From positions 45,830-109,829 of the forward strand of contig JBHHUC010000001.1 in NCBI GenBank assembly GCA_046861395.1: DNA of 64,000 nt, written 5' to 3'. This DNA comes from Fidelibacterota bacterium. Its GTDB lineage: Bacteria; Fidelibacterota; Marinisomatia; Marinisomatales; JABMOV01. Within the stretch, counting starts at the first letter, position 1. Each line of letters starts with the position of its first letter. Under the pieces are notes generated by a model, which saw nothing but the letters and a program-made list of their open reading frames with translations, was not told the origin of the DNA and made no database searches. The position numbers and the translations under genes were made by a program. Shown here in pieces: positions 1 through 64,000 of the stretch.

Positions 1-62
1 AATTCAACCGTGGTATGCTGATGGTTTCGAAAAGAAATCAACTCAACCTCCTGGATAGACAT
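1..62 (-). CDS. recF: DNA replication/repair protein RecF, 5' end only (runs off window)
   Basis: Manual translation from ATG at 62: MSIQEVELISFRNHQHTTVE, the RecF-type N-terminal L-x-x-FRN motif; directly downstream of dnaN. Confidence 0.8.
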   Translation of the reverse strand, partial: MSIQEVELISFRNHQHTTVE

Positions 63-103
63 GGCGCGGAATCGCTGATGTGTTTCCGGATAGCAGGGGC
101 ACG

Positions 104-1219
104 TTAGTCGTTCAGCCGAATGGGCATCAGAAGCATGGTTATATCCCGGCCCTCCGGTTGCGTGGCGGGATAAAACAAGGCGGCGCTGATGGGCGTATTC
201 AGTTTCACGATAACGTCTGATTCATCCAGATGCGACAGAATGTCTTTCAAATACGATGCGTTATAACCGATGGTCAACGGTTCACCTTGGAAATCACAGG
301 ACAGTTTTTCTTCTGCTTTGGTAGCTTTTTCCGGGTCCTCTGTTGACAGATAAGTTTCATCTGTATCCAGTCGCAGGGCAATCTGATTGGTGGCTTTGTT
401 GGCAAAAATGGAGACGCGCCGGACAGCGCCCAGAATCTCATTGCGGCTGACAGTCAATATTTTATTATTATCCGTGGGCAATACACCTTCATAATTTGGG
501 AAAAGTTCATCAATAATCCTGGTATAAAACCGATCCTCTCCTATCAGCGCTGTGAGATGATTATCGCCGATCCAGAGATGGACTTCTTCGTTGGTGTCGG
601 CCACAGATTGAATCAAGTTAATGAATTTCCGCGGAACAATAAGATCGCCTTCGAAATTCCCGCCCTTGAAATCGTTCACGATATAGCGTACCAGCCGGTG
701 ACCGTCTGTGGCAACAGCCGTCAGGGCTTCGGGGCTGAATTTCATGTAAACACCGGTCAGGGCCGGTTTCAGGTCGTCATGACTCACGGCAAAACTGGTT
801 TTTTCAAAAATAGCCTTCAGGGTTGATGCTTCCATATCAACCGTTCGGGAATTGTCCACTTCAGGGATGGCGGGAAATTCTTCCGCCGGTTTCCCCATCA
901 GGTCATAGATTCCCGTATCTGTAATCAATTCCACCTTATTTCTTTCATTGACAGAGATTGTAATTCGACTGTCCTGAAGCTCATTCGTGATTTCCAGCAA
1001 GGTGCTCAGGGGAATCGCCGCCGAGCCCGGTTCTTCTATACTGGCAGGCAATCGTACAACCATGCTTATTTCAAGATCGGTGGACCGGAGAACCGTTTCA
1101 TTATCCCGGACCGTAAATAGCGCACAGCTGAGAATTGGTAAGGTGGACCGGGTGGGGGTTGCTTTGGCTAATTTTTGCAAGGCCGTCCGGAGTTCATTTT
1201 TGGATGTAGAAAGCTTCAT
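104..1219 (-). CDS. dnaN: DNA polymerase III beta sliding clamp
   Basis: 371 aa; STDLE, VATDGHRL, GYNASYL and C-terminal LLMPIRL motifs. Confidence 0.98.
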   Translation of the reverse strand: MKLSTSKNELRTALQKLAKATPTRSTLPILSCALFTVRDNETVLRSTDLEISMVVRLPASIEEPGSAAIPLSTLLEITNELQDSRITISVNERNKVELITDTGIYDLMGKPAEEFPAIPEVDNSRTVDMEASTLKAIFEKTSFAVSHDDLKPALTGVYMKFSPEALTAVATDGHRLVRYIVNDFKGGNFEGDLIVPRKFINLIQSVADTNEEVHLWIGDNHLTALIGEDRFYTRIIDELFPNYEGVLPTDNNKILTVSRNEILGAVRRVSIFANKATNQIALRLDTDETYLSTEDPEKATKAEEKLSCDFQGEPLTIGYNASYLKDILSHLDESDVIVKLNTPISAALFYPATQPEGRDITMLLMPIRLND

Positions 1220-1429
1220 AAATCCCTTGTGTTTTTATGAATATTATTCGAGAGAAAACAACTAACGAGCTTACCCAAACCACAGACCCGACACAAGAAA
1301 TTTTCATCCTAAACGGCTCTATTTCGCCATAACTTGAAAATACGGCTAAGGGTGTTGAATTTTCCTGATTTTAGCTGTATTCTCGCCATTACGGGCACAA
1401 GATGTGACACTGGTGGCGGACCCGGGATA

Positions 1430-1903
1430 TTATTCGTCGATGTCTTGTTTTTTTATTTTTTTCCGTAATGCCTTTTTGCGACTCAGCTTCTTTTTTTCGT
1501 CCACGCGGGCTTGGCGGGCGGACCAGCTTGGTTTAGTTGGAATGCGTCGCGGTGCTCGGTAATTGGCTTGCCGGATTATTTTTTTCAAAATTTCCAGAGC
1601 CGTGTCCCGGTTTTTCTTTTGACTCTTATATTCCTGAGCTTTGATTATCAGAGTACCGTCTTTGCTAATACGGCGGTCAGCACGGTTGAGCAGACGCATT
1701 TTTAACTCTTCCGGCAAACTGGAAGAAGGAACATGAAACCGTAATTGCACGGCGGTAGCCACTTTGTTGACATGCTGTCCGCCAGCTCCCTGGGAACGAA
1801 TAGCCGTAATCGTGACTTCGCTCATTGGCAAAACGATTGAATCTGAAATTTGTATATAATTGGACTGTTTCACGGTTGGTATTCTGAGCTGGACATCGGA
1901 CAA
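1430..1903 (-). CDS. arfB: Alternative ribosome rescue peptidyl-tRNA hydrolase ArfB (start uncertain)
   Basis: RSQGAGGQHVNK (GGQ motif), basic C-terminal tail RRIPTKPS...KKALR. Confidence 0.93.
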   Translation of the reverse strand: MSDVQLRIPTVKQSNYIQISDSIVLPMSEVTITAIRSQGAGGQHVNKVATAVQLRFHVPSSSLPEELKMRLLNRADRRISKDGTLIIKAQEYKSQKKNRDTALEILKKIIRQANYRAPRRIPTKPSWSARQARVDEKKKLSRKKALRKKIKKQDIDE

Positions 1904-1913
1904 ACGACAGGGT

Positions 1914-2263
1914 AAAATAAAAATAAAATAAATAGATTAATAAGAATATAATATTAATAAGGTCTGTGGGTTTGTGGAGAAATGTCGAGGGACAGTCCGG
2001 ATATCCGGAGTTGTTTTCCCCTACGTAACCAGCATTGATTTAAAGAATTGCTTTATGTGGAAAAGGGGTGTGGAGATGTGGAGAAAAACCCTGTTTTCAA
2101 CGGCATGTATTTTTTACCTGTTTTTGAGAGGAGGGAAAAGGAGGTGTGGATAATATTTTTCACCAAACTGTGAATAATCCTATATCATGAAACACAACCC
2201 CGTTATAATTAATAATGTTCCCGCTATGTATGGGGAGAAAAATTGTGGAAAGCTTGTGTATTA
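1914..2263. other. Chromosomal replication origin oriC (DnaA-box array, DnaA-trios, AT-rich DUE)
   Basis: Co-oriented boxes: TGTGGATAA 2145-2153 (perfect), TGTGAATAA 2169-2177, TGTGGAGAA 1973-1981 and 2077-2085, TGTGGAAAA 2056-2064, TGTGGAGAT 2069-2077, TGTGGGTTT 1965-1973, TGGGGAGAA 2231-2239, TGTGGAAAG 2244-2252; almost pure A/T tract 1914-1960. Confidence 0.88.
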
Positions 2264-3538
2264 TTCCATAATGCGGATATAAAAGCGGTCACGAACCTTA
2301 TCCATCCAGTCCTGGTAGATTTTCATCTTTTTCTGGTTAAGGGCCATCATTTCAATTTCCGACCAGTGGGTTTCCAGCGTTGGTTTTCCGCCGGGCTTGA
2401 TGTCTTCTAGCCAGAGTAGGTGATATCCAAAGGACGTTTTCACGGGAGGGCTAACGGTTCGCATTTCCAAGTAGGGAACGACCTGAGTAAATTCTGGAAT
2501 CCCGAATTCATTGGGATTGACCCAACCCAGATCACCGCCCAGGTCCCGAGTTTTTTCATCCGTGGAATAGGTTTTGGCTAGTCGCTTAAAATCTTCCAGG
2601 GTGGAAATGGAATCCCGGAGCGATAGGGCATATTCATAGGCCCGAGAGTCGTCCTCGTCCGTGATTTCGGGCGTAAAAAGAATATGCCGCATACGAATCT
2701 TATCCCCTTGTTTTTCCAGAGGTTGAATAAGATGATATCCGAAGGGCGTGGATACCGGATCGCTAATGGAATCGAGGGGCAGAGTGAAGGCAACCGTTTC
2801 AAAGGACGGGACCAGGGAGCCGCGCCGGACAAATCCAAGATCACCACCGCGAGAAGCCGTTCCAGGATCCTGAGAATATTGCGAGGCGGCATCGGCAAAG
2901 TCAATGGAACCGGACCGAATGTCATTTTTAAGTTGTTTCAGAAAAGAGATGGTGGCGGCTTTACTTTCCTCGTTGGGCTCAATCGGCAAGAGAATATGGC
3001 GGAGTTTTATCATGGTGGGGACAAGGGGAAGGCTGTCCTGGTAAGTATTATAAAATTCGATGACATCCTGGCGACCGGTTTTTACATCACCGATGATGGT
3101 TTGCTGATACCGTTCGGAAATGAGCATGTCGCGGATATCCTGCCAGTTTTCCCGCCGGTAATCCTTTATAGATTGCCCTAATGCTTCTTCCAGACGCTCT
3201 TCGCTTCCGGCCTGGGACAACATATTTTCTACCTGTTGTTCCATGGCGGCATCCACCTCAGAATCCTTGACTTCGATCGAGTCCAGCTTGGCCAGCTCCA
3301 GCAGAATTTTTCGATCCACTAACGACTGGAGAACCTCCTCTTCAAGCTGACGAAAGCGATCCGGCTGCTGACTGGGATAAACCCCCTGTTGCAAAGCTGT
3401 CATGGTTGCGATTTGAGCCACGTCGCTTTTCAGGATCAGGTGGTCTCCGACGACAGCGGCCACGCCATCCAGGTATGTTGGAGAATTCTGGGCAAAAAGG
3501 GTAAAAAGCAATCCAAGGGAAAGTAAGAAATGTTTCAT
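2261..3538 (-). CDS. surA: SurA-like periplasmic chaperone / parvulin PPIase
   Basis: Signal peptide, LDGVAAVVGDHLIL SurA N-terminus, two rotamase domains (RHIL...YSQDPGTASRGGDLG...FGYHLI). Confidence 0.88.
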   Translation of the reverse strand: MKHFLLSLGLLFTLFAQNSPTYLDGVAAVVGDHLILKSDVAQIATMTALQQGVYPSQQPDRFRQLEEEVLQSLVDRKILLELAKLDSIEVKDSEVDAAMEQQVENMLSQAGSEERLEEALGQSIKDYRRENWQDIRDMLISERYQQTIIGDVKTGRQDVIEFYNTYQDSLPLVPTMIKLRHILLPIEPNEESKAATISFLKQLKNDIRSGSIDFADAASQYSQDPGTASRGGDLGFVRRGSLVPSFETVAFTLPLDSISDPVSTPFGYHLIQPLEKQGDKIRMRHILFTPEITDEDDSRAYEYALSLRDSISTLEDFKRLAKTYSTDEKTRDLGGDLGWVNPNEFGIPEFTQVVPYLEMRTVSPPVKTSFGYHLLWLEDIKPGGKPTLETHWSEIEMMALNQKKMKIYQDWMDKVRDRFYIRIME

Positions 3539-4332
3539 TGAGTAATGTTCTCCAAATAGGTTTCAATATTGTTGCGGGCCATAAGACTGTCAAGAATTTT
3601 GCGGGAAGTGAGTAAAATACGTTTCTGTATCAATTGCTGTTGGATTTCGTCATAAGCTTCATCAAGGCTAATAATTGAACCGGCAGGATATTGTTTCAAT
3701 ATTTCTATGACATGATAACGATCGTCAATTTGAATCGGTCCCAGAACCTGCCGGTTTCGGGCTTGAAAAATCAAGTCATCAAGGGCCGGTAACAGGAACC
3801 CCTTTTTCACAATCGCGGCAGACACATCATAATCCACGAACAGAGCCTTCAGTTCGCCCCCGGAGCGTTTTTGTTTTAATATCCGGGCGATGTTCCTTGC
3901 TTCATTGAGTGACGGTACGGCAAAATGATAAACTTTTGCTTCGTCCACCAACCGGCGAAAGGAGGATTTATTTTCTTCATAATAGGCCTTGATTTCAGCC
4001 CCGCTCAGGGGGTTGCTGACAGTTACCAGTTCTTCCATAACCGAATCCCCGAGCAGTTTGCGCCGGTATTCATCCACCATTGATTGCAGCGTCCGGTCCT
4101 TATCGTAAGCATGTTCCAGGGCGGTCTGATACAGAACTTCATCCATAATCCAACGGGAAACAATATGATTCGGCGTAAGATTGGGGTCGGAATAATTTTT
4201 CTGTAACAGCTGAAAGTCTTCGACCGTAAGGACGTGGTCGTTCACCCGGGCGATAATAACCGGCTGCTCGGAAGCGGGCTTGGTGCACGCCACCAGAAGC
4301 AGGGTGCAGGTCCATAAAACGATGAATCTCAT
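3535..4332 (-). CDS. PpiC/PrsA-like peptidylprolyl isomerase lipoprotein
   Basis: Lipobox LLLVAC, IARVND, EIKAYYEENKSSF, GPIQIDDRYHVI; coupled to surA. Confidence 0.7.
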   Translation of the reverse strand: MRFIVLWTCTLLLVACTKPASEQPVIIARVNDHVLTVEDFQLLQKNYSDPNLTPNHIVSRWIMDEVLYQTALEHAYDKDRTLQSMVDEYRRKLLGDSVMEELVTVSNPLSGAEIKAYYEENKSSFRRLVDEAKVYHFAVPSLNEARNIARILKQKRSGGELKALFVDYDVSAAIVKKGFLLPALDDLIFQARNRQVLGPIQIDDRYHVIEILKQYPAGSIISLDEAYDEIQQQLIQKRILLTSRKILDSLMARNNIETYLENITQ

Positions 4333-4340
4333 AAAATAAA

Positions 4341-7300
4341 TTACGGCGAGTGAAGCCCGAACAGGTCCTTAAAAGTTTCCACTACGGCCATGACCGCTTC
4401 CGGGTTCCCTGCCCGAACGCTCACCAGAATATCGTCTGTTTTGGTTCGGGGAGAAAGCGAAAAGGGATTACCAAGAGACCGCAGCCTCCGGCTCAACGCA
4501 TCAATCATTTCCAAGGGAGAAGAAAAGGGGGCAAACCCGGACAATATAACGGTTACCTCCGTTTTAGTCAGCCTCAGGCTGTGTATCGGCGTTCCGCGGC
4601 AGCCGGCCCGGAGGAGCGCTACGGCAACCAGCCGCTGTGCCGACGGGGGAAGCGGTCCAAACCGGTCCCGGATTTCAGCCTGAATTTCCCGTATATCCGC
4701 TTCCCGCACTGCTTCGGACAGGCGTTTGTAGAAAAAGATACGATCTTCAACCTGCGGCATATATTCGGAATCCAGCAAGGCCGGCTCGGAGATGACGACG
4801 GAAACAGGAGGCGGAGCCGAATCCGTTTTCCCCAAGGTTTCATCAACCGCCTCTTTCAATATCTGACAGTAAAGATCAAATCCCACGGCCGCGATATTCC
4901 CGCTCTGTTTATATCCGAACAGATTTCCGGCCCCTCGGATTTCCAGGTCCTTGAGGGCGATATCCAAACCGGAACCAAGTGAAGTATACTGTTCAATGGC
5001 CTTCAGCCGTTTGAAAGCGTCATTTGTGAGAGAAACATTCATTGGCAGAAGAAGGTAGCAAAAGGCTTGTCTGTAGCTCCGTCCCACGCGCCCCCGAATT
5101 TGATAGAGTTGCGCTAGGCCGAACCTGTGTGCCTGGTCGATGATAATGGTATTGGCATTTGAAACATCCAGGCCCGACTCAATGATGGTTGTACACAGGA
5201 GAATATCAATTTCACCACGGAAAAACGCCAAAACAATTTTTTCCAGATCACGGCTCCTCATCTGACCATAAGCAATGGCCACACGGGCTGAGGGAATTCT
5301 TGATGTTACCTCTTTATAAACAAATGGTAATGTATCAACGGAATTGTGCAAAAAATAACTTTGGCCGCCGCGATCGAGTTCGGCTTTTAATACCCGTGCA
5401 ACGACATCCCAATCATGATATTTGATGAAAGTATGAATGGGTTTTCGTGAAAGGGGTGGCGTCTGAATTTTGCTGATATCCCGAATACCGACGAGAGACT
5501 GTTGGAGCGTCCGTGGAATGGGCGTAGCAGTCAACGTCAGTACGTCAACCGTTGTCTTGAGCCGTTTTAGCGTTTCCTTATGTTTCACGCCGAAACGATG
5601 TTCTTCGTCAACAATCAACAACCCCAAATCGGGGAAGGTCACATCCTGTGACAAAAGCCGATGGGTGCCGATCACCACATCCACCTCTCCCCGCAGCATA
5701 CTTTCCAGAACGGCAAGCTGCTCGTTATTTTTGCGGAACCGGGAAAGAAGGTCAACGGACACACCTACGGGCTTCAAGCGCGACGTAAATGAAATGAAAT
5801 GTTGATCGGCGAGAATGGTGGTGGGAGTAAGCAGTAGGACCTTTTTACCACTGGCCACCGCCTTGATGGTTGCCCTGATGGCCACCTCTGTCTTACCAAA
5901 CCCCACATCGCCGCAGATAAGTCGGTCCATCGGCCTGTCCCGTTCCATGTCCCGGACAACATCCTGAATGGCTTGAGCCTGATCCGGCGTTTCTTCAAAG
6001 GAAAAGGATTGAGCCACCGCCTCATATAACTCGTCGTTAGGTTGATAGCAGAATCCGCGGGAACGATTCCGATTGGCGTACATGGTCAGTAAATCCTGAA
6101 CCACAACCTGGGTGGATTTTTTCACGCGTAGCTTCAGGTTATGCCAGGATTTTGTTCCCAGCCGCGTTAAGGCCGGAGGGCGACCACCACCATGGATAAA
6201 CTTATGAATTTTATCAAACTTATCAATAGGAACATAAATATTGGAACCGTCGGCGTATTCAATGGTGATACATTCGGACGTCATATCGTTTTGCTGTAGC
6301 GTTTTCAGTCCTCGATATCGGCCAATACCATAATCGCGATGAACCAATAAATCACCCCACTCAATATCATCGATTGCCGAAATGGATTCGTAGGGCGAAT
6401 AGGCGATTTCGTCTGCCGCCCAGCGATAGCGATCCGGGGCCGTCCGCTGAAAAAAAACAGGCAGCGAGAGACAAAGGAAATTTTGTTCAAGAATTTCAAA
6501 ATGATCAGCCAGGCTGCCGTGAACCAACACAGGCGACCGAAAGGGCAGCTTTTCAAGACGAACCGCTGACTGCGAATTGTCGGAAAAAGCGAAAACGTCA
6601 GAGTGGTGTGCGTCAGAATTAAGGTCCGGCCGTTGAGCCCGAATAACCGTTTTATTGTCATCGTCACCCCTTTGTAACAGACAAACATCCTGCTTTATGG
6701 TCCTCAGGTGCCACTCATCGGATTGCTGCAATAATTGCTGAAGGGTATAATTTTCCCGCTCCGTTGTTTCGTCCCACGACGGTGGAAGAATATCAAGATA
6801 TTCCAAATCATGCACCCGCCGTTGCGAGAGGGGATTGAAGGTTCTCAGCGACTCCAGGCGATTGCCAAAAAACTCCAGCCTTACAGGAAGCGCGGCATAA
6901 AGCAGAAAAACATCAAGGATTCCACCGCGGGATGCAAATGTTTTCGGATAGGTTACTTTATCGCAAGGTTCAAAACCCCAGGCAACCAATGTGCGAACGA
7001 TGTGTTCTTTTGATATATCGGCATCTACGGTTAAATGAAACCCTTCCTGACGACTGTTTACCGGGTTTTTGACGGGAGTCTGTAGCCCGCCTTCAGTGGT
7101 AATGATCAACCCGCTGTTTTTCTGTACAAGAGCATTGTAGGCCTCGGACTGAAAACGTTCATATTCCAGATTAAACCCTTCGACATCCTGCCGTTCCATA
7201 GGTTGCTCCGGAAAGAAGAAAACAGAGTCGGGACGGAGATTGAAACAGAATCGATACAGCTCTTCCGCTTGTCGGCCGGAGAGACAAACACAGTGGACCC

Positions 7301-7454
7301 GGTCGATCTCCCGCGGAAGATTCAGGAGGGCAACAGAAACAAAGGAAACGGGACCAAGAAAAGAATGTTCTCTGGCCGGACGCCCACCTAAAACACGATC
7401 GATGAAAAGATCGAAGAAAGAATAGAGAGAAAGCGTTTCACGTGAAACATTCAT
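4341..7454 (-). CDS. mfd: Transcription-repair coupling factor Mfd
   Basis: RGGILDVF, VHRDYGIGRY (RID), GDVGFGKTEVA, DEEHRFG, TATPIPRT, QIRGRVGRS, TRCF C-terminal domain. Confidence 0.97.
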   Translation of the reverse strand: MNVSRETLSLYSFFDLFIDRVLGGRPAREHSFLGPVSFVSVALLNLPREIDRVHCVCLSGRQAEELYRFCFNLRPDSVFFFPEQPMERQDVEGFNLEYERFQSEAYNALVQKNSGLIITTEGGLQTPVKNPVNSRQEGFHLTVDADISKEHIVRTLVAWGFEPCDKVTYPKTFASRGGILDVFLLYAALPVRLEFFGNRLESLRTFNPLSQRRVHDLEYLDILPPSWDETTERENYTLQQLLQQSDEWHLRTIKQDVCLLQRGDDDNKTVIRAQRPDLNSDAHHSDVFAFSDNSQSAVRLEKLPFRSPVLVHGSLADHFEILEQNFLCLSLPVFFQRTAPDRYRWAADEIAYSPYESISAIDDIEWGDLLVHRDYGIGRYRGLKTLQQNDMTSECITIEYADGSNIYVPIDKFDKIHKFIHGGGRPPALTRLGTKSWHNLKLRVKKSTQVVVQDLLTMYANRNRSRGFCYQPNDELYEAVAQSFSFEETPDQAQAIQDVVRDMERDRPMDRLICGDVGFGKTEVAIRATIKAVASGKKVLLLTPTTILADQHFISFTSRLKPVGVSVDLLSRFRKNNEQLAVLESMLRGEVDVVIGTHRLLSQDVTFPDLGLLIVDEEHRFGVKHKETLKRLKTTVDVLTLTATPIPRTLQQSLVGIRDISKIQTPPLSRKPIHTFIKYHDWDVVARVLKAELDRGGQSYFLHNSVDTLPFVYKEVTSRIPSARVAIAYGQMRSRDLEKIVLAFFRGEIDILLCTTIIESGLDVSNANTIIIDQAHRFGLAQLYQIRGRVGRSYRQAFCYLLLPMNVSLTNDAFKRLKAIEQYTSLGSGLDIALKDLEIRGAGNLFGYKQSGNIAAVGFDLYCQILKEAVDETLGKTDSAPPPVSVVISEPALLDSEYMPQVEDRIFFYKRLSEAVREADIREIQAEIRDRFGPLPPSAQRLVAVALLRAGCRGTPIHSLRLTKTEVTVILSGFAPFSSPLEMIDALSRRLRSLGNPFSLSPRTKTDDILVSVRAGNPEAVMAVVETFKDLFGLHSP
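7434..7449. promoter_or_regulatory. parS centromere-like site
   Basis: CGTTTCACGTGAAACA, 15/16 match to consensus TGTTTCACGTGAAACA; lies in codons 2-7 of mfd (VSRET). Confidence 0.88.
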
Positions 7455-9331
7455 GTCTGGCGACCACGGGCCAATAAAACAGAGAGAACGGAAATGTCTG
7501 CCGGCGTAACACCGGAAATCCGCATGGCCTGCCCCAGGGTTTCCGGTCGAATACGAGTCAGCTTTTCCCGCGCCTCCAGGGAAAGGCTTGCAACTTCATG
7601 ATAATTTAATGATGTCGGCAGACGATACGATTCTTGGCGGCGAAGTGTTTCAACCTGCCTTAATTGTCGGCGGATGTAACCTTCATACTTCACGCTGGTT
7701 TCGACCTCAAGGAAAACTTCATCCCGAAAACAGGGATCAATGTTTTGTAGTGGGACGTGCTGGAAAAGGCGCTCGGGAAGATCCTGCAGGGTAACTTCAG
7801 GACGCTTCAGGAGCGACCGAGCCGGAATCTTTTGTTTTATCGGAGCTTCTCCCGCCACCGACAGGGTGGGGTTAATTTCCTCCGGCAAAACCGAACCATC
7901 CAGAGCCGCTTGAATTTCATTCTCCATAATTAGCAGAGATTGCAACCGCTCATAATATGGCTCGTCAATGAGTCCGGCGGAAAAAGAAAGATCAGCCAGA
8001 CGGCGGTGACTGTTTGAATATCGCAGCAGCAGTCGGTATTCGGCCCGGGAGGTAAACATGCGATACGGTTCAAGCGTATCCTTGGTAATCAGGTCATCGA
8101 TTAAAACGCCGGCATAGGCCACACTGCGATCCAACAACACCGGAGCTTCGTCCATAACGTGTTTGGCGGCATTAGCACCGGCGATTAATCCCTGAACCCC
8201 GGCCTCTTCGTAGCCGGAGGTGCCGTTGATCTGTCCCGCCAGAAAAAGACCGGTCACGGCTTTTGATTCCAGCGAAGCTTTTAGTTGTGAGGGTGGAAAA
8301 AAATCATATTCAATAGCATAGCCGGGCCGGAAAAAACAGGCGTTTTCAAAACCGGGAATCGCACGGATAGCCGCCAGCTGGACGTTTTCTGGGAGACTGG
8401 TGGAAAAGCCATTGATATAGATTTGATCTGAATTTTTCCATTCCGGCTCAAGAAAAAGCGTATGGGCACTCTGATGGGGAAAGCGATGTATTTTATCCTC
8501 AATGGAAGGACAATAACGGGGCCCAACACCGGACACGTCACCGGAAAACAAGGGCGAAGTATGAATATTTTCGCCAACGATGGAGTGTGTCTGACTTGTT
8601 GTTTTGGTCTGATAACAGGGAATGTTTTGCGGTTCAAAGTTTCGCGTACCGTAGGAAAACGGTGTGGGATTGTTGTCGCCGAATACAGGAGCTGTTTGGG
8701 CCCAATCTACCGTTTGTTTTATTAACCGGGGCGGCGTTCCGGTCTTCAGGCGGCCGCGGTGAAACCCAAGGGAAGCGAGGAATTCCGTTATTCCCGCGGC
8801 ATAAGGTTCCCCCATACGCCCGGCACGAATCTTTCGTTCTCCAATATGAATCAAGCCGTTTAGAAATGTGCCGCAGGTCAGGACCACTGCTTTGGCATCA
8901 ATAGATTCTCCACTGCGCAACACGACACCGGAGGTGTAACCTTCGGACACTAGAATGCGAACAACTTCGCCGCGCACCAGGGAGAATGTTTCCCGTTGAA
9001 ATACAGCCGCTTGAATCTGTTGTTCATACAGCCGCTTGTCAATTTGTGCCCGGGGGGACCATACCGACCGACCCTTGGAACGATTCAGCATTTTAAATTG
9101 TAGGCCGGTCTGATCGGCGATTTTGGGCATAAGGCCGCCCAGAACATCCATTTCACGTACGATTTGTCCCTTGGCTAGACCGCCAATTGCCGGGTTGCAG
9201 GACATACGGGCCACGGCGGCAGGGTCCAGTGTAACCAGGGCCGTTTTCAGTCCCCGGTTCAGGGCGGCATGGACGGCTTCGACGCCGGCATGGCCGCCAC
9301 CCACGACGATAATGTCAACCAGGAGTTTCAC
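7451..9331 (-). CDS. mnmG: tRNA U34 carboxymethylaminomethyl modification enzyme MnmG (GidA)
   Basis: GGGHAG, MSCNPAIGG, RLKTGTPPR, GPRYCPSIEDK, GQINGTSGYEEA. Confidence 0.98.
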   Translation of the reverse strand: MKLLVDIIVVGGGHAGVEAVHAALNRGLKTALVTLDPAAVARMSCNPAIGGLAKGQIVREMDVLGGLMPKIADQTGLQFKMLNRSKGRSVWSPRAQIDKRLYEQQIQAAVFQRETFSLVRGEVVRILVSEGYTSGVVLRSGESIDAKAVVLTCGTFLNGLIHIGERKIRAGRMGEPYAAGITEFLASLGFHRGRLKTGTPPRLIKQTVDWAQTAPVFGDNNPTPFSYGTRNFEPQNIPCYQTKTTSQTHSIVGENIHTSPLFSGDVSGVGPRYCPSIEDKIHRFPHQSAHTLFLEPEWKNSDQIYINGFSTSLPENVQLAAIRAIPGFENACFFRPGYAIEYDFFPPSQLKASLESKAVTGLFLAGQINGTSGYEEAGVQGLIAGANAAKHVMDEAPVLLDRSVAYAGVLIDDLITKDTLEPYRMFTSRAEYRLLLRYSNSHRRLADLSFSAGLIDEPYYERLQSLLIMENEIQAALDGSVLPEEINPTLSVAGEAPIKQKIPARSLLKRPEVTLQDLPERLFQHVPLQNIDPCFRDEVFLEVETSVKYEGYIRRQLRQVETLRRQESYRLPTSLNYHEVASLSLEAREKLTRIRPETLGQAMRISGVTPADISVLSVLLARGRQT

Positions 9332-9339
9332 GTGAAACT
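9324..9339. promoter_or_regulatory. parS centromere-like site
   Basis: Perfect palindrome AGTTTCACGTGAAACT with the 14-bp parS core; spans the mnmE stop and the mnmG GTG start. Confidence 0.85.
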
Positions 9340-10682
9340 TACTTCCCTACGCAAAAGGATTGAAAAACAGATTCAATGATATCGTCAGGCGTTGTTTTTC
9401 CCAGAACCATATCAACGGCCGTAATGGCCTCTCGCAGTTCCACCGCCACAAGCTCCAGCGGCACGGAAGGTGAACCCAACAATGCGGAGGCTCGGGACAA
9501 AGCGGCTTGGCATGATTCAACGGAATGGAGCTGCCGGGCAGTGGTCAGGGCCAGCTGGGAAGATGAAACCGTGGACAACCCCAAACGCTCAACCAGGGCG
9601 GCTTCCAGACGATCGAGACCACAGCCTGTCTGGGCAGAAACAATCAAGGCCTGTTTTTTCAAGTTGTCCGGTTGACGACCCTCTGGGATAAGGTCGTATT
9701 TATTAAAGACCTCGAGAAAGGGAATATCCGGGATGTCGATTAACGTGTTATTGCTGTGATCATTGGTTAGGTCGTGTACCACGAGAATACAATCGGCCTC
9801 CGCCATGGATCGGCGGGTCCTGCGCACCCCCTCTTTTTCAATCTCGTCCTGAGCTTCGCGCAGTCCGGCTGTATCCACCAGAGTGACGACTACACCGCGC
9901 AGAACCAGAGCGACCTCAATGCTGTCCCGCGTTGTTCCCGGCTTGGGACTGGTAATGGCCCGGTCGCTTCCGGCCAGAGCATTCAGAAGTGTAGATTTTC
10001 CTGCATTAGGCTTTCCAACAATCACAACCCGGGCCCCACGGGTCAGCAGCCGACCCCGGGCGTAAGACTCCGCCAGCGTGTTCAACTGAGACCGCAAATA
10101 GGCTATGCCTTTGTTTAGAGAGTGAATTAAATCCGGCTGAAGTTCGTCTTCGGAAATGTCAAGATCAAACTCTACCCGCGCCAGCAGGCTGACAAGTGCC
10201 GCTTTGATTTCAGTAAAAAGATGGGACAATTGTCCTTTGATGAGACGCGTGTTTAAGGCTGCGCTGACGGTGGATTGTGCCGAAATTAAAGCACCAACAC
10301 TTTCGGCCTGGATCAGATCATATTTTCCATTGAGAAAAGCACGTTGGGTAAACTCACCGGGACCGGCCAAATCAGCCCCCAGTTCCCTGCAACGCCGAAC
10401 CAGAGCCTGGACAATTAGGGGATTACCATGACACATGATTTCAACCACATCTTCGCCTGTATATGATTCCGGCCCTTTATAATACAGTAGAATTCCCTCA
10501 TCAATTTCGGCACCATTGGCTTCCCGGAACGACGCAAAATGGGCATAGCGTACGCGGAGGGTTTTTTTATTGACCAGTGTCAGCGCCAGCGAAAGGGAAC
10601 GAGCGCCACTGAGACGTATAACAGCCAGGCCCCCAACCCCGCCAGGGGTAGCCGGAGCCACAACCGTTGTTGAGTGTATCAT
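9339..10682 (-). CDS. mnmE: tRNA modification GTPase MnmE (TrmE)
   Basis: SYTGEDVVEIMCHG, GKPNAGKS, GTTRD, DTAG, NKYD, C-terminal FCVGK. Confidence 0.98.
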   Translation of the reverse strand: MIHSTTVVAPATPGGVGGLAVIRLSGARSLSLALTLVNKKTLRVRYAHFASFREANGAEIDEGILLYYKGPESYTGEDVVEIMCHGNPLIVQALVRRCRELGADLAGPGEFTQRAFLNGKYDLIQAESVGALISAQSTVSAALNTRLIKGQLSHLFTEIKAALVSLLARVEFDLDISEDELQPDLIHSLNKGIAYLRSQLNTLAESYARGRLLTRGARVVIVGKPNAGKSTLLNALAGSDRAITSPKPGTTRDSIEVALVLRGVVVTLVDTAGLREAQDEIEKEGVRRTRRSMAEADCILVVHDLTNDHSNNTLIDIPDIPFLEVFNKYDLIPEGRQPDNLKKQALIVSAQTGCGLDRLEAALVERLGLSTVSSSQLALTTARQLHSVESCQAALSRASALLGSPSVPLELVAVELREAITAVDMVLGKTTPDDIIESVFQSFCVGK

Positions 10683-12370
10683 TTTCGCGGTGGAGATGTA
10701 TTCTTAACGGTAACCGGAGCCGGCGTGTGTGGCGTCAGATATTTTTGTTGTAATATTGTTAATATATTGAAGAGTGTGTAATACAGGTTCAGCCCCGATG
10801 GAAAACGATAAAAAACAAATAATAAAACCACATTCATCACATACATCATAGATTTATTCTGTCCTGGCTGGGTGGGCATCATGGATTGCTGGACGATCAT
10901 GGTAACAGCCATAACAACGGGTAAAACATTTAAAGGAAATCCGGCAATTTCGACCAATGTGTCGGGCGCGGAGAGATCTTTGATCCAAAGAATAAAAGGA
11001 GCGCCACGCAATTCAATGGTTGAACGAAAAACCTGAAACAGGGCGATCAACAACGGCATCTGTAACAACAGCGGCAGACATCCTCCTAGAGGATTGACAC
11101 CCATTTCTTTGTACATCTCCATAGTGGCCTTGTTCAATTGCTGCGGATTGTTTTTATATTTCTCCTTTAAAGCCTGCAGTTGCGGTTGAACTTCCTGCAT
11201 TTTTCTGGTGGACTGATAGCTTTTCTTTGTTAGTGGGTAAACAACTATTTTTACAAGAATTGAAAACAGAATAAGGATAAAACCATAATTGGGAATATAT
11301 TTATGCATGGATGTCAACAGAAACAGCACGCCACGACTGATGGGTCGAATAACGGACCATCCCATGGTCATAGCCTGGTCCACATCGTGCCCCAGTGCCT
11401 TGATTCGATTGTATTCCAAGGGGCCAAAGTAAAGGGTTGTGCTTGTGGCGTTGTCCGCCTTCAGGGTCAGGGCAACATTATACCGCGGGACATTCATGTC
11501 ATCATATTGGCCGAAGACGACGGCGCCGACGGCGGCAGATTGCGGAATCAAGGCCGAAAGAAAATACTTGGACCGCACGGCGACCCAGGCTGTTTGTCCC
11601 AGGTAGGATTCGGAAAGCGGTTTATCGTCCTTCATCTTCGGTGTGAACAACTCGTCGCCCTGAAAAACATAACCCTTGAAATAAAACAAATCATCCTTAC
11701 GACTTTTTTCGGTAATTGGCATCCCTCCCCACCAGGAAAGGTCATAAAGGCCCTGTGACAATTCCGGCTCCAGGAAAGACATGTCCACATCAACGTTTAC
11801 CCGGTAGGAGTCGGGGAAAAAGGTTAGTGTTTTTATAATTTTTTCATCAAGAAAACGGGTTTCAAATGACAGGGATAACGACCCGTCATCCACTTGATAG
11901 GTGCCTTCCTTGGAGGACGCTTGCCAATGATGATCCAGTCGGAAGTCATCACCGTCGATCGTCCGGCCGGAAAGAACAAGGTTGCTTCTGTTTTTTGCAT
12001 CAATGAGATTTACCAGGGAAGAGTCAAACATTGAATATTTATGCAGTTTAAAAGAAAGGAAAGAACCCCCGTTTTGATTGCTTACAACAGCTTCGTATAG
12101 ATCGGTGGAAATAATATAGACTCGTTCCTTCGCTTCTTCTGGGAGCGGTACAGTTGCCACGTCTTTTGGCTCTGCGGGCGCTGTTTCCGATCGAACTTCA
12201 GCCGCTGATTGCTTTTCCCGGGTGGGGATTGTGTTGTCCTCCGGAGAGGAAACAGTTTCCCGCTCGACCGGCGGGCCGGTCGGCGGCGGTGCCACCATTT
12301 CCATATAATACGGTGTAATGATAATGATCAGTGCGATGAGAATAAAAGCAGTAATTGTATTTTTATCCAT
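10679..12370 (-). CDS. yidC: Membrane protein insertase YidC
   Basis: N-terminal TM, large periplasmic domain, NYGFILIL, NPLGGCLPLLLQMP, LWIKDLSAPD, PSGLNLYY. Confidence 0.97.
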   Translation of the reverse strand: MDKNTITAFILIALIIIITPYYMEMVAPPPTGPPVERETVSSPEDNTIPTREKQSAAEVRSETAPAEPKDVATVPLPEEAKERVYIISTDLYEAVVSNQNGGSFLSFKLHKYSMFDSSLVNLIDAKNRSNLVLSGRTIDGDDFRLDHHWQASSKEGTYQVDDGSLSLSFETRFLDEKIIKTLTFFPDSYRVNVDVDMSFLEPELSQGLYDLSWWGGMPITEKSRKDDLFYFKGYVFQGDELFTPKMKDDKPLSESYLGQTAWVAVRSKYFLSALIPQSAAVGAVVFGQYDDMNVPRYNVALTLKADNATSTTLYFGPLEYNRIKALGHDVDQAMTMGWSVIRPISRGVLFLLTSMHKYIPNYGFILILFSILVKIVVYPLTKKSYQSTRKMQEVQPQLQALKEKYKNNPQQLNKATMEMYKEMGVNPLGGCLPLLLQMPLLIALFQVFRSTIELRGAPFILWIKDLSAPDTLVEIAGFPLNVLPVVMAVTMIVQQSMMPTQPGQNKSMMYVMNVVLLFVFYRFPSGLNLYYTLFNILTILQQKYLTPHTPAPVTVKNTSPPRK

Positions 12371-12621
12371 TAGGGTACCGGGTCATAGCCGCCGCGATGC
12401 AGCGGTTGGCATTTTGAAATGCGCTTAAGGGTTAAACAAAGGGCGTTGGGGAAAGACTTTTCCGAAAAAGCCTGATAGGCATAATGGGAACAGGTAGGTG
12501 AAAAGCGACAGTGGGGTCGGAGCAGGGGCGAAATAAAAGTTTGATATAGAAAAAGAAGCGCTCTTACGCTGGCGCGTAAAAGCCGATCAATATATCTGAA
12601 CAGGCGTCGGATGATAGCCAC
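12370..12621 (-). CDS. yidD: Membrane protein insertion efficiency factor YidD
   Basis: YQTFISP...[11 protein letters not shown]...RISKCQP...GGYDPVP. Confidence 0.95.
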
Positions 12622-12625
12622 ACCA

Positions 12626-12760
12626 TTAGGCGGAAAGGACCTTACGTCCCTTTTTTCGTCTGCGGGCGATTACACGTCGACCACCGACAGTTGCCATGCG
12701 GGCACGGAAGCCGTGTTTATTCTTTCTTTTTCGGCTGCTGGGTTGAAACGTGCGTTTCAT
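12626..12760 (-). CDS. rpmH: 50S ribosomal protein L34 (absent from the ORF track)
   Basis: Manual translation: [44 protein letters not shown]. Confidence 0.98.
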
Positions 12761-12805
12761 TTTCACTCCATTTTTAGCCCGGAAAACTATGAAATGATCC
12801 AGTGT

Positions 12806-12923
12806 TTATCCAAAGAAAATAATTTGACCAAAAAAGTTGTAAAATCCTGGGGAAAGCGCTCGGTTCATTCAAATTTTTTCGAGTAAATTAAATAAAACAG
12901 AACTGTGGAAAACTTGTGGATAA
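12806..12923. promoter_or_regulatory. DnaA boxes in the rpmH-dnaA divergent promoter region
   Basis: TTATCCAAA 12806-12814, TGTGGAAAA 12904-12912, perfect TGTGGATAA 12915-12923 overlapping the dnaA GTG. Confidence 0.75.
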
Positions 12924-14277
12924 CTATAGCGCTAGGCACGAAACTTTTTGGCTGAAAGCCAAGAATGAAATTAGAAATACACTCCCGGATCACGCGTTCA
13001 ATACCTGGTTTGAGCCGGTCAATGCCATTGCCCTGACAAAAGATGAATTAATTCTTGAGGTCCCGAATCAGTTTTTTTATGAATGGCTAAAAAGTCATTA
13101 TCAGGGGCTTCTGGAAAAAACCGTCAACCAGGCCGGGGAAAACAAGGTTGCCATAAAATTCACCGTATCAGCCTCGGCCTCAGAAAAGCCGGAATCATGG
13201 CAGCGCCTGCAACCGTCCGAGCCGGCACCACCGTCACGGCAACGGACACTGTTGAACAAGAAATACACCTTTTCCAATTTTATCGAAGGAAAGAATAACC
13301 AGTTTGCCAAGGCCGCGGCCCTGACAGTGGCGGAGTCGCCAGGACATGACCAATTCAACCCCCTGGTGATTTACGGCGGCGTGGGGTTGGGAAAAACCCA
13401 CCTCTTGCACGCCATCGGAAACCAGATACAGGAAACCAAACCAGATGCCGCAGTGGTTCTGGCTCCCAGTGAAAAGTTCACCCGCGATTTTATTTCCAGT
13501 ATCCGGAAAAACAAAACGGTTGAATTTGCCAAAATGTACCGCCGGGCCGATGTCCTTTTAATCGATGATATTCAGTTTTTTCAGGGCAAGGAACAAACCC
13601 AGGAACAGTTTTTTCACACGTTTAATGATCTGTATCAGACGGGTAAGCAGATTGTCATGACCGCCGATCGTTACCCGGGAGAGCTGGACGGGTTGATGGA
13701 CCGACTATTGTCCCGGTTCGAATCTGGATTATCGGTGGATATTCAGCCGCCCAGCTTTGAAACGCGTGTGGCCATCCTGATGGAAATGAGCGAAGAAAAT
13801 GGAATGGAATTACCCTATAACCTGATAGAATTCATTGCCATGCATGTAAAATCCAGTGTCCGCGATATTGAAAGCACACTGATCCGTCTGTTAGCATACA
13901 GCTCTCTTTCCAAGGAAGAAATTGATCAGCGTCTGGTGAAAAAAGTTGTTCAAGAACGCCTGGGTAAAAGATTAATTGCCGAAGTTTCTGCTGAAGATAT
14001 TATCAAACGCGTTTCGGAGATTACTCATATACCGGAAAGGGAAATCATTGGAAAAAGCCGGAAAAAAAATATTGCCGAAGCCCGTCATTTATCCATCTAT
14101 TTGATACGAGACATCCTGAACATGCCACTCGTAAATATCGGTTTACACTTCAGCGGCCGGGACCACAGTACCATCCTGCACGCCTGCCGGGCGATAGAGG
14201 AACGTATTCAAAAAGAGGATCGGATAAACAATACGGTGCAAACGCTCAAACAACAATTGATGGTAGTTTCCGGATGA
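12916..14277 (+). CDS. dnaA: Chromosomal replication initiator DnaA
   Basis: FNTWF domain I, YTFSNFIEG, GGVGLGKTHL, LLIDDIQF, FSGRDHSTILHA. Confidence 0.99.
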   Translation: MDNYSARHETFWLKAKNEIRNTLPDHAFNTWFEPVNAIALTKDELILEVPNQFFYEWLKSHYQGLLEKTVNQAGENKVAIKFTVSASASEKPESWQRLQPSEPAPPSRQRTLLNKKYTFSNFIEGKNNQFAKAAALTVAESPGHDQFNPLVIYGGVGLGKTHLLHAIGNQIQETKPDAAVVLAPSEKFTRDFISSIRKNKTVEFAKMYRRADVLLIDDIQFFQGKEQTQEQFFHTFNDLYQTGKQIVMTADRYPGELDGLMDRLLSRFESGLSVDIQPPSFETRVAILMEMSEENGMELPYNLIEFIAMHVKSSVRDIESTLIRLLAYSSLSKEEIDQRLVKKVVQERLGKRLIAEVSAEDIIKRVSEITHIPEREIIGKSRKKNIAEARHLSIYLIRDILNMPLVNIGLHFSGRDHSTILHACRAIEERIQKEDRINNTVQTLKQQLMVVSG

Positions 14278-14339
14278 AAATTTTCCGCAAACCGGAATCG
14301 TGATTCAGCGCAAGCTTATTAATTTAGTTTATTATTCAC

Positions 14340-14369
14340 TTGACTGTTTTTCCGACAAAAAGTTATATT
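14340..14369 (+). promoter_or_regulatory. Putative sigma70 promoter of the giant surface protein gene
   Basis: TTGACT-N18-TATATT; SD AGGAGG just upstream of ATG 14445. Confidence 0.5.
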
Positions 14370-14444
14370 GGCGACACTTTTCGCGTTTTAACCGTAGAGA
14401 ATAGGCGCGAATAAAAAGTTTTTGAAACAAATAGGAGGTTCAGT

Positions 14445-17400
14445 ATGAGGCGCACGGTAATGATAGTTTTATCTTTAGCGTTTCTTTGGTCAAGCTTCAG
14501 TTTGGCCGCGGATAAGAGCAGAGATCCGAAAAACAAAGACCAACAGGGAGCACATGAAGGCGTTGTGAAGGGTCCCGACCTTTCAATCCCAAAAGATTAC
14601 AAAGATAATAAAGGCGGTATTAAATCGTGGTCCATTGAAGATTATTTAATAGTTACACCAAAGGACAAACATAATGCGCTTTTGCAAAGAACTAACAAAA
14701 AAACAAGGAGCTACCACCCAGTAAGTAAAATAAAACCGGGACCAGAAAGCCTCCAAAAGAAAGACAAAAGAACAGCGGAAATTTCTACCTGGGGTATAAA
14801 AGAATATATTGAAAACACGCCAGAGAGCAAAAATACAGCAATTATAAACAGACAAAAATCACCAAGTATTACAAGAGGGGAAGCTCCCCAATACAGAGAC
14901 GGTGTAAAATCAATTTCTGATTATTCTACAGACGAACTATTAAACATTACCCCCAGCAAAACAAAAAGAGAAGCGATTACCCACGCTAAAACGTTTGTGG
15001 TTGGTGGCAGCAGATCACACAACAATACAACAATAAGCCTTACAGTTGATGCTTGGGCATCAGAAGCATCGTGGAACTTGTATGACTCAACGGCAGGAGC
15101 CTACTACTATACAGCCAACCAAACCTTTGCCAGCGGGTATGAAACGCAGACTGTCGTACTAGACCTACTGCCAGGAACATATTCTATAGACGTCTGGGAC
15201 AGTTATGGCGACGGAGGTGTTGCCGGAACCGTTACCGACGTAAACGGTGCTGTTTTAGTCTCATGGCTTGACAGCGATTACAGTTCTTTTGGTCAATTTG
15301 GATTTGAGGTGTTTCCAAGAATGTTTGATGTCAATCTGTCACTTACAGTTGATACTTGGGCCTCAGAAGCATCATGGAACTTGTACGACTCGACTGCGGG
15401 AGCTTACTATTATACAGCGAATCAGACCTTTACCTCTGGTGGGGAAACACAAAATGTTACAGTTAGCCTTGCTGGTGGTGTTTATTCCGTAGACGTTTGG
15501 GATAGTTATGGCGATGGTGGAATTGCAGGGACGGTTACCGACGCAAATGGAAACGTTTTGGTAACGTGGCTTGATGGAGACTATGCAGACTTTGGCCAGT
15601 TTGGATTTTCAATAGGACTGTTTAATACCACAATAGCGCTTACAGTTGATACTTGGGCCTCAGAGGCGTCATGGAACTTGTACGACTCAACGTCAGGCAC
15701 CTATTATTATACTACGAACCAAACCTTTACCACAGGTGGAGAAACGCAAACAATTGTGTTTCCACTACCCGCTGGCCATTACTCCGTAGACGTTTGGGAT
15801 AGTTATGGCGACGGTGGAATTGCGGGGACGGTCACGGATGTAAATGGAAACGTTTTGGTAACGTGGCTTGATGGAGACTATGCAGACTTTGGCCAGTTTG
15901 GGTTCGAAGTCCTTGTGCCCACAAACGCACCTGACCTCTTCTTTTCGGAGTATGTCGAGGGGAGCGGTAATAATAAAGCATTAGAGGTATATAATCCTAC
16001 AAACGACACACTAAACCTTGATAATTACTTAGTGTACACTAACTATAATGGAAATTCATGGACTGGAATTTATACATTTCCAGCCGGGTTTTTATTAGCA
16101 CCGGGAGATGTTTTTGTCGCTGCGAGTGCAGACGCAGACCCGGAGATATTACAAGCGGCAGATTCAGCCTATGCTTATGGTGATGGTGCATTTATCACAT
16201 CCTTTAATGGTGACGATGTTCGGGGTTTAGCAAGAATCGATGGCACAGACACAACATTTATAGACCTAATAGGTTTTTATGATATTAACGCTGATACATC
16301 AGAAGACCCCGGCTCCGGCTGGGATGTTGCCGGAACAGCTAATGCGACCTCCAATCACACTTTAATCAGGAAGCAAGATGTTATTTGGGGTAATACCAAT
16401 TGGACAGCCTCGGCCGGAACAGATTCCGCCAACTCTGAATGGCTGGTCTTTCCGCAGGACTATTCCGCGAACCTGGGCGGACACCCGGATGATCCCTGCT
16501 GGGGTAATGAGGTAAACTTGACGGTGACCTCGGTAAGTTGGGGAAGTGAAATCAATTTCTATCTTACCAATGATCTTGGCGACACACTGATATCCTGCTT
16601 CGGATGTATGTCCAGCTATAGCACGTTCACGGAAACTTTCTGTCTCGCTGATGGTTTCTACACCTTCTGGGGCGCCGATGATTACGGCGACAGTTGGGGT
16701 ACTGGTGCCGGCTTTGTCTTTACCGATGCCGATGGCAATGTCCTTGCCGCCGGCGACGGCCCAACCAGCGGCGACGGAACGAACTGGGTAAGTTGGACCT
16801 TTGGCGTTGGCGCAACGCCACCGGCTTTTGCTGCCAATATGTATTTCGATATGGGCGGACAGGCCGTTGGTGCTGGTGCCACAACGCAATCCCTGTACGT
16901 CACAAACCCGGGTGGGAGCGATTTAACCGTTTCTGCCGTGGAGGTCTCCGGTGATCCGTTCTCCTCAACTACAACCTCATTCACCGTTCCAGGCGGAGCG
17001 ACCTATCCTGTTGACGTATCTTTTGACCCTGCCACCCCTGATGATTTCGAAGGTTACATGGTGTTTACCAGCGATGCGGAAACAAGCCCCGATACGGTAT
17101 GGCTCTTTGGCTTTGGCGTGGACGGCGTCTTCTTTGAGGACTTTGATCCGCCCACCGGATCCTACACGGACCTGCCCATGGAAGGCTGGACAATTCTGGA
17201 TAATAACGGTGATGCTGATTCCATCCCGCAACGGTATAAAACATGGTATCATGATGACTACGGTCTGGATGGAAGCGGAAACATGGTGGCCTACATGGGT
17301 TACAGCAACGGCTATTATGCCGATGAAACCCTGATCACACCCATGATCTCCGTTTCTGAACTGTCGGTAGTGGGTTTCTGGATGTACAACAACTATGACC

Positions 17401-20400
17401 GCGGTTACTTCCTGGATGTATCCTACTCTACCGATGGTACGACCTTCAACTATCTGACATCGGTGCCCATCCATGATTTCTACGAGTACGTGGAGGTCAT
17501 CCTGCCAGAAGTTGCGGATCAGCAAATTGCATTCACCTTTGCACCGGACAGCGGAGGCTCCTATGCCTACCTGAATTTCGACGAAGTAACTGTCTCTGCC
17601 GCACCACCAGTGGGAACCATCATGGGTACCGTCACGAATCCCGGCGGCGCACCGATTGAAGGCGTAAATGTTGGAACGCCCTTCGGAGTCACTGTGACGG
17701 ATGTTGCCGGTGACTATACTCTGAACTTTCAACCGGTAGGCCTGACGGAATTATGGTTTGATTTGCCCGGCTATCATCCAGCCTATTTCAATGTGGTGGT
17801 GGCAGACAGTGACACTACGGTTCAGGACCTGATCATGGTCCCAGACTCGGCGACCCAATCCACCATGTATTACACCGGATTTGAAACAGGCGAAGACACG
17901 GGGCAAACCTTTGCCTGGAGCGGGACCCACGCCTTTACGGTTATGGATACTTTCATTACCGGCGTGGACACAATCCTGCCGTCTTCCGGCGACTACATGC
18001 TGGTCTTCCCCGATTCCGGCGAAGCCTATGATAATAACGATTATGCCTACTGGCTGGGCAATGAATTCATTGACCTTACCGCCCTCATGGGCGGCGGTTT
18101 CCGCTTCCACTATTCGGCTTACATATCGACAGAAAGTGGTTGGGATTATGTCTATCCGGTTATGGCCCTGAGTGACGGAAATCTATACTGGATGGACGAA
18201 GACGGCATGAGCGGTGACGCCGGCGGCTGGTTCGATTATGAGGTGGACCTGTCCTGGGCCATGGCCATGGGCGCAGAATGGGCTGTTCCCGGCTTTGTCT
18301 TTGAAGCCGACGGCTCCGTGATTGGCGGCTTCGGTGCGGCCTTTGATGATGTCGAATTGTTATACGACAGCTTCTTCCTGGCGCCACCTATGGAGGTGAT
18401 GGCAGGAAGCTTTGGCTCCGATGTTCCGCTTTCCTGGAACACGCCCGGCCCGACGGGATCCGTCCAATATCATCTGACCCAGACGGATCGGAGCAACTTC
18501 ACATTGTTGTCCGGAGATGAAGACGGTACCTATGCCAGGGGTAAAGGTCCCCTGCCCAAGGAACACCTGGACGTGACCTACAATTACAGCAACCCCAACA
18601 ATGTTGGGCGCGATCTAGCCGGATACAAAGTGTACCGGAAGGAATGGCCCGTGGGCGAACCCGTCCTGCTGGCAACGGTAACTGAAAACATGTACACCGA
18701 TACGGATGTCATAGAAGGAACATATTACAATTATGCCGTTTCCGCCCTCTACGATGAAGGCGAAAGCTGGCCCATGCCGTCTAATGATGTCCACGTTGGT
18801 GCCGTGACGCAGTTACCAGCCATTGGATTCAGTGAGGACTTTGAAGGTCTGGCCGGCGGAATCCCGGCTGACTGGCAAGCCTTCACGACAAATCCACTGG
18901 GTATTTCCTGGGCCACAGGTGATTCGGCAGCAGCGGATACATCCGGCGCCTTCGGCTATGGAACACCGGCCGGCGGCGATTCTACCGACTTCGCCTTTGT
19001 CACCGACGGACGCGGCGGTGACTTTACCTTTGACACCTGGTTATTGTCACCTTTCCTGGATGCCAGTGATGCCTATTCCGCCCTGGTATCGTTCTCAGGT
19101 TATGAGCAGGGCTGGGGCAATTTTCCAGGCAACAGCACCGTCGCACAATTACTGGTCCGTTCGAATATGGGGCCGTGGTTTGTGGTTACAGACTTCTCCT
19201 ATGACCACTATGATGGATTTGTTGACTATGCCAACGACATCCAGATGGTGGCGGCCGGACAGGAGTACGTACAATTTGCTGTCTTCTATCATCACGAAGG
19301 GGGTATGAACTCAGGCGGTGGTAATGGTATAGCAGTTGACAATCTCTCCGTCTTTAATTTTGCCGGACCCACCAATCTGGTGGCAACGCCGGGAACCAAT
19401 GTGGTTGATCTGGAATGGTTGGAACCGTTACGGACACTGGAAAACCTGCCGGAAACACGGGAACTTTCCGCTGAAAAAGCGACACTTCCGTCCGGAACCG
19501 TTTCCAGCTCCGAGCGCGAAACATGCTTCAATCATATGTCAGCCCTGGCCTACTTCTGGTCCTTCACCGACTCTCTGAGCGGACCGTCCTCCATTTTTGC
19601 CTTCCCCGAAGGCCCCATGGAATTGACGGCAGCTCAGTATGGTGTTTACTTCCCGCCAGACGCCCCGATTGTGGGCTCACCGGTTGAAATGGCAGTCCTT
19701 GTCGCCAATGCCGACTCTACCGGTGCAACAATAGACACAATCTACAGTGGCATAGAAACACTGACGGCCGAAGCTTATGCCAATACATATGAAGTTGATC
19801 TGACCGGCTTGGTCTGGGAAAGCACAGGAAACAACTTCATCAAGGTGCATTTCCGTCCCATGACATGGGCCGATAGCATTGGTGGCGGTGGGGTGAATCC
19901 GGCCTACACACCGGCTCCGCTCAGCGATGACGGCTTATCACCCAGCGGCCTCAGCGGAACTGACAGTGCAGGCGTGTTCTATCCCTCTGACTACGATTTC
20001 GATCTGGCCATTTGTGGAACACCGACCCCGCCGGCCCTGTCCTTCAATATTTACAAAGACGGCATGGTGGTGGAAGAATACTTTGAAGACCTCTTCTGGA
20101 GTGATTTCGATGTATCACCTGCCATTGAATCCTGCTACTACGTTGCAGGTGTTGTGCCGCTGTTCCTGGCTTCCGATGCCGGTGATATGATCTTTGTTGA
20201 AACGGAACGGACCAACGAAGTATGTGCCACGCCGATTAACACCCCGCCAACCGACTTTACCCTATTGGCACCGGTGGATGGTGATACGCTCTTCCTGACC
20301 CCGGATAACATCGGCATGTCCACCATGTTTGCCTGGACGCCGTCACTGGATCCGGATGGGGAAGAAATCTGGTACACCGTTGAATGGAGCCTGGACAACA

Positions 20401-20900
20401 TCGGCGTATTCTACGACCTGGATACCACCGGCGTAGCCGCATTTGTTCTCAATGCCGACATGTATGACGACATTGAAACGTATGGCGTCACGGGATTGGA
20501 TATCACCTGGACCGTGTGGGCCGGTGATGGAATTGATGATGTTGAAGCAACAAACGGACCACGGACCTTCTACGTGGATGCCACTGCCCTGTTAGGCGTC
20601 GGCGATGAAGCGGCCATTCCAGAAAGCTTCGCGTTACATCAGAATTATCCCAATCCGTTTAACCCGATTACTACGATTGAGTATGATGTTCCTGAAATCA
20701 CAAGAGTTCAGATCGTCATCTATAACGTAATGGGACAACGTATTCGCACGTTGGTGAACAGCGAAATCCAGCCCGGCTATCATCGAGTTCTATGGAACGG
20801 AACCAATGATTTTGGTATGCCGGTTGCTTCAGGAATGTATTTCTATCAAATCAAAGCCGATAACTTCAATCAGGTTAAAAAGCTTATTTTGATGAAATAA
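14445..20900 (+). CDS. Giant secreted multidomain surface protein/adhesin (repeats, lamin-tail, Ig/ASH-like, cleaved-adhesin-like, carboxypeptidase-regulatory-like, FN3, FlgD/T9SS-type C-terminal domain)
   Basis: 2151 aa; signal peptide; LFFSEYVEGSGNNKALEVYNPT (lamin tail); FFEDFD..LPMEGWTILDNNGD; AGYKVYR..YTDTDV..YNYAVSALY (FN3); LHQNYPNPFNP...YNVMGQRIRTL...SGMYFY...KKLILMK. Confidence 0.85.
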   Translation: MRRTVMIVLSLAFLWSSFSLAADKSRDPKNKDQQGAHEGVVKGPDLSIPKDYKDNKGGIKSWSIEDYLIVTPKDKHNALLQRTNKKTRSYHPVSKIKPGPESLQKKDKRTAEISTWGIKEYIENTPESKNTAIINRQKSPSITRGEAPQYRDGVKSISDYSTDELLNITPSKTKREAITHAKTFVVGGSRSHNNTTISLTVDAWASEASWNLYDSTAGAYYYTANQTFASGYETQTVVLDLLPGTYSIDVWDSYGDGGVAGTVTDVNGAVLVSWLDSDYSSFGQFGFEVFPRMFDVNLSLTVDTWASEASWNLYDSTAGAYYYTANQTFTSGGETQNVTVSLAGGVYSVDVWDSYGDGGIAGTVTDANGNVLVTWLDGDYADFGQFGFSIGLFNTTIALTVDTWASEASWNLYDSTSGTYYYTTNQTFTTGGETQTIVFPLPAGHYSVDVWDSYGDGGIAGTVTDVNGNVLVTWLDGDYADFGQFGFEVLVPTNAPDLFFSEYVEGSGNNKALEVYNPTNDTLNLDNYLVYTNYNGNSWTGIYTFPAGFLLAPGDVFVAASADADPEILQAADSAYAYGDGAFITSFNGDDVRGLARIDGTDTTFIDLIGFYDINADTSEDPGSGWDVAGTANATSNHTLIRKQDVIWGNTNWTASAGTDSANSEWLVFPQDYSANLGGHPDDPCWGNEVNLTVTSVSWGSEINFYLTNDLGDTLISCFGCMSSYSTFTETFCLADGFYTFWGADDYGDSWGTGAGFVFTDADGNVLAAGDGPTSGDGTNWVSWTFGVGATPPAFAANMYFDMGGQAVGAGATTQSLYVTNPGGSDLTVSAVEVSGDPFSSTTTSFTVPGGATYPVDVSFDPATPDDFEGYMVFTSDAETSPDTVWLFGFGVDGVFFEDFDPPTGSYTDLPMEGWTILDNNGDADSIPQRYKTWYHDDYGLDGSGNMVAYMGYSNGYYADETLITPMISVSELSVVGFWMYNNYDRGYFLDVSYSTDGTTFNYLTSVPIHDFYEYVEVILPEVADQQIAFTFAPDSGGSYAYLNFDEVTVSAAPPVGTIMGTVTNPGGAPIEGVNVGTPFGVTVTDVAGDYTLNFQPVGLTELWFDLPGYHPAYFNVVVADSDTTVQDLIMVPDSATQSTMYYTGFETGEDTGQTFAWSGTHAFTVMDTFITGVDTILPSSGDYMLVFPDSGEAYDNNDYAYWLGNEFIDLTALMGGGFRFHYSAYISTESGWDYVYPVMALSDGNLYWMDEDGMSGDAGGWFDYEVDLSWAMAMGAEWAVPGFVFEADGSVIGGFGAAFDDVELLYDSFFLAPPMEVMAGSFGSDVPLSWNTPGPTGSVQYHLTQTDRSNFTLLSGDEDGTYARGKGPLPKEHLDVTYNYSNPNNVGRDLAGYKVYRKEWPVGEPVLLATVTENMYTDTDVIEGTYYNYAVSALYDEGESWPMPSNDVHVGAVTQLPAIGFSEDFEGLAGGIPADWQAFTTNPLGISWATGDSAAADTSGAFGYGTPAGGDSTDFAFVTDGRGGDFTFDTWLLSPFLDASDAYSALVSFSGYEQGWGNFPGNSTVAQLLVRSNMGPWFVVTDFSYDHYDGFVDYANDIQMVAAGQEYVQFAVFYHHEGGMNSGGGNGIAVDNLSVFNFAGPTNLVATPGTNVVDLEWLEPLRTLENLPETRELSAEKATLPSGTVSSSERETCFNHMSALAYFWSFTDSLSGPSSIFAFPEGPMELTAAQYGVYFPPDAPIVGSPVEMAVLVANADSTGATIDTIYSGIETLTAEAYANTYEVDLTGLVWESTGNNFIKVHFRPMTWADSIGGGGVNPAYTPAPLSDDGLSPSGLSGTDSAGVFYPSDYDFDLAICGTPTPPALSFNIYKDGMVVEEYFEDLFWSDFDVSPAIESCYYVAGVVPLFLASDAGDMIFVETERTNEVCATPINTPPTDFTLLAPVDGDTLFLTPDNIGMSTMFAWTPSLDPDGEEIWYTVEWSLDNIGVFYDLDTTGVAAFVLNADMYDDIETYGVTGLDITWTVWAGDGIDDVEATNGPRTFYVDATALLGVGDEAAIPESFALHQNYPNPFNPITTIEYDVPEITRVQIVIYNVMGQRIRTLVNSEIQPGYHRVLWNGTNDFGMPVASGMYFYQIKADNFNQVKKLILMK
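15021..15911 (+). repeat. Three tandem ~300-bp (99-101 aa) intragenic domain repeats
   Basis: CTTACAGTTGAT at 15039, 15342, 15639; 60-bp identical blocks at 15545-15604 and 15842-15901; protein unit LTVDxWASEASWNLYDS...YSxDVWDSYGDGG...FGQFGF. Confidence 0.95.
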
Positions 20901-20922
20901 ATCCCGACCTACATCAATACTG

Positions 20923-20953
20923 AAAACAGGGGTCTTCGGACCCCTGTTTTTTT
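20923..20953 (+). terminator. Rho-independent terminator
   Basis: AAAACAGGGGTC-TTCG-GACCCCTGTTTT followed by a T tract. Confidence 0.9.
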
Positions 20954-20963
20954 AAAAATATCC

Positions 20964-20993
20964 TTGCACTGATTTTGACAATAATCGTACAAT
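20964..20993 (+). promoter_or_regulatory. Putative ssb promoter
   Basis: TTGCAC-N18-TACAAT. Confidence 0.45.
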
Positions 20994-21044
20994 AACCCGC
21001 TAAAAGAGCACCTAACATAACCTATAACACATGGCGGAGGAATC

Positions 21045-21440
21045 ATGCAAAAAGGTAGTGTAAATAAAGTTGTTTTGGTTGGTCACCTGGGTGGTGATCC
21101 GGAAAGCCGGTATACGGCAGCAGGAAACCCTGTGGTCACGTTCAATATGGCAACAAATGAATCGTGGAAAACCAGTGACGGTAATTATGAAGACAACACC
21201 GAATGGCACCGCTGCGTTCTGTTTGGAAAAATGGCTGAAAACGCAACGGACCTATTGAAAAAAGGCCAATTGCTGTATCTTGAAGGAAAGTTACGGACAC
21301 GGTCCTGGGAAGACAATAATGGTGTCAAGCGCTATACCACAGAAATTGTGGGCGAAAGGTACACCCTGTTAGGGCGCCGTCCGGATGCTGTTGCTGCGAA
21401 TGAAAACGCTGCTACAGAGGAAGATGACTTACCCTTCTAG
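21045..21440 (+). CDS. ssb: Single-stranded DNA-binding protein
   Basis: VNKVVLVGHLGGDPE, TEWHR, EGKLRTRSW, C-terminal DDLPF. Confidence 0.98.
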   Translation: MQKGSVNKVVLVGHLGGDPESRYTAAGNPVVTFNMATNESWKTSDGNYEDNTEWHRCVLFGKMAENATDLLKKGQLLYLEGKLRTRSWEDNNGVKRYTTEIVGERYTLLGRRPDAVAANENAATEEDDLPF

Positions 21441-21460
21441 TCAAAAAGAACCCATCGCTG

Positions 21461-21487
21461 AAAAGGGCCGTTTTGGCCCTTTTTTTA
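21461..21487 (+). terminator. Rho-independent terminator after ssb
   Basis: AAAAGGGCC-GTTTT-GGCCCTTTTTTT. Confidence 0.8.
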
Positions 21488-21518
21488 TGGGTAAATTCTT
21501 TTCGGCAAGACATGAACG

Positions 21519-22199
21519 ATGGCTAAAACACGAATCGAATCACTTCGCCCCCGCGCCAAACCCCTTCGTTATTTCCTAGGGTATTTCGCCCTTTTTCTTG
21601 GTGCCTGTCTGGCTCATATCCGCGTTTATGGACGCCACAACCTCCCGGATAAGGGCCCTTTTATCATTGCCATTAACCATTTCAGTCGACTTGATCCGGC
21701 CTTTATTATTTATGCTATTCGTCGTCCGGTTGCCTTCTTAATGGCCAGCGATCAGGCGGTAGAGTGGTTTTTATGGTGGGCGCCATGGTTGTATGGTTAT
21801 ATCCCCACCAATCGCACCCGTCTGGCACCGTCGACGATAAAAACCGCCCTGAAAGTGTTAACACAGGGTGATATTCTGGGAATATTTCCCGAAGGAACAT
21901 CAACCGCCGACGAAATCCGTCCTGCCAAAAGCGGAGCCGTTTATCTTTCGGCTATCACGGGAGCCAAAATTGTACCCGTCAGCATCCTCGGCCTATCCGT
22001 AGCCTGGGAGAATTGGTTCAGAGGCGTGCGTCCCACCGTAACGATCAGGATTGGAAAACCTTTCGGACCGGTATCTTTACCGGAAAACAGGAAAGAAAAA
22101 ATAAAAGCCCTGGCCGACATCGGCGACGAACTTATGTCACGCATTGCTACTCTGCTTCCGAAAAAACACAGGGGTTATTTGCGCAATAAGTCGCTATAG
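21519..22199 (+). CDS. plsC: 1-acyl-sn-glycerol-3-phosphate acyltransferase (PlsC family)
   Basis: NHFSRLD (HX4D), IFPEGT, IVPVSI. Confidence 0.85.
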   Translation: MAKTRIESLRPRAKPLRYFLGYFALFLGACLAHIRVYGRHNLPDKGPFIIAINHFSRLDPAFIIYAIRRPVAFLMASDQAVEWFLWWAPWLYGYIPTNRTRLAPSTIKTALKVLTQGDILGIFPEGTSTADEIRPAKSGAVYLSAITGAKIVPVSILGLSVAWENWFRGVRPTVTIRIGKPFGPVSLPENRKEKIKALADIGDELMSRIATLLPKKHRGYLRNKSL

Positions 22200-23117
22200 C
22201 ACGGTATCTGGAGTAAGCGTTTCTTCCTGTTTTGACATAATGTAATAGAGGCCCGCCAGAATGAGAACACCCCCGGCAACCAATCGCGGAGACGGTCTTT
22301 CAAGAAAGAATATCCACGCCCAAACTGAAGCCATGATCGGTTCCCCCAGCGGAACGGAAGCCACCACAGTCGGCGACAGCCATTTAATGGCATAATAAAA
22401 GGACGTATGTCCGATAACCGTAGGTACCAGCCCCAGTAGGAATAGCCAAAAATAAGCCTCCAGGGAGAAAGAGAACACAGGCCGCCTAAGAGCGAATGTC
22501 AATAACAGCAAAAAGACAGCCGCTACGGCGTAAATGGTCCGGGAGAAGGTCAGGGCACCCTCCACACGCCGGATCTTTTCCGAAACCATCAGGACAAGAG
22601 CCATGCATAATGAAGCGGCGACCCCGAGACTGTTACCCAAAAGGAATTGTGAAAAACCGGCGATTGCGGAAAACTGCACCAATAGAGCACCCATTAAGGC
22701 CAAAAATACGCCACCCAAAACAGACCTATTCCAGGGTCGGCGTAGAATAATATATTCAAAAATAACTGTAAAAACAGGAGACATGGTGGATAATAATGTG
22801 GCAGCAGCTACAGTCGTGAATTTTAGGGCACCGAAATAACAGGCGAAATGGACACCTAGAGCAATACCGGCCAGGAGTACATATTTACGTGACTCGGGAG
22901 AAAGAGACGCCTGCCGTTTTAGGCCATGAAAACCCCAAAGAATTACTGCAGCAAAAACCATTCGCCATAAACCGATGGAAACGGCCGGAACAGCAGGTAT
23001 AAAACGTGCAAATACAGCAGCAGTACTGACCGAAAACAGGGCAAGGATGAGCAATATGCGGGGATGTCTCATGGAAAAATTTACCAAGCGGTTTTCGGTA
23101 TCCGAACCATTATTCAC
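22194..23117 (-). CDS. DMT/EamA family transporter (start may be ~23072)
   Basis: About 10 hydrophobic helices in two EamA repeats; LGEPIMASVWAWIFFLE. Confidence 0.88.
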   Translation of the reverse strand: MNNGSDTENRLVNFSMRHPRILLILALFSVSTAAVFARFIPAVPAVSIGLWRMVFAAVILWGFHGLKRQASLSPESRKYVLLAGIALGVHFACYFGALKFTTVAAATLLSTMSPVFTVIFEYIILRRPWNRSVLGGVFLALMGALLVQFSAIAGFSQFLLGNSLGVAASLCMALVLMVSEKIRRVEGALTFSRTIYAVAAVFLLLLTFALRRPVFSFSLEAYFWLFLLGLVPTVIGHTSFYYAIKWLSPTVVASVPLGEPIMASVWAWIFFLERPSPRLVAGGVLILAGLYYIMSKQEETLTPDTVL

Positions 23118-23147
23118 TTATATTTGCCCCCTTAATTCGTGATCGCT

Positions 23148-23942
23148 ATGAAACAATTAACTCTAGCCATACTCCTCTTTCTGGCAACAAACCTGCCAGG
23201 ACAGACCGACTCCCTCCTGTTGGCCCTGGAAAATGAGCTGGGCAGCAAGGTCCCCGAGTCTTTCCTGGACCGGGTACTGAATGATGCCCGCTTAACGACC
23301 CATGAAAAAATTGTCCAGCGGTTTGCCAAGCCCTACGAAAACCTTCCTCCCGAAAAATATAAAGCACTGCTGGTAACGGAAAAACGGATTGACGGCGGTG
23401 TCCGGTTTCACAATGAACGACGAACACTGGTCCATGAAATCTCCCGCCGATACGGCGTCGATGAATACATTTTGCTGGCCATCATTGGCATTGAAAGCAA
23501 TTACGGCAATCACCATGAAGAATTCGCCGTGGTAAATGCATTGTTTACCCAGGCCACCAAGATGCCGAAACGAAGGAAATGGGCCACCGGTCAACTGGCC
23601 ACGTTTCTGGAATATTGCTATGAAGATTCGATCGATCCCTTTTTGATTAAGGGTTCCTATGCCGGAGCCTTTGGTTATGGACAATTCATCCCCACCAGCT
23701 ATATTGCCTATGCCGTGGATGCCGACAGCAATGGCGTCCGGGACCCGCATGCCTGGGATGACGCCCTGGGCAGCATCGCGAATTATTTAATCAAAAACGG
23801 CTATGATTCAACCTCAAAATCGTTCCGGGAAAATACCAGAAACTGGAAAGCTGTGTTTGCCTACAATCATTCCAAAAATTATGTCAACGCCGTCATGGAA
23901 TTACGGCAGGAAATCAAAGCGGGTGTCGAGAATGAAAATTAA
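23148..23942 (+). CDS. Lytic murein transglycosylase, MltB/SLT_2 family
   Basis: AIIGIESNYG (catalytic Glu), GSYAGAFGYGQFIPTSY, AVDADSNG, SIANYL, AYNHS. Confidence 0.9.
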   Translation: MKQLTLAILLFLATNLPGQTDSLLLALENELGSKVPESFLDRVLNDARLTTHEKIVQRFAKPYENLPPEKYKALLVTEKRIDGGVRFHNERRTLVHEISRRYGVDEYILLAIIGIESNYGNHHEEFAVVNALFTQATKMPKRRKWATGQLATFLEYCYEDSIDPFLIKGSYAGAFGYGQFIPTSYIAYAVDADSNGVRDPHAWDDALGSIANYLIKNGYDSTSKSFRENTRNWKAVFAYNHSKNYVNAVMELRQEIKAGVENEN

Positions 23943-23953
23943 AAGGTCATCTC

Positions 23954-24002
23954 TTTTCCCAATAAAAAAGCCCTCACATCGAGGGCTTTTTTATTGGGAA
24001 AA
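23954..24002. terminator. Bidirectional terminator between convergent genes
   Basis: Perfect 22-bp inverted repeat TTTTCCCAATAAAAAAGCCCTC / GAGGGCTTTTTTATTGGGAAAA with a 5-nt loop. Confidence 0.9.
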
Positions 24003-24008
24003 TCTGGT

Positions 24009-25796
24009 TTATAGCTGGACCTTGAGTTCCAGTGTTTCTTCTCCGCGTAGCACCGTTACGGTGACTTCCTGTCCGACTTTTAATTCACCGAGACGATACA
24101 TATAATCATAAATATCCTTGATTTCACCACCATCAATGGCAATAATAATATCGCCCTTTTTCAACCCCGCCTTGGCAGCCGGACCCTCTTTTTTGGTACC
24201 GTCAATTTCCATTCCATCGGCCGAACTGCCGTAGGAAGGAATTATTCCAAACGTCACCTTGAAACTCCGGCGACCAGTTTGTTCCTCTTTCGAACCCGCT
24301 TCGGTAAAGACGGGTTTTTCTTCCTGTTGGTTAAGGTATAGAGCTATATCATAAATGAAATTCAGAATATTCACTTCTCCATCCGCATTGATTTTTGGCC
24401 AATCGTCGGTAGGTTTGTGATAATCTTCATGAGTCCCGGTGAAGAAGAACATGACCGGCACGTCTTCGAGATAAAAACTGGCATGGTCACTGGGGCCAAA
24501 GCCCTCCTTGCTCATATTCAGAGTCAAGCCGTGAGTCCGGTTAAATTCATTCAGCAATGTTTCGAAATCGGGCGAAGTACCCACGCCGCCCACAACAACC
24601 TTTTCATCATATCGGCCGATCATATCCATGTTGATCATGACGGACACTTTTTCCAGATCAATTAATGGATTCCTGGTGAAATACTTGGAACCCAGCAGCC
24701 CTTCTTCTTCTCCGTTATAACACATGAGCAGGACACTGCGTCGAAGGGCGGAACGATTGGCGCTGAGCCGTTCTCCTATTTCAATGACACCGGCTACACC
24801 GGAAGCGTTATCGTCGGCGCCATTGTGAACGGCTACCGTATCAGGCACGAGCGATCCGGATCCAGGACCGCCATAACCCAAATGATCAAAATGAGCCCCA
24901 AAAATAATGTATTCATCTTTTAACACCGGATCATTCCCAGGAATAAATCCGATAACATTCGGAACAGGCACCTCGGTACGTTTTAATTCTATGACAGCCG
25001 AGGCGGCGGTTTCCAATGCCAGACTATTGGCCTTTTCCGTTGTATCAATTCTGGTTTGCAACGCTTTCAGAGTTGATCCGGTTTCCGCTAAAAGCAAATC
25101 GGCCACCGTGCGTTTGACTTGCAGGGCCAGGATGCCGCTGTCGGAAAAGCGATGATTAACCTGCAGTGATTTTAGTTCTTCCGGTTCAAACTGATCTTGA
25201 TAAGCGGACACGAACAGAACGCCGGCCGCACCATGATCCCGGGCCACCATGATTTTCTTGCGCAGGGGAGCATAATTGGCGTATTCGGAATGTGATTCTT
25301 CCGCCTTGGGGTCACCGCGGAGAATCAACGCCCATTTGCCGTCAACATCTACGCCCTCGTAATCATTCCAGACAAGGCTGTCTTCCTTAATATCAAAGCC
25401 GTAACCCACAAAGACAACAGGTGCTGTTAATTCTCCGTTGGCGGAAAATGCCAGGGGAATATAATCCGTTTCTGGCTCAAGATTCTTATTTCCCACGGCG
25501 AATGAATTGGATGGCGCCAGAGAAATATCCTTCAGAAAATCAAAGGATTGAAAATAGCCATGGTCGCCCCCGGGTTCTATTCCGGCGGCCTTGAACTGTG
25601 ACGCAATATAGTCGATGGCGGATTGTGAACCGTCGGTTCCGGGAAATCGCCCCTCAAGCTCATCATCGGCCAGAAATTTAATATGTCCCAGTACTTCATC
25701 TGCCGTTACCGTTTCGCTTACGCCTGTGCGATGCTCTCTTAGCGGCGGATGAGTACAGGCGGCCAGTATGGCCAGGATAATTAGAAAATGTTTCAT
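24009..25796 (-). CDS. M28 family aminopeptidase lipoprotein with PA and C-terminal PDZ domains
   Basis: Lipobox ILAAC; GAHFDHLG, NGADDNASG, GEEEGLLGS, NMDMIG, SDHASF, DYHKPTD; GPAAKAGLKKGDII. Confidence 0.92.
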   Translation of the reverse strand: MKHFLIILAILAACTHPPLREHRTGVSETVTADEVLGHIKFLADDELEGRFPGTDGSQSAIDYIASQFKAAGIEPGGDHGYFQSFDFLKDISLAPSNSFAVGNKNLEPETDYIPLAFSANGELTAPVVFVGYGFDIKEDSLVWNDYEGVDVDGKWALILRGDPKAEESHSEYANYAPLRKKIMVARDHGAAGVLFVSAYQDQFEPEELKSLQVNHRFSDSGILALQVKRTVADLLLAETGSTLKALQTRIDTTEKANSLALETAASAVIELKRTEVPVPNVIGFIPGNDPVLKDEYIIFGAHFDHLGYGGPGSGSLVPDTVAVHNGADDNASGVAGVIEIGERLSANRSALRRSVLLMCYNGEEEGLLGSKYFTRNPLIDLEKVSVMINMDMIGRYDEKVVVGGVGTSPDFETLLNEFNRTHGLTLNMSKEGFGPSDHASFYLEDVPVMFFFTGTHEDYHKPTDDWPKINADGEVNILNFIYDIALYLNQQEEKPVFTEAGSKEEQTGRRSFKVTFGIIPSYGSSADGMEIDGTKKEGPAAKAGLKKGDIIIAIDGGEIKDIYDYMYRLGELKVGQEVTVTVLRGEETLELKVQL

Positions 25797-25840
25797 TTTT
25801 TCCTCAAGTTAAGCCAAAAATATACGAAAGCAAAATGCCC

Positions 25841-26380
25841 TTATTTTGATTTTATATATGTTCCGATTAATTCTGTATTATCAATAATATGACCATCCAT
25901 GGCCTGCATTAGTTGCGCCTTAGTGGGCCGATTGAGGTCCGGAAGAACAATATCAAGGGCATAAAGTTTATGAAAATAGCGGTGGGTTCCGATCGGGGGA
26001 CAGGGACCACCATAGCCGGTTCGTCCCCAGTCATTCAAGCCCTCCAGTGTTCCTTCAGGAAGGGCGCTTGACGTCACCTGTTTCGGTAAGCCGGTAGACG
26101 CTGGCGGCAGGTTATACAACACCCAATGCACCCAGGTCATTTTCGGCGCCTGCGGATCAGGCGCGTCGGGATCGTCAACGATTAACACCAGACTCCTGGC
26201 CGCCGTCGGGATTCCTTTCCATTCCAGGGCCGGTGAAATATCCTCACCCTGGCAGGTGTATTTAATCGGTATGGATCCCTGATGATGAAAGGCCGGTGAT
26301 AATAATTGCATAGACACCTCCTCCTTTTGGGCGATTAAAAATGACACCAGTACGAAAAAGGCAGATAACGCTCGCATCAT
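25841..26380 (-). CDS. YbhB/YbcL Raf-kinase-inhibitor-like (PEBP) protein; start at 26380 or 26311
   Basis: YTCQGEDISP, DDPDAP, WVHWVLYN, YGGPCPP, HRYFHKLYALD; the ORF-track start at 26602 overlaps the next gene. Confidence 0.9.
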   Translation of the reverse strand: MMRALSAFFVLVSFLIAQKEEVSMQLLSPAFHHQGSIPIKYTCQGEDISPALEWKGIPTAARSLVLIVDDPDAPDPQAPKMTWVHWVLYNLPPASTGLPKQVTSSALPEGTLEGLNDWGRTGYGGPCPPIGTHRYFHKLYALDIVLPDLNRPTKAQLMQAMDGHIIDNTELIGTYIKSK

Positions 26381-26397
26381 GATATTCCTTTCCAGGC

Positions 26398-27063
26398 CTA
26401 AAGACCAAAACAATTTCCCTCGCGATAAAATAAGCTTACCCGTCCAGCCTCGAATCCGTTGGGCTGCAAACCCTCCAGAGACAGGTGTTTGAAGCCCTGA
26501 TTCACCACCCAGTCTATGCCTGATTTGTATTCGCTCCGCTGTGCATCGTCCAAAAGCAAGATGCCGCGTTTGGAGAGCTTTGTAATGCTCTGTTTCAAGC
26601 AATTCACCCGATCGCGACCATCGATAATAATAACATCAAACAGTTGTTTATCAACAAGGATAGAGCGACAATAGTCGCCGTTACTATCTTCAGGACAATA
26701 GCGAACTATGGCGTTGGCGGGAAGTTCCGGTTGCAACTTTTCAATCCAAGCCTTATCTCCTTCCACGGAAATAACGGATCCGACCCGCCCGGCAAAAAAC
26801 AACGTGGAATAGCCACTGCCGTATTCGAACAGGGCAAGATCGTTGGTCAGGTGTTGTCGCAGCAAATCAATGGCGGGATAGTTCATCCAGGGCAAAGGTT
26901 CACCGTTTTGATCGCAGGGGCGATTCTGACGAAGACTTTCCAGCCAGCCGGTGGTATGTAAGTATGAGAAGGGAAAGCTAATAAAGTGACGTATCACAGA
27001 TTGGGCGATGTAAAACCTGGTCAGGTGTTGTCGCGCGAATTGAATGAATTTCTGTTTCAGCAC
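26398..27063 (-). CDS. Class I SAM-dependent methyltransferase
   Basis: LFEYGSGYST (motif I), ISVE, FDVIIIDG, LLLDD. Confidence 0.75.
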   Translation of the reverse strand: MLKQKFIQFARQHLTRFYIAQSVIRHFISFPFSYLHTTGWLESLRQNRPCDQNGEPLPWMNYPAIDLLRQHLTNDLALFEYGSGYSTLFFAGRVGSVISVEGDKAWIEKLQPELPANAIVRYCPEDSNGDYCRSILVDKQLFDVIIIDGRDRVNCLKQSITKLSKRGILLLDDAQRSEYKSGIDWVVNQGFKHLSLEGLQPNGFEAGRVSLFYREGNCFGL

Positions 27064-27182
27064 AGGAAGAAATTAAGGTGAACACGACAAAAAGGTAACA
27101 CTACGATTCCGCTGCAAGATTCATTGATTCCGTTTCGGTCAACCGGCTAATTTTAACAATAATGAACCAGGAAAAGATAACC

Positions 27183-27527
27183 ATGATCATTTATCACAAC
27201 CCTCGCTGCCGTAAAAGCCGGGAAACATTGGCCCGGTTGCAAGCGGCCGGTGTTGAACCGAAAATTGTTAAATATCTTGAAACACCACCAACCGAGAACG
27301 GTTTACGGGATTTGGCCCAAAAGCTGAATCTTCGTCCAAAAGATTTTATCCGGCGGGGTGAGGCCGACTATAAAACGCTGAACCTGAAGGAAAAACTGGA
27401 TGACGACGATGCCCTGTTTCACGCCATGGCCACCCACCCGAAACTCATTGAGCGCCCCATTGTTGTAAAAGGCAACCGGGCGATTCTGGGTCGTCCTCCG
27501 GAAAAAGTGGATACGCTGCTGCCATAA
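27183..27527 (+). CDS. arsC: Arsenate reductase (glutaredoxin type), ArsC/Spx family
   Basis: IYHNPRCRKSR, IRRGE, LIERPIV, GRPPE. Confidence 0.82.
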   Translation: MIIYHNPRCRKSRETLARLQAAGVEPKIVKYLETPPTENGLRDLAQKLNLRPKDFIRRGEADYKTLNLKEKLDDDDALFHAMATHPKLIERPIVVKGNRAILGRPPEKVDTLLP

Positions 27528-28027
27528 TGTCCGAAAAACCAATATCCATTTTTATCACTGGCGGGACCTTTGATAAAGAATACGATGAAATTCACGGCAC
27601 TCTGTATTTTACAAAGACGCACATGTCGGAAATTCTGGCTTTGGGACGAAGCCGGGTTAATGTTGAAATAACGAAACTCATGCTGATTGACAGTCTGGAC
27701 ATGACCCCGGCCAACCGTAATCTCATCCTGGAGCGGTGTCAGCAAACCACCGGCGATAGAATCGTGATTACCCACGGTACCGATACCATGGTTGAAACCG
27801 CCCGGGTCATTGCCGCCGCCGATCTTCCCAAAACGATTATTCTGACGGGAGCGATGATTCCCTATAAATTCGGTAGCTCCGACGGACTGTTCAACCTGGG
27901 AAGTGCCCTGGCATTTGCCCAGTGCTTACCCTCCGGTGTTTACATTGCCATGAATGGACGATATTTTGACTGGGATAAGGTGCGTAAAAACCGGGAAACG
28001 GGTATTTTCGAGGAGATACAGAACTAA
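27527..28027 (+). CDS. Short single-domain asparaginase-family protein
   Basis: TGGTFDKEY, DSLDM, HGTDTM, LTGAMIP, SDGLFNL. Confidence 0.85.
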   Translation: MSEKPISIFITGGTFDKEYDEIHGTLYFTKTHMSEILALGRSRVNVEITKLMLIDSLDMTPANRNLILERCQQTTGDRIVITHGTDTMVETARVIAAADLPKTIILTGAMIPYKFGSSDGLFNLGSALAFAQCLPSGVYIAMNGRYFDWDKVRKNRETGIFEEIQN

Positions 28028-30261
28028 TTCTCAGCTCCGCCACGGAAAACAAGCGCCAGCGACAAGCTACGCCCGGGTCGGAGAATATCCCCCCAATCCA
28101 GATGTTCATGATAGGAGACATTTGTCAGGTTTTCGATACCCGCCTTCAATGAAAAACGTTGGAAAAAGTGTAACTCCCCCTTCAGAGCATATACCAAAAA
28201 TCCAGCCGTCGCATTTTCACCCCCCAGCCGAGAAAAACGGGTTTGTTTTCCGGCTCCTCTGATTTCACCCTGTATCCAGAATGTTTTCTGTTGCCAGGTG
28301 ATTGTGGCGTGGGCTTCAAACGGTGAAATCATGGGGATGTAATCACGTAAATCCACCAACCTTCCCACCTGAAAATTCATTCCGCCGGCCAGCACCCAGG
28401 TTGCATTAAGATTCACGACAAAAGACAATTCGGCCCCGGTTAGGGTGGCACGACCACCGTCAGAAAATAATTTCCAGCCGTTGGCATAGCCCAGCGTTGT
28501 GGTCGTATCCATCACCGCTCCGACCGTGTAATGCTGGAAGCGGTAGCGAAAGAGATTGGTTGACAGATCGATCCGGTCGGTGGAAATATGATTGCGAATT
28601 TCAATCTGATAACTTGTTTCGACCGGTATGTCGGGATTTCCCAGGTAGAGATATCCGTCTACAGGATTATAGAGATAATAACCATAGGCTTCTGTCACGG
28701 TGGGTAACCGCTGTCCCCGCCCTGCAGCCAGCGTGAATTGATAATAAGTATTTACCCGGTGAATCAGGGCCACGTTGCCGGTGATCAGGCGGTCGGTACG
28801 GGAAAATGAATTATCCGGATAATAAATGCGTAGAAAATCTTTTCCCATGGCATGATGGATGGCCGATGAGTAATAATCATAACGCAGGGCGGATTTCAGA
28901 GTCGTACGAGGCGAGATGGAGCGTTGATACACCAGATAATGTCCCAGATTCCAGCGATGCATATCAGGCCAGGTAATGATTTTCATGGGCGTGGAAGCCT
29001 GGGGATACATGACCATGTCAGCATAACTGGAGTTCCAGAAAAATTCACTGCGGAGCGTCAAGGAGGATGATCCGTCCGGCGTGAATACCATATCCAAAAA
29101 GGATCCGGCGGTGCGGGTTTTTCCCGGCATATCCATGGTCATATTCATAAACCGGTCCCGGCGCCTGGAATCATCCATCCAGTGATCCACCAGGTTGCCA
29201 TACACCTTCCATTCGGCGCGTGGCAACCAGGACGCAAGGCGGGACATCTTCAGAGTTAATCCGACCAATCTCATCCGGGCATATCCCACATCCATGGGCA
29301 GGGCGGAATATCCCACATTCCAGGCGTCGTCACTCACGATTTCCAGTAATAATCGGGCGGCACTACGAAACTGTCGTAGGTAACCAGCATTGATGCTGAT
29401 TTTTTCATATCCGGAAAAGGGGATTGATTTACCGTTGGCCGCCGTATAGTCTTTCGCGGCACGGTACGTTCCGTGCAGTAATAGACCCTCTTTAGGCCGG
29501 CTTCGCTGCCAGTTGGCACTGAAACGCTTTTCCTTCAGTGCGCTGCGGATACCTCCTCCCAAGGACCAGATCGATCGAAGTTGTGGTGAGAAATCAGGAT
29601 GAAGAAATGTCATATTCAACGACCCACCAACGGTGGCGCCCTCTCGGAGAGACAGGGAACCTTTCCCGATTTCCACCGATCCCAGGGCATCGGGTTCAAC
29701 ATATGCAGAAATCGGATCCATGCGATCCGTACAGGCTCCAAAACTCTTCATTCCATTTATTGTCATATTGATCTGTCCGCCGGAAAGTCCCCGGATGACC
29801 GGTTCCTGCGCAAAATTTCCCCGCCGGATCAGGGAAACGCCTTCAACCAGGGAAATCATGGATTCGGTTGTGGATAGGTTGGTTTTCTGAATATGTTGAA
29901 GGGCCCGCTCTCGCTCCCGCCCGAAAACCACGATACCCAGATTGGACTCTAGAATGACGGGTTTCAAATACCAGGCTGGCAGGTGGTGGTGTCCGCCCAC
30001 TATTTCCACCCGTCGCGTTTCCCGGGCAAAACCAATCATGCTGACAACAACGGTGTACTGACCCGGCGGGAGGGAATCAAGACGAAACGCGCCATCGGAA
30101 TTGGAAACGGCACCCGTTCCGGTTTCTAAAACAACAATATTTACTCCCGTCAGCGGCAGCCCGGTTGCAGCATCAAAAACAATCCCGGAAATGTCTCCCT
30201 GGCGGGCGGCGAGAAAACCACCCAGCCACAGGAAGAACAGAGCCCTAAAAGTTGATTTCAT
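28024..30261 (-). CDS. TonB-dependent receptor, OprC-like copper receptor
   Basis: Likely start MKSTFRALF at 30261; N-terminal carboxypeptidase-regulatory-like domain; plug with GACTDRMDP (CxxxM), HWMDD, MTMDMPG; C-terminal ENL..YHEHL..RPGRS. Confidence 0.75.
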   Translation of the reverse strand: MKSTFRALFFLWLGGFLAARQGDISGIVFDAATGLPLTGVNIVVLETGTGAVSNSDGAFRLDSLPPGQYTVVVSMIGFARETRRVEIVGGHHHLPAWYLKPVILESNLGIVVFGRERERALQHIQKTNLSTTESMISLVEGVSLIRRGNFAQEPVIRGLSGGQINMTINGMKSFGACTDRMDPISAYVEPDALGSVEIGKGSLSLREGATVGGSLNMTFLHPDFSPQLRSIWSLGGGIRSALKEKRFSANWQRSRPKEGLLLHGTYRAAKDYTAANGKSIPFSGYEKISINAGYLRQFRSAARLLLEIVSDDAWNVGYSALPMDVGYARMRLVGLTLKMSRLASWLPRAEWKVYGNLVDHWMDDSRRRDRFMNMTMDMPGKTRTAGSFLDMVFTPDGSSSLTLRSEFFWNSSYADMVMYPQASTPMKIITWPDMHRWNLGHYLVYQRSISPRTTLKSALRYDYYSSAIHHAMGKDFLRIYYPDNSFSRTDRLITGNVALIHRVNTYYQFTLAAGRGQRLPTVTEAYGYYLYNPVDGYLYLGNPDIPVETSYQIEIRNHISTDRIDLSTNLFRYRFQHYTVGAVMDTTTTLGYANGWKLFSDGGRATLTGAELSFVVNLNATWVLAGGMNFQVGRLVDLRDYIPMISPFEAHATITWQQKTFWIQGEIRGAGKQTRFSRLGGENATAGFLVYALKGELHFFQRFSLKAGIENLTNVSYHEHLDWGDILRPGRSLSLALVFRGGAEN

Positions 30262-31057
30262 ATTGCACGGTACCCAGCGTGTCGCCATTCTCCGCGAAGG
30301 TGAAATCAATGGTCCAGTATCCCGTCATATTGAAAACGACGACGCCGGAATATTGTCCGTTTCCATCATATACGGGATTGATATTGCCGGTGGAACCATG
30401 CCCCATATCCGGCATTAAGGGATTCATGACAATATCCAGTCCGCCGACCTCCGGAATATTCATCATACTTTCTTTGTGATGGACGGTGAGAATAATATCA
30501 TTAGTACCGGCTTGCGGGTTTTCCAGACCATTCAGAGTGACGATATAGCTGGTCTGATTGGAGTCGGCATCAAAAAATACCAGATCCTTTTTCATCATGG
30601 TTTCAGTCACAGTCAGACCGGAAAACACGAGTTTATGGGTTTGACCGCTGCTTTCATTGATGACGACAAGAGTGTCGTCCCAAGTGCCCATCATTCCACT
30701 GGCCATGATAAAAACAACCTCTCCCGTGAACAGGCCATCCGCATTAGCCATGACATCCGGATCTGTCACGGGGCAGGAATGTTTCATACCGTCCATGTTC
30801 ATGACAGGTTGTTGTGTAATACGAGCTTCGGTGATGTTGACACCGAGGTTGTCATCGGTTAATTGAAAATACAGTGTATTGAGACCGACATGAAGTTCGG
30901 CATCAGAATACAAATCCAGGGTGATTCCGTTATCATTCTCTGTGCCGATATGGACCAGATTGTCGGTAGGATCTATCGTTGTGTTGTCAGAATCTTCACA
31001 GCTTGCCAGGACCAACAGGAATCCGGACAGCAGGAAGGCAATAAATTTTGGTTTCAT
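30245..31057 (-). CDS. Met/His-rich lipoprotein with two YtkA/FixH-like Ig domains (putative Cu chaperone)
   Basis: Lipobox VLASC; PVMNMDGMKHSCP, FIMASGMMG, PLMPDMGHGS, FNMTGYW. Confidence 0.7.
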   Translation of the reverse strand: MKPKFIAFLLSGFLLVLASCEDSDNTTIDPTDNLVHIGTENDNGITLDLYSDAELHVGLNTLYFQLTDDNLGVNITEARITQQPVMNMDGMKHSCPVTDPDVMANADGLFTGEVVFIMASGMMGTWDDTLVVINESSGQTHKLVFSGLTVTETMMKKDLVFFDADSNQTSYIVTLNGLENPQAGTNDIILTVHHKESMMNIPEVGGLDIVMNPLMPDMGHGSTGNINPVYDGNGQYSGVVVFNMTGYWTIDFTFAENGDTLGTVQYEINF

Positions 31058-31060
31058 TAT

Positions 31061-31141
31061 ACCTCCGGTTATTGATAGACACCGTTTCCACGGCGTCCGT
31101 GATTAATGGTGCGGCAATCTGTGATTGCCGGATTCAGGTTA
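31061..31141 (-). promoter_or_regulatory. Putative SD-sequestering alternative RNA structure between the leader ORF and the copper operon
   Basis: On the mRNA, ACC-UGAA-UCCGG at the leader stop can pair with CCGGAGGU (SD); a competing hairpin CGGCAAUC/GAUUGCCG (31112-31130) overlaps the anti-SD. Confidence 0.45.
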
Positions 31142-31522
31142 ACCGAAGGTTGTTTTAGGCGGTGGGCTGGGGATTTCCAGAAGGGCGGAATGAAGGACGG
31201 CGACCGAACATCCGGCATATTGTTGTGTCGAAAATACCGGTAAAAATGAAAATTGGTAATGCACGTCCAGATCAAGAATCTTATGAGGAGCGACTACTAC
31301 CTGGGATGTTTTGGTCTGCTGGTGTTGGCAGGAGCAATCAACCGCAGCTATGGTCAGGGATTGATGGGAAGCGGCGCAAACCGCTACCGTATGACCGCAA
31401 CCGCAGGTACAGACATCTTCTCCTCCTACCATGATGGTTTCATGATGAGGAATGGATTGGGCGATCCATTGCACCAGAAACAGGGCCGTGATAAAAAATG
31501 CTATTTTACGGTATTTTTTCAT
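31139..31522 (-). CDS. Small exported Cys/His-rich protein with a C-terminal Pro tract (DUF2946/CruR/CutF-like leader)
   Basis: N-terminal signal/TM; PHH, CTCGCGH, CAASH, CSCQH; C-terminus EIPSPPPKTTFG; first gene before a Cu chaperone and OprC-like receptor. Confidence 0.6.
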   Translation of the reverse strand: MKKYRKIAFFITALFLVQWIAQSIPHHETIMVGGEDVCTCGCGHTVAVCAASHQSLTIAAVDCSCQHQQTKTSQVVVAPHKILDLDVHYQFSFLPVFSTQQYAGCSVAVLHSALLEIPSPPPKTTFG

Positions 31523-31621
31523 TGCTATTTAAGGCCTGGAAGTTATAAAACATAATGAGAAAATATAATATTTCGGAAGTGAGAAATGTTGGTCCCAATG
31601 AGAGATCGCGTGATAGGGAGG

Positions 31622-33718
31622 CTAGCGGTCATCACCCTCCGGTTGTGGAATTTCAAGATAAAAGATATTACCCTTTGGCTCATTAGGCTCTGACCAGACC
31701 CGGCCGCCGTGTGCACGAGCGATTTTGGCGGCGATGGCCAACCCTAAACCCTGTCCCCGCCCCTTGTTTACCTGAAAATTCCGCTTGAAGATTTTCTCCC
31801 GTAATTCGGCGGCAATCGTTTTACCCCAATCCGCCACAGAAAACAAGACTCTTCCCGGACGCTGTTCGACAGCAATGACAATTCGCTTACCATCGTTGGC
31901 ATATTTCATCGCATTCCCAATATAGTTTCGTAATACCTCTTCGATAATTGGGTTAGCCCGGATGGTAAAATCTTCCGGAATATGATTATCGATTGTCAGG
32001 TCTCGGTGCTGGAGAGAGAACTCCTTTGCCTGCCAATAGACCCGCTCGCCGATAGGTACCGTTTCCAGGGGCAGTTCTTCATCTTTTTCCAGGCGAATGA
32101 GAGTGCTTGCATTTTTCACCATATTGATTAATTGCGCACTGGCATCACGAATGTATTTTAATTCTTCAATTTTTGGGTATTCTTCCAGGAGTAAATCACT
32201 AAAACCGAGAATCGCGCTGGCCGGATTTTTAACATCATGTGAAATGATATCTAATAATAAATCTTTGGTGGAGACGGTCTGGGCCAGTTTTTTTGAAAGC
32301 TGGCGATGTTCTTTTTCCGATTTTTCCAGCGCTTTAGTGGCCCGGATCTGTTCGGTTACATCCCGCAGCACACCCCGGAATCCAATGATTTTCCCGTTGC
32401 TGTCCATGCGCGGCGAAACGGATGATTCGGCAATGCACATTTCTCCTGTTTTGGTTTGAATTTCCCAGCGAACATTATGGAGGGCCTTTCCGGAGCGAAA
32501 AACAGTATTCACATCCTTATAGATCCGGGATGCGGCATCCGGCGACATGAAATCGCGATTGGTCATTCCCAGTAATTCCTGGCGGGAATAACCGAAAATG
32601 CGTTCCATGGCTATATTGACAAAGGTAAATGTTCCCCTGATGTCTGTTTCAAAACACCCTTCTTCCATGTGATCGATAATATCATGGAATTTCTTATATT
32701 CTCGTGTTTCGGCTTCCAGAAAAGCCTGCTGGCGCTGACCCCGCAGAAAAAGAAAGATTACACCGCCGAAAACTATCAGGAGTAGAGACATATCAATAAA
32801 GATACTTTGGGCGGTGTTGTGGGATGCCGTAAGAATATCATCATAAGGACCTTCGGCGCAGAGCACCCAGTTTTCGTTTAAAAACGGCATGGCCACCAGG
32901 GACCGCAAGTCGATATTACCCTTGGCGTAACGATGGATACGGCAGGAAAGCGAGTCTGTTACATCCTGAAAATAATCAAATTCACCGGGGCTGTGACAGG
33001 GCTGGCAACGGGGTCCGAGATGATAAATATTTCCTCGTACCATGTATTGTATACTGTCACATTCCGCGTTATAAAGACTTAGAATTTCGCCGGAACGGTT
33101 AACCAGAAAAAAGGAATGGTTTGTTTCCTGCCAGCGGTTTATACAGGAGCGCGTGAATTGGCCGATGCGTATTCCCGTCACAAGATAAAACCGGGCATCA
33201 TGCAATACCATTGGTTTAATTAACAGAACAAGAGATTCACCGTTTTTTGCAAACAAACGGGACGATACATACCCGTATTCAGGAATGGCGGCCGTATCAA
33301 GAATCACTTTAATGTTGCGATCGTCAACCGCGATTTGCTCCGGTCCGGGTGAAATATGGAGCCGATTGAAATGGTCGTCGTAGAGTGCCGAAAAAGCCAG
33401 CGCTTCCTTTTCCGTGGCCGCCAGAAAATCAAACTGTTCCAAGGTATGATCAACACCAAACTTTTGAAAATGACGATCAAGCTGTTCAAGTGTTGTGGAA
33501 AAAGCAGCCATTAGATATTGATAATTCACGGTAAAGGTGTGAACCAGTAGCCGTTGATCCGTTTTGTAATTGTGGATTAGGCCCAGCTTATATTTTTTGA
33601 ACTCATGAATTTCATGGCTAAGAATGGCCAGCAAAAGAATAAAGGCGAGAATAAAATAACCGACTTGTCGAGAAATGGAAAGTTTCATCCTGTGAAACAT
33701 TTTTCGATAACGCACCAA
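31622..33718 (-). CDS. Membrane PAS sensor histidine kinase with a periplasmic CxxCH
   Basis: Two TMs; CQPCH; PAS (FVNIAMERIFGYSRQELLG...GVLRDVTE); ISHDVKNP; NYIGNAMKY; GQGLGLAI. Confidence 0.88.
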   Translation of the reverse strand: MVRYRKMFHRMKLSISRQVGYFILAFILLLAILSHEIHEFKKYKLGLIHNYKTDQRLLVHTFTVNYQYLMAAFSTTLEQLDRHFQKFGVDHTLEQFDFLAATEKEALAFSALYDDHFNRLHISPGPEQIAVDDRNIKVILDTAAIPEYGYVSSRLFAKNGESLVLLIKPMVLHDARFYLVTGIRIGQFTRSCINRWQETNHSFFLVNRSGEILSLYNAECDSIQYMVRGNIYHLGPRCQPCHSPGEFDYFQDVTDSLSCRIHRYAKGNIDLRSLVAMPFLNENWVLCAEGPYDDILTASHNTAQSIFIDMSLLLIVFGGVIFLFLRGQRQQAFLEAETREYKKFHDIIDHMEEGCFETDIRGTFTFVNIAMERIFGYSRQELLGMTNRDFMSPDAASRIYKDVNTVFRSGKALHNVRWEIQTKTGEMCIAESSVSPRMDSNGKIIGFRGVLRDVTEQIRATKALEKSEKEHRQLSKKLAQTVSTKDLLLDIISHDVKNPASAILGFSDLLLEEYPKIEELKYIRDASAQLINMVKNASTLIRLEKDEELPLETVPIGERVYWQAKEFSLQHRDLTIDNHIPEDFTIRANPIIEEVLRNYIGNAMKYANDGKRIVIAVEQRPGRVLFSVADWGKTIAAELREKIFKRNFQVNKGRGQGLGLAIAAKIARAHGGRVWSEPNEPKGNIFYLEIPQPEGDDR

Positions 33719-33904
33719 CAGACAATAACGTGTTTAACAAGCCCCATATGATTCCCCTTACTGCTGCATGTTTAGATAAATTTATCGCGAATGGCATACA
33801 AAACAAAAGTCAAAAAAGTTTGAAGAACAGATTGGGCCCTCTTCCCGTTGCGCCCATAATGCGCGAACGGTAAATTGTTAACCGTATTTCAGGAAAGGGC
33901 AACC

Positions 33905-35257
33905 ATGCAACAACGAATTTGTGGCTTAATTTCATTCTTATTTCTCATGTCATGTGCACCATACCCGGAGCCGCTCCCGGCACCAATACAACCGGTTGCT
34001 GATCAAAAAGGATCGGAAATCTTATCCCGGGGGATGGCAGACAGTACTGGGTTTGCCCGGCTAGCAACCTTGTGCGATACCTTCGGTCATCGTTTGAGCG
34101 GGTCGCAAAACCTAGAAGCCGCCATCGACTGGGTGGTGAGGGAAATGAAAAAAGACGGTTTTACTGCCGTACGCACCGAACCGGTCATGGTGCCCCACTG
34201 GGTCCGCGGCAAAGAATCGCTGACCATGATAGTCCCCTGGACGGAATCTCTGGACATCCTGGGATTGGGTGGCAGCATCGCCACACCGCCGGACGGAATA
34301 ACTGCTTCGGTTATGGTGGTAAGCGATTTTGATGAACTGGAACGACGTCAAACTGAGGCCAGGGGAAAAATCGTCGTTTTTGATGCGCCTTTTACCACTT
34401 ACGGTGAAACGGTACGATATCGTTACCGGGGAGCCATCGAAGCGGCCCGCTATGGTGCCGTCGCCAGTCTGATCCGGTCCGTCACACCCTTTTCTATGAA
34501 TACACCCCATACCGGGGGAATGGCCTATGCCGACACCATTCCTCCCATTCCCCATGCCGCCATTACCATTGAAGCAGCCGAAATGCTGCACCGAATGACT
34601 CGTCGGGGCCAGGTTCCCGAATTAAACCTGAAAATGGAAGCAAAAACATTACCGGATGCTGAATCCCGGAATATTATCGTGGAAATACCCGGGAGTGAAA
34701 AACCGGAAGAGATTATTGTGATGGGCGGCCATATTGATTCCTGGGATGTGGGCCAGGGCGCCATGGATGATGCCGGCGGCTGTGTCGCAAGTTGGGAAGC
34801 GCTGCGTCTCATCAAAAATCTGGGACTGAAACCGAAGCGGACCATTCGCGTTGTTTTCTGGACGAACGAAGAAAACGGGCTGCGGGGCGGAAAGACGTAT
34901 TATGAAAATCACAAGAATGAAAACCATGTGATGGCGATTGAATCAGACGGAGGCGTTTTTGCTCCCCGGGGATTTGGTTTTTCGGGACCGGATACGTTGC
35001 GGAATAAATTGAAGGAAATTGCCCGGGGATTGAAGGTTATCGGGGCTGACAGTATTTTTGCTCAGGGCGGCGGAGCCGATATTTCTCCCCTCATGGGAGC
35101 CGGGGTTCCCGGCATGGGACTGAAGGTTGAAGACTCAACCTATTTCTGGTATCATCACACCCGGGCCGATATGATTACGGTGCTTAACCGGGACGATTTC
35201 AACCGGTGCGTCGTAGCCCTGGCTTATATGGTATATAGCATTTCTGAAATGGAATAA
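33905..35257 (+). CDS. M28 carboxypeptidase Q-like lipoprotein
   Basis: FLMSC lipobox; FGHRLSGS, GGHIDSWD, GAMDDAGG, NEENGL, ESDGG, YHHT. Confidence 0.9.
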   Translation: MQQRICGLISFLFLMSCAPYPEPLPAPIQPVADQKGSEILSRGMADSTGFARLATLCDTFGHRLSGSQNLEAAIDWVVREMKKDGFTAVRTEPVMVPHWVRGKESLTMIVPWTESLDILGLGGSIATPPDGITASVMVVSDFDELERRQTEARGKIVVFDAPFTTYGETVRYRYRGAIEAARYGAVASLIRSVTPFSMNTPHTGGMAYADTIPPIPHAAITIEAAEMLHRMTRRGQVPELNLKMEAKTLPDAESRNIIVEIPGSEKPEEIIVMGGHIDSWDVGQGAMDDAGGCVASWEALRLIKNLGLKPKRTIRVVFWTNEENGLRGGKTYYENHKNENHVMAIESDGGVFAPRGFGFSGPDTLRNKLKEIARGLKVIGADSIFAQGGGADISPLMGAGVPGMGLKVEDSTYFWYHHTRADMITVLNRDDFNRCVVALAYMVYSISEME

Positions 35258-35288
35258 AGGACAATTTGCGACGAACGATTATAAAACG

Positions 35289-36734
35289 CTAGTTTGCGTT
35301 TTCCGTAACATTTCTTATCAGTTGAACATAAAAACCGATCAACTGGGCGTAATTTTCTTTCGTGATATATTCATTAATACCATGCATGCCGTCCAGCTGT
35401 CCCGGTGCAAATTGAAGGGGCAGAAAGCGATAAATCTGGTCCGACATACCCGCGTAATATTTCGTATCCGTACCACCCACCGTTAAATAGGGACTGACAA
35501 TGACATCGGGAAAGGTTCGCCGGATGCTGGTGGCAATAGCATCATATTGCGGTGAATGATAATTGCTGACGACGGAAGGTTCATTTTGAAATGTCCCCAC
35601 CGGCTTTACAGAAACATCGGGATTATCAATGACTTTTTCCACATGACGGATGACATCGGCCGTGGTATCGCCGGGTTTGAGACGGAAATTGATCACTGCG
35701 GTTGCTTTCTGGGGCAATTGATTATCCTTGACACCGGCATGAAACATGGTGGGGGCCGTGGTTGTCCGGATCAAGGCATTGGATTTCGGCGAAGCGGCCA
35801 ACTGGCCTTCGATGATTCCACCGAAAGCCCAGAGATTGGAAAAAAGAAGATTAAAGGGGAAATGCGATTCCGGTGCCAGCGTGATCAACATTTCCCGAAT
35901 GGGACCCTCCAACGAACCGGGCATGGGATGATCACTGACGGCTGCGACCGCCTTGCTTAAAACGGTAATAGCTGTTTCCGGAGGGGGCATGCTGGAATGC
36001 CCACCCGTACCTGTTGCGGATAATTCCAGACTGACGTACCCCTTTTCGGCAATCCCCACCAAGGCGACGGGAGCGGAAATACCCGGAACGCCTTCCGTTA
36101 CAATCGCACCGCCTTCATCCAGAATAAGCCAGGGTGTTATCTGGCGTTGCTTCAATACATCGGCAATCCGGGCCGCGCCGGCATGTCCGGAAATTTCCTC
36201 ATCATGGCCAAAGGCCAGCAGAATTGTCCGTTCCGGCTGGTATCCTTGCCCTAATAAATATTCCACAGCCTCCAGGATGCCCAACAGGGCCGATTTATTA
36301 TCCACGGCGCCGCGGCCAAACAATACATCATTTACGATTTTACCCTGAAACGGGTCGTGGTCCCAGCGGCTCTGATCCGAATTATCGGCCGGAACAACAT
36401 CGGAATGAGCCATGAGCAATAGGGGCGGAAGATCAGAGCGGCGTCCCGACCAAGTGTATAGCAGGCTGAATTGATTAATGGTTTCACGGTTCAGATTCCG
36501 GTGGACCCGGGGAAAATGTTCAACCAGAAACCGGTGGAATGTTAAAAATGCTTCTGCCTCGGTGGCAGCCGTATCCGACCAGGAAACGGTGGGGATACTC
36601 AACGCCCCAGCCAGACGCTGCAGTGCCATATCACCGGGAGGACCTTGCGGTGGAATCAATTCTGTTTGGATTTGTCGTGAAGGCCCGGCGCATCCAATCA
36701 GGATGAAAACAATCGTTGTCAGGATTTTTTTCAT
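35289..36734 (-). CDS. M20 family amidohydrolase (Gly-Xaa carboxypeptidase / PM20D1-like) lipoprotein
   Basis: ILIGC lipobox; AHSDVVP, GRGAVDNK, GHDEE, LDEGG, GGHSSMPP, GGTD, MHGINE. Confidence 0.9.
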   Translation of the reverse strand: MKKILTTIVFILIGCAGPSRQIQTELIPPQGPPGDMALQRLAGALSIPTVSWSDTAATEAEAFLTFHRFLVEHFPRVHRNLNRETINQFSLLYTWSGRRSDLPPLLLMAHSDVVPADNSDQSRWDHDPFQGKIVNDVLFGRGAVDNKSALLGILEAVEYLLGQGYQPERTILLAFGHDEEISGHAGAARIADVLKQRQITPWLILDEGGAIVTEGVPGISAPVALVGIAEKGYVSLELSATGTGGHSSMPPPETAITVLSKAVAAVSDHPMPGSLEGPIREMLITLAPESHFPFNLLFSNLWAFGGIIEGQLAASPKSNALIRTTTAPTMFHAGVKDNQLPQKATAVINFRLKPGDTTADVIRHVEKVIDNPDVSVKPVGTFQNEPSVVSNYHSPQYDAIATSIRRTFPDVIVSPYLTVGGTDTKYYAGMSDQIYRFLPLQFAPGQLDGMHGINEYITKENYAQLIGFYVQLIRNVTENAN

Positions 36735-36735
36735 G

Positions 36736-37752
36736 TTATTCCTCAATAATCAAAGGTTCGGGTTCCAGTATAATGCCGAAACGATCTTCAACGGAACGCT
36801 GTATTTCCTGGGCCAGGGCCCAGATTTCGGCCCCGGTGGCACCACCGAAATTCACTAGAATTAAAGCATGCTTGTCGTAAACACCGCAATGTTTGCGACG
36901 AACGCCTTTCCAGCCACATTTTTCCACCAGCCAGGCTGCCGGAACCTTTACCTTGCCCGGTTCATCGGGATAAAAAGGGATTGTCGGATAATCGGATTTT
37001 AGCCTATCAACCGTTTCTGCGGGTACGACAGGATTGCGGAAGAAACTGCCGGCATTGCCCAGTTGTTCGGGATCGGGAAGTTTACTGCGGCGGATATCCC
37101 GGATAATGGCCGAAATCTCTTCCGGAGCAGGATTGGTGAGATGGTGGTGGTCCAATACGCGCCGCAGGGCAGGATAGGCGATATTCGGTTTGGGAGTGCG
37201 GGAAAGGGAAAAGATAACAGACGTAATTAGAAAACGAGATTCTTCTTTAAACCGGCTGGTGCGGTAACCGAAGCGACAATCGTCACGGGTGAAAATATGT
37301 TTCGTTCCCCGTTTCAGGTCCAGCGCTTCCAGCGAGACAAAAACATCTGCTAGTTCGACACCATAGGCTCCAATGTTCTGAACTGGCGCTGCCCCCACCG
37401 TGCCAGGAATCAGTACCAGGTTTTCTAAACCATACCAGCCCCTGGAAAGGGTGTATTCCACCAGCGCGTTCCAGCCGAAACCAGCACCCACGGAAAGGGT
37501 AACGGTATCCGGAGATTGATTGCGAACAACACACTCCTTAAATACAGGATGAAGAACCAGGCCGCGCCAGGAAGATACAAATAGGATGTTACTTCCACCG
37601 CCCAGGACAAGACGGGGTATATCGGGGTCCGGCAATGATGATAATATACGGTCCAGGTCATCGGGCCGGCGCAATTCGGCGAAGTATCGCGCCCGGGAAG
37701 GAACAGCAAAACTGGTATGGCGGGTCAGGTCTTTATACTCTTCGACGTTCAT
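36736..37752 (-). CDS. murB: UDP-N-acetylenolpyruvoylglucosamine reductase
   Basis: LGGGSNILF, IPGTVGAAPVQNIGAYG, FGYRTS, GNAGSFFRNP, HALILVN, LEPE. Confidence 0.97.
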   Translation of the reverse strand: MNVEEYKDLTRHTSFAVPSRARYFAELRRPDDLDRILSSLPDPDIPRLVLGGGSNILFVSSWRGLVLHPVFKECVVRNQSPDTVTLSVGAGFGWNALVEYTLSRGWYGLENLVLIPGTVGAAPVQNIGAYGVELADVFVSLEALDLKRGTKHIFTRDDCRFGYRTSRFKEESRFLITSVIFSLSRTPKPNIAYPALRRVLDHHHLTNPAPEEISAIIRDIRRSKLPDPEQLGNAGSFFRNPVVPAETVDRLKSDYPTIPFYPDEPGKVKVPAAWLVEKCGWKGVRRKHCGVYDKHALILVNFGGATGAEIWALAQEIQRSVEDRFGIILEPEPLIIEE

Positions 37753-37862
37753 TCTGGTATGTCTCCGGGGGAGAATTTGCCGAATTATTCCGTAAGAACA
37801 AAAGGCCGGTTTGGTTCTTTTCCTATCCCGGCTGTACCTTCTTCCACATTATGAGGAGCCTA

Positions 37863-38954
37863 ATGAAAAAATTACAGCATTTTCTTCTTCCTTTTTTGGT
37901 CATATTCCTGTCCTGCGACCCCCTCGTTACCGAGTTTGGAGACATAGAGGACGCCATCATGTATGAGGCCAAAACGATTGTAGACACGCCGGCAAAAGAC
38001 ACGATCGACGTAATGACCTGGAATATTCGTTTCGGGGCGGCCCGAATGCCCTGGTTCGGTGATGCCTGTGGGGACCGGGTGATTCTTAGCGACGATGAAG
38101 TGCTGACAAATCTGGAAAATATCGCCAATTATCTGACGGAAACCGACCCTGATATTGTATTTCTGCAGGAAGTGGACCGGGAGAGTAAACGTACTGCCTA
38201 CCGGGACGAAGCCCAGTGGTTATTGGATCATACGCCCTTTAATTATGCGGCCTATGCCTCCATCTGGCAGTCGCAGTTTATTCCCAGTGACGGCCTGGGA
38301 CGAATGGATCTGGGGAATGTCATTTTAAGTAAATGGCCGATTAAGGATGCGATTCGCCACCCCCTGCCCTTACGTGGGGACCAGGATGCCCTGGTTCAAC
38401 TGTTTTACCTGCGGCGGAATATCCTGGAGGCGAAAATTGAAATGGGCGCGACGACATTTTACGCAGTAAATATCCATGCCACGGCCTTTGCGACCGACGA
38501 TACCAAACAAAAACATATCCGGCAATATAAAGAATTGCTGGATCGCATCGATGCCGAAGGCGCCGCTTTCATATCCGGCGGGGATCTGAATTCCCTGCCC
38601 ACGACGGCTGTGAAAACAGATTATTGTCTGGAAGACATGTGTGCCGGAGAATCGTTTCATCAACCCGGCGACGATCCGGAACATAAAGAAGGCAGCCTGT
38701 TCAGCGGCCAGGACCTCAGCCCGCTCTATGACAGTGATTATGAACCGGCGGTTCCCCTGGCGGATTACACCGCTGACGAAGCCGCCTATTTCACACATAC
38801 ACCGGATTATGACAATCCAGATGGTTTTGACCGGAAACTGGATTATCTCTGGACAAATCGCCATTGGGTTCCCGGGTCCGACCGAACCCACCGGGCGGCC
38901 AAATCGTATAGCGACCATCTACCGGTCACAGCCCGCTGGGAGGTGGGACAATGA
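37863..38954 (+). CDS. Endonuclease/exonuclease/phosphatase (EEP) family lipoprotein
   Basis: Start MKKLQ with lipobox IFLSC; MTWNI, LQEVD, NIHA, GGDLNS, LDYL, SDHLPV. Confidence 0.88.
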   Translation: MKKLQHFLLPFLVIFLSCDPLVTEFGDIEDAIMYEAKTIVDTPAKDTIDVMTWNIRFGAARMPWFGDACGDRVILSDDEVLTNLENIANYLTETDPDIVFLQEVDRESKRTAYRDEAQWLLDHTPFNYAAYASIWQSQFIPSDGLGRMDLGNVILSKWPIKDAIRHPLPLRGDQDALVQLFYLRRNILEAKIEMGATTFYAVNIHATAFATDDTKQKHIRQYKELLDRIDAEGAAFISGGDLNSLPTTAVKTDYCLEDMCAGESFHQPGDDPEHKEGSLFSGQDLSPLYDSDYEPAVPLADYTADEAAYFTHTPDYDNPDGFDRKLDYLWTNRHWVPGSDRTHRAAKSYSDHLPVTARWEVGQ

Positions 38955-39766
38955 GAAAAATCATCTTCCTTTCCTGTCTCTTTGTTTTCCTGTCCGCCAA
39001 GGAAATTGCTCAGCCCTGGTCCACCGGATCAGCCTATGTCACCCCTCACCATCGTTGGGAAATCGGTTTATTCCAGCCCCTGAAATATGGTCTGGCTCCC
39101 GGCCTGGAGGTGGCAACCCATCCGCTGGCAATGGCGGTCATCCCTAATTTGACCATAAAACGAACGCTGAATCTGCCGGCCACGGGTGTCTGGGCCACCG
39201 TTCATTCCCTGACCTATCCTACGCCCTTGATGAATATGCTGGCGCGGGAAGGAACCGGGGGACTGGTTTCACCGGAGTTTGAATTTCCGGCCGCCGTTAT
39301 TTTCTATAATGAAATTCGTGTATCGCGAACGATAAAGAAAAATATTCTCATGACCAGCAAGGTCGGATTGGCGCTGGGAAAAACCTTCGGCGATCTGGAC
39401 AACAGAACCACCATCGACTTCCCGCTGATATTTCAACGGCTTTCTCCTCTGTATGATGGAGCTTATCTTCGCATTGGCGCCGACCTGGAATTTAAAAAGC
39501 TGAATATCTTCGGCTGGCACCTCTCCGATCGCTGGCAACTTTTACTGGATGACGATTTATTTCTCATTGCCGGGAAAGAGCACCGCATCGGGCTGGAGCA
39601 CAAGGGGTTGTTGATCTGGAATAAAACGGAAAAATTCCGCTTTACCGTAGGGTATAAAATCGTTTTCGGTCAATATCCCTTCGGCACCCAGTGGAATATC
39701 ATGCCGCCCCATATCCAGCTTCTGCCGGTGTGGCTGCCCCTGTTTGATATTCAATGGGCCTGGTAG
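38951..39766 (+). CDS. Hypothetical exported protein, probable outer-membrane beta-barrel
   Basis: Signal peptide, alternating aromatic/hydrophobic strands, C-terminal aromatic DIQWAW; start overlaps the EEP stop. Confidence 0.55.
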   Translation: MRKIIFLSCLFVFLSAKEIAQPWSTGSAYVTPHHRWEIGLFQPLKYGLAPGLEVATHPLAMAVIPNLTIKRTLNLPATGVWATVHSLTYPTPLMNMLAREGTGGLVSPEFEFPAAVIFYNEIRVSRTIKKNILMTSKVGLALGKTFGDLDNRTTIDFPLIFQRLSPLYDGAYLRIGADLEFKKLNIFGWHLSDRWQLLLDDDLFLIAGKEHRIGLEHKGLLIWNKTEKFRFTVGYKIVFGQYPFGTQWNIMPPHIQLLPVWLPLFDIQWAW

Positions 39767-39770
39767 GGTG

Positions 39771-40841
39771 CTACAGCACCAACGTAAACGTCAGACGGTT
39801 TACCATGTTCAGGATGCCCATGTCCGACACGGAATAGTCGACATGTAAATCATAGGGTATCAAGGGGAAGTTCTTACTGGATAGGCCGACACCCCAGGAT
39901 AACCGTGGTACATACCCCTTTTCAGTTGTGAGTGCATCATAGATCGCTTCATCGGCCAGGGATTCGTCAAAGCGCAGGAATTGATATGTTTGGCCAATCC
40001 GGATGAAAATCAGATCCATGACCGCCACCTCCGTGGCAATGACGTAATAGGGATTGAAATCCCGCGGATCAATGTATTCCACATTGAGGACGGCGGTGGC
40101 CGGTCCGGGATTCACAACGCCCTTTTCCCCCAATAATTGCATGGATAAACCGAACCGGAAAACCATGGGCAGAGGCCAGTCCTTGGTATCCAACCGGCCG
40201 TTGACCTGAGGATTGGCTCCCAGATCGGGGTCCACGTCCACATCAATGAGCTGGTCGGTTCCGAACAGGCGCATTTTAGAGCCGAAATTGGACAGGGACA
40301 TACCGATTTTCAGACCATGAAACCCGGTGAGATACTGCGATCCGGCATCCATGGCAATGGCCGAAGCCGAAGAAAACGATATGGTTTCACGGATGTATTT
40401 TCCCTGGATTCCGAACACGAAATGATCACTGACCCTCCGGGCAAAACCCAGACTCAGGGCCAGGTCGGAGGATGTAATTTTCCGTCCCGTGCCATCCGGA
40501 TCGGCCAGCGTCGTTTCTTTAATTTCTCCCATGGTCAGGTAACTGATACTCAACCCCAGCTTGCCAAACCCGGCGGGAAACACGGCCGCGAAGAATTGAT
40601 GCTGCACATCAAAAATCCAGTCCGTGGAATTGAATTGAATTTCCGGTTTATCAATCATACCCATGCCGGCCGGATTCCAGTACAGCGCGGAAGCATCTTC
40701 AACCTGAGCCGAATAGGCGCCGCCCAGAGCCGAACCCCGGGCGCCCACGTTTATTTTCAGGAAATTGGCAGCGGATGTGCCCACATTGTCAAATTGTCCC
40801 CAAAGGACACTGATGAGGATGATGTATAATATTTTCTTCAT
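39771..40841 (-). CDS. PorV/PorQ-family outer-membrane beta-barrel
   Basis: VGTSAANFLKINVGARGSALGGAY..DASALYWNPAG signature; LPMVFRFG. Confidence 0.85.
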   Translation of the reverse strand: MKKILYIILISVLWGQFDNVGTSAANFLKINVGARGSALGGAYSAQVEDASALYWNPAGMGMIDKPEIQFNSTDWIFDVQHQFFAAVFPAGFGKLGLSISYLTMGEIKETTLADPDGTGRKITSSDLALSLGFARRVSDHFVFGIQGKYIRETISFSSASAIAMDAGSQYLTGFHGLKIGMSLSNFGSKMRLFGTDQLIDVDVDPDLGANPQVNGRLDTKDWPLPMVFRFGLSMQLLGEKGVVNPGPATAVLNVEYIDPRDFNPYYVIATEVAVMDLIFIRIGQTYQFLRFDESLADEAIYDALTTEKGYVPRLSWGVGLSSKNFPLIPYDLHVDYSVSDMGILNMVNRLTFTLVL

Positions 40842-43800
40842 CGTATCACCGCGAACTTTCCGATGACCTCCTGGCCATCTGCTGTAACATGGAAATAATA
40901 AACCCCAAAAGCGACCTCCTGATCGTTGTAGGTCCGGAGATTCCAGGCCTCAATGCTGGGTCCGCGATATCCGTCACTTCCCGGTTCATGTTTCAGGATC
41001 TGCACCGTTTCCCCGGCCAAATTGAAAATGCGAATCACACATACATCCGGTAAATGGGTGAACTGGATTTCCTTAACTTCAATATTGGTTTCATACGCCG
41101 ATGTCACGGCGTAGGGATTGGGAACTACCAGGATTTCATCCAGATCTCCCTTTTCTACGGCGAGGTTCGGGGCCGTCGTGCGGATGACATACGCATCTTC
41201 ATACGGCAGGAGCGGTTTGGTACTGTAAACCTTGAATTGGATAACATTTCCCGTTTCCCATTCATTGGCCGTCCGGTTGAAATAAATCATCCACCCCAGC
41301 TTGGGTGCGTCGGCGGAATAGTCGTGGGGCAGCACACCGAGATCGTAAGGCTCATTGGCCGGGATTACGTAGAGATTTTTACTGAAGACGAAGGTGGAAT
41401 CGGTGTTGGGGCCGAACAGCGGCTTGCCGGGTGAAGTGGGATAAACGGCACAGTTGACCTGGCGATTTTCATCCACATCCCACACTTCAAAAGGCAGGAG
41501 CACCGTGTCGGCGGAACTCAAGTTTGGCATAAAATACGTTCCGATGGACCCGGATTCGGTAAACCGGATTTCATAGGTTTTGTCCAGGCCGGAGTATTCG
41601 GCATTGCCTTCCGGAGGTGTAACCGGGATGGCTTTAATGAACCCGGCCCAGGTAGCATCGATACCGCTGGTATGACCGACGGTGAAAGCCAGCGCTGTAT
41701 TGGGATCGGAATCGGTGATATCCTGGAAGACCGAATCCACCCGCAACACCCATGAAGCATTTTCAAACAAGGGAATGAAACCGTCGATCAGGTAATTGTA
41801 GGCGGCGCTGATATCCGATTCATTTTTTACCAACGTATCTCCCGTGGTGGAATCCACCAGGGACCAGACGGGAGTATCCGCCACGCTGTCGTAGTCAATG
41901 GAAACAAAATAGGTGTTGTCACGATCAGTGGAAAAGTCCGATTCCACCATCTCCACGGCGCCAGAAAAGAGGAAAGATTCCATCTCGCTATCATCGCTGA
42001 AAGGATCGGCGGGTATGGTTTCGATGGTGGCGGAAGCGGCTCCAGAAACATGTTGGACGGAAGATACATTCCCGGCATCGAACCCAGCCGGATCGGCCTG
42101 GGGAATGACAGCCACGGTATTATCATCCGGAACAAAAGCATTGGCGGAACGGGCATTTTCCAGCGGCTGCACCGGGGAACCGGCCCAGATATCCTCGCCA
42201 TCAAAAGCACAAACCGAATACCAATATTCATAACCATTGATGACGGTCCGGTCGATATAGGAATATTTCAAGCCGGAATTATTTCCCAGGTTAAAATAGA
42301 AATCACCCATGGGATAGACACCGCTGACATCATCCGATTTATCATAGATAGCCTGGGGGAGGTAATAACCGGAGGGGTTGCCGTCGGCATTGGTAATGAC
42401 CTTGCCCCAGGTGCGTCCGCGGTCAGTACTGCGATAAATCCGGTACCCCTGAAAAGCATTATTCAGTGTCACGGGATCAATGGAATATTCCGAGGGGTCT
42501 TCCGACCAGAACAAGGCTACCTGTCCGTCCGAAGCAATGGCCTGGACCACGGGCGGATCGGGCGGTTTCGGGGTCCGGAATTGATTGTCATAATAGGATT
42601 GGAACAACTTGGCGTTGGCAATCACATCCGCTTCATTGATCCCCATGAAGTCGGCAAAAGTAAAGATGACCCGTTCGCCCGGCGCCACATCCATGGGACC
42701 GGCAGCAATGACCCAGGTAATGTCAGGACCGTAGCTGTAAGGTTTTTGGAAAAGATCGGAGGGGTGGGGAGTCGTATTGTGAGGGGGCTGGATTCCGGCG
42801 GTTAATTGTGTGTTATAGGCATCGGCATCGCTCTGGGCATCCTGACTGTATTCAAAAGAATAAACGGTCGATACATCGTAGGATTCTTCCGTCCCGTCCG
42901 ATGCAATCTTCGTGGCTTCCAGAAATTTTAAACCGATCCAGCCAATGCCGGAGGATTTGAAACCCTGGGATTTATCATCCGGATCCCAGACGATGGCCAG
43001 GTTGTCCAGCAATTCTGCGTCTGTCGTATCGGACAGTTTTTCCGCCAGGTGAGGATCGTTGGCTTCAATGAACATGGCCAGATCATCCGTCCACTCCGCG
43101 CCACCCTGTTCCGGCGTATCCGGATCACCTGCGATTCCCATGTATAAATCCTTCAGGGTGTCCGTCCCCACGTTTGTCATGAGCTGGATAAAGATCAGGC
43201 CGTCATTAGCAAAAACGGAGGCGTCGTTGACAACCCAGATATCAAAACGAACGTTCAGAGGACCGATGCCATTGCTTTCCAATGTATTTCCATCATCGGG
43301 ATCATTATCTGTTGCTACGAAATAGCCGATGCGTTTATCGGGATCGTTGGCAGGAAAAGTTTCCTGCATGAAGGGTGGAACCGGAAAACGGATATCGCTG
43401 TGGAGGGGAGCTTCAATGCCCGGAAAGGTTTCACCGGTCTGAGGGTCAGTATAATTACCGCTGGGATCTTTTTCAATGGGCCATTGCGCCGGCCAGGATT
43501 CGGGGATATCGCTGAACGCTATACCGATATTTTTTTCCGTATCTGTCTGTCCGGCGTCATAACCAGGCAGCGGTTGAAATTCCTCTTCATGATCCCGGGT
43601 TGTTCCCCTTACACCGACGGCTACGGATGGTTGTCCATTTATTTTTGCCCCGACGATGGGTGATTGCGTCCAGTAATAGGTACAGCAACCATCCTGCAAC
43701 ATACTGCCGGCAGGAAATTCATGGTTCAAGCCCCAGCGGTCATAACCATAGACGGCACCGTTGGAAAGACGTAACACCATGTTTCCCCGGTTCAGAACAC

Positions 43801-43951
43801 TCCGCTTCCGGTCGCTGAAGGAAAATGTTTTTTCCAGGAGCCCGCTTTCACTCAGGGATTTGCCGGTGAGACTTTCATAGTATTCGGCCTTGGTCAAATC
43901 CTGGCTTGTTGCCAGAGACAGGAACATAAAAGACAGGATAAACTTCTTCAT
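40838..43951 (-). CDS. Large acidic secreted protein with FN3 and a T9SS/FlgD-like C-terminal domain
   Basis: Signal peptide; PPDPPVV..VALFW..FQGYRIYRS..YEYWYSVCAFD; ILVVPNPY..IQFTHLP..IRIFNLAGE..WNL..GVYYFHV..GKFAVIR. Confidence 0.8.
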   Translation of the reverse strand: MKKFILSFMFLSLATSQDLTKAEYYESLTGKSLSESGLLEKTFSFSDRKRSVLNRGNMVLRLSNGAVYGYDRWGLNHEFPAGSMLQDGCCTYYWTQSPIVGAKINGQPSVAVGVRGTTRDHEEEFQPLPGYDAGQTDTEKNIGIAFSDIPESWPAQWPIEKDPSGNYTDPQTGETFPGIEAPLHSDIRFPVPPFMQETFPANDPDKRIGYFVATDNDPDDGNTLESNGIGPLNVRFDIWVVNDASVFANDGLIFIQLMTNVGTDTLKDLYMGIAGDPDTPEQGGAEWTDDLAMFIEANDPHLAEKLSDTTDAELLDNLAIVWDPDDKSQGFKSSGIGWIGLKFLEATKIASDGTEESYDVSTVYSFEYSQDAQSDADAYNTQLTAGIQPPHNTTPHPSDLFQKPYSYGPDITWVIAAGPMDVAPGERVIFTFADFMGINEADVIANAKLFQSYYDNQFRTPKPPDPPVVQAIASDGQVALFWSEDPSEYSIDPVTLNNAFQGYRIYRSTDRGRTWGKVITNADGNPSGYYLPQAIYDKSDDVSGVYPMGDFYFNLGNNSGLKYSYIDRTVINGYEYWYSVCAFDGEDIWAGSPVQPLENARSANAFVPDDNTVAVIPQADPAGFDAGNVSSVQHVSGAASATIETIPADPFSDDSEMESFLFSGAVEMVESDFSTDRDNTYFVSIDYDSVADTPVWSLVDSTTGDTLVKNESDISAAYNYLIDGFIPLFENASWVLRVDSVFQDITDSDPNTALAFTVGHTSGIDATWAGFIKAIPVTPPEGNAEYSGLDKTYEIRFTESGSIGTYFMPNLSSADTVLLPFEVWDVDENRQVNCAVYPTSPGKPLFGPNTDSTFVFSKNLYVIPANEPYDLGVLPHDYSADAPKLGWMIYFNRTANEWETGNVIQFKVYSTKPLLPYEDAYVIRTTAPNLAVEKGDLDEILVVPNPYAVTSAYETNIEVKEIQFTHLPDVCVIRIFNLAGETVQILKHEPGSDGYRGPSIEAWNLRTYNDQEVAFGVYYFHVTADGQEVIGKFAVIR

Positions 43952-46900
43952 TATTTCACCCCCACACTGATACCCAGCTCAATATGGCGCGGTGCCCCGA
44001 AGTAATACGGCCTGGCTTCCCACATGGGGGAGGTGCCGGGATTAAGGCTTTCATCCGGCTTCCCGCTGTTATCGAAAACATTCAACACATTTCGTTTGTT
44101 GAAGAGATTGGTAATGTCAGCATAAAACCGGACATTAACCCAGGGAGCGGGCAAATCATAATACGCTTTCAGATCGAAAGAAGATGTGGCGGGCATGCGT
44201 CCGGAATTACTTTCATCCAAGGGTCGACCGCGATTGTCGGATGGCGTATAGGGCAGGCCGCTACCCCAGTTCCCGATGAGATTGGCTCCGAAGCCGGAAG
44301 GATGAGTATAATTCATGGTTACATTGATGGTGTGGGGTTGATCCCAGGGCATGGTAATGGTTTTTCGGGCCGGGACCGTTCCGTAGACTGAAGCGGAATA
44401 GGCATCATCCCAATGCTGGAATTCGTTAGAGGCGTTTCCTTCCGCCCGGGAGAAGGTATAGTTTATACCCCAGGACAGGCCGTTGGTCGGCAATTGTTGC
44501 AGTGAAATTTCAATCCCTTTGGAATTTCCGTAATCCATATTTTCAAATACGGAAAATTCGGTGGGGTCAGCGTCGTAAATCACTGCCGCGATGTAATCAT
44601 AGACATCTTTGTAGAATACGGCCGTACCCAGGACAAAGCGATCGCTGAGCTGGGTACGCAATCCCATTTCATACTGGACCGTCGTTTCCGGTTTCAGATT
44701 GGGGCTGCCCACCGGTGGGATATACCAATCACCCAGATTGTAGGGGAATGGATAGAGGGCATTGCCAAAGGTTCCGACTCCCACCTGATTGGATATACCG
44801 GCCAATTCATTCGGTAATCCCGTATATCCGTTGGAATTGGACAGGCGGTACATGTTCTGGTATTCAGGATACTGGAAAAAATGTCCGTAGGAGAAATGAA
44901 ACGCCATCCGGTCACTGATGGGATAACCAAAGGCAATGCGGGGACTCCATTGTTTCTTGATATCGGTTTGTGGCGCCGGTGTGAAGACCGTATCCGTTCC
45001 GTTGATTTCAAGGTATCCCCACTCAGCCCCTGGTGTATTGGGCGGAACAAACTGGCCGTCCAGGAAATAGGCCAGTTTTTTAGTGGGATCGGCATAACGG
45101 CTATTGGGATCCATATAATCCCACCGGATGCCTAGGTTTACCACCAGGTCGGTGAATTCGATCTTATCCTGGATATAGAAAGCCCGTTGTTCAGGGCGTT
45201 TTTCCCAGATGACGAAGGCCGGTTCCGATGCAATCCCATACGGCCCGCCACCCAGACCGGAAGCAAGGAAGTTGTTCAAAACATATTTCTTTACCTCAAA
45301 ACCGGTTTTTAACTGATTGGCATCGCTAAACTGCCAGGTCAAGGACGCCTGATAAGTTTCTGTGACGGACCGGTAATGTTCATAACTGTAATAGTCTGAT
45401 GTGGCCGTTCGCACCGTATCGCCCTGGGCGTTAATAATCGGGTATTCGCCGTAGAATTCATAATTGGATGTATTATCATATGCGTCACCCTCCCGCAACG
45501 GTACGGTGACCCCGTAGCTGTAATTTCCGTCGCCATCCAGATCAGAATAGGGTTCCGTGTCGGGAATTCCGTCATTATTGGAGTCGGCAAAGATGTCCCA
45601 GACACCATTATTGTTCCAGTCGTGCCACCGTTCCCCTTCTCCGGGATTCCAGACACTGTCCTGATTGGCGTCGGTCCAGTTCAGGATTCCGTCTCCGTTG
45701 ACATCCTGCCACCACTCAGCCGCGTAGGGGCTCCATTGTCCGTCTTCGTTCAGGTCATTATATGGTTCGGCGTAATGACTGAACCAGACCCATGATTCTC
45801 CCGGTTCCAGTATGGAATGGTCCCAGTCGTCGGGAATGGTATGAGCCTTAGCAAATAATTCATGGTTCTTATTGAGGTGCCGTGGATTACCGGTCCAGTT
45901 CTCATTTCTGAAATTGGAGTAACGCAACGTCCCGAACATATTCTTGGAAAAGGTAATATTGGCCGTGGCATAATAAAGGTCGCTTTCCAGCCAGTCCTGC
46001 GAACTGTGATCGGGGATTTGTCGATAGCTGAGGCTGTAGTCCCGGTTTTCCCGATGAAGAAGATTGGTACCGAAGGATACTTTCACATTTCTCAGGGGTC
46101 GTATAACCAGTTTTCCGGTCAGCCGTCTATCATCGCGAAAAGTATCAAAAGTATTCAGGGCACCTTTTTTCATTTCTTCCAGGTTGCCGTCAAAATCCAG
46201 ATCGGCCATGGCATAGGTGTCACCCTCATCAAACACCCCGTCACCATCCAGGTCAACGGTAAGAACATCCTTGGGCAAATAGGTTTTGGATAAATAGGTA
46301 TTGGAACTATACAGGTCACCGGTAACGAAGAACGTTGCCAGATTGCGGGCAAAAGGCAGCACCGGCCCACTGAAGGTGCCTTCCAGGCGGGATGTACCCC
46401 AATCGTTTTTCTGTATTCCGAATTGATCGGTAGAGGTGCGCAAATTCCATTCGTATCCAGTGTTTCCTTCTTTGGTAATGATATTCACGACACCGCTCAT
46501 GGCTTCCCCGTATTCAGCATTGAAAGAACCGGTAATCACCGATAATTCGGAAATACCATTGCGGGCTACGTCCGTCCCCATACCACCGAAAATTGCGTCT
46601 TCTACGAAAAAGCCGTCCACCATATAAGCAATTTCTCCCGACCGTCCCCCGCGAATATGGATGCCATTGTCACCACCGCCGTTATCGTTATCAATGACAC
46701 CAGCCATATTGTCCATGATATCGAGATAGGAATTTACCGGCATATTCACAATTTCCTCTTCCGTGACGGTAATTGTCGTAGCCGTCTGGTCCCGCTCAAT
46801 CACAGGACGGGCGGCTTCCACGACCACTTCATCTCCTTCGACCACGGAGACCTCCAGTGCCACATCGAGGCGTGTCGTACGGTCGGCATAGATTCTCACA

Positions 46901-47154
46901 TCGGCGATGGTAGTTGTTTTATAACCGATATAGGAAATTTTGACGGAATAGGTAGCCGGGGGAATATTCAACAGGAAGAAATTTCCCCTGGCATCCGACA
47001 TGGTTCCCATGACGGTGTTTTCCAGTAGAACATTGCCACCCGCCAACGGTTTTCCGGTTGTTTTATTGGTGAGCGTTCCCACTAGCTTCCCGGTTTCGCC
47101 GGCAAAGATGCAGGCGGGTACGAGAAGCCATAAAAGGGGTCTGAGCGACTTCAT
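43951..47154 (-). CDS. TonB-dependent receptor with Dx[DN]xDG-rich insertions
   Basis: GETGKLVG N-domain, HIRGGRSGEIAYMVDG, GSFNAEYGEAMSGVVNIITK, SPRIAFGYP, LKPETTVQYEMG, PRHIELG. Confidence 0.92.
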   Translation of the reverse strand: MKSLRPLLWLLVPACIFAGETGKLVGTLTNKTTGKPLAGGNVLLENTVMGTMSDARGNFFLLNIPPATYSVKISYIGYKTTTIADVRIYADRTTRLDVALEVSVVEGDEVVVEAARPVIERDQTATTITVTEEEIVNMPVNSYLDIMDNMAGVIDNDNGGGDNGIHIRGGRSGEIAYMVDGFFVEDAIFGGMGTDVARNGISELSVITGSFNAEYGEAMSGVVNIITKEGNTGYEWNLRTSTDQFGIQKNDWGTSRLEGTFSGPVLPFARNLATFFVTGDLYSSNTYLSKTYLPKDVLTVDLDGDGVFDEGDTYAMADLDFDGNLEEMKKGALNTFDTFRDDRRLTGKLVIRPLRNVKVSFGTNLLHRENRDYSLSYRQIPDHSSQDWLESDLYYATANITFSKNMFGTLRYSNFRNENWTGNPRHLNKNHELFAKAHTIPDDWDHSILEPGESWVWFSHYAEPYNDLNEDGQWSPYAAEWWQDVNGDGILNWTDANQDSVWNPGEGERWHDWNNNGVWDIFADSNNDGIPDTEPYSDLDGDGNYSYGVTVPLREGDAYDNTSNYEFYGEYPIINAQGDTVRTATSDYYSYEHYRSVTETYQASLTWQFSDANQLKTGFEVKKYVLNNFLASGLGGGPYGIASEPAFVIWEKRPEQRAFYIQDKIEFTDLVVNLGIRWDYMDPNSRYADPTKKLAYFLDGQFVPPNTPGAEWGYLEINGTDTVFTPAPQTDIKKQWSPRIAFGYPISDRMAFHFSYGHFFQYPEYQNMYRLSNSNGYTGLPNELAGISNQVGVGTFGNALYPFPYNLGDWYIPPVGSPNLKPETTVQYEMGLRTQLSDRFVLGTAVFYKDVYDYIAAVIYDADPTEFSVFENMDYGNSKGIEISLQQLPTNGLSWGINYTFSRAEGNASNEFQHWDDAYSASVYGTVPARKTITMPWDQPHTINVTMNYTHPSGFGANLIGNWGSGLPYTPSDNRGRPLDESNSGRMPATSSFDLKAYYDLPAPWVNVRFYADITNLFNKRNVLNVFDNSGKPDESLNPGTSPMWEARPYYFGAPRHIELGISVGVK

Positions 47155-47240
47155 GATGCTTCCTCCAATGACAAAAGAAGCTATGATCAGTAGAAATAAA
47201 ATTCAAGAGCGAGTTGATTGAAAGGTTAAGGCGATGTAAC

Positions 47241-47264
47241 TTCTGACCGACCGGTCGGTCAGAA
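47241..47264. promoter_or_regulatory. Putative TetR operator, perfect 24-bp palindrome
   Basis: TTCTGACCGACC|GGTCGGTCAGAA, 10 bp before the tetR ATG, in the divergent intergenic region. Confidence 0.85.
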
Positions 47265-47274
47265 CAGAATAACT

Positions 47275-47856
47275 ATGGCTAAAACACAAAAAATCATTGA
47301 AGCCGCCATCACCGTTTTTTCCCGGGACGGACTTGAAAAAGGCAAGATTGCCGACATTGCCGTTGAGGCCGGAATCGGAAAAGGTACAATATATGAGTAC
47401 TTTTCCAGTAAAGAGGATATCTTTGCCGCTATCGAAACCCATATGGTTGATCATCTTGTGACATCGGTTTTCACGGCGGCACAACAGGCCGGATCGGCTG
47501 AAGAAAAACTGAAAACCATCTTCGATTTAAGCGTCAAAGGAATGTTACATCTTGGCGATGCCCTGTTAATTGTTACTGAAATCCTGACGCGCAATGCCCG
47601 CGGACACATATTCTCTGATCGTCAGTCACCCATGAGTGAAATGTATACCCGCTATCGTCAGGCGGTAGAAACCATATTGCAGGAAGGAATGGAATCCGGG
47701 GAATTTCGGACCTTGAATCCGGCCGGGTCCGCCGCTTTGTTTATGGCCTTTATCGATGGAATTGTCTGGCAATATGTTTTCATGCCCGACAAAGACCTGT
47801 TTAATCGCATGCTCCGGGAAAGCCTAGAATCCTACTTGAGAGGAATAAGAAAATGA
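47275..47856 (+). CDS. TetR/AcrR family transcriptional regulator
   Basis: IADIAVEAGIGKGTIYEYFSSKEDIF HTH; ILQEGMESGEFR. Confidence 0.95.
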   Translation: MAKTQKIIEAAITVFSRDGLEKGKIADIAVEAGIGKGTIYEYFSSKEDIFAAIETHMVDHLVTSVFTAAQQAGSAEEKLKTIFDLSVKGMLHLGDALLIVTEILTRNARGHIFSDRQSPMSEMYTRYRQAVETILQEGMESGEFRTLNPAGSAALFMAFIDGIVWQYVFMPDKDLFNRMLRESLESYLRGIRK

Positions 47857-48593
47857 AATATCAAGTCCTGCCCCTCCTGTTCTGTACCACTCTGGCGTGG
47901 TCCCAGGATGCACAAAGCATTATTGACCGGATGACAGCGACCCTTACACAGGCCACCAGCCGTGCCCGTATGACGCAAACCGTGGAGACGACATCGGGAA
48001 AAACGCGAACATTGGAATTTGAAATGTTTTCCGCCGATTCCGGATCCAGTGTCCTCATTCGCTATATAAAACCCAGTAGCGTAAAAGGCCAAAGTTTTCT
48101 CATGCTGAACGATGCCAATGATATCTGGACCTACTTTCCCCGTACACGGCGAGTGCGTAAACTGGCATCTTCCGCCAAGAATCAAAAAGTACAGGGCAGC
48201 GATTTTTCCTATAGTGATTTTTCCTCTTCGGATACCTGGCAGGAGGATTATATATCTACCTTGGACGGAAGCGTCCGCCTGAAGGACGAAGCGTGCTGGA
48301 AGCTCACCGCCACCGAGACGGAAAAAAACGACTCCGACTACCCCCGGGTGGTGCTGTTTATCCGAAAATCAGACTATTCTCCGCTGCAGATGGATTTTTA
48401 TAATGAAAACAATCAACACGAAAAAACATTGACGTTTGAAAACATTACGAACATTGAAGGTGTCCCGACAGCGATGAGGATGATAATGGAAAATGTATTG
48501 GAGGGCTCAAAAACGGTCATGGAAATCAAGGAAATGACCTATGCATGGACACCGCCTAAGGGCTTTTTCAGTGAAAGGAACCTGCAGCAATGA
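47853..48593 (+). CDS. LolA-like periplasmic lipid/lipoprotein-sorting protein
   Basis: Signal peptide; P..VKGQSFL, DIWTYFPRTRRVRKL, GSDFSYSD, FFSERNL. Confidence 0.85.
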   Translation: MKYQVLPLLFCTTLAWSQDAQSIIDRMTATLTQATSRARMTQTVETTSGKTRTLEFEMFSADSGSSVLIRYIKPSSVKGQSFLMLNDANDIWTYFPRTRRVRKLASSAKNQKVQGSDFSYSDFSSSDTWQEDYISTLDGSVRLKDEACWKLTATETEKNDSDYPRVVLFIRKSDYSPLQMDFYNENNQHEKTLTFENITNIEGVPTAMRMIMENVLEGSKTVMEIKEMTYAWTPPKGFFSERNLQQ

Positions 48594-49780
48594 AAGGTGG
48601 AATGTTTTTAACCTGTCTCCTGGGGTTACTCATGGGACAGGTGGACTGGTTCGGCTACCTGGAAAGCGAATTCGACCGCTTTGCCCTCAATGATAAAACC
48701 TATCATTTCGGCTATCATAAATTACGGCTGGACATGGAAACCCGCCCGGCGGAAACCGTTCTGGTGGCTGCCAACCTCAATCTCCATCAGTATGTAGGAC
48801 AAACACACTGGAATTTCCTGGATTTCATTCCACCACGTTACTGGAACATTATTTTATTTGCCCCTGGAAATGACAGCGCCATGAGCATTAATCCGGAAAT
48901 CCCCTATGATTACCGGGATACATTGTATCTTGACAATGCTTATCTTCGTGCGGCCTTTCCGGCCGTGGATTTAATTGTAGGAAAACAGCCGCTGTCCTTG
49001 GGCACGGGTTATGCCTGGAATCCTGTGGATATTTTCAACAAGAAAGATCCCGTGGATCCTACCTATGAGCAGACCGGAATCCAGGCCTTGCGGTTCGATG
49101 TCCCCCTGACCAGTCGCGGTGGATTGACGCTGGTGGTGACGCCGGCAGCAACCTGGCAGGAAGCCACCCGGTATGTTCAGGTCAAGGCTGGACTGGCGAG
49201 TTTTGATATCACCCTGAACGCAGCGAAATATATGAGCTTGTACCGCTACTGGGATTATGTCACTTATTCGGGAAGATTGCCGACGAAAACAGAATATACA
49301 GCCTATGGTGGAACCTTCGTGGGACAGGTATTGGGCGTCGGAATTTGGGGTGAAACCTGGCAAAAAAAACATACAGTTGTATCTGGAAAAACGTTCCGGG
49401 AAACCATTCTCGGTTTTGATTATACCTTTGAAAACGGGTTTATGGTTCTGTCAGAATTTCTTTTCAATGAACAGGGCGCAGCCACGAACAATCTGTCACT
49501 GAATGATTATTTCGCCTATTTTTCGGGGGAGACCCACAGCCTGATGCAGCACTACCAATTCCTATATGCATCCTATCCTGTCAGTGATTTCGTCCGCGCA
49601 GGTTTCCTGTCCATCATAAACTATGACGATATCAGCGCCATGATCAGCCCGCAAGTGGATTGGGATATTTTCGAAAACGGCACCCTCTCGATCTGGTATA
49701 CCTTCCCCTATGGCAACAAAGAGACAGAATTCGGATACCAGGAAGACGGTTGGCGGATTCGCCTGCGGAGCTATTTCTAA
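48590..49780 (+). CDS. Putative outer-membrane beta-barrel protein
   Basis: Signal peptide; LDNAYL..VGKQPLSLGTGYAWNPVDIFN; C-terminal RLRSYF. Confidence 0.7.
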   Translation: MKGGMFLTCLLGLLMGQVDWFGYLESEFDRFALNDKTYHFGYHKLRLDMETRPAETVLVAANLNLHQYVGQTHWNFLDFIPPRYWNIILFAPGNDSAMSINPEIPYDYRDTLYLDNAYLRAAFPAVDLIVGKQPLSLGTGYAWNPVDIFNKKDPVDPTYEQTGIQALRFDVPLTSRGGLTLVVTPAATWQEATRYVQVKAGLASFDITLNAAKYMSLYRYWDYVTYSGRLPTKTEYTAYGGTFVGQVLGVGIWGETWQKKHTVVSGKTFRETILGFDYTFENGFMVLSEFLFNEQGAATNNLSLNDYFAYFSGETHSLMQHYQFLYASYPVSDFVRAGFLSIINYDDISAMISPQVDWDIFENGTLSIWYTFPYGNKETEFGYQEDGWRIRLRSYF

Positions 49781-49781
49781 T

Positions 49782-50900
49782 ATGTCAGTAGTTTTTATCC
49801 TGGGAGGAAGTGGCAATACCGGCCGGCGTATCGCAAAATTGTTGCTGGAGTATACCGACGCCAGGATTATCCTGGGTGCTCGGAATGAACTACGCTTGAA
49901 GGAAACCGCTGAAGAACTCCATGCTCACACACGGGTATCTTGGCACACCGTGGATGCCAGTCGGCCCGGGGAACTAAGTAAGTACCTGGAGCCAGTGGAT
50001 CTCCTGGTAGTAGCCAGTCCCCTCAGCGGGAACTTCGGTGAACTGGCGCAGGAGGCCATGAGGGCGGAGTGTGATGTACTGGACACCATCTACTCGTCGC
50101 GGAAATTGGCGCAATTGACAGAACTCGCTGGGGACTTGGAAGCTGCCGGACGGTGTTTCATTACGGATGCGGGTTTTCACCCCGGACTGCCCGCTGCCCT
50201 GGTGCGGTATGCCGCGGGGAAAATGGACACCCTCAGTCGAGCGGATGTCTATAGCGTTATCCGGGATGACTGGGCTCACCGCCAGGTCGCATCATCGACA
50301 CGGCGCGAATTTGTTGAAGAACTCCTTTCCATGGATATGACGGTTTTCCAGGATGGTACCTGGCGAAAGGCAGGAATGACATCCACGCGATACTACCGCA
50401 AGGAGTTCTTTGCATCCGTCCCTGGGACATTCTTATGCGCTCCTATGATGTTCGAGGAAATGAGAACGCTGCCCCATGACATCCCGGGGCTGGCAGACAC
50501 CGGCTTTTACATTGCCGGATTCCACTGGTACGTGGATTATGTGGTGATGCCCCTGGTGTTACTCGGATTGAAAACCCTGCCTTCATCTTGCCATCCTTTT
50601 CTGGCTTCCTGGTTTTTCCGCAGCCTGTGCCGGGTTAGTAAACCACCCTTTTGCACTGCGCTGAAGCTGGTGGCTGAAGGTTTCAAAAATGGAGCACCAT
50701 ACCGTTTTTCTCTGGAGCTATCCCATGAAGATGGTTACTGGTTTACCGCGACTCCAGTCACGTCATGTATCAAACAATACCTGGACGGATCGCTAAAAAA
50801 ACCCGGATTGAATTTCATGGGCCGGGTCGTTGATCCGGATCGCACATTAAGGGACCTTGGTTCCTGGGGAATCTCCAGCCAAGAAAACGATTTAACCTAA
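49782..50900 (+). CDS. Saccharopine dehydrogenase-like NAD(P)-dependent oxidoreductase
   Basis: Start MSVVFILGGSGNTG (Rossmann), LGARN, DAGFHPGLP. Confidence 0.8.
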   Translation: MSVVFILGGSGNTGRRIAKLLLEYTDARIILGARNELRLKETAEELHAHTRVSWHTVDASRPGELSKYLEPVDLLVVASPLSGNFGELAQEAMRAECDVLDTIYSSRKLAQLTELAGDLEAAGRCFITDAGFHPGLPAALVRYAAGKMDTLSRADVYSVIRDDWAHRQVASSTRREFVEELLSMDMTVFQDGTWRKAGMTSTRYYRKEFFASVPGTFLCAPMMFEEMRTLPHDIPGLADTGFYIAGFHWYVDYVVMPLVLLGLKTLPSSCHPFLASWFFRSLCRVSKPPFCTALKLVAEGFKNGAPYRFSLELSHEDGYWFTATPVTSCIKQYLDGSLKKPGLNFMGRVVDPDRTLRDLGSWGISSQENDLT

Positions 50901-50911
50901 AAGGATTTCTC

Positions 50912-53671
50912 ATGCGTCAGAAACTGCTTGTTGGATTGTCACATTTCATTACCCGTTATCCCGGACGGATGCTGGGTATCTTGCTCTTAATAACTGCCGT
51001 TTTCATGGTGATGATGACCCAGTTGGAATTTTCCACCTCCATGACGAACCTCATGCCCCAGGACGATCCCAAGGTTGTGGAATTCGACCGGATCATGGAG
51101 GAATACAACGGCGCCGCGTCGCTACTGATCGTAGCCGAGGGTGACCCGGAGCACCTGCTGACCTTCGCCGATGAAGTTTCACCGCGGATTGAAGCCATCA
51201 AGGACTATGTGAAAAAAGTGGATTATAAGCAGCCACGGGAACTCATCGAAAACCACGCCCTGATGCTGATGAAATCACAGGATCTGGAAAACATTGGTGA
51301 TGTGTTCACGGACCCCAACCTCACTCGTTTTTTAGCAAACCTAAATGACAGTTTTGAAAAAGAATATATCCAGAGTGACGAAAAAATTTCCGGCCAGGAA
51401 CAGGAACAGAGTGTTATTCGCTTCATGGACGGGATTCAGACGTTCGTAACCACAACAACAGACTTCCTTCAGGATCAGGGCACTGGGGCAGGGGCCGAAA
51501 CCGCTGCCGACCGCGCCGTGGATGCCGTCCTGCTGGGAGACCTGTATTACCGCAGCTGGGACCGGGAAATGCTCATCATGCAAATTATACCTGACTTCAA
51601 CTGGATGGACGTGGAAAAAAGCGTTTTTATTACCGACACCGTGGAAACCATCATCAAGGATGTCGCGGCGCAGGAAGGTATCTCGGCTGGACTGACGGGG
51701 GTCATACCCCTTTCACGCGATGAAATGCGAGCCATGGAAAACGATTCCTTTGTCATCACCACCGTGGCCGTCATTGCCATTTTCATCCTGTTTATGATTG
51801 CCTTCCGGATGTTTACCAGCCCCTTCTTGGCCATTCTCACATTGATTCTGGGTGTCATCTGGGCCATGGGCCTGGCCTGGGTCATCGTAGGCTCCTTGAA
51901 TATTATGACTTCCATGATGTCGGTTATCCTGGTGGGACTCGGTATCGATTTTTCCGTGCACTTGATTGCTGGCTATTCCGAACGGAGGGCGGCAGGAGAG
52001 AGCATAGAGTCCTCCCTCACTGACACCCTGACCAAGAGCGGAATGGGTATCATTACCGGCGGTTTCACTACAGCAGCTGCCTTCTTTACCATGGTGATTT
52101 CCCGAACGGAAGGCATGCGGGAATTCGGACTGGTGCTGGGCGAAGGCATTGTAATCATCATGGTGGCAACGTTGCTCATTCTCCCCACACTCCTGGTCTT
52201 GAAGGATCGCTTATGGGGTAAGCTCCGTAAAGTACCTTCCCGGCAGCGCGATATTTCCTACCGTTTTCTGGGAGCCAGCGCCACCGCTTTGGCCAAGAAT
52301 AAATATATTGGCTTGGCGGCGCTGATTGTTGTCACCCTGTTTCTGGGTTACCGCGGTTTCCATCTCACCATGGATTACAATTACCTTAACATGGAGCCGG
52401 CGGGCTTGGAGAGCGTGTTTTTACAGGATCGCATCATCGACAAGATGGATATTTCCGCCGATTATTGCTATATCACGGTGAAGGATCTCAATGAGGCGGA
52501 AGCGGTTACCGAAAAAGCGAAGGCTATGTCCACTTCCGGAATGGTCCAGTCGATTGTGGATTTCCTGCCGCCCCCGGAAGAACAACAGCGCCGGACCGAG
52601 AAGATTCACGCTTTGAGGACAAAGCTTGATGGAGTGGATTTGAAAACGGCCCTGACTCCGGCAGACAGGGAGTTGCTGCTGGCTGAAATTGAACGACTGG
52701 AGATGAATGTCATGGAAATTCAGGACATGGCTGTCATTGGGGGTCAGGATAAAATTTACCTGAAAACGGGTCTGCTGGTCGGCGTGGTTCCCGAGGAAGA
52801 AGATGCCTCTATCATGGCGCTTCAAGAAGAACTGGTCACCAAACAACCGTCCCTGGAGCGAGGCCTGCTCACTGAATTGCGTGAAACCGTGGCGGGACTT
52901 TCGACCCCCGGCTGGCAGAAGATGGATTCCTTTCAACAGGCGTTTGCCGCCGAGTTTAAGGCTGTCGCCCGGCGCATGACCAACACAGAACCCATCACCA
53001 TAGCCACCCTTCCTCCTTCCATCCGAGCCCAGTTTGTAGGGAAGTCCGGCGACAGTTTCCTGGTAACTGTATTTCCCAAGGATAATGTCTGGGATATTGA
53101 TTTCTTGGAACGATTCACCCGGGAACTTGAAGACGTCAGCCCGCGGGTGACGGGAATTCCACCGGTGTTCAAAAGACTCATGGAATATTTTGCAGCCGAC
53201 GGGAAGCAGGCCACCTATCTGGCTTTAGTGGTGATCTTTATCATCCTGGTGCTGGATTTTCACAGCTGGCGTAAGTCGGCCCTGGCCATGGCACCCCTTA
53301 TCATCGGCGTTTTCTGGATGATCGGATTGATGCAGCTGACCGGCTTGCAATTAACGATGGTGAATATCATGGCCATACCCCTGATCATTGGTATCGGGAT
53401 CGATGATGGCGTCCATGTCATGCACCGCTACAATATCGAAGGCCGGGATAAGCATTTTATTGTGTTCTCTACAACTGGCCGGGCCATCCTGTTGACATCC
53501 TTGACTACGATGCTGGGTTTTGGCTCCCTGATCTTTGCCACCTACCGTGGGCTGGGGTCCATGGGTAGTGCACTTTTCATCGGTGTGGGCACCTGTTTTC
53601 TGGCAACGGTTCTGGTTATACCGGCCCTCATGGGAGTATATCATGCCTGGCATACGAAAAAGTCTACCTGA
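50912..53671 (+). CDS. MMPL/RND (HpnN-like) lipid transporter
   Basis: Two RND halves: VGLGIDFSVHL..GGFTTAAAF and IGIGIDDGVHV..TSLTTMLGFGSL. Confidence 0.92.
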   Translation: MRQKLLVGLSHFITRYPGRMLGILLLITAVFMVMMTQLEFSTSMTNLMPQDDPKVVEFDRIMEEYNGAASLLIVAEGDPEHLLTFADEVSPRIEAIKDYVKKVDYKQPRELIENHALMLMKSQDLENIGDVFTDPNLTRFLANLNDSFEKEYIQSDEKISGQEQEQSVIRFMDGIQTFVTTTTDFLQDQGTGAGAETAADRAVDAVLLGDLYYRSWDREMLIMQIIPDFNWMDVEKSVFITDTVETIIKDVAAQEGISAGLTGVIPLSRDEMRAMENDSFVITTVAVIAIFILFMIAFRMFTSPFLAILTLILGVIWAMGLAWVIVGSLNIMTSMMSVILVGLGIDFSVHLIAGYSERRAAGESIESSLTDTLTKSGMGIITGGFTTAAAFFTMVISRTEGMREFGLVLGEGIVIIMVATLLILPTLLVLKDRLWGKLRKVPSRQRDISYRFLGASATALAKNKYIGLAALIVVTLFLGYRGFHLTMDYNYLNMEPAGLESVFLQDRIIDKMDISADYCYITVKDLNEAEAVTEKAKAMSTSGMVQSIVDFLPPPEEQQRRTEKIHALRTKLDGVDLKTALTPADRELLLAEIERLEMNVMEIQDMAVIGGQDKIYLKTGLLVGVVPEEEDASIMALQEELVTKQPSLERGLLTELRETVAGLSTPGWQKMDSFQQAFAAEFKAVARRMTNTEPITIATLPPSIRAQFVGKSGDSFLVTVFPKDNVWDIDFLERFTRELEDVSPRVTGIPPVFKRLMEYFAADGKQATYLALVVIFIILVLDFHSWRKSALAMAPLIIGVFWMIGLMQLTGLQLTMVNIMAIPLIIGIGIDDGVHVMHRYNIEGRDKHFIVFSTTGRAILLTSLTTMLGFGSLIFATYRGLGSMGSALFIGVGTCFLATVLVIPALMGVYHAWHTKKST

Positions 53672-53780
53672 GGAAAATATACCGAATAACACCGGAAAGA
53701 CGGTTTGGATCAGCTGTGTCAGGGGGAATAAAGTGAGAACTTTGCTTTGCTTCCGGCGATAAGCCGGCCCAATTTTGTTT

Positions 53781-54182
53781 ATGTTTCAACGGTTATTATT
53801 TCTGTTTATTGCCATCCCGCTCATGGAAATCCTGATTCTTATCCGCCTGGGCGAACTCATGGGGTTCTGGGCGACGGTCATTCTGGTTATAGGTACTGGT
53901 ATCATCGGGGCGGGATTAGCCCGGCTCTACGGCTGGACCCTGTGGGTAGAAATCCAGCATGAATTACAAATGGGTCGGATGCCCACCGATAAAATGATGG
54001 ACGGATTGTTGATCCTCATTGGCGGCATTGTTCTGCTTACACCCGGGCTCCTGACCGATATCGCCGGCTTTTTATTGCTTATTCCGATCACCCGAAAAAT
54101 GGCCAAACGTTGGTTGCAAAAAATCTTTGCCAACCAAATTGCCGTATATCCAGAGGATGAAAACGAAATATTTCGCGGATAA
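53781..54182 (+). CDS. fxsA: FxsA family membrane protein
   Basis: FIAIPLMEI..GG..LLTPGLLTDIAGFLLLIP..R. Confidence 0.9.
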   Translation: MFQRLLFLFIAIPLMEILILIRLGELMGFWATVILVIGTGIIGAGLARLYGWTLWVEIQHELQMGRMPTDKMMDGLLILIGGIVLLTPGLLTDIAGFLLLIPITRKMAKRWLQKIFANQIAVYPEDENEIFRG

Positions 54183-54256
54183 ATACCGAATTCCCACACC
54201 GCATTTCCTTGAAAATAATTCCTGTGATTTTACCGGAATTTTGATAGATTCCATCC

Positions 54257-55558
54257 ATGATTTCTTCCGACGATAAAAGCGCTGTTATCCAAACTTTTTC
54301 CCGGCACGTCTCCAGCGGAAAAGCAGCCTTCTTCAAAAAATACGGAATGGATTTTGTCATGGGAAACCGGGACGGCAATTGGCTAGTGGACAAGGACGGG
54401 AATAAACGTCTATTTAATCTTCACTGTAATGGTGGTGTATTTAACCTCGGCCACCGCAATCCTCAAATTATTGCCACCTTGAAAGCGGCTTTGGAAGAGC
54501 TGGATATCGGCAACCATCATCTTATGAGCGAAGAAAGGGCTCGGCTGGCCAGGCAATTAAGCGATCTCATGCCCGGGGATTTATCCTGCACCGTATTTGG
54601 TGTTAGCGGCGGAGAAGCCGTTGATCTGGCTCTGAAGGTGGCTCGCTCACACACCCGCCGCACCAGAATAATTTCCGCCCGGGGCGGCTATCACGGCCAC
54701 ACCGGCCTTGCTCTGGCCGCCGGTGACGAAAAATATCGTCGGCCGTTCGGTCCCATGGCACCGGGCTTTCTGCAGGTTCCCTTCGGTGATGCGGAAGCCC
54801 TGAACGATGCCCTGGATGACAATACGGCCGCCGTGATCCTGGAAACCATTCCAGCGACCCTGGGGATGGTTATACCCACCAAGGAGTATATGCAGGAGGT
54901 GCGTCGTCTCTGCGATCACTGGGGCGCCCTGCTCATTTTGGATGAAGTCCAGAGCGGCCTGGGTCGGACGGGAAAACTATGGGCCTTCGAACATTATGAT
55001 ATTATTCCGGATATTGTTGTGCTGGGAAAAGGGCTGTCCGGCGGTCTTTATCCCATCACTGCCACCGTATTACGCCAGCCGCTGGAACAGGTTTTTCATG
55101 ACGATCCATTCATTCATATTTCCACCTTCGGGGGTGCCGAAATCGGATGTCGTGTGGCCCGTAAAGTCCTGGATATCACCGCTGATCCGGACTTTTTATC
55201 GGAAGTAAACGATATGGCAGACCGGACAGGGAAGCATCTGGAATTATTGATCACAAAACATCGTCCTTTTTTCAGCGGTGTGCGGCAACTGGGGCTCATG
55301 ATGGGTCTGGAATTACAGGATGAAATTGCCGGGCCGGTTCTCACCAAAGCCGCCTATGACAAGGACCTTCTCATGGTGTACGCCAATAATGATCAGTCCG
55401 TGTGTCAATTTCTACCACCGCTAACCATGAAGAAGGAAGATCTGCCTTTCATAATTGATCGACTAGAGAATGCCTTGACCCAGGCCCGCCGGTTACGGAA
55501 ACTCTATCAAGCCAAGACAATGGTAACGTCTCTGTTCCGTAAAAAAAAGAATACATGA
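54257..55558 (+). CDS. Class III PLP-dependent aminotransferase-fold enzyme
   Basis: FNLGHRNP, SGGEAVD, GGYHGHT, LDEVQSGLGRTG, VLGKGLSGG (PLP Lys), STFGG. Confidence 0.92.
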   Translation: MISSDDKSAVIQTFSRHVSSGKAAFFKKYGMDFVMGNRDGNWLVDKDGNKRLFNLHCNGGVFNLGHRNPQIIATLKAALEELDIGNHHLMSEERARLARQLSDLMPGDLSCTVFGVSGGEAVDLALKVARSHTRRTRIISARGGYHGHTGLALAAGDEKYRRPFGPMAPGFLQVPFGDAEALNDALDDNTAAVILETIPATLGMVIPTKEYMQEVRRLCDHWGALLILDEVQSGLGRTGKLWAFEHYDIIPDIVVLGKGLSGGLYPITATVLRQPLEQVFHDDPFIHISTFGGAEIGCRVARKVLDITADPDFLSEVNDMADRTGKHLELLITKHRPFFSGVRQLGLMMGLELQDEIAGPVLTKAAYDKDLLMVYANNDQSVCQFLPPLTMKKEDLPFIIDRLENALTQARRLRKLYQAKTMVTSLFRKKKNT

Positions 55559-56475
55559 TGAATCCCGACTTTTCCTTTTTAACATCCTTTGAAGAAGGCC
55601 TGGTTCCTTGGGCCTTGGACAGCTCGGCTGCACCGGTATCAGTATTGGGATATGGTGAAATATCCACGGTTTTTCGTTTGACACAGGATGAGAATTGGGC
55701 CTTTAAGCGAATGCCGCTATTTGATACCAGGGCCGCCGCCGAAATATACTTGGAACATTATACGGCCTATTGTTCATATCTAACGGAGGCCGGATTAAAT
55801 CTCCCTGAAAGTCATGGCCATATAGTGGATCTTCCGGGCCGACCCATTGTACTGTATCTGGTCCAAAGAAGCCTGCCATCGGACCGGTTTTGTCACACCC
55901 TTATCAAGACGGCTGCGGCCGATGAAAACCGGGAAATGATTGCCGCAATCGTATCGGCATTGGAAGGGGTGTGGACTTTTAATGATAAGCTTCAACCAGA
56001 CCTAGAAATCGCCATCGACGGTCAACTGTCGAATTGGGCTTGGTTGCCACAGGAGAATGGTGTGAAAAAATTACTCTATATTGACACATCAACACCGTTA
56101 TACCGGAAAAATGGCAAGGAACAACTGGACCCGGAACTGTTCCTGAAAAGCGCCCCGTCCTTTTTGCGCTGGCTGATTCGATGGCAGTTCCTGGATGAGG
56201 TCATGGAGCGCTACTATCTGCGACGGGAAGTTTACACGGACCTGGCGGCGAACTGTTTCAAGGAACAGGCGGAGGAATGGATTCAGCCCATCGTGGAAAT
56301 GGCAAATCAACATCTTGATTCGCCCCTGACATTTGCTGATATTGACAAATATTATAAAAATGACAAAGTAATTTGGGCCCTATTTCTAGCCCTGCGGAAA
56401 ATGGATCGCTGGTTACAGCGTCGGATCTTCCGCCATCGATATGAATATATTCTTCCGGAAATCGAACACCGCTGA
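55555..56475 (+). CDS. Kinase-fold protein (DUF6206-like)
   Basis: LGYGEISTV (Gly loop), AFKR (VAIK-like Lys), IDGQLSNW (D-x4-N catalytic loop), YIDTS (DFG-like). Confidence 0.6.
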   Translation: MMNPDFSFLTSFEEGLVPWALDSSAAPVSVLGYGEISTVFRLTQDENWAFKRMPLFDTRAAAEIYLEHYTAYCSYLTEAGLNLPESHGHIVDLPGRPIVLYLVQRSLPSDRFCHTLIKTAAADENREMIAAIVSALEGVWTFNDKLQPDLEIAIDGQLSNWAWLPQENGVKKLLYIDTSTPLYRKNGKEQLDPELFLKSAPSFLRWLIRWQFLDEVMERYYLRREVYTDLAANCFKEQAEEWIQPIVEMANQHLDSPLTFADIDKYYKNDKVIWALFLALRKMDRWLQRRIFRHRYEYILPEIEHR

Positions 56476-57779
56476 TGTGTGATACTTTCGTAGCCCTGCC
56501 TCCGCAGACTGCGGATGGATCCACCATCCTGGGCAAAAACAGTGACCGGGAACCGAATGAAGCGCAACTTCTGACCTGGATTCCTCCCCGGACATATTCG
56601 GCAGATGAAACGGTTACCTGTACCTATTTAACGATACCTCAGGTTAAGGAGACGCGCGGTATTTTGTTGAGTCGTCCATTTTGGCTGTGGGGCGCGGAAA
56701 TGGGGACCAATGATGCCGGGGTCGCTATCGGAAATGAAGCCGTATTTACCCGGGAACCACAAGCCAAGAAAAAAAAGCTGCTGGGCATGGATATGCTCCG
56801 GTTGGCACTGGAACGATCGGGAACCGCGGAACAGGCGCTGGAAACCATCATTGCTCTCCTTCACGATTATGGTCAGGGCGGACCCTGTGGTTTCGAAGAC
56901 ACGTTGTATTATCACAACAGTTTTCTCATTGCCGACCCCGAAACCGCCTGGGTACTCGAAACCGCCGGTGAATTCTGGGCGGCAAAACAGGTGAAAGAGT
57001 CATATGCTATTAGCAACGGTTTGACCATCGGAACAAACTTCGATCGTTCCCATCCGGACTTAATCAGCCACGCCCGGAAGAAAGGCTGGTTGAAAAAGGG
57101 TCAGACCTTTGATTTCGCCGGTTGTTATTCCGATTGGTTCTACACGACATTTTCCGGTAGTCGTCGACGACGATCCTGCTCTTTGAGCCATCTGCAGAAG
57201 CCATTGTCCGTCGGCGCGGCCATGATCGCCTTACAGGACCACAATGATGATCAGTATTCTCCATCAAGGCATTTATTTATGCATAAAGTGTGTGCTCACG
57301 CCGCCTATCCAATCACGCGTCATGCCGTCCAGAGTACCGGATCGATGGTGGCTCATCTGTCGCAGGATCCCGTGGTTTGGGTAACGGGCACGTCGGCTCC
57401 CTGCACATCACTATATAAACCCATCTGGCCTTTAGATCCTTATTCTCCAGATTCGGCAGACAAAGGTGAAGGAACCTATTCCGCAACGTCTCTTTGGTGG
57501 CAGCATGAACGCCTGCACCGGGCGATATTAGAAGATTATATTCCCCGCCTGAATCGTATAAAGGCGGAACGTGATCAATGGCAGGAAACCTGGATCCGGG
57601 AAGCCAGAAGTCTGCCTTCTCATCAAAGGCGATTCTTCACCCAACAGACATTTACCACGGCTACCGAACAGGAATCGGAATGGCTGGATAAAATTCGGCA
57701 GACACCGCCGCAAAATAAACCAAACCGGTTCTATCGATCATACTGGAAAAAACAAAACGAAAAGGCCAATCTGCCATAA
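56475..57779 (+). CDS. Ntn-hydrolase, C69/secernin-like amidase
   Basis: N-terminal M-C-D-T nucleophile, GKNSDREPNE, WGAEMGTN..GNEAV, YHNSFLIAD, AISNGL. Confidence 0.88.
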   Translation: MCDTFVALPPQTADGSTILGKNSDREPNEAQLLTWIPPRTYSADETVTCTYLTIPQVKETRGILLSRPFWLWGAEMGTNDAGVAIGNEAVFTREPQAKKKKLLGMDMLRLALERSGTAEQALETIIALLHDYGQGGPCGFEDTLYYHNSFLIADPETAWVLETAGEFWAAKQVKESYAISNGLTIGTNFDRSHPDLISHARKKGWLKKGQTFDFAGCYSDWFYTTFSGSRRRRSCSLSHLQKPLSVGAAMIALQDHNDDQYSPSRHLFMHKVCAHAAYPITRHAVQSTGSMVAHLSQDPVVWVTGTSAPCTSLYKPIWPLDPYSPDSADKGEGTYSATSLWWQHERLHRAILEDYIPRLNRIKAERDQWQETWIREARSLPSHQRRFFTQQTFTTATEQESEWLDKIRQTPPQNKPNRFYRSYWKKQNEKANLP

Positions 57780-57798
57780 AGTTGAGGGACAATACATC

Positions 57799-59214
57799 AT
57801 GGAAGATATACACGTAAACATTGAAAAAACCTGGGAACGCCAACAGCTGCTTAAAGCCGAAGTCAATCGTTCCACCCCACAACAACGGATTGAAAAACTG
57901 CGTCGGTTACACCAGTGGATTCTAGATAACCGGCAGCGTATTCACGAAGCAGTTACGGCCGATTATTTTAAACCGCCGGAAGAGATCGATTTAACGGAAA
58001 TTTGGGTCAATACCACGGAATTGAAGAGCGTCATGCGTCATTTGAAGTCCTGGTTGCGTCCGAAACCTGTTCCCCGAACACTGGCAACGCTCACTGCAAA
58101 AGCCTGGGTGCAATATGAGCCCAAGGGGGTGGTTCTGATTATTTCCCCCTGGAATTATCCCATCAATTTATCTCTTGGGCCCCTGATTTCCGCCGTGGCG
58201 GCCGGGAATTGCGTTGTATTGAAACCATCCGAATTCACGCCGAACAGTTCGCATTTATTACGCACTATGTTGGATGAAGTATTTCCGAATGGAGAAGCAG
58301 TAGTTATTGAGGGTGATTACCGGGTAGCCGAAGCGCTGGAAGAAAAACCGTTCGATCATATATTCTTCACCGGCAGTCCCGCCGTGGGCAAAAAGGTAAT
58401 GGCGGCGGCAGCGCAACATTTAACATCAGTTACTCTTGAGTTGGGCGGCAAGTCTCCAACGATTATTGATCGTTCGGCTCGCCTGAAGGATACCGTTCGG
58501 AAAATTGTTTTCAGTAAATATCTCAACAACGCCCAGACGTGTATTGCGCCGGATTATATTCTGATACACGCTGATGTTGAAGCGGAATTTATTGCTTTCT
58601 TGAAAAAAGAAATAAGACGGGTTTATGGCAAGACGGCAGAAAAACAGAAACAGTCCACAAATTACGGTCGGCTGGTAAATAGAAACCATTTTTCCCGAAT
58701 ACACGATTTATTGGATCGCACGCAAGACGCCGGTGCAACCGTTATCATCGGCGGTGATTATGATGAGGAATCTTGCTGGTTTTCTCCCACGGTAATTAAA
58801 GATGTCCACTCCGATCATGCGGTCATGGAATCGGAAATTTTCGGACCTCTCCTGCCGCTGATCCGATATAATACACTAGACGAGGCATTGACAATAATCA
58901 ACGGCCGCCCCAAACCGCTGGCTCTGTATATTTTCAGCCAGGATAATCATGTCACCGATACCATTCTGCAGGAAACCAGTGCCGGCGGCACATGCATCAA
59001 TGATTGTATCATGCATTTTCTCCAGATGAACCTTCCCTTTGGTGGCGTGAATAACAGCGGAATCGGAAAGACCCATGGCATTTTCGGCCTGGAAGCCTTT
59101 TCCAACCGCCGGGCGATTCTGAAACAATCTCGCTGGAACCCCATTCTGCTTATTACACCACCCTATAACGGATTTAAACGAAGGTTAATCCGGATCATTA
59201 TAAAGTATATTTAA
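57799..59214 (+). CDS. Aldehyde dehydrogenase, ALDH3/CalB (fatty or aromatic aldehyde) type
   Basis: Start MEDIH; PWNYP, LKPSE, FTGS, LELGGKSP, QTCIAPDY, EIFGP, PKPLALY, PFGGV. Confidence 0.93.
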   Translation: MEDIHVNIEKTWERQQLLKAEVNRSTPQQRIEKLRRLHQWILDNRQRIHEAVTADYFKPPEEIDLTEIWVNTTELKSVMRHLKSWLRPKPVPRTLATLTAKAWVQYEPKGVVLIISPWNYPINLSLGPLISAVAAGNCVVLKPSEFTPNSSHLLRTMLDEVFPNGEAVVIEGDYRVAEALEEKPFDHIFFTGSPAVGKKVMAAAAQHLTSVTLELGGKSPTIIDRSARLKDTVRKIVFSKYLNNAQTCIAPDYILIHADVEAEFIAFLKKEIRRVYGKTAEKQKQSTNYGRLVNRNHFSRIHDLLDRTQDAGATVIIGGDYDEESCWFSPTVIKDVHSDHAVMESEIFGPLLPLIRYNTLDEALTIINGRPKPLALYIFSQDNHVTDTILQETSAGGTCINDCIMHFLQMNLPFGGVNNSGIGKTHGIFGLEAFSNRRAILKQSRWNPILLITPPYNGFKRRLIRIIIKYI

Positions 59215-59257
59215 GGAACGTTACATCTTTTTTCACCGCCAGGTCAATCACAATAAC

Positions 59258-62200
59258 ATGATCCGTTTCCAGCGTGTAATTCTATTCATCTTTATTGTTT
59301 CGATTCCGCTCTTGGGACAGCGTCCCCAATATGTTCAGCGGCACATGACGGTGGGTGACGGTCTTTCGCAAAATTTGGTTCGCACCCTGGCCATGGATGA
59401 TTACGGATTTCTCTGGTGCGGCACGGCCGACGGTCTGGATCGCTACGATGGTTATATGTTCCGAGAATTCCATTATCGTCCCAACGACAGCACGGCTCTG
59501 GCCGATAACGCCATTCAGGTCATCCGGAAAGACAGGGAAGGTTATCTGTGGATTGGAACAGAACAGGGTGGCCTGGATCGATATGATCCCGAAAATGAAC
59601 GGTTTGATCATTTCGGTTTGCCCGGTGAATTATCCCTACTGACGGAAAAACCAGAAATCACTTCATTGGCACCCGGAGGAGATTCGGTGTGGGTTGGGAT
59701 GTCAACCGGACTCTGGATTCTTTATCCGCAAGGTAAAACATGGGAATCACGACCCTTAACCAACAATGAAAGCGGAATAATTAAATCTTTATTACTGGAC
59801 CGGGATAATACATTATGGATCGGCACCGACCATGGCTTGTATCGCCGATTCCTTTCCAGTGGAGAGACAGAGGCTGTTTTCAACGCTTCCGGTGAAATTT
59901 TTAATAATAATGTTTTTTCTCTTTACCGCGATTCCATGAACCAACTCTGGGCCGCATGCCGTGGCGGTCTGTATTCAGTAGATGAAAACCAGTTGATCAT
60001 GAAACGTCTGGATTTAGGGCCTGAAGAGGATGACTGGGAAGTGTTTTCCCTGATCGAGGATAATCACGGTAAGCTGTGGATCGGTACCGACCGGTTAGGA
60101 TTATTCGGCCTGGATCTGAAATCGCGAAGGAGGTTCGCTGTTCGGCTGGATGAACAAAAAAAGGAAGAAATGAATCCCGCGGGAATATATTCCCTGTTAA
60201 TTGACAATGACGATTTACTGTGGGTCGGCACCCGGGGAAACGGTCTATTTGTCTTTAATACGCAACCTCTGTTCACGTATTACCCCGCCATTCCGGACGA
60301 TAATTACAGTTTGGCTGGTAACAGCGTCCGCGGAATTTATCTGAACCGGGATTCCGTACTGTGGGTGGGGGGATATACGGGATTAAAGGCCTTTGACCGG
60401 AAAAGAGGCACAGCACGACATTATCGCTATGATGCCGATGAAAAAGGCGGGCTTCCCAGCCCTGATATTTATTGTTTTGTGGAAGACGAAACCGGACAAC
60501 TGTGGATTGGAACGGAAGGGAAAGGACTCACCCGCCTAAACCCCCGGACCGGAGAATTTAAGCGTTTTCCCTCCCGGAAGGATGATCCCGGGTCCTGGAA
60601 AGGGGATTTTGTATTTGTTGCTTTTCTTACAAGCAAGGGAGATTTATGGTTTGGTACCGATCGGGGTGCAGTTCTCCTGAAAAAGGAAAATCGCATCCGG
60701 GAACGGTTTGAACATTTTGATTTGAAAGATCCTGACCTTCTTGGGCACGACGTTACCGCAATTACTGAGGATAAAGATGGTAATATTTGGATAGGAACGG
60801 AAAACAGCGGATTAAAATTATTCAATCCGTTTACAAATAATTTTATCACATTGAGCCATTCAAACAGTCGGCCCCAGTCCCTCAGCGATAATCGGATTTT
60901 ATGTCTCCTGCCCACCGAGGGTGGTGATTTGTGGATTGGGACCAAGGGCGGCGGATTGAATCGTTTGCTGGGCAATGATTTTAATCCTCTGAACCCGGCG
61001 ACCACTCGTTTCAAACATTATGGCGAAGAGGAAGGGCTACTGAACAGCGTGGTATACGGTATCATGGAAGACAGTAATGGGCTCCTATGGCTTAGCACCA
61101 ATGCCGGTATATGGCGATTTGATCCGGCAAGGGAAACGTTTCGGGATTTTCCTCTGATGGCGGGACAACAAAGCCGTGAATTTAACCGGGGGTCCTGGCA
61201 TAAAGGCTGGAACGGCGAAATGTTTTTTGGCGGGATTAACGGCTTGAATAGTTTTTTCCCCGAAAAATTCACGATTCCCTATAAGCCTCCTCCGCTGGCT
61301 TTCACCGATATCAGTGTATTTAATGCTGATATGCAATTGAGTAAAACCGGACAGAATGCCTGGCGCTCACTGTCAGCACCCAATCATATGCAGGAATTAA
61401 CCGTCAACCACAAGAATATTTCCACAACGTTTGAAATCTCCGCCCTGAGTTTTATCGATCCCCCCGGCAACCGTTATCGTTACCGTATTACCGGATTGAT
61501 TGATGACTGGTTAACCCTGCCGCCCAATAAACGGGACATTATTCTGACGCATTTACCTTCGGGAACCTATCAGGTTGAAATCCAGGCCGCCAATGCCTAC
61601 GGAATCTGGAACAAATCGGGGAAATCCTTGACACTGCGCGTGTCTCCACCTCCCTGGCTGAGCTGGTGGGCCCTCACCGGTTATGTCATGGCGATTCTGG
61701 GGATGTTCTGGTTTATTCGATGGTATGAATTGAAACGTTTACGTTTACGCAATCAATTAAAGGATCAGGAATTCATCACAAAAAGCCTGGAAGAAGTCAA
61801 CCGCCTGAAATCGGAATTCTTTGCCAATATATCCCATGAATTTCGAACCCCGCTGACCTTGATCAAGGGACGTCTGTCAGATATCCAATTGGCCCTGTCC
61901 AGTCATCAGCAAAAAAATCTGGATCGTCATTTTAAGGTTACCATGCGGAATTTGGACAATCTGGAAGATTTGATGAATCAAATGCTGGAATTATCCCGGA
62001 TAGAAGCGGGGACCATCACGCTTGATCTCCGAACCGGCGATCTGGTTCAATTTATCAAACACATCGAAACAACCCTTCGTCCGCTCGCTGAAAAGGCTGG
62101 CCTTTCCTTCTTTGTCCGTCTGCCGGATCATCCGGTCTTCGCCCGGTTTGATGAAATCAGGCTGGAACGTGTCGTACATAATCTGATTGTAAATGCGGTG

Positions 62201-63298
62201 GATTTTACTCCTGAGGGGGGCGAGGTCAACCTGAATCTGGATATCCCGACTTCAGAAAAGGCCGTGATTACGGTGGCTGATACCGGCACGGGTATACCGG
62301 CGGAAAAAATAGACCGAATATTCGAACGTTTTTACCAGGTGGATTCCTCTCTCACCCGGTCTCATGGCGGAACCGGTATCGGACTGGCCCTGGTAAAAGA
62401 ATTAACGGAACTGCACGGCGGCACAGTGTCCGTTTCCAGCCGGGAAAGAGAAGGGACGGTGTTTCGACTGGAATTGCCGGCCATTCCCGGAAAGGAACAG
62501 ACAGCCGCAACTTTTCAGGTCAACGACGAAAAACGCCGTGGCCGCACGGGTCTGTTGATTGTAGAGGACAATCGGGACATGGCTGAATATATCGCCGATT
62601 GTTTTGATGATAAGTTCATCACAGAATGGGCTGGTGACGGAATTAACGGTTTGGAAAAAGCCCGGGGTTTTCTGCCGGATATTATTATTTCTGATGTAAT
62701 GATGCCGCGCATGGATGGTTTTACCATGGTACGGGAAATCCGTTCCGACAAGATTTTGAGCCACGTTCCAATTATCATGCTGACGGCCAAATCCGACCGC
62801 AAAGACCGAATGGAAGGATTGGTATCTCTGGCCGATGCTTATGTGACCAAACCATTTAATCCCGAAGAATTACTGAGCCAAGTCAATAACTTATTACAGA
62901 ACCGCCGCCTTTTGATCAAGAAATTCTCTGACACTTGGATGATTAACCGGGATATTTCTCCCTATGATGGCCCGGACCAGGATTTTTTAGTCCAGCTCCA
63001 GGACGATATTCATTCCCACCTGGCTGATTCGGCCTATACCGTTGACAATATGGCTCGGGCTGTTTTTCTCAGCCGCAGGCAACTTGAGCGCCGCCTGCGG
63101 GACCTGGCTGGCATTACACCCAATGAACTGCTCCGCAAGACCCGTCTCGCCCAGGCTCGGACTCTCCTGGAAGAAAACACATCCCTTACTGTCGGGGAAG
63201 TGGCCCAACGTGTGGGTTTCCAGGACACCCGTTATTTTTCCCGCCTGTTCCGCCGGGAATTCGGCGCCACCCCCAGCGCTGTCAAGTCACAATCGTAG
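59258..63298 (+). CDS. Hybrid two-component system (beta-propeller, Y_Y_Y, HisKA, HATPase, REC, AraC)
   Basis: Repeated LW(I/V)GT blades; YRYRITG; ISHEFRTPL; GTGIGLALV; VEDN..SDVMMP..LTAK; VGFQDTRYFSRLF. Confidence 0.95.
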   Translation: MIRFQRVILFIFIVSIPLLGQRPQYVQRHMTVGDGLSQNLVRTLAMDDYGFLWCGTADGLDRYDGYMFREFHYRPNDSTALADNAIQVIRKDREGYLWIGTEQGGLDRYDPENERFDHFGLPGELSLLTEKPEITSLAPGGDSVWVGMSTGLWILYPQGKTWESRPLTNNESGIIKSLLLDRDNTLWIGTDHGLYRRFLSSGETEAVFNASGEIFNNNVFSLYRDSMNQLWAACRGGLYSVDENQLIMKRLDLGPEEDDWEVFSLIEDNHGKLWIGTDRLGLFGLDLKSRRRFAVRLDEQKKEEMNPAGIYSLLIDNDDLLWVGTRGNGLFVFNTQPLFTYYPAIPDDNYSLAGNSVRGIYLNRDSVLWVGGYTGLKAFDRKRGTARHYRYDADEKGGLPSPDIYCFVEDETGQLWIGTEGKGLTRLNPRTGEFKRFPSRKDDPGSWKGDFVFVAFLTSKGDLWFGTDRGAVLLKKENRIRERFEHFDLKDPDLLGHDVTAITEDKDGNIWIGTENSGLKLFNPFTNNFITLSHSNSRPQSLSDNRILCLLPTEGGDLWIGTKGGGLNRLLGNDFNPLNPATTRFKHYGEEEGLLNSVVYGIMEDSNGLLWLSTNAGIWRFDPARETFRDFPLMAGQQSREFNRGSWHKGWNGEMFFGGINGLNSFFPEKFTIPYKPPPLAFTDISVFNADMQLSKTGQNAWRSLSAPNHMQELTVNHKNISTTFEISALSFIDPPGNRYRYRITGLIDDWLTLPPNKRDIILTHLPSGTYQVEIQAANAYGIWNKSGKSLTLRVSPPPWLSWWALTGYVMAILGMFWFIRWYELKRLRLRNQLKDQEFITKSLEEVNRLKSEFFANISHEFRTPLTLIKGRLSDIQLALSSHQQKNLDRHFKVTMRNLDNLEDLMNQMLELSRIEAGTITLDLRTGDLVQFIKHIETTLRPLAEKAGLSFFVRLPDHPVFARFDEIRLERVVHNLIVNAVDFTPEGGEVNLNLDIPTSEKAVITVADTGTGIPAEKIDRIFERFYQVDSSLTRSHGGTGIGLALVKELTELHGGTVSVSSREREGTVFRLELPAIPGKEQTAATFQVNDEKRRGRTGLLIVEDNRDMAEYIADCFDDKFITEWAGDGINGLEKARGFLPDIIISDVMMPRMDGFTMVREIRSDKILSHVPIIMLTAKSDRKDRMEGLVSLADAYVTKPFNPEELLSQVNNLLQNRRLLIKKFSDTWMINRDISPYDGPDQDFLVQLQDDIHSHLADSAYTVDNMARAVFLSRRQLERRLRDLAGITPNELLRKTRLAQARTLLEENTSLTVGEVAQRVGFQDTRYFSRLFRREFGATPSAVKSQS

Positions 63299-63302
63299 AA
63301 AA

Positions 63303-63331
63303 TTGCGACCGATTGGGGGTACATTTGCGAC
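63303..63331. promoter_or_regulatory. Putative AraC/HTCS binding site (direct repeat)
   Basis: TTGCGAC at 63303 and 63325 (22-bp period), upstream of the next gene. Confidence 0.5.
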
Positions 63332-63467
63332 ATATCACCCCCGCTTCCTTCTTTTTCTAATCCTGCCCTCCTAATCTCCCCGTGCCCGCAGACGAATGGG
63401 GAGCTGTTTTTATAGGGATTGAACGGCTGCGGGAGAAAATAATCAGGCAACCAAGAAGGAGTATGCG

Positions 63468-64000
63468 ATGTTAAAGTCATTGACGAAAATCTTATCTGTA
63501 ACATTCATTATGTTTTCTATTTCCATGGCCCAGGTTTCACCAGGGGCAACCATCACAACGAATCTGACACTTACAGGCAATTTGGATGCATCGGCCTATG
63601 CCGGGTCCGCGTTAAAAATAGGTGCGGATAATATCACCATTGATGGTGCCGGTTATACCATCACTGTTAATGGGAATAATACAGCATTTGAATTGTATAA
63701 TCATCATCATGTGATTATCAAAAATGTAAACGTGGTTAGTTCTGTAGCCGGGCAGGGATATGGTATAAGGTTGCAGAATGCAAATTTTAACAAGATTACT
63801 GGGAACACATTTACAAATCTGGTTACTGGAATTTATACTTCTGGCACTAATTCTAATGACACGCTGGCCAGCAATTCAATCACAAATTCTTCGGGTACAG
63901 CTTTCGAATCCTATGTTCATAATTGCAATAATGTAGACTGGATTATCACTGGCAACACAGTAACCGGTGGTAGCGGTTGGGGTATTCAATACCAGGGTCG
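63468..64000 (+). CDS. Secreted parallel beta-helix (NosD/CASH-like) protein, truncated by the window end
   Basis: SD AAGGAG; manual translation MLKSLTKILSVTFIMFSISMAQ...NITIDGAGYTI..GYGIRL..KITGNTF..GIY..IITGNTV, open to the end. Confidence 0.8.
   Translation, partial: MLKSLTKILSVTFIMFSISMAQVSPGATITTNLTLTGNLDASAYAGSALKIGADNITIDGAGYTITVNGNNTAFELYNHHHVIIKNVNVVSSVAGQGYGIRLQNANFNKITGNTFTNLVTGIYTSGTNSNDTLASNSITNSSGTAFESYVHNCNNVDWIITGNTVTGGSGWGIQYQG

Follow-up and report, generated by a model that had tools for sequence, protein, structure and literature searches.

Gene organization at the locus

The locus lies within a 64,000-nucleotide stretch of contig JBHHUC010000001.1 from a Fidelibacterota bacterium (assembly GCA_046861395.1), hereafter the window, and its genes are listed in Table 1. 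The preliminary description of this DNA had claimed four tightly coupled genes, which is confirmed by four reading frames joined as claimed: the PLP and DUF6206 genes share an ATGA overlap (55555-55558), the DUF6206 and hydrolase genes share a TGATG overlap at 56475, and a 19-bp gap (57780-57798) separates the hydrolase gene from the aldehyde dehydrogenase (ALDH) gene. Promoter and terminator scans gave results at chance level, and no RNA holder was found among those listed.

Table 1. Genes of the module and its upstream flank, in coordinates of the window
Feature	Position	Strand	Remarks
Class III PLP enzyme	54257..55558	+	433 aa; PF00202, E=2e-85, 287 bits; core gene
DUF6206 protein	55555..56475	+	PF19709, E=1.5e-27; start at 55555 or 55558; core gene
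Secernin-like C69 Cys-Ntn hydrolase	56475..57779	+	PF03577, 33.4 bits (cut-off 23); frequent third gene
ALDH3-type aldehyde dehydrogenase	57799..59214	+	PF00171; ATG at 57799; lineage-specific accessory, non-core
FxsA-family membrane protein	53775..54182	+	74 bp upstream of the PLP gene; at 2/160 loci
Operon: TetR, LolA-like, unannotated 396-aa ORF, saccharopine-dehydrogenase-like, MMPL (HpnN/BstA-like)	47275..53671	+	Outside the module

The FxsA gene adjoins the module in its closest relatives only. Further upstream, the TetR-LolA-like-OMP-dehydrogenase-MMPL operon is present in this genome, as the preliminary description had it in pointing to a neighbouring lipid transport operon, but the link to the module is not conserved: no such operon was found upstream of the module in the two genomes of the same family that were fetched (L235 and L236), and an MMPL gene lies near only 1/160 related loci.

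Conservation of the module across genomes

The PLP enzyme, DUF6206 and the C69 hydrolase form a conserved three-gene module. The PLP gene lies beside DUF6206 at 139 of 160 loci, in shuffled orders (76/80 near and 63/80 far loci), and at 51/54 near and 18/18 far loci with 3 kb of flanking sequence on both sides; the far set displays four different gene orders. A C69 gene is found at 67/160 DUF6206 loci (43/80 near, 24/80 far) and is absent from 26/54 near and 11/18 far well-flanked loci. Among 251 sampled genomes of the phylum, about a fifth (55) carry the module; a PLP orthologue is present in 52/55 DUF6206-positive genomes and in none of the 196 negative ones, and a close C69 orthologue in 49/55 and 7/196, respectively. 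The module, mostly single-copy, is also seen in records under the label Desulfobacterales and in other groups, and at 50% identity the DUF6206 family forms 776 clusters. Searches of plasmids for DUF6206 and of viral contigs for the PLP subfamily found neither. In L034 the PLP and DUF6206 genes look fused, but we discount this as probably an indel artefact: C69 is split on that contig too, and the close relative L029 is unfused.

The fourth gene behaves differently. The ALDH3-type assignment is borne out by its best PDB matches (6k0z, 1ad3 and 4qgk), which include class 3 and fatty-aldehyde dehydrogenases. An ALDH gene, however, occurs at 2/160 related loci, lies directly 3' of the C69 gene in 6/251 genomes (by coordinates), and is found in 12/55 module genomes against 45/196 others. 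ALDH3 is a local, lineage-specific add-on outside the core module. Of the co-occurrence of four genes that had been anticipated, the PLP, kinase and Cys-Ntn genes are indeed co-conserved, but the four-gene pathway as a conserved unit is unsupported because of these ALDH counts.

No other conserved fourth neighbour was found: 267 same-strand neighbours fall into 169 clusters, the largest with seven members, and none of 97 neighbour proteins scanned with Pfam recurs across lineages. Nor does any transporter or dehydrogenase recur beside the module among the neighbours scanned, an unexpected gap for a nutrient pathway.

Active site and phylogeny of the class III PLP enzyme

The PLP enzyme carries the fingerprint K22, H56-x-N58-G59, D83-x-G-N-H-H88, YHGH148, E196-x-x-P-A-T201, K258, H287 and Q384, with the active site read from alignments (a single-sequence fold reached pLDDT 34). 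Residues were counted in 115 aligned sequences, 72 plus 43 far ones. The class III (fold type I) core is kept (Schiff-base lysine K258, D229, Y145 for the aromatic stack, and T290 in 72/72), while T201 and Q384 replace the gateway pair E243 and R426 of PatA in 72/72 and 43/43 sequences. Further exchanges relative to PatA are K183 to H148, Q119 to H87, and the bulky F91 to G59, the glycine being present in 115/115 sequences. No Arg or Lys is conserved in loop 373-383, the place mapped for the Arg of pyruvate-using enzymes. Databases name subfamily members putrescine or acetylornithine aminotransferase; the window's enzyme scores 283 against a cut-off of 612 for the NCBIfam PatA model and 272 against 410 for ArgD, and lies under every NCBIfam cut-off among the best 25 of 70 families. 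It is thus, as earlier supposed, not an ordinary putrescine or ornithine transaminase, given T201 and Q384 at the positions of PatA E243 and R426.

The preliminary description had also likened the enzyme to the ETNPPL/PHYKPL phospho-lyases. Our trees place it outside the ETNPPL/PHYKPL/A1RDF1 clade, for which the PRK06148/AGXT2-like group served as stand-ins, with a bridge protein matching 6tor at E=3e-111; by this sequence-based phylogeny, the subfamily is separate from ETNPPL. Its own monophyly is weakly supported (SH-aLRT 39; 75 for its core), and its sister clade keeps the Glu/Arg pair (support 100). Individual positions recall the phospho-lyases nonetheless: H148 occupies the His position of ETNPPL, a non-Arg residue at the distal position, and A1RDF1, like the module enzyme with T201, has Thr at the gateway Glu position. 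On the other hand, the basic K-x-K/R before PP and the TRYL/SRFL Arg of known phospho-lyases are absent. Instead, H87 and Q384-F-L386 stand in the window's enzyme, so that H87, Q384 and L386 take the places of Arg, Lys and Lys/Arg in ETNPPL and A1RDF1, residues that presumably bind phosphate. K386 occurs in a QFK branch only (7/43 far sequences, plus four plasmid members). We conjecture that K22 together with the conserved His residues may form a phosphate site. A predicted complex of the PLP enzyme with DUF6206 scored 0.00 against a mark of 0.32, which counts neither for nor against an interaction.

DUF6206 adopts a kinase fold and the hydrolase is secernin-like

The kinase fold proposed earlier for DUF6206 is confirmed by its model, by structural searches and by conserved catalytic residues. 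The model (pLDDT 89, pTM 0.88) displays a bilobal protein-kinase-like (PKL) fold; Foldseek returned at least 500 matches at E<=1e-3, with kinases throughout the matches listed, and VIA matches to kinases span Z 11.6-8.7 at rmsd 4.4-6.8. The motifs G31-x-G33, K50, D154-x4-N159 and D176 are presumably the Gly-rich loop, the beta3 Lys, the catalytic D-x4-N and the Mg-binding Asp, as placed by sequence and secondary structure. G33, K50, D154 and D176 are each conserved in 123/124 representatives, and N159 in 122/124. At the top of the fold matches, protein kinases (PRPK/Bud32, RIO) tie with small-molecule kinases; WaaP is also among them, and the aminopropanol kinase 6ef6 matches at Z 10.1. PF19709 is the sole Pfam match at E<=0.01, with no APH (PF01636) match, and the DUF6206 profile finds no match among PDB sequences. 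Conserved basic-aromatic amphipathic helices lie at 201-211 and 270-290. On the strength of this model, we propose that DUF6206 is a putative small-molecule (amino-alcohol) kinase.

The hydrolase begins with MCDTF, placing Cys2 after the start Met, and carries a KNSDR motif; MCDT and KNSDR are conserved in 38 near sequences and 21 far matches. Its Atlas structure aligns with a Secernin-3 cluster at TM 0.82. The earlier reading as a Cys-Ntn amidase akin to acid ceramidase or NAAA holds as to the Cys-Ntn hydrolase and fails as to the family, which is C69/secernin-like: the hydrolase has no match at E<=1e-3 among PDB sequences, which include solved acid ceramidase/NAAA (C89), and reaches 28.7 bits in the NCBIfam C69 dipeptidase model against a cut-off of 250. 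We propose that it is a putative amidase. The substrates of human secernins are described as ones that 'remain elusive' (PMC9140057), and SCRN3 is reported to bear an N-terminal glyoxylyl at Cys6 (10.1101/2023.02.02.526866).

Members of the PLP subfamily change partners

In Pseudomonas MPC6 and G494, an APH kinase adjoins PLP subfamily members, and these APH-paired members nest among the DUF6206-linked ones (SH-aLRT 94.9). The MPC6 kinase matches 6ef6 at E=2e-50, and the replacing APH kinase has no profile similarity to DUF6206 (hhalign probability 0.1). Two rhizobial plasmids encode a type I phosphodiesterase and an ABC transporter followed by a PLP subfamily enzyme, a pairing of phosphodiesterase with uptake that suggests consumption of a phospho-amine. 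Thioclava has a more distant C69 gene flanked by an amidase on one side and an APH kinase on the other. In a second phylum, no kinase lies within 1.5 kb at 6/21 PLP subfamily loci.

A putative amidase-kinase-phospho-lyase route and its alternatives

We propose that the three-gene module encodes a putative catabolic route made of an amidase, an amino-alcohol kinase and a convergently evolved phospho-lyase, a proposal to which we give about an even chance of being right. The coupling of the PLP gene to DUF6206, the intact kinase residues, the lost gateway pair and the exchange of kinase partners speak for it. Against it stand the absent basic residues of known phospho-lyases, the loci that lack C69 or a nearby kinase, the tied fold matches, the want of profile similarity between DUF6206 and the APH kinase, the weakly supported monophyly and the missing transporter or dehydrogenase. 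The secernin-like hydrolase would cut an amide bond and free a beta-amino alcohol, and DUF6206, with its kinase fold and catalytic residues, would use ATP to phosphorylate the hydroxyl of this presumed substrate. The PLP enzyme would then form an external aldimine and, acting as a putative lyase, eliminate phosphate to yield ammonia, Pi and an aldehyde or ketone. This lyase subfamily would have arisen beside ordinary transaminases and separately from ETNPPL/PHYKPL. Whichever dehydrogenase the host has would take up the carbonyl product; in this lineage an ALDH3 gene has joined the operon. As substrates, ethanolamine or aminopropanol-type compounds set free from lipids or N-acyl conjugates would come first; the genome, 94% complete, yielded no EutB.

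Alternatively, the PLP enzyme may be an atypical transaminase, a racemase or another enzyme without elimination activity whose substrate is a carbonyl or amine, either neutral or phosphorylated, with the kinase before or after it and the phosphorylated product kept for biosynthesis or salvage. This is consistent with PatA/ArgD-type transaminases as closest characterised relatives, with the Glu/Arg pair of the sister clade, with the missing basic residues of known phospho-lyases, and with a mostly single-copy module that lacks a conserved transporter. We consider it unlikely, since both gateway residues are lost in 115/115 sequences, loop 373-383 lacks a conserved Arg or Lys, and the plasmid phosphodiesterase pairing points to consumption. 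A C69 dipeptidase could also free a hydroxylated amino acid or amine (hydroxylysine-like) from peptides, which the kinase and lyase would degrade as HYKK/PHYKPL do; C69 is a dipeptidase family by Pfam and Atlas cluster names, and M28 and S9 peptidases adjoin the module in a few lineages. The score far under the C69 dipeptidase cut-off and the lack of a conserved Arg at the distal-carboxylate position (H148) nevertheless make such peptide salvage very unlikely. It is more doubtful still that DUF6206 is a protein kinase regulating the PLP enzyme, or that the two together mature the secernin-like N-terminal Cys into a carbonyl cofactor, as PRPK/Bud32, RIO and WaaP among the fold matches, the SCRN3 glyoxylyl and the missing transporter might suggest: the PLP subfamily pairs with an APH kinase or a phosphodiesterase where no C69 is among the annotated or scanned neighbours, and the PLP enzyme and kinase often occur together without an adjacent C69 gene.

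A lipid version overlaps the proposed amidase-kinase-phospho-lyase route and fixes its substrate. Here, the hydrolase would be a ceramidase or N-acylethanolamine amidase, DUF6206 a long-chain-base kinase and ALDH3 the oxidant of a fatty aldehyde, with the PLP enzyme either clearing the phosphoethanolamine left by S1P lyase (SPL) or cleaving the long-chain base phosphate itself; we judge this distinctly improbable. S1P-lyase homologues (5eud, E=6e-109) lie two genes downstream of the module at 2/160 loci, in two close relatives, and such homologues co-occur with the module in 15/55 module genomes against 10/196 others, but 13 of these 15 come from one family, whose kin are not independent. The second phylum shows the same tendency (13/21 against 20/280), and SPL accompanies ALDH in two module genomes, in one also FadD. 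The amphipathic helices of DUF6206, the invariant G59 in place of a bulky Phe and the SCP2 proteins adjoining sister transaminases would likewise suit a lipid substrate. Against this, neither this genome nor its family yielded an SPL, and of 15 SPL loci fetched four adjoin TauE and one adjoins Xsc, a context pointing to sulfonates. ALDH co-conservation is missing, the hydrolase is C69 rather than C89, and the genome has two proteins of the DAGK family, presumably the fold of known sphingosine kinases. Moreover, if a sphingoid 1-phosphate lost its phosphate by beta-elimination, PLP chemistry would predict a methyl ketone, whereas ALDH3 needs a fatty aldehyde. A search of this genome for neutral ceramidase found none, but its controls gave no match either. 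Sphingolipid breakdown is possible and not supported for this genome. That sediment bacteria assembled such a route from components unrelated to those of eukaryotes (a secernin ceramidase/NAE amidase, a membrane-associated PKL-fold long-chain-base kinase and an independently evolved His/Lys-site phospho-lyase) seems to us a slim prospect; if a sphingolipid or N-acyl-amino-alcohol route were true, it would also show which class of substrate the orphan human secernins SCRN2/3 act on.

The module offers DUF6206 a testable function and places a close structural relative of human secernins in an operon, a lead on secernin substrates. If the PLP enzyme is a lyase, it would represent a further independent origin of elimination in the class III fold, with a different phosphate site. 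Because it occurs in 55/251 genomes of the phylum as well as in the Desulfobacterales and other records, the module may also be relevant to how nitrogen and phosphorus of amino alcohols are recycled in sediments. In the literature searched, which leaves most subscription journals outside, no paper names DUF6206, no structural paper on phospho-lyases was found, and none on the three-gene module is among the matches listed (secernin and bacterial sphingolipid literature).

Comparison with known systems

Hydroxylysine is degraded by the HYKK kinase and then the PHYKPL lyase. This pair, ETNPPL (6tor) and the Arthrobacter phospholyase (5g4i, which we take to be A1RDF1) likewise combine a kinase with a class III enzyme without the Glu switch, and the module enzyme has His at the distal-Arg position as in ETNPPL and Thr at the Glu position as in 5g4i. 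Unlike these phospho-lyases, it clades near PatA-like transaminases and lacks the K-x-K/R motif and the TRYL/SRFL Arg; the module kinase is DUF6206 rather than a Pfam APH protein, and an amidase is attached. PatA/YgjG and ArgD are its best sequence matches (PDB E=2e-69) with conserved PLP-binding residues, but the gateway and other exchanges and the scores under family cut-offs set it apart.

The locus of the Rhodococcus/Mycobacterium microcompartment (RMM) amino-alcohol pathway, which has been linked to amino-2-propanol, combines a phosphotransferase with an aminotransferase and an aldehyde dehydrogenase (PMC4207490). A homologue of the RMM aminopropanol kinase 6ef6 replaces DUF6206 beside PLP subfamily members, whereas no shell proteins occur among the module neighbours scanned and the module kinase belongs to a different family. 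A class III 'aminotransferase' that lost the gateway residues is reported to be a 1,2-eliminating lyase (PMC8154272) and needs no kinase; the module enzyme scores 222 against a cut-off of 525 for it and falls on another clade.

Eukaryotic sphingolipid breakdown (acid ceramidase C89, sphingosine kinase, S1P lyase, ALDH3A2) follows the same order of amidase, kinase, PLP cleavage and ALDH3, but the first three module genes are not orthologues, and S1P lyase, which cleaves a C-C bond, has the PF00282 decarboxylase fold. The secernins SCRN1-3 (MEROPS C69) share the N-terminal Cys Ntn fold with the module hydrolase, whose gene, in contrast to theirs, has an operon context. The logic of the pathway is already known; its parts are new.

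Gene content and conserved core

The four ORFs, with their two overlaps and the 19-bp gap, match the preliminary description exactly, and family scans place them in one Pfam family each. Class 3 and fatty-aldehyde dehydrogenases are among the nearest solved relatives of the aldehyde dehydrogenase (ALDH), in line with its proposed ALDH3 type, and the closest relatives of the DUF6206 protein carry the labels Marinimicrobia/Fidelibacterota.

Coordinates of the features discussed (window positions unless a fetched locus, L, is named)
Feature	Position	Family or remark
PLP enzyme	54257..55558	PF00202
DUF6206 protein	55555..56475	PF19709
Hydrolase	56475..57779	PF03577 (peptidase C69)
ALDH	57799..59214	PF00171
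TetR, LolA-like, unannotated 396-aa protein, saccharopine-dehydrogenase-like, HpnN/BstA-like MMPL operon	47275-53671	single-copy in genome
2151-aa ORF	14445-20900	
Putrescine-aminotransferase-like domain fused to apparent aldehyde:ferredoxin oxidoreductase	L230 1255-4128	assigned by eye
PbfA, over its cut-off	L213 243-2844	APH-family kinase directly next
SPL homologue with TauE exporter	L290 2525-7792	

The preliminary description treated all four genes as one pathway; co-occurrence holds for the PLP and DUF6206 genes and often for C69, but not for ALDH. Two sets of DUF6206 loci were compared: from genomes the best 80 of 271 (near), and from metagenomes with a distant clade the best 80 of 270 (far; about 27-37% identity to the window). 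A PLP gene shares the strand of DUF6206 in 76 near and 63 far loci, C69 does so in 43 and 24, and ALDH in 2 and 0. Where at least 3 kb flanks each side, the counts are 51 PLP, 28 C69 and 2 ALDH for 54 near loci, and 18, 7 and 0 for 18 far loci. Gene order takes four forms in the far set, so the coupling is not simple inherited synteny. DUF6206 is present in 55 of 251 genomes of the phylum, and PLP orthologues (E<=1e-100) occur in 52/55 of these vs 0/196 DUF6206-negative genomes, close C69 orthologues (E<1e-110; six genomes with weaker hits alone left out) in 49/55 vs 7/196, and ALDH (E<=1e-90) in 12/55 vs 45/196; these locus and genome counts are descriptive and not additive, since kin are non-independent and some contigs entered twice, through different tools. 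ALDH directly follows C69 in six genomes, all of one order, in two of which C69 is on another contig than the PLP and DUF6206 pair; 11 of the 16 closest ALDHs come from genomes bearing the module. No fourth gene recurring across lineages was found among the module neighbours. The conserved core is thus PLP enzyme plus DUF6206, usually with C69.

A conserved link to the adjacent lipid-transport operon is not supported: no MMPL operon was seen upstream in either of the two genomes fetched from the same family. PlsC-type acyltransferases adjoin the module or a PLP and APH kinase pair on the opposite strand in four loci (L126, L129, L130 and L296; PF01553 confirmed for L126 and L296).

DUF6206 has a kinase fold

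A DUF6206 model built from 58 sequences (pLDDT 89) gave at least 500 Foldseek matches and every one shown is a kinase, bearing out the predicted fold. In a wider structure search the top Z scores (PRPK 11.6, amicoumacin kinase 11.1, APH(2'') 10.9, RIO 10.4, aminopropanol kinase 10.1) are too close to one another for the fold to identify the acceptor. Each of G33, K50, D154 and D176 is conserved in 123 of 124 representatives (50% identity) and N159 in 122, and this near-invariance of catalytic residues argues that DUF6206 is an active enzyme. Throughout the family, helices 201-211 and 270-290 have a basic, aromatic and amphipathic character, a weak hint at a membrane surface or lipid substrate.

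Assignment to the Pfam APH kinases was rejected: DUF6206 shows neither such a family match nor profile similarity to an APH kinase. One DUF6206 clade (P0147, P0155, P0161, P0176, P0179, P0186, P0210 and others) carries a 100-200 residue N-terminal extension with no Pfam match over cut-off.

Residues and placement of the PLP enzyme

To judge from its residues, the PLP enzyme is no ordinary TRANSAMINASE, which speaks against the refuting case named in the preliminary description (an ordinary putrescine or ornithine transaminase). Its best matches, PatA and ArgD, are both under family cut-offs. PatA E243 and R426 are described as an ion pair needed for 2-oxoglutarate (PMC4244111; PMC8154272 supplement). 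This gateway pair aligns with T201 and Q384, which are invariant in all 72 near and 43 far sequences. Loop 373-383, which probably corresponds to the place of Arg in pyruvate-using enzymes, holds no conserved basic residue in the subfamily.

ETNPPL has His at the position of H148, and 5g4i, the Arthrobacter phospholyase, resembles the window enzyme (T201) in carrying Thr in place of the gateway Glu. However, in both phospho-lyases PP is preceded by K-x-K/R and SRFL/TRYL contains an Arg, where the window enzyme has Q-F-L and H87 (Q-F-K replaces Q-F-L in one branch of the subfamily). Trees of 83 sequences group the subfamily, its own monophyly weakly supported, with canonical Glu/Arg transaminases (support 100), apart from PRK06148/AGXT2-like proteins. 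This placement and the differing basic residues put the enzyme outside the ETNPPL group and do not support membership of an ETNPPL/PHYKPL clade; the enzyme may still work like ETNPPL.

The sister clade (L271-L280) comprises canonical class III transaminases, often in a divergent or tandem pair, which adjoin an SCP2 protein, an amino-acid permease and alanine dehydrogenase and possibly serve fatty-amine catabolism. ORFs about as long as the L230 fusion occur in several genomes. PbfA, found in L213 next to a kinase, is described as needing none.

Partner swaps within the subfamily

Subfamily members occur in four plasmid-collection records, and DUF6206 gave no match in that collection. The PLP gene of Pseudomonas MPC6 shares 64% identity with a DUF6206-linked member, and the gene after it encodes an APH kinase that matches the microcompartment aminopropanol kinase 6ef6 (E=2e-50). 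The same pairing occurs in genome G494, and both PLP members nest among DUF6206-linked ones (support 94.9). Phyllobacterium and Mesorhizobium share a rhizobial plasmid cassette (L245, L246) of DeoR regulator, peptide/opine ABC transporter, type I phosphodiesterase and then the PLP member, which offers a tractable system in cultured strains. An ALDH follows the subfamily member in Burkholderia, and 6 of 21 subfamily loci of a second phylum have no kinase within 1.5 kb. The kinase swap and the phosphodiesterase pairing point to a phosphorylated amine, and the simplest common factor would be an amino-alcohol O-phosphate, which either kinase family or a phosphodiesterase could supply.

The hydrolase and the sphingolipid question

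The hydrolase is secernin-like. Its sequence has no match in the PDB, and its structure resembles a Secernin-3 cluster (Atlas feature score 0.97, TM 0.82). Together with PF03577, this speaks against an acid ceramidase/NAAA type: a review lists both those enzymes in C89, and the secernins, whose substrates it gives as unknown, in C69 (PMC9140057). A more distant C69 in Thioclava has an amidase on one side and an APH kinase on the other.

A role of the module in sphingolipid breakdown appears improbable to us, even though S1P lyase (SPL) is enriched in module genomes of the phylum (15/55 vs 10/196 others) and of the second phylum (13/21 vs 20/280), and true homologues lie within the module gene run, if in two related loci only. 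SPL yields phosphoethanolamine, which a phospho-lyase would consume. However, SPL was not found in the window genome or its family, 13 of the 15 co-occurrences in the phylum belong to one family, and several SPL genes sit with sulfonate genes. Moreover, class III elimination would turn sphingoid 1-phosphate into a ketone and phosphoethanolamine into acetaldehyde, neither of which would need an ALDH3.

In four of the 15 SPL loci fetched (L281, L285, L290 and L292), the homologue adjoins a TauE sulfite exporter, and in L290 it directly follows sulfoacetaldehyde acetyltransferase (Xsc, over cut-off); these homologues may be sulfonolipid (capnine) lyases releasing taurine and a fatty aldehyde. In L282 and L283, from two module-bearing genomes of one family, the SPL homologue is accompanied by an ALDH and, in L283, by a long-chain acyl-CoA ligase too; no kinase was recognised among its listed neighbours.

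Proposed course and known systems

The most likely course, to which we give about an even chance, is that C69 would hydrolyse an amide, DUF6206 would O-phosphorylate the product, and the PLP enzyme would carry out a 1,2-elimination to ammonia, Pi and a carbonyl. The coupling of the genes, the kinase fold with its residues, the lost transaminase gateway and the swapped partners are observed; we infer each reaction and the substrate. A search with most subscription journals outside its scope found no DUF6206-type kinase, lyase subfamily or secernin link in print. The logic of a kinase plus a class III lyase is itself already known from HYKK/PHYKPL. The Rhodococcus/Mycobacterium microcompartment loci (PMC4207490) are a further case, and PbfA (PMC8154272) is a precedent.
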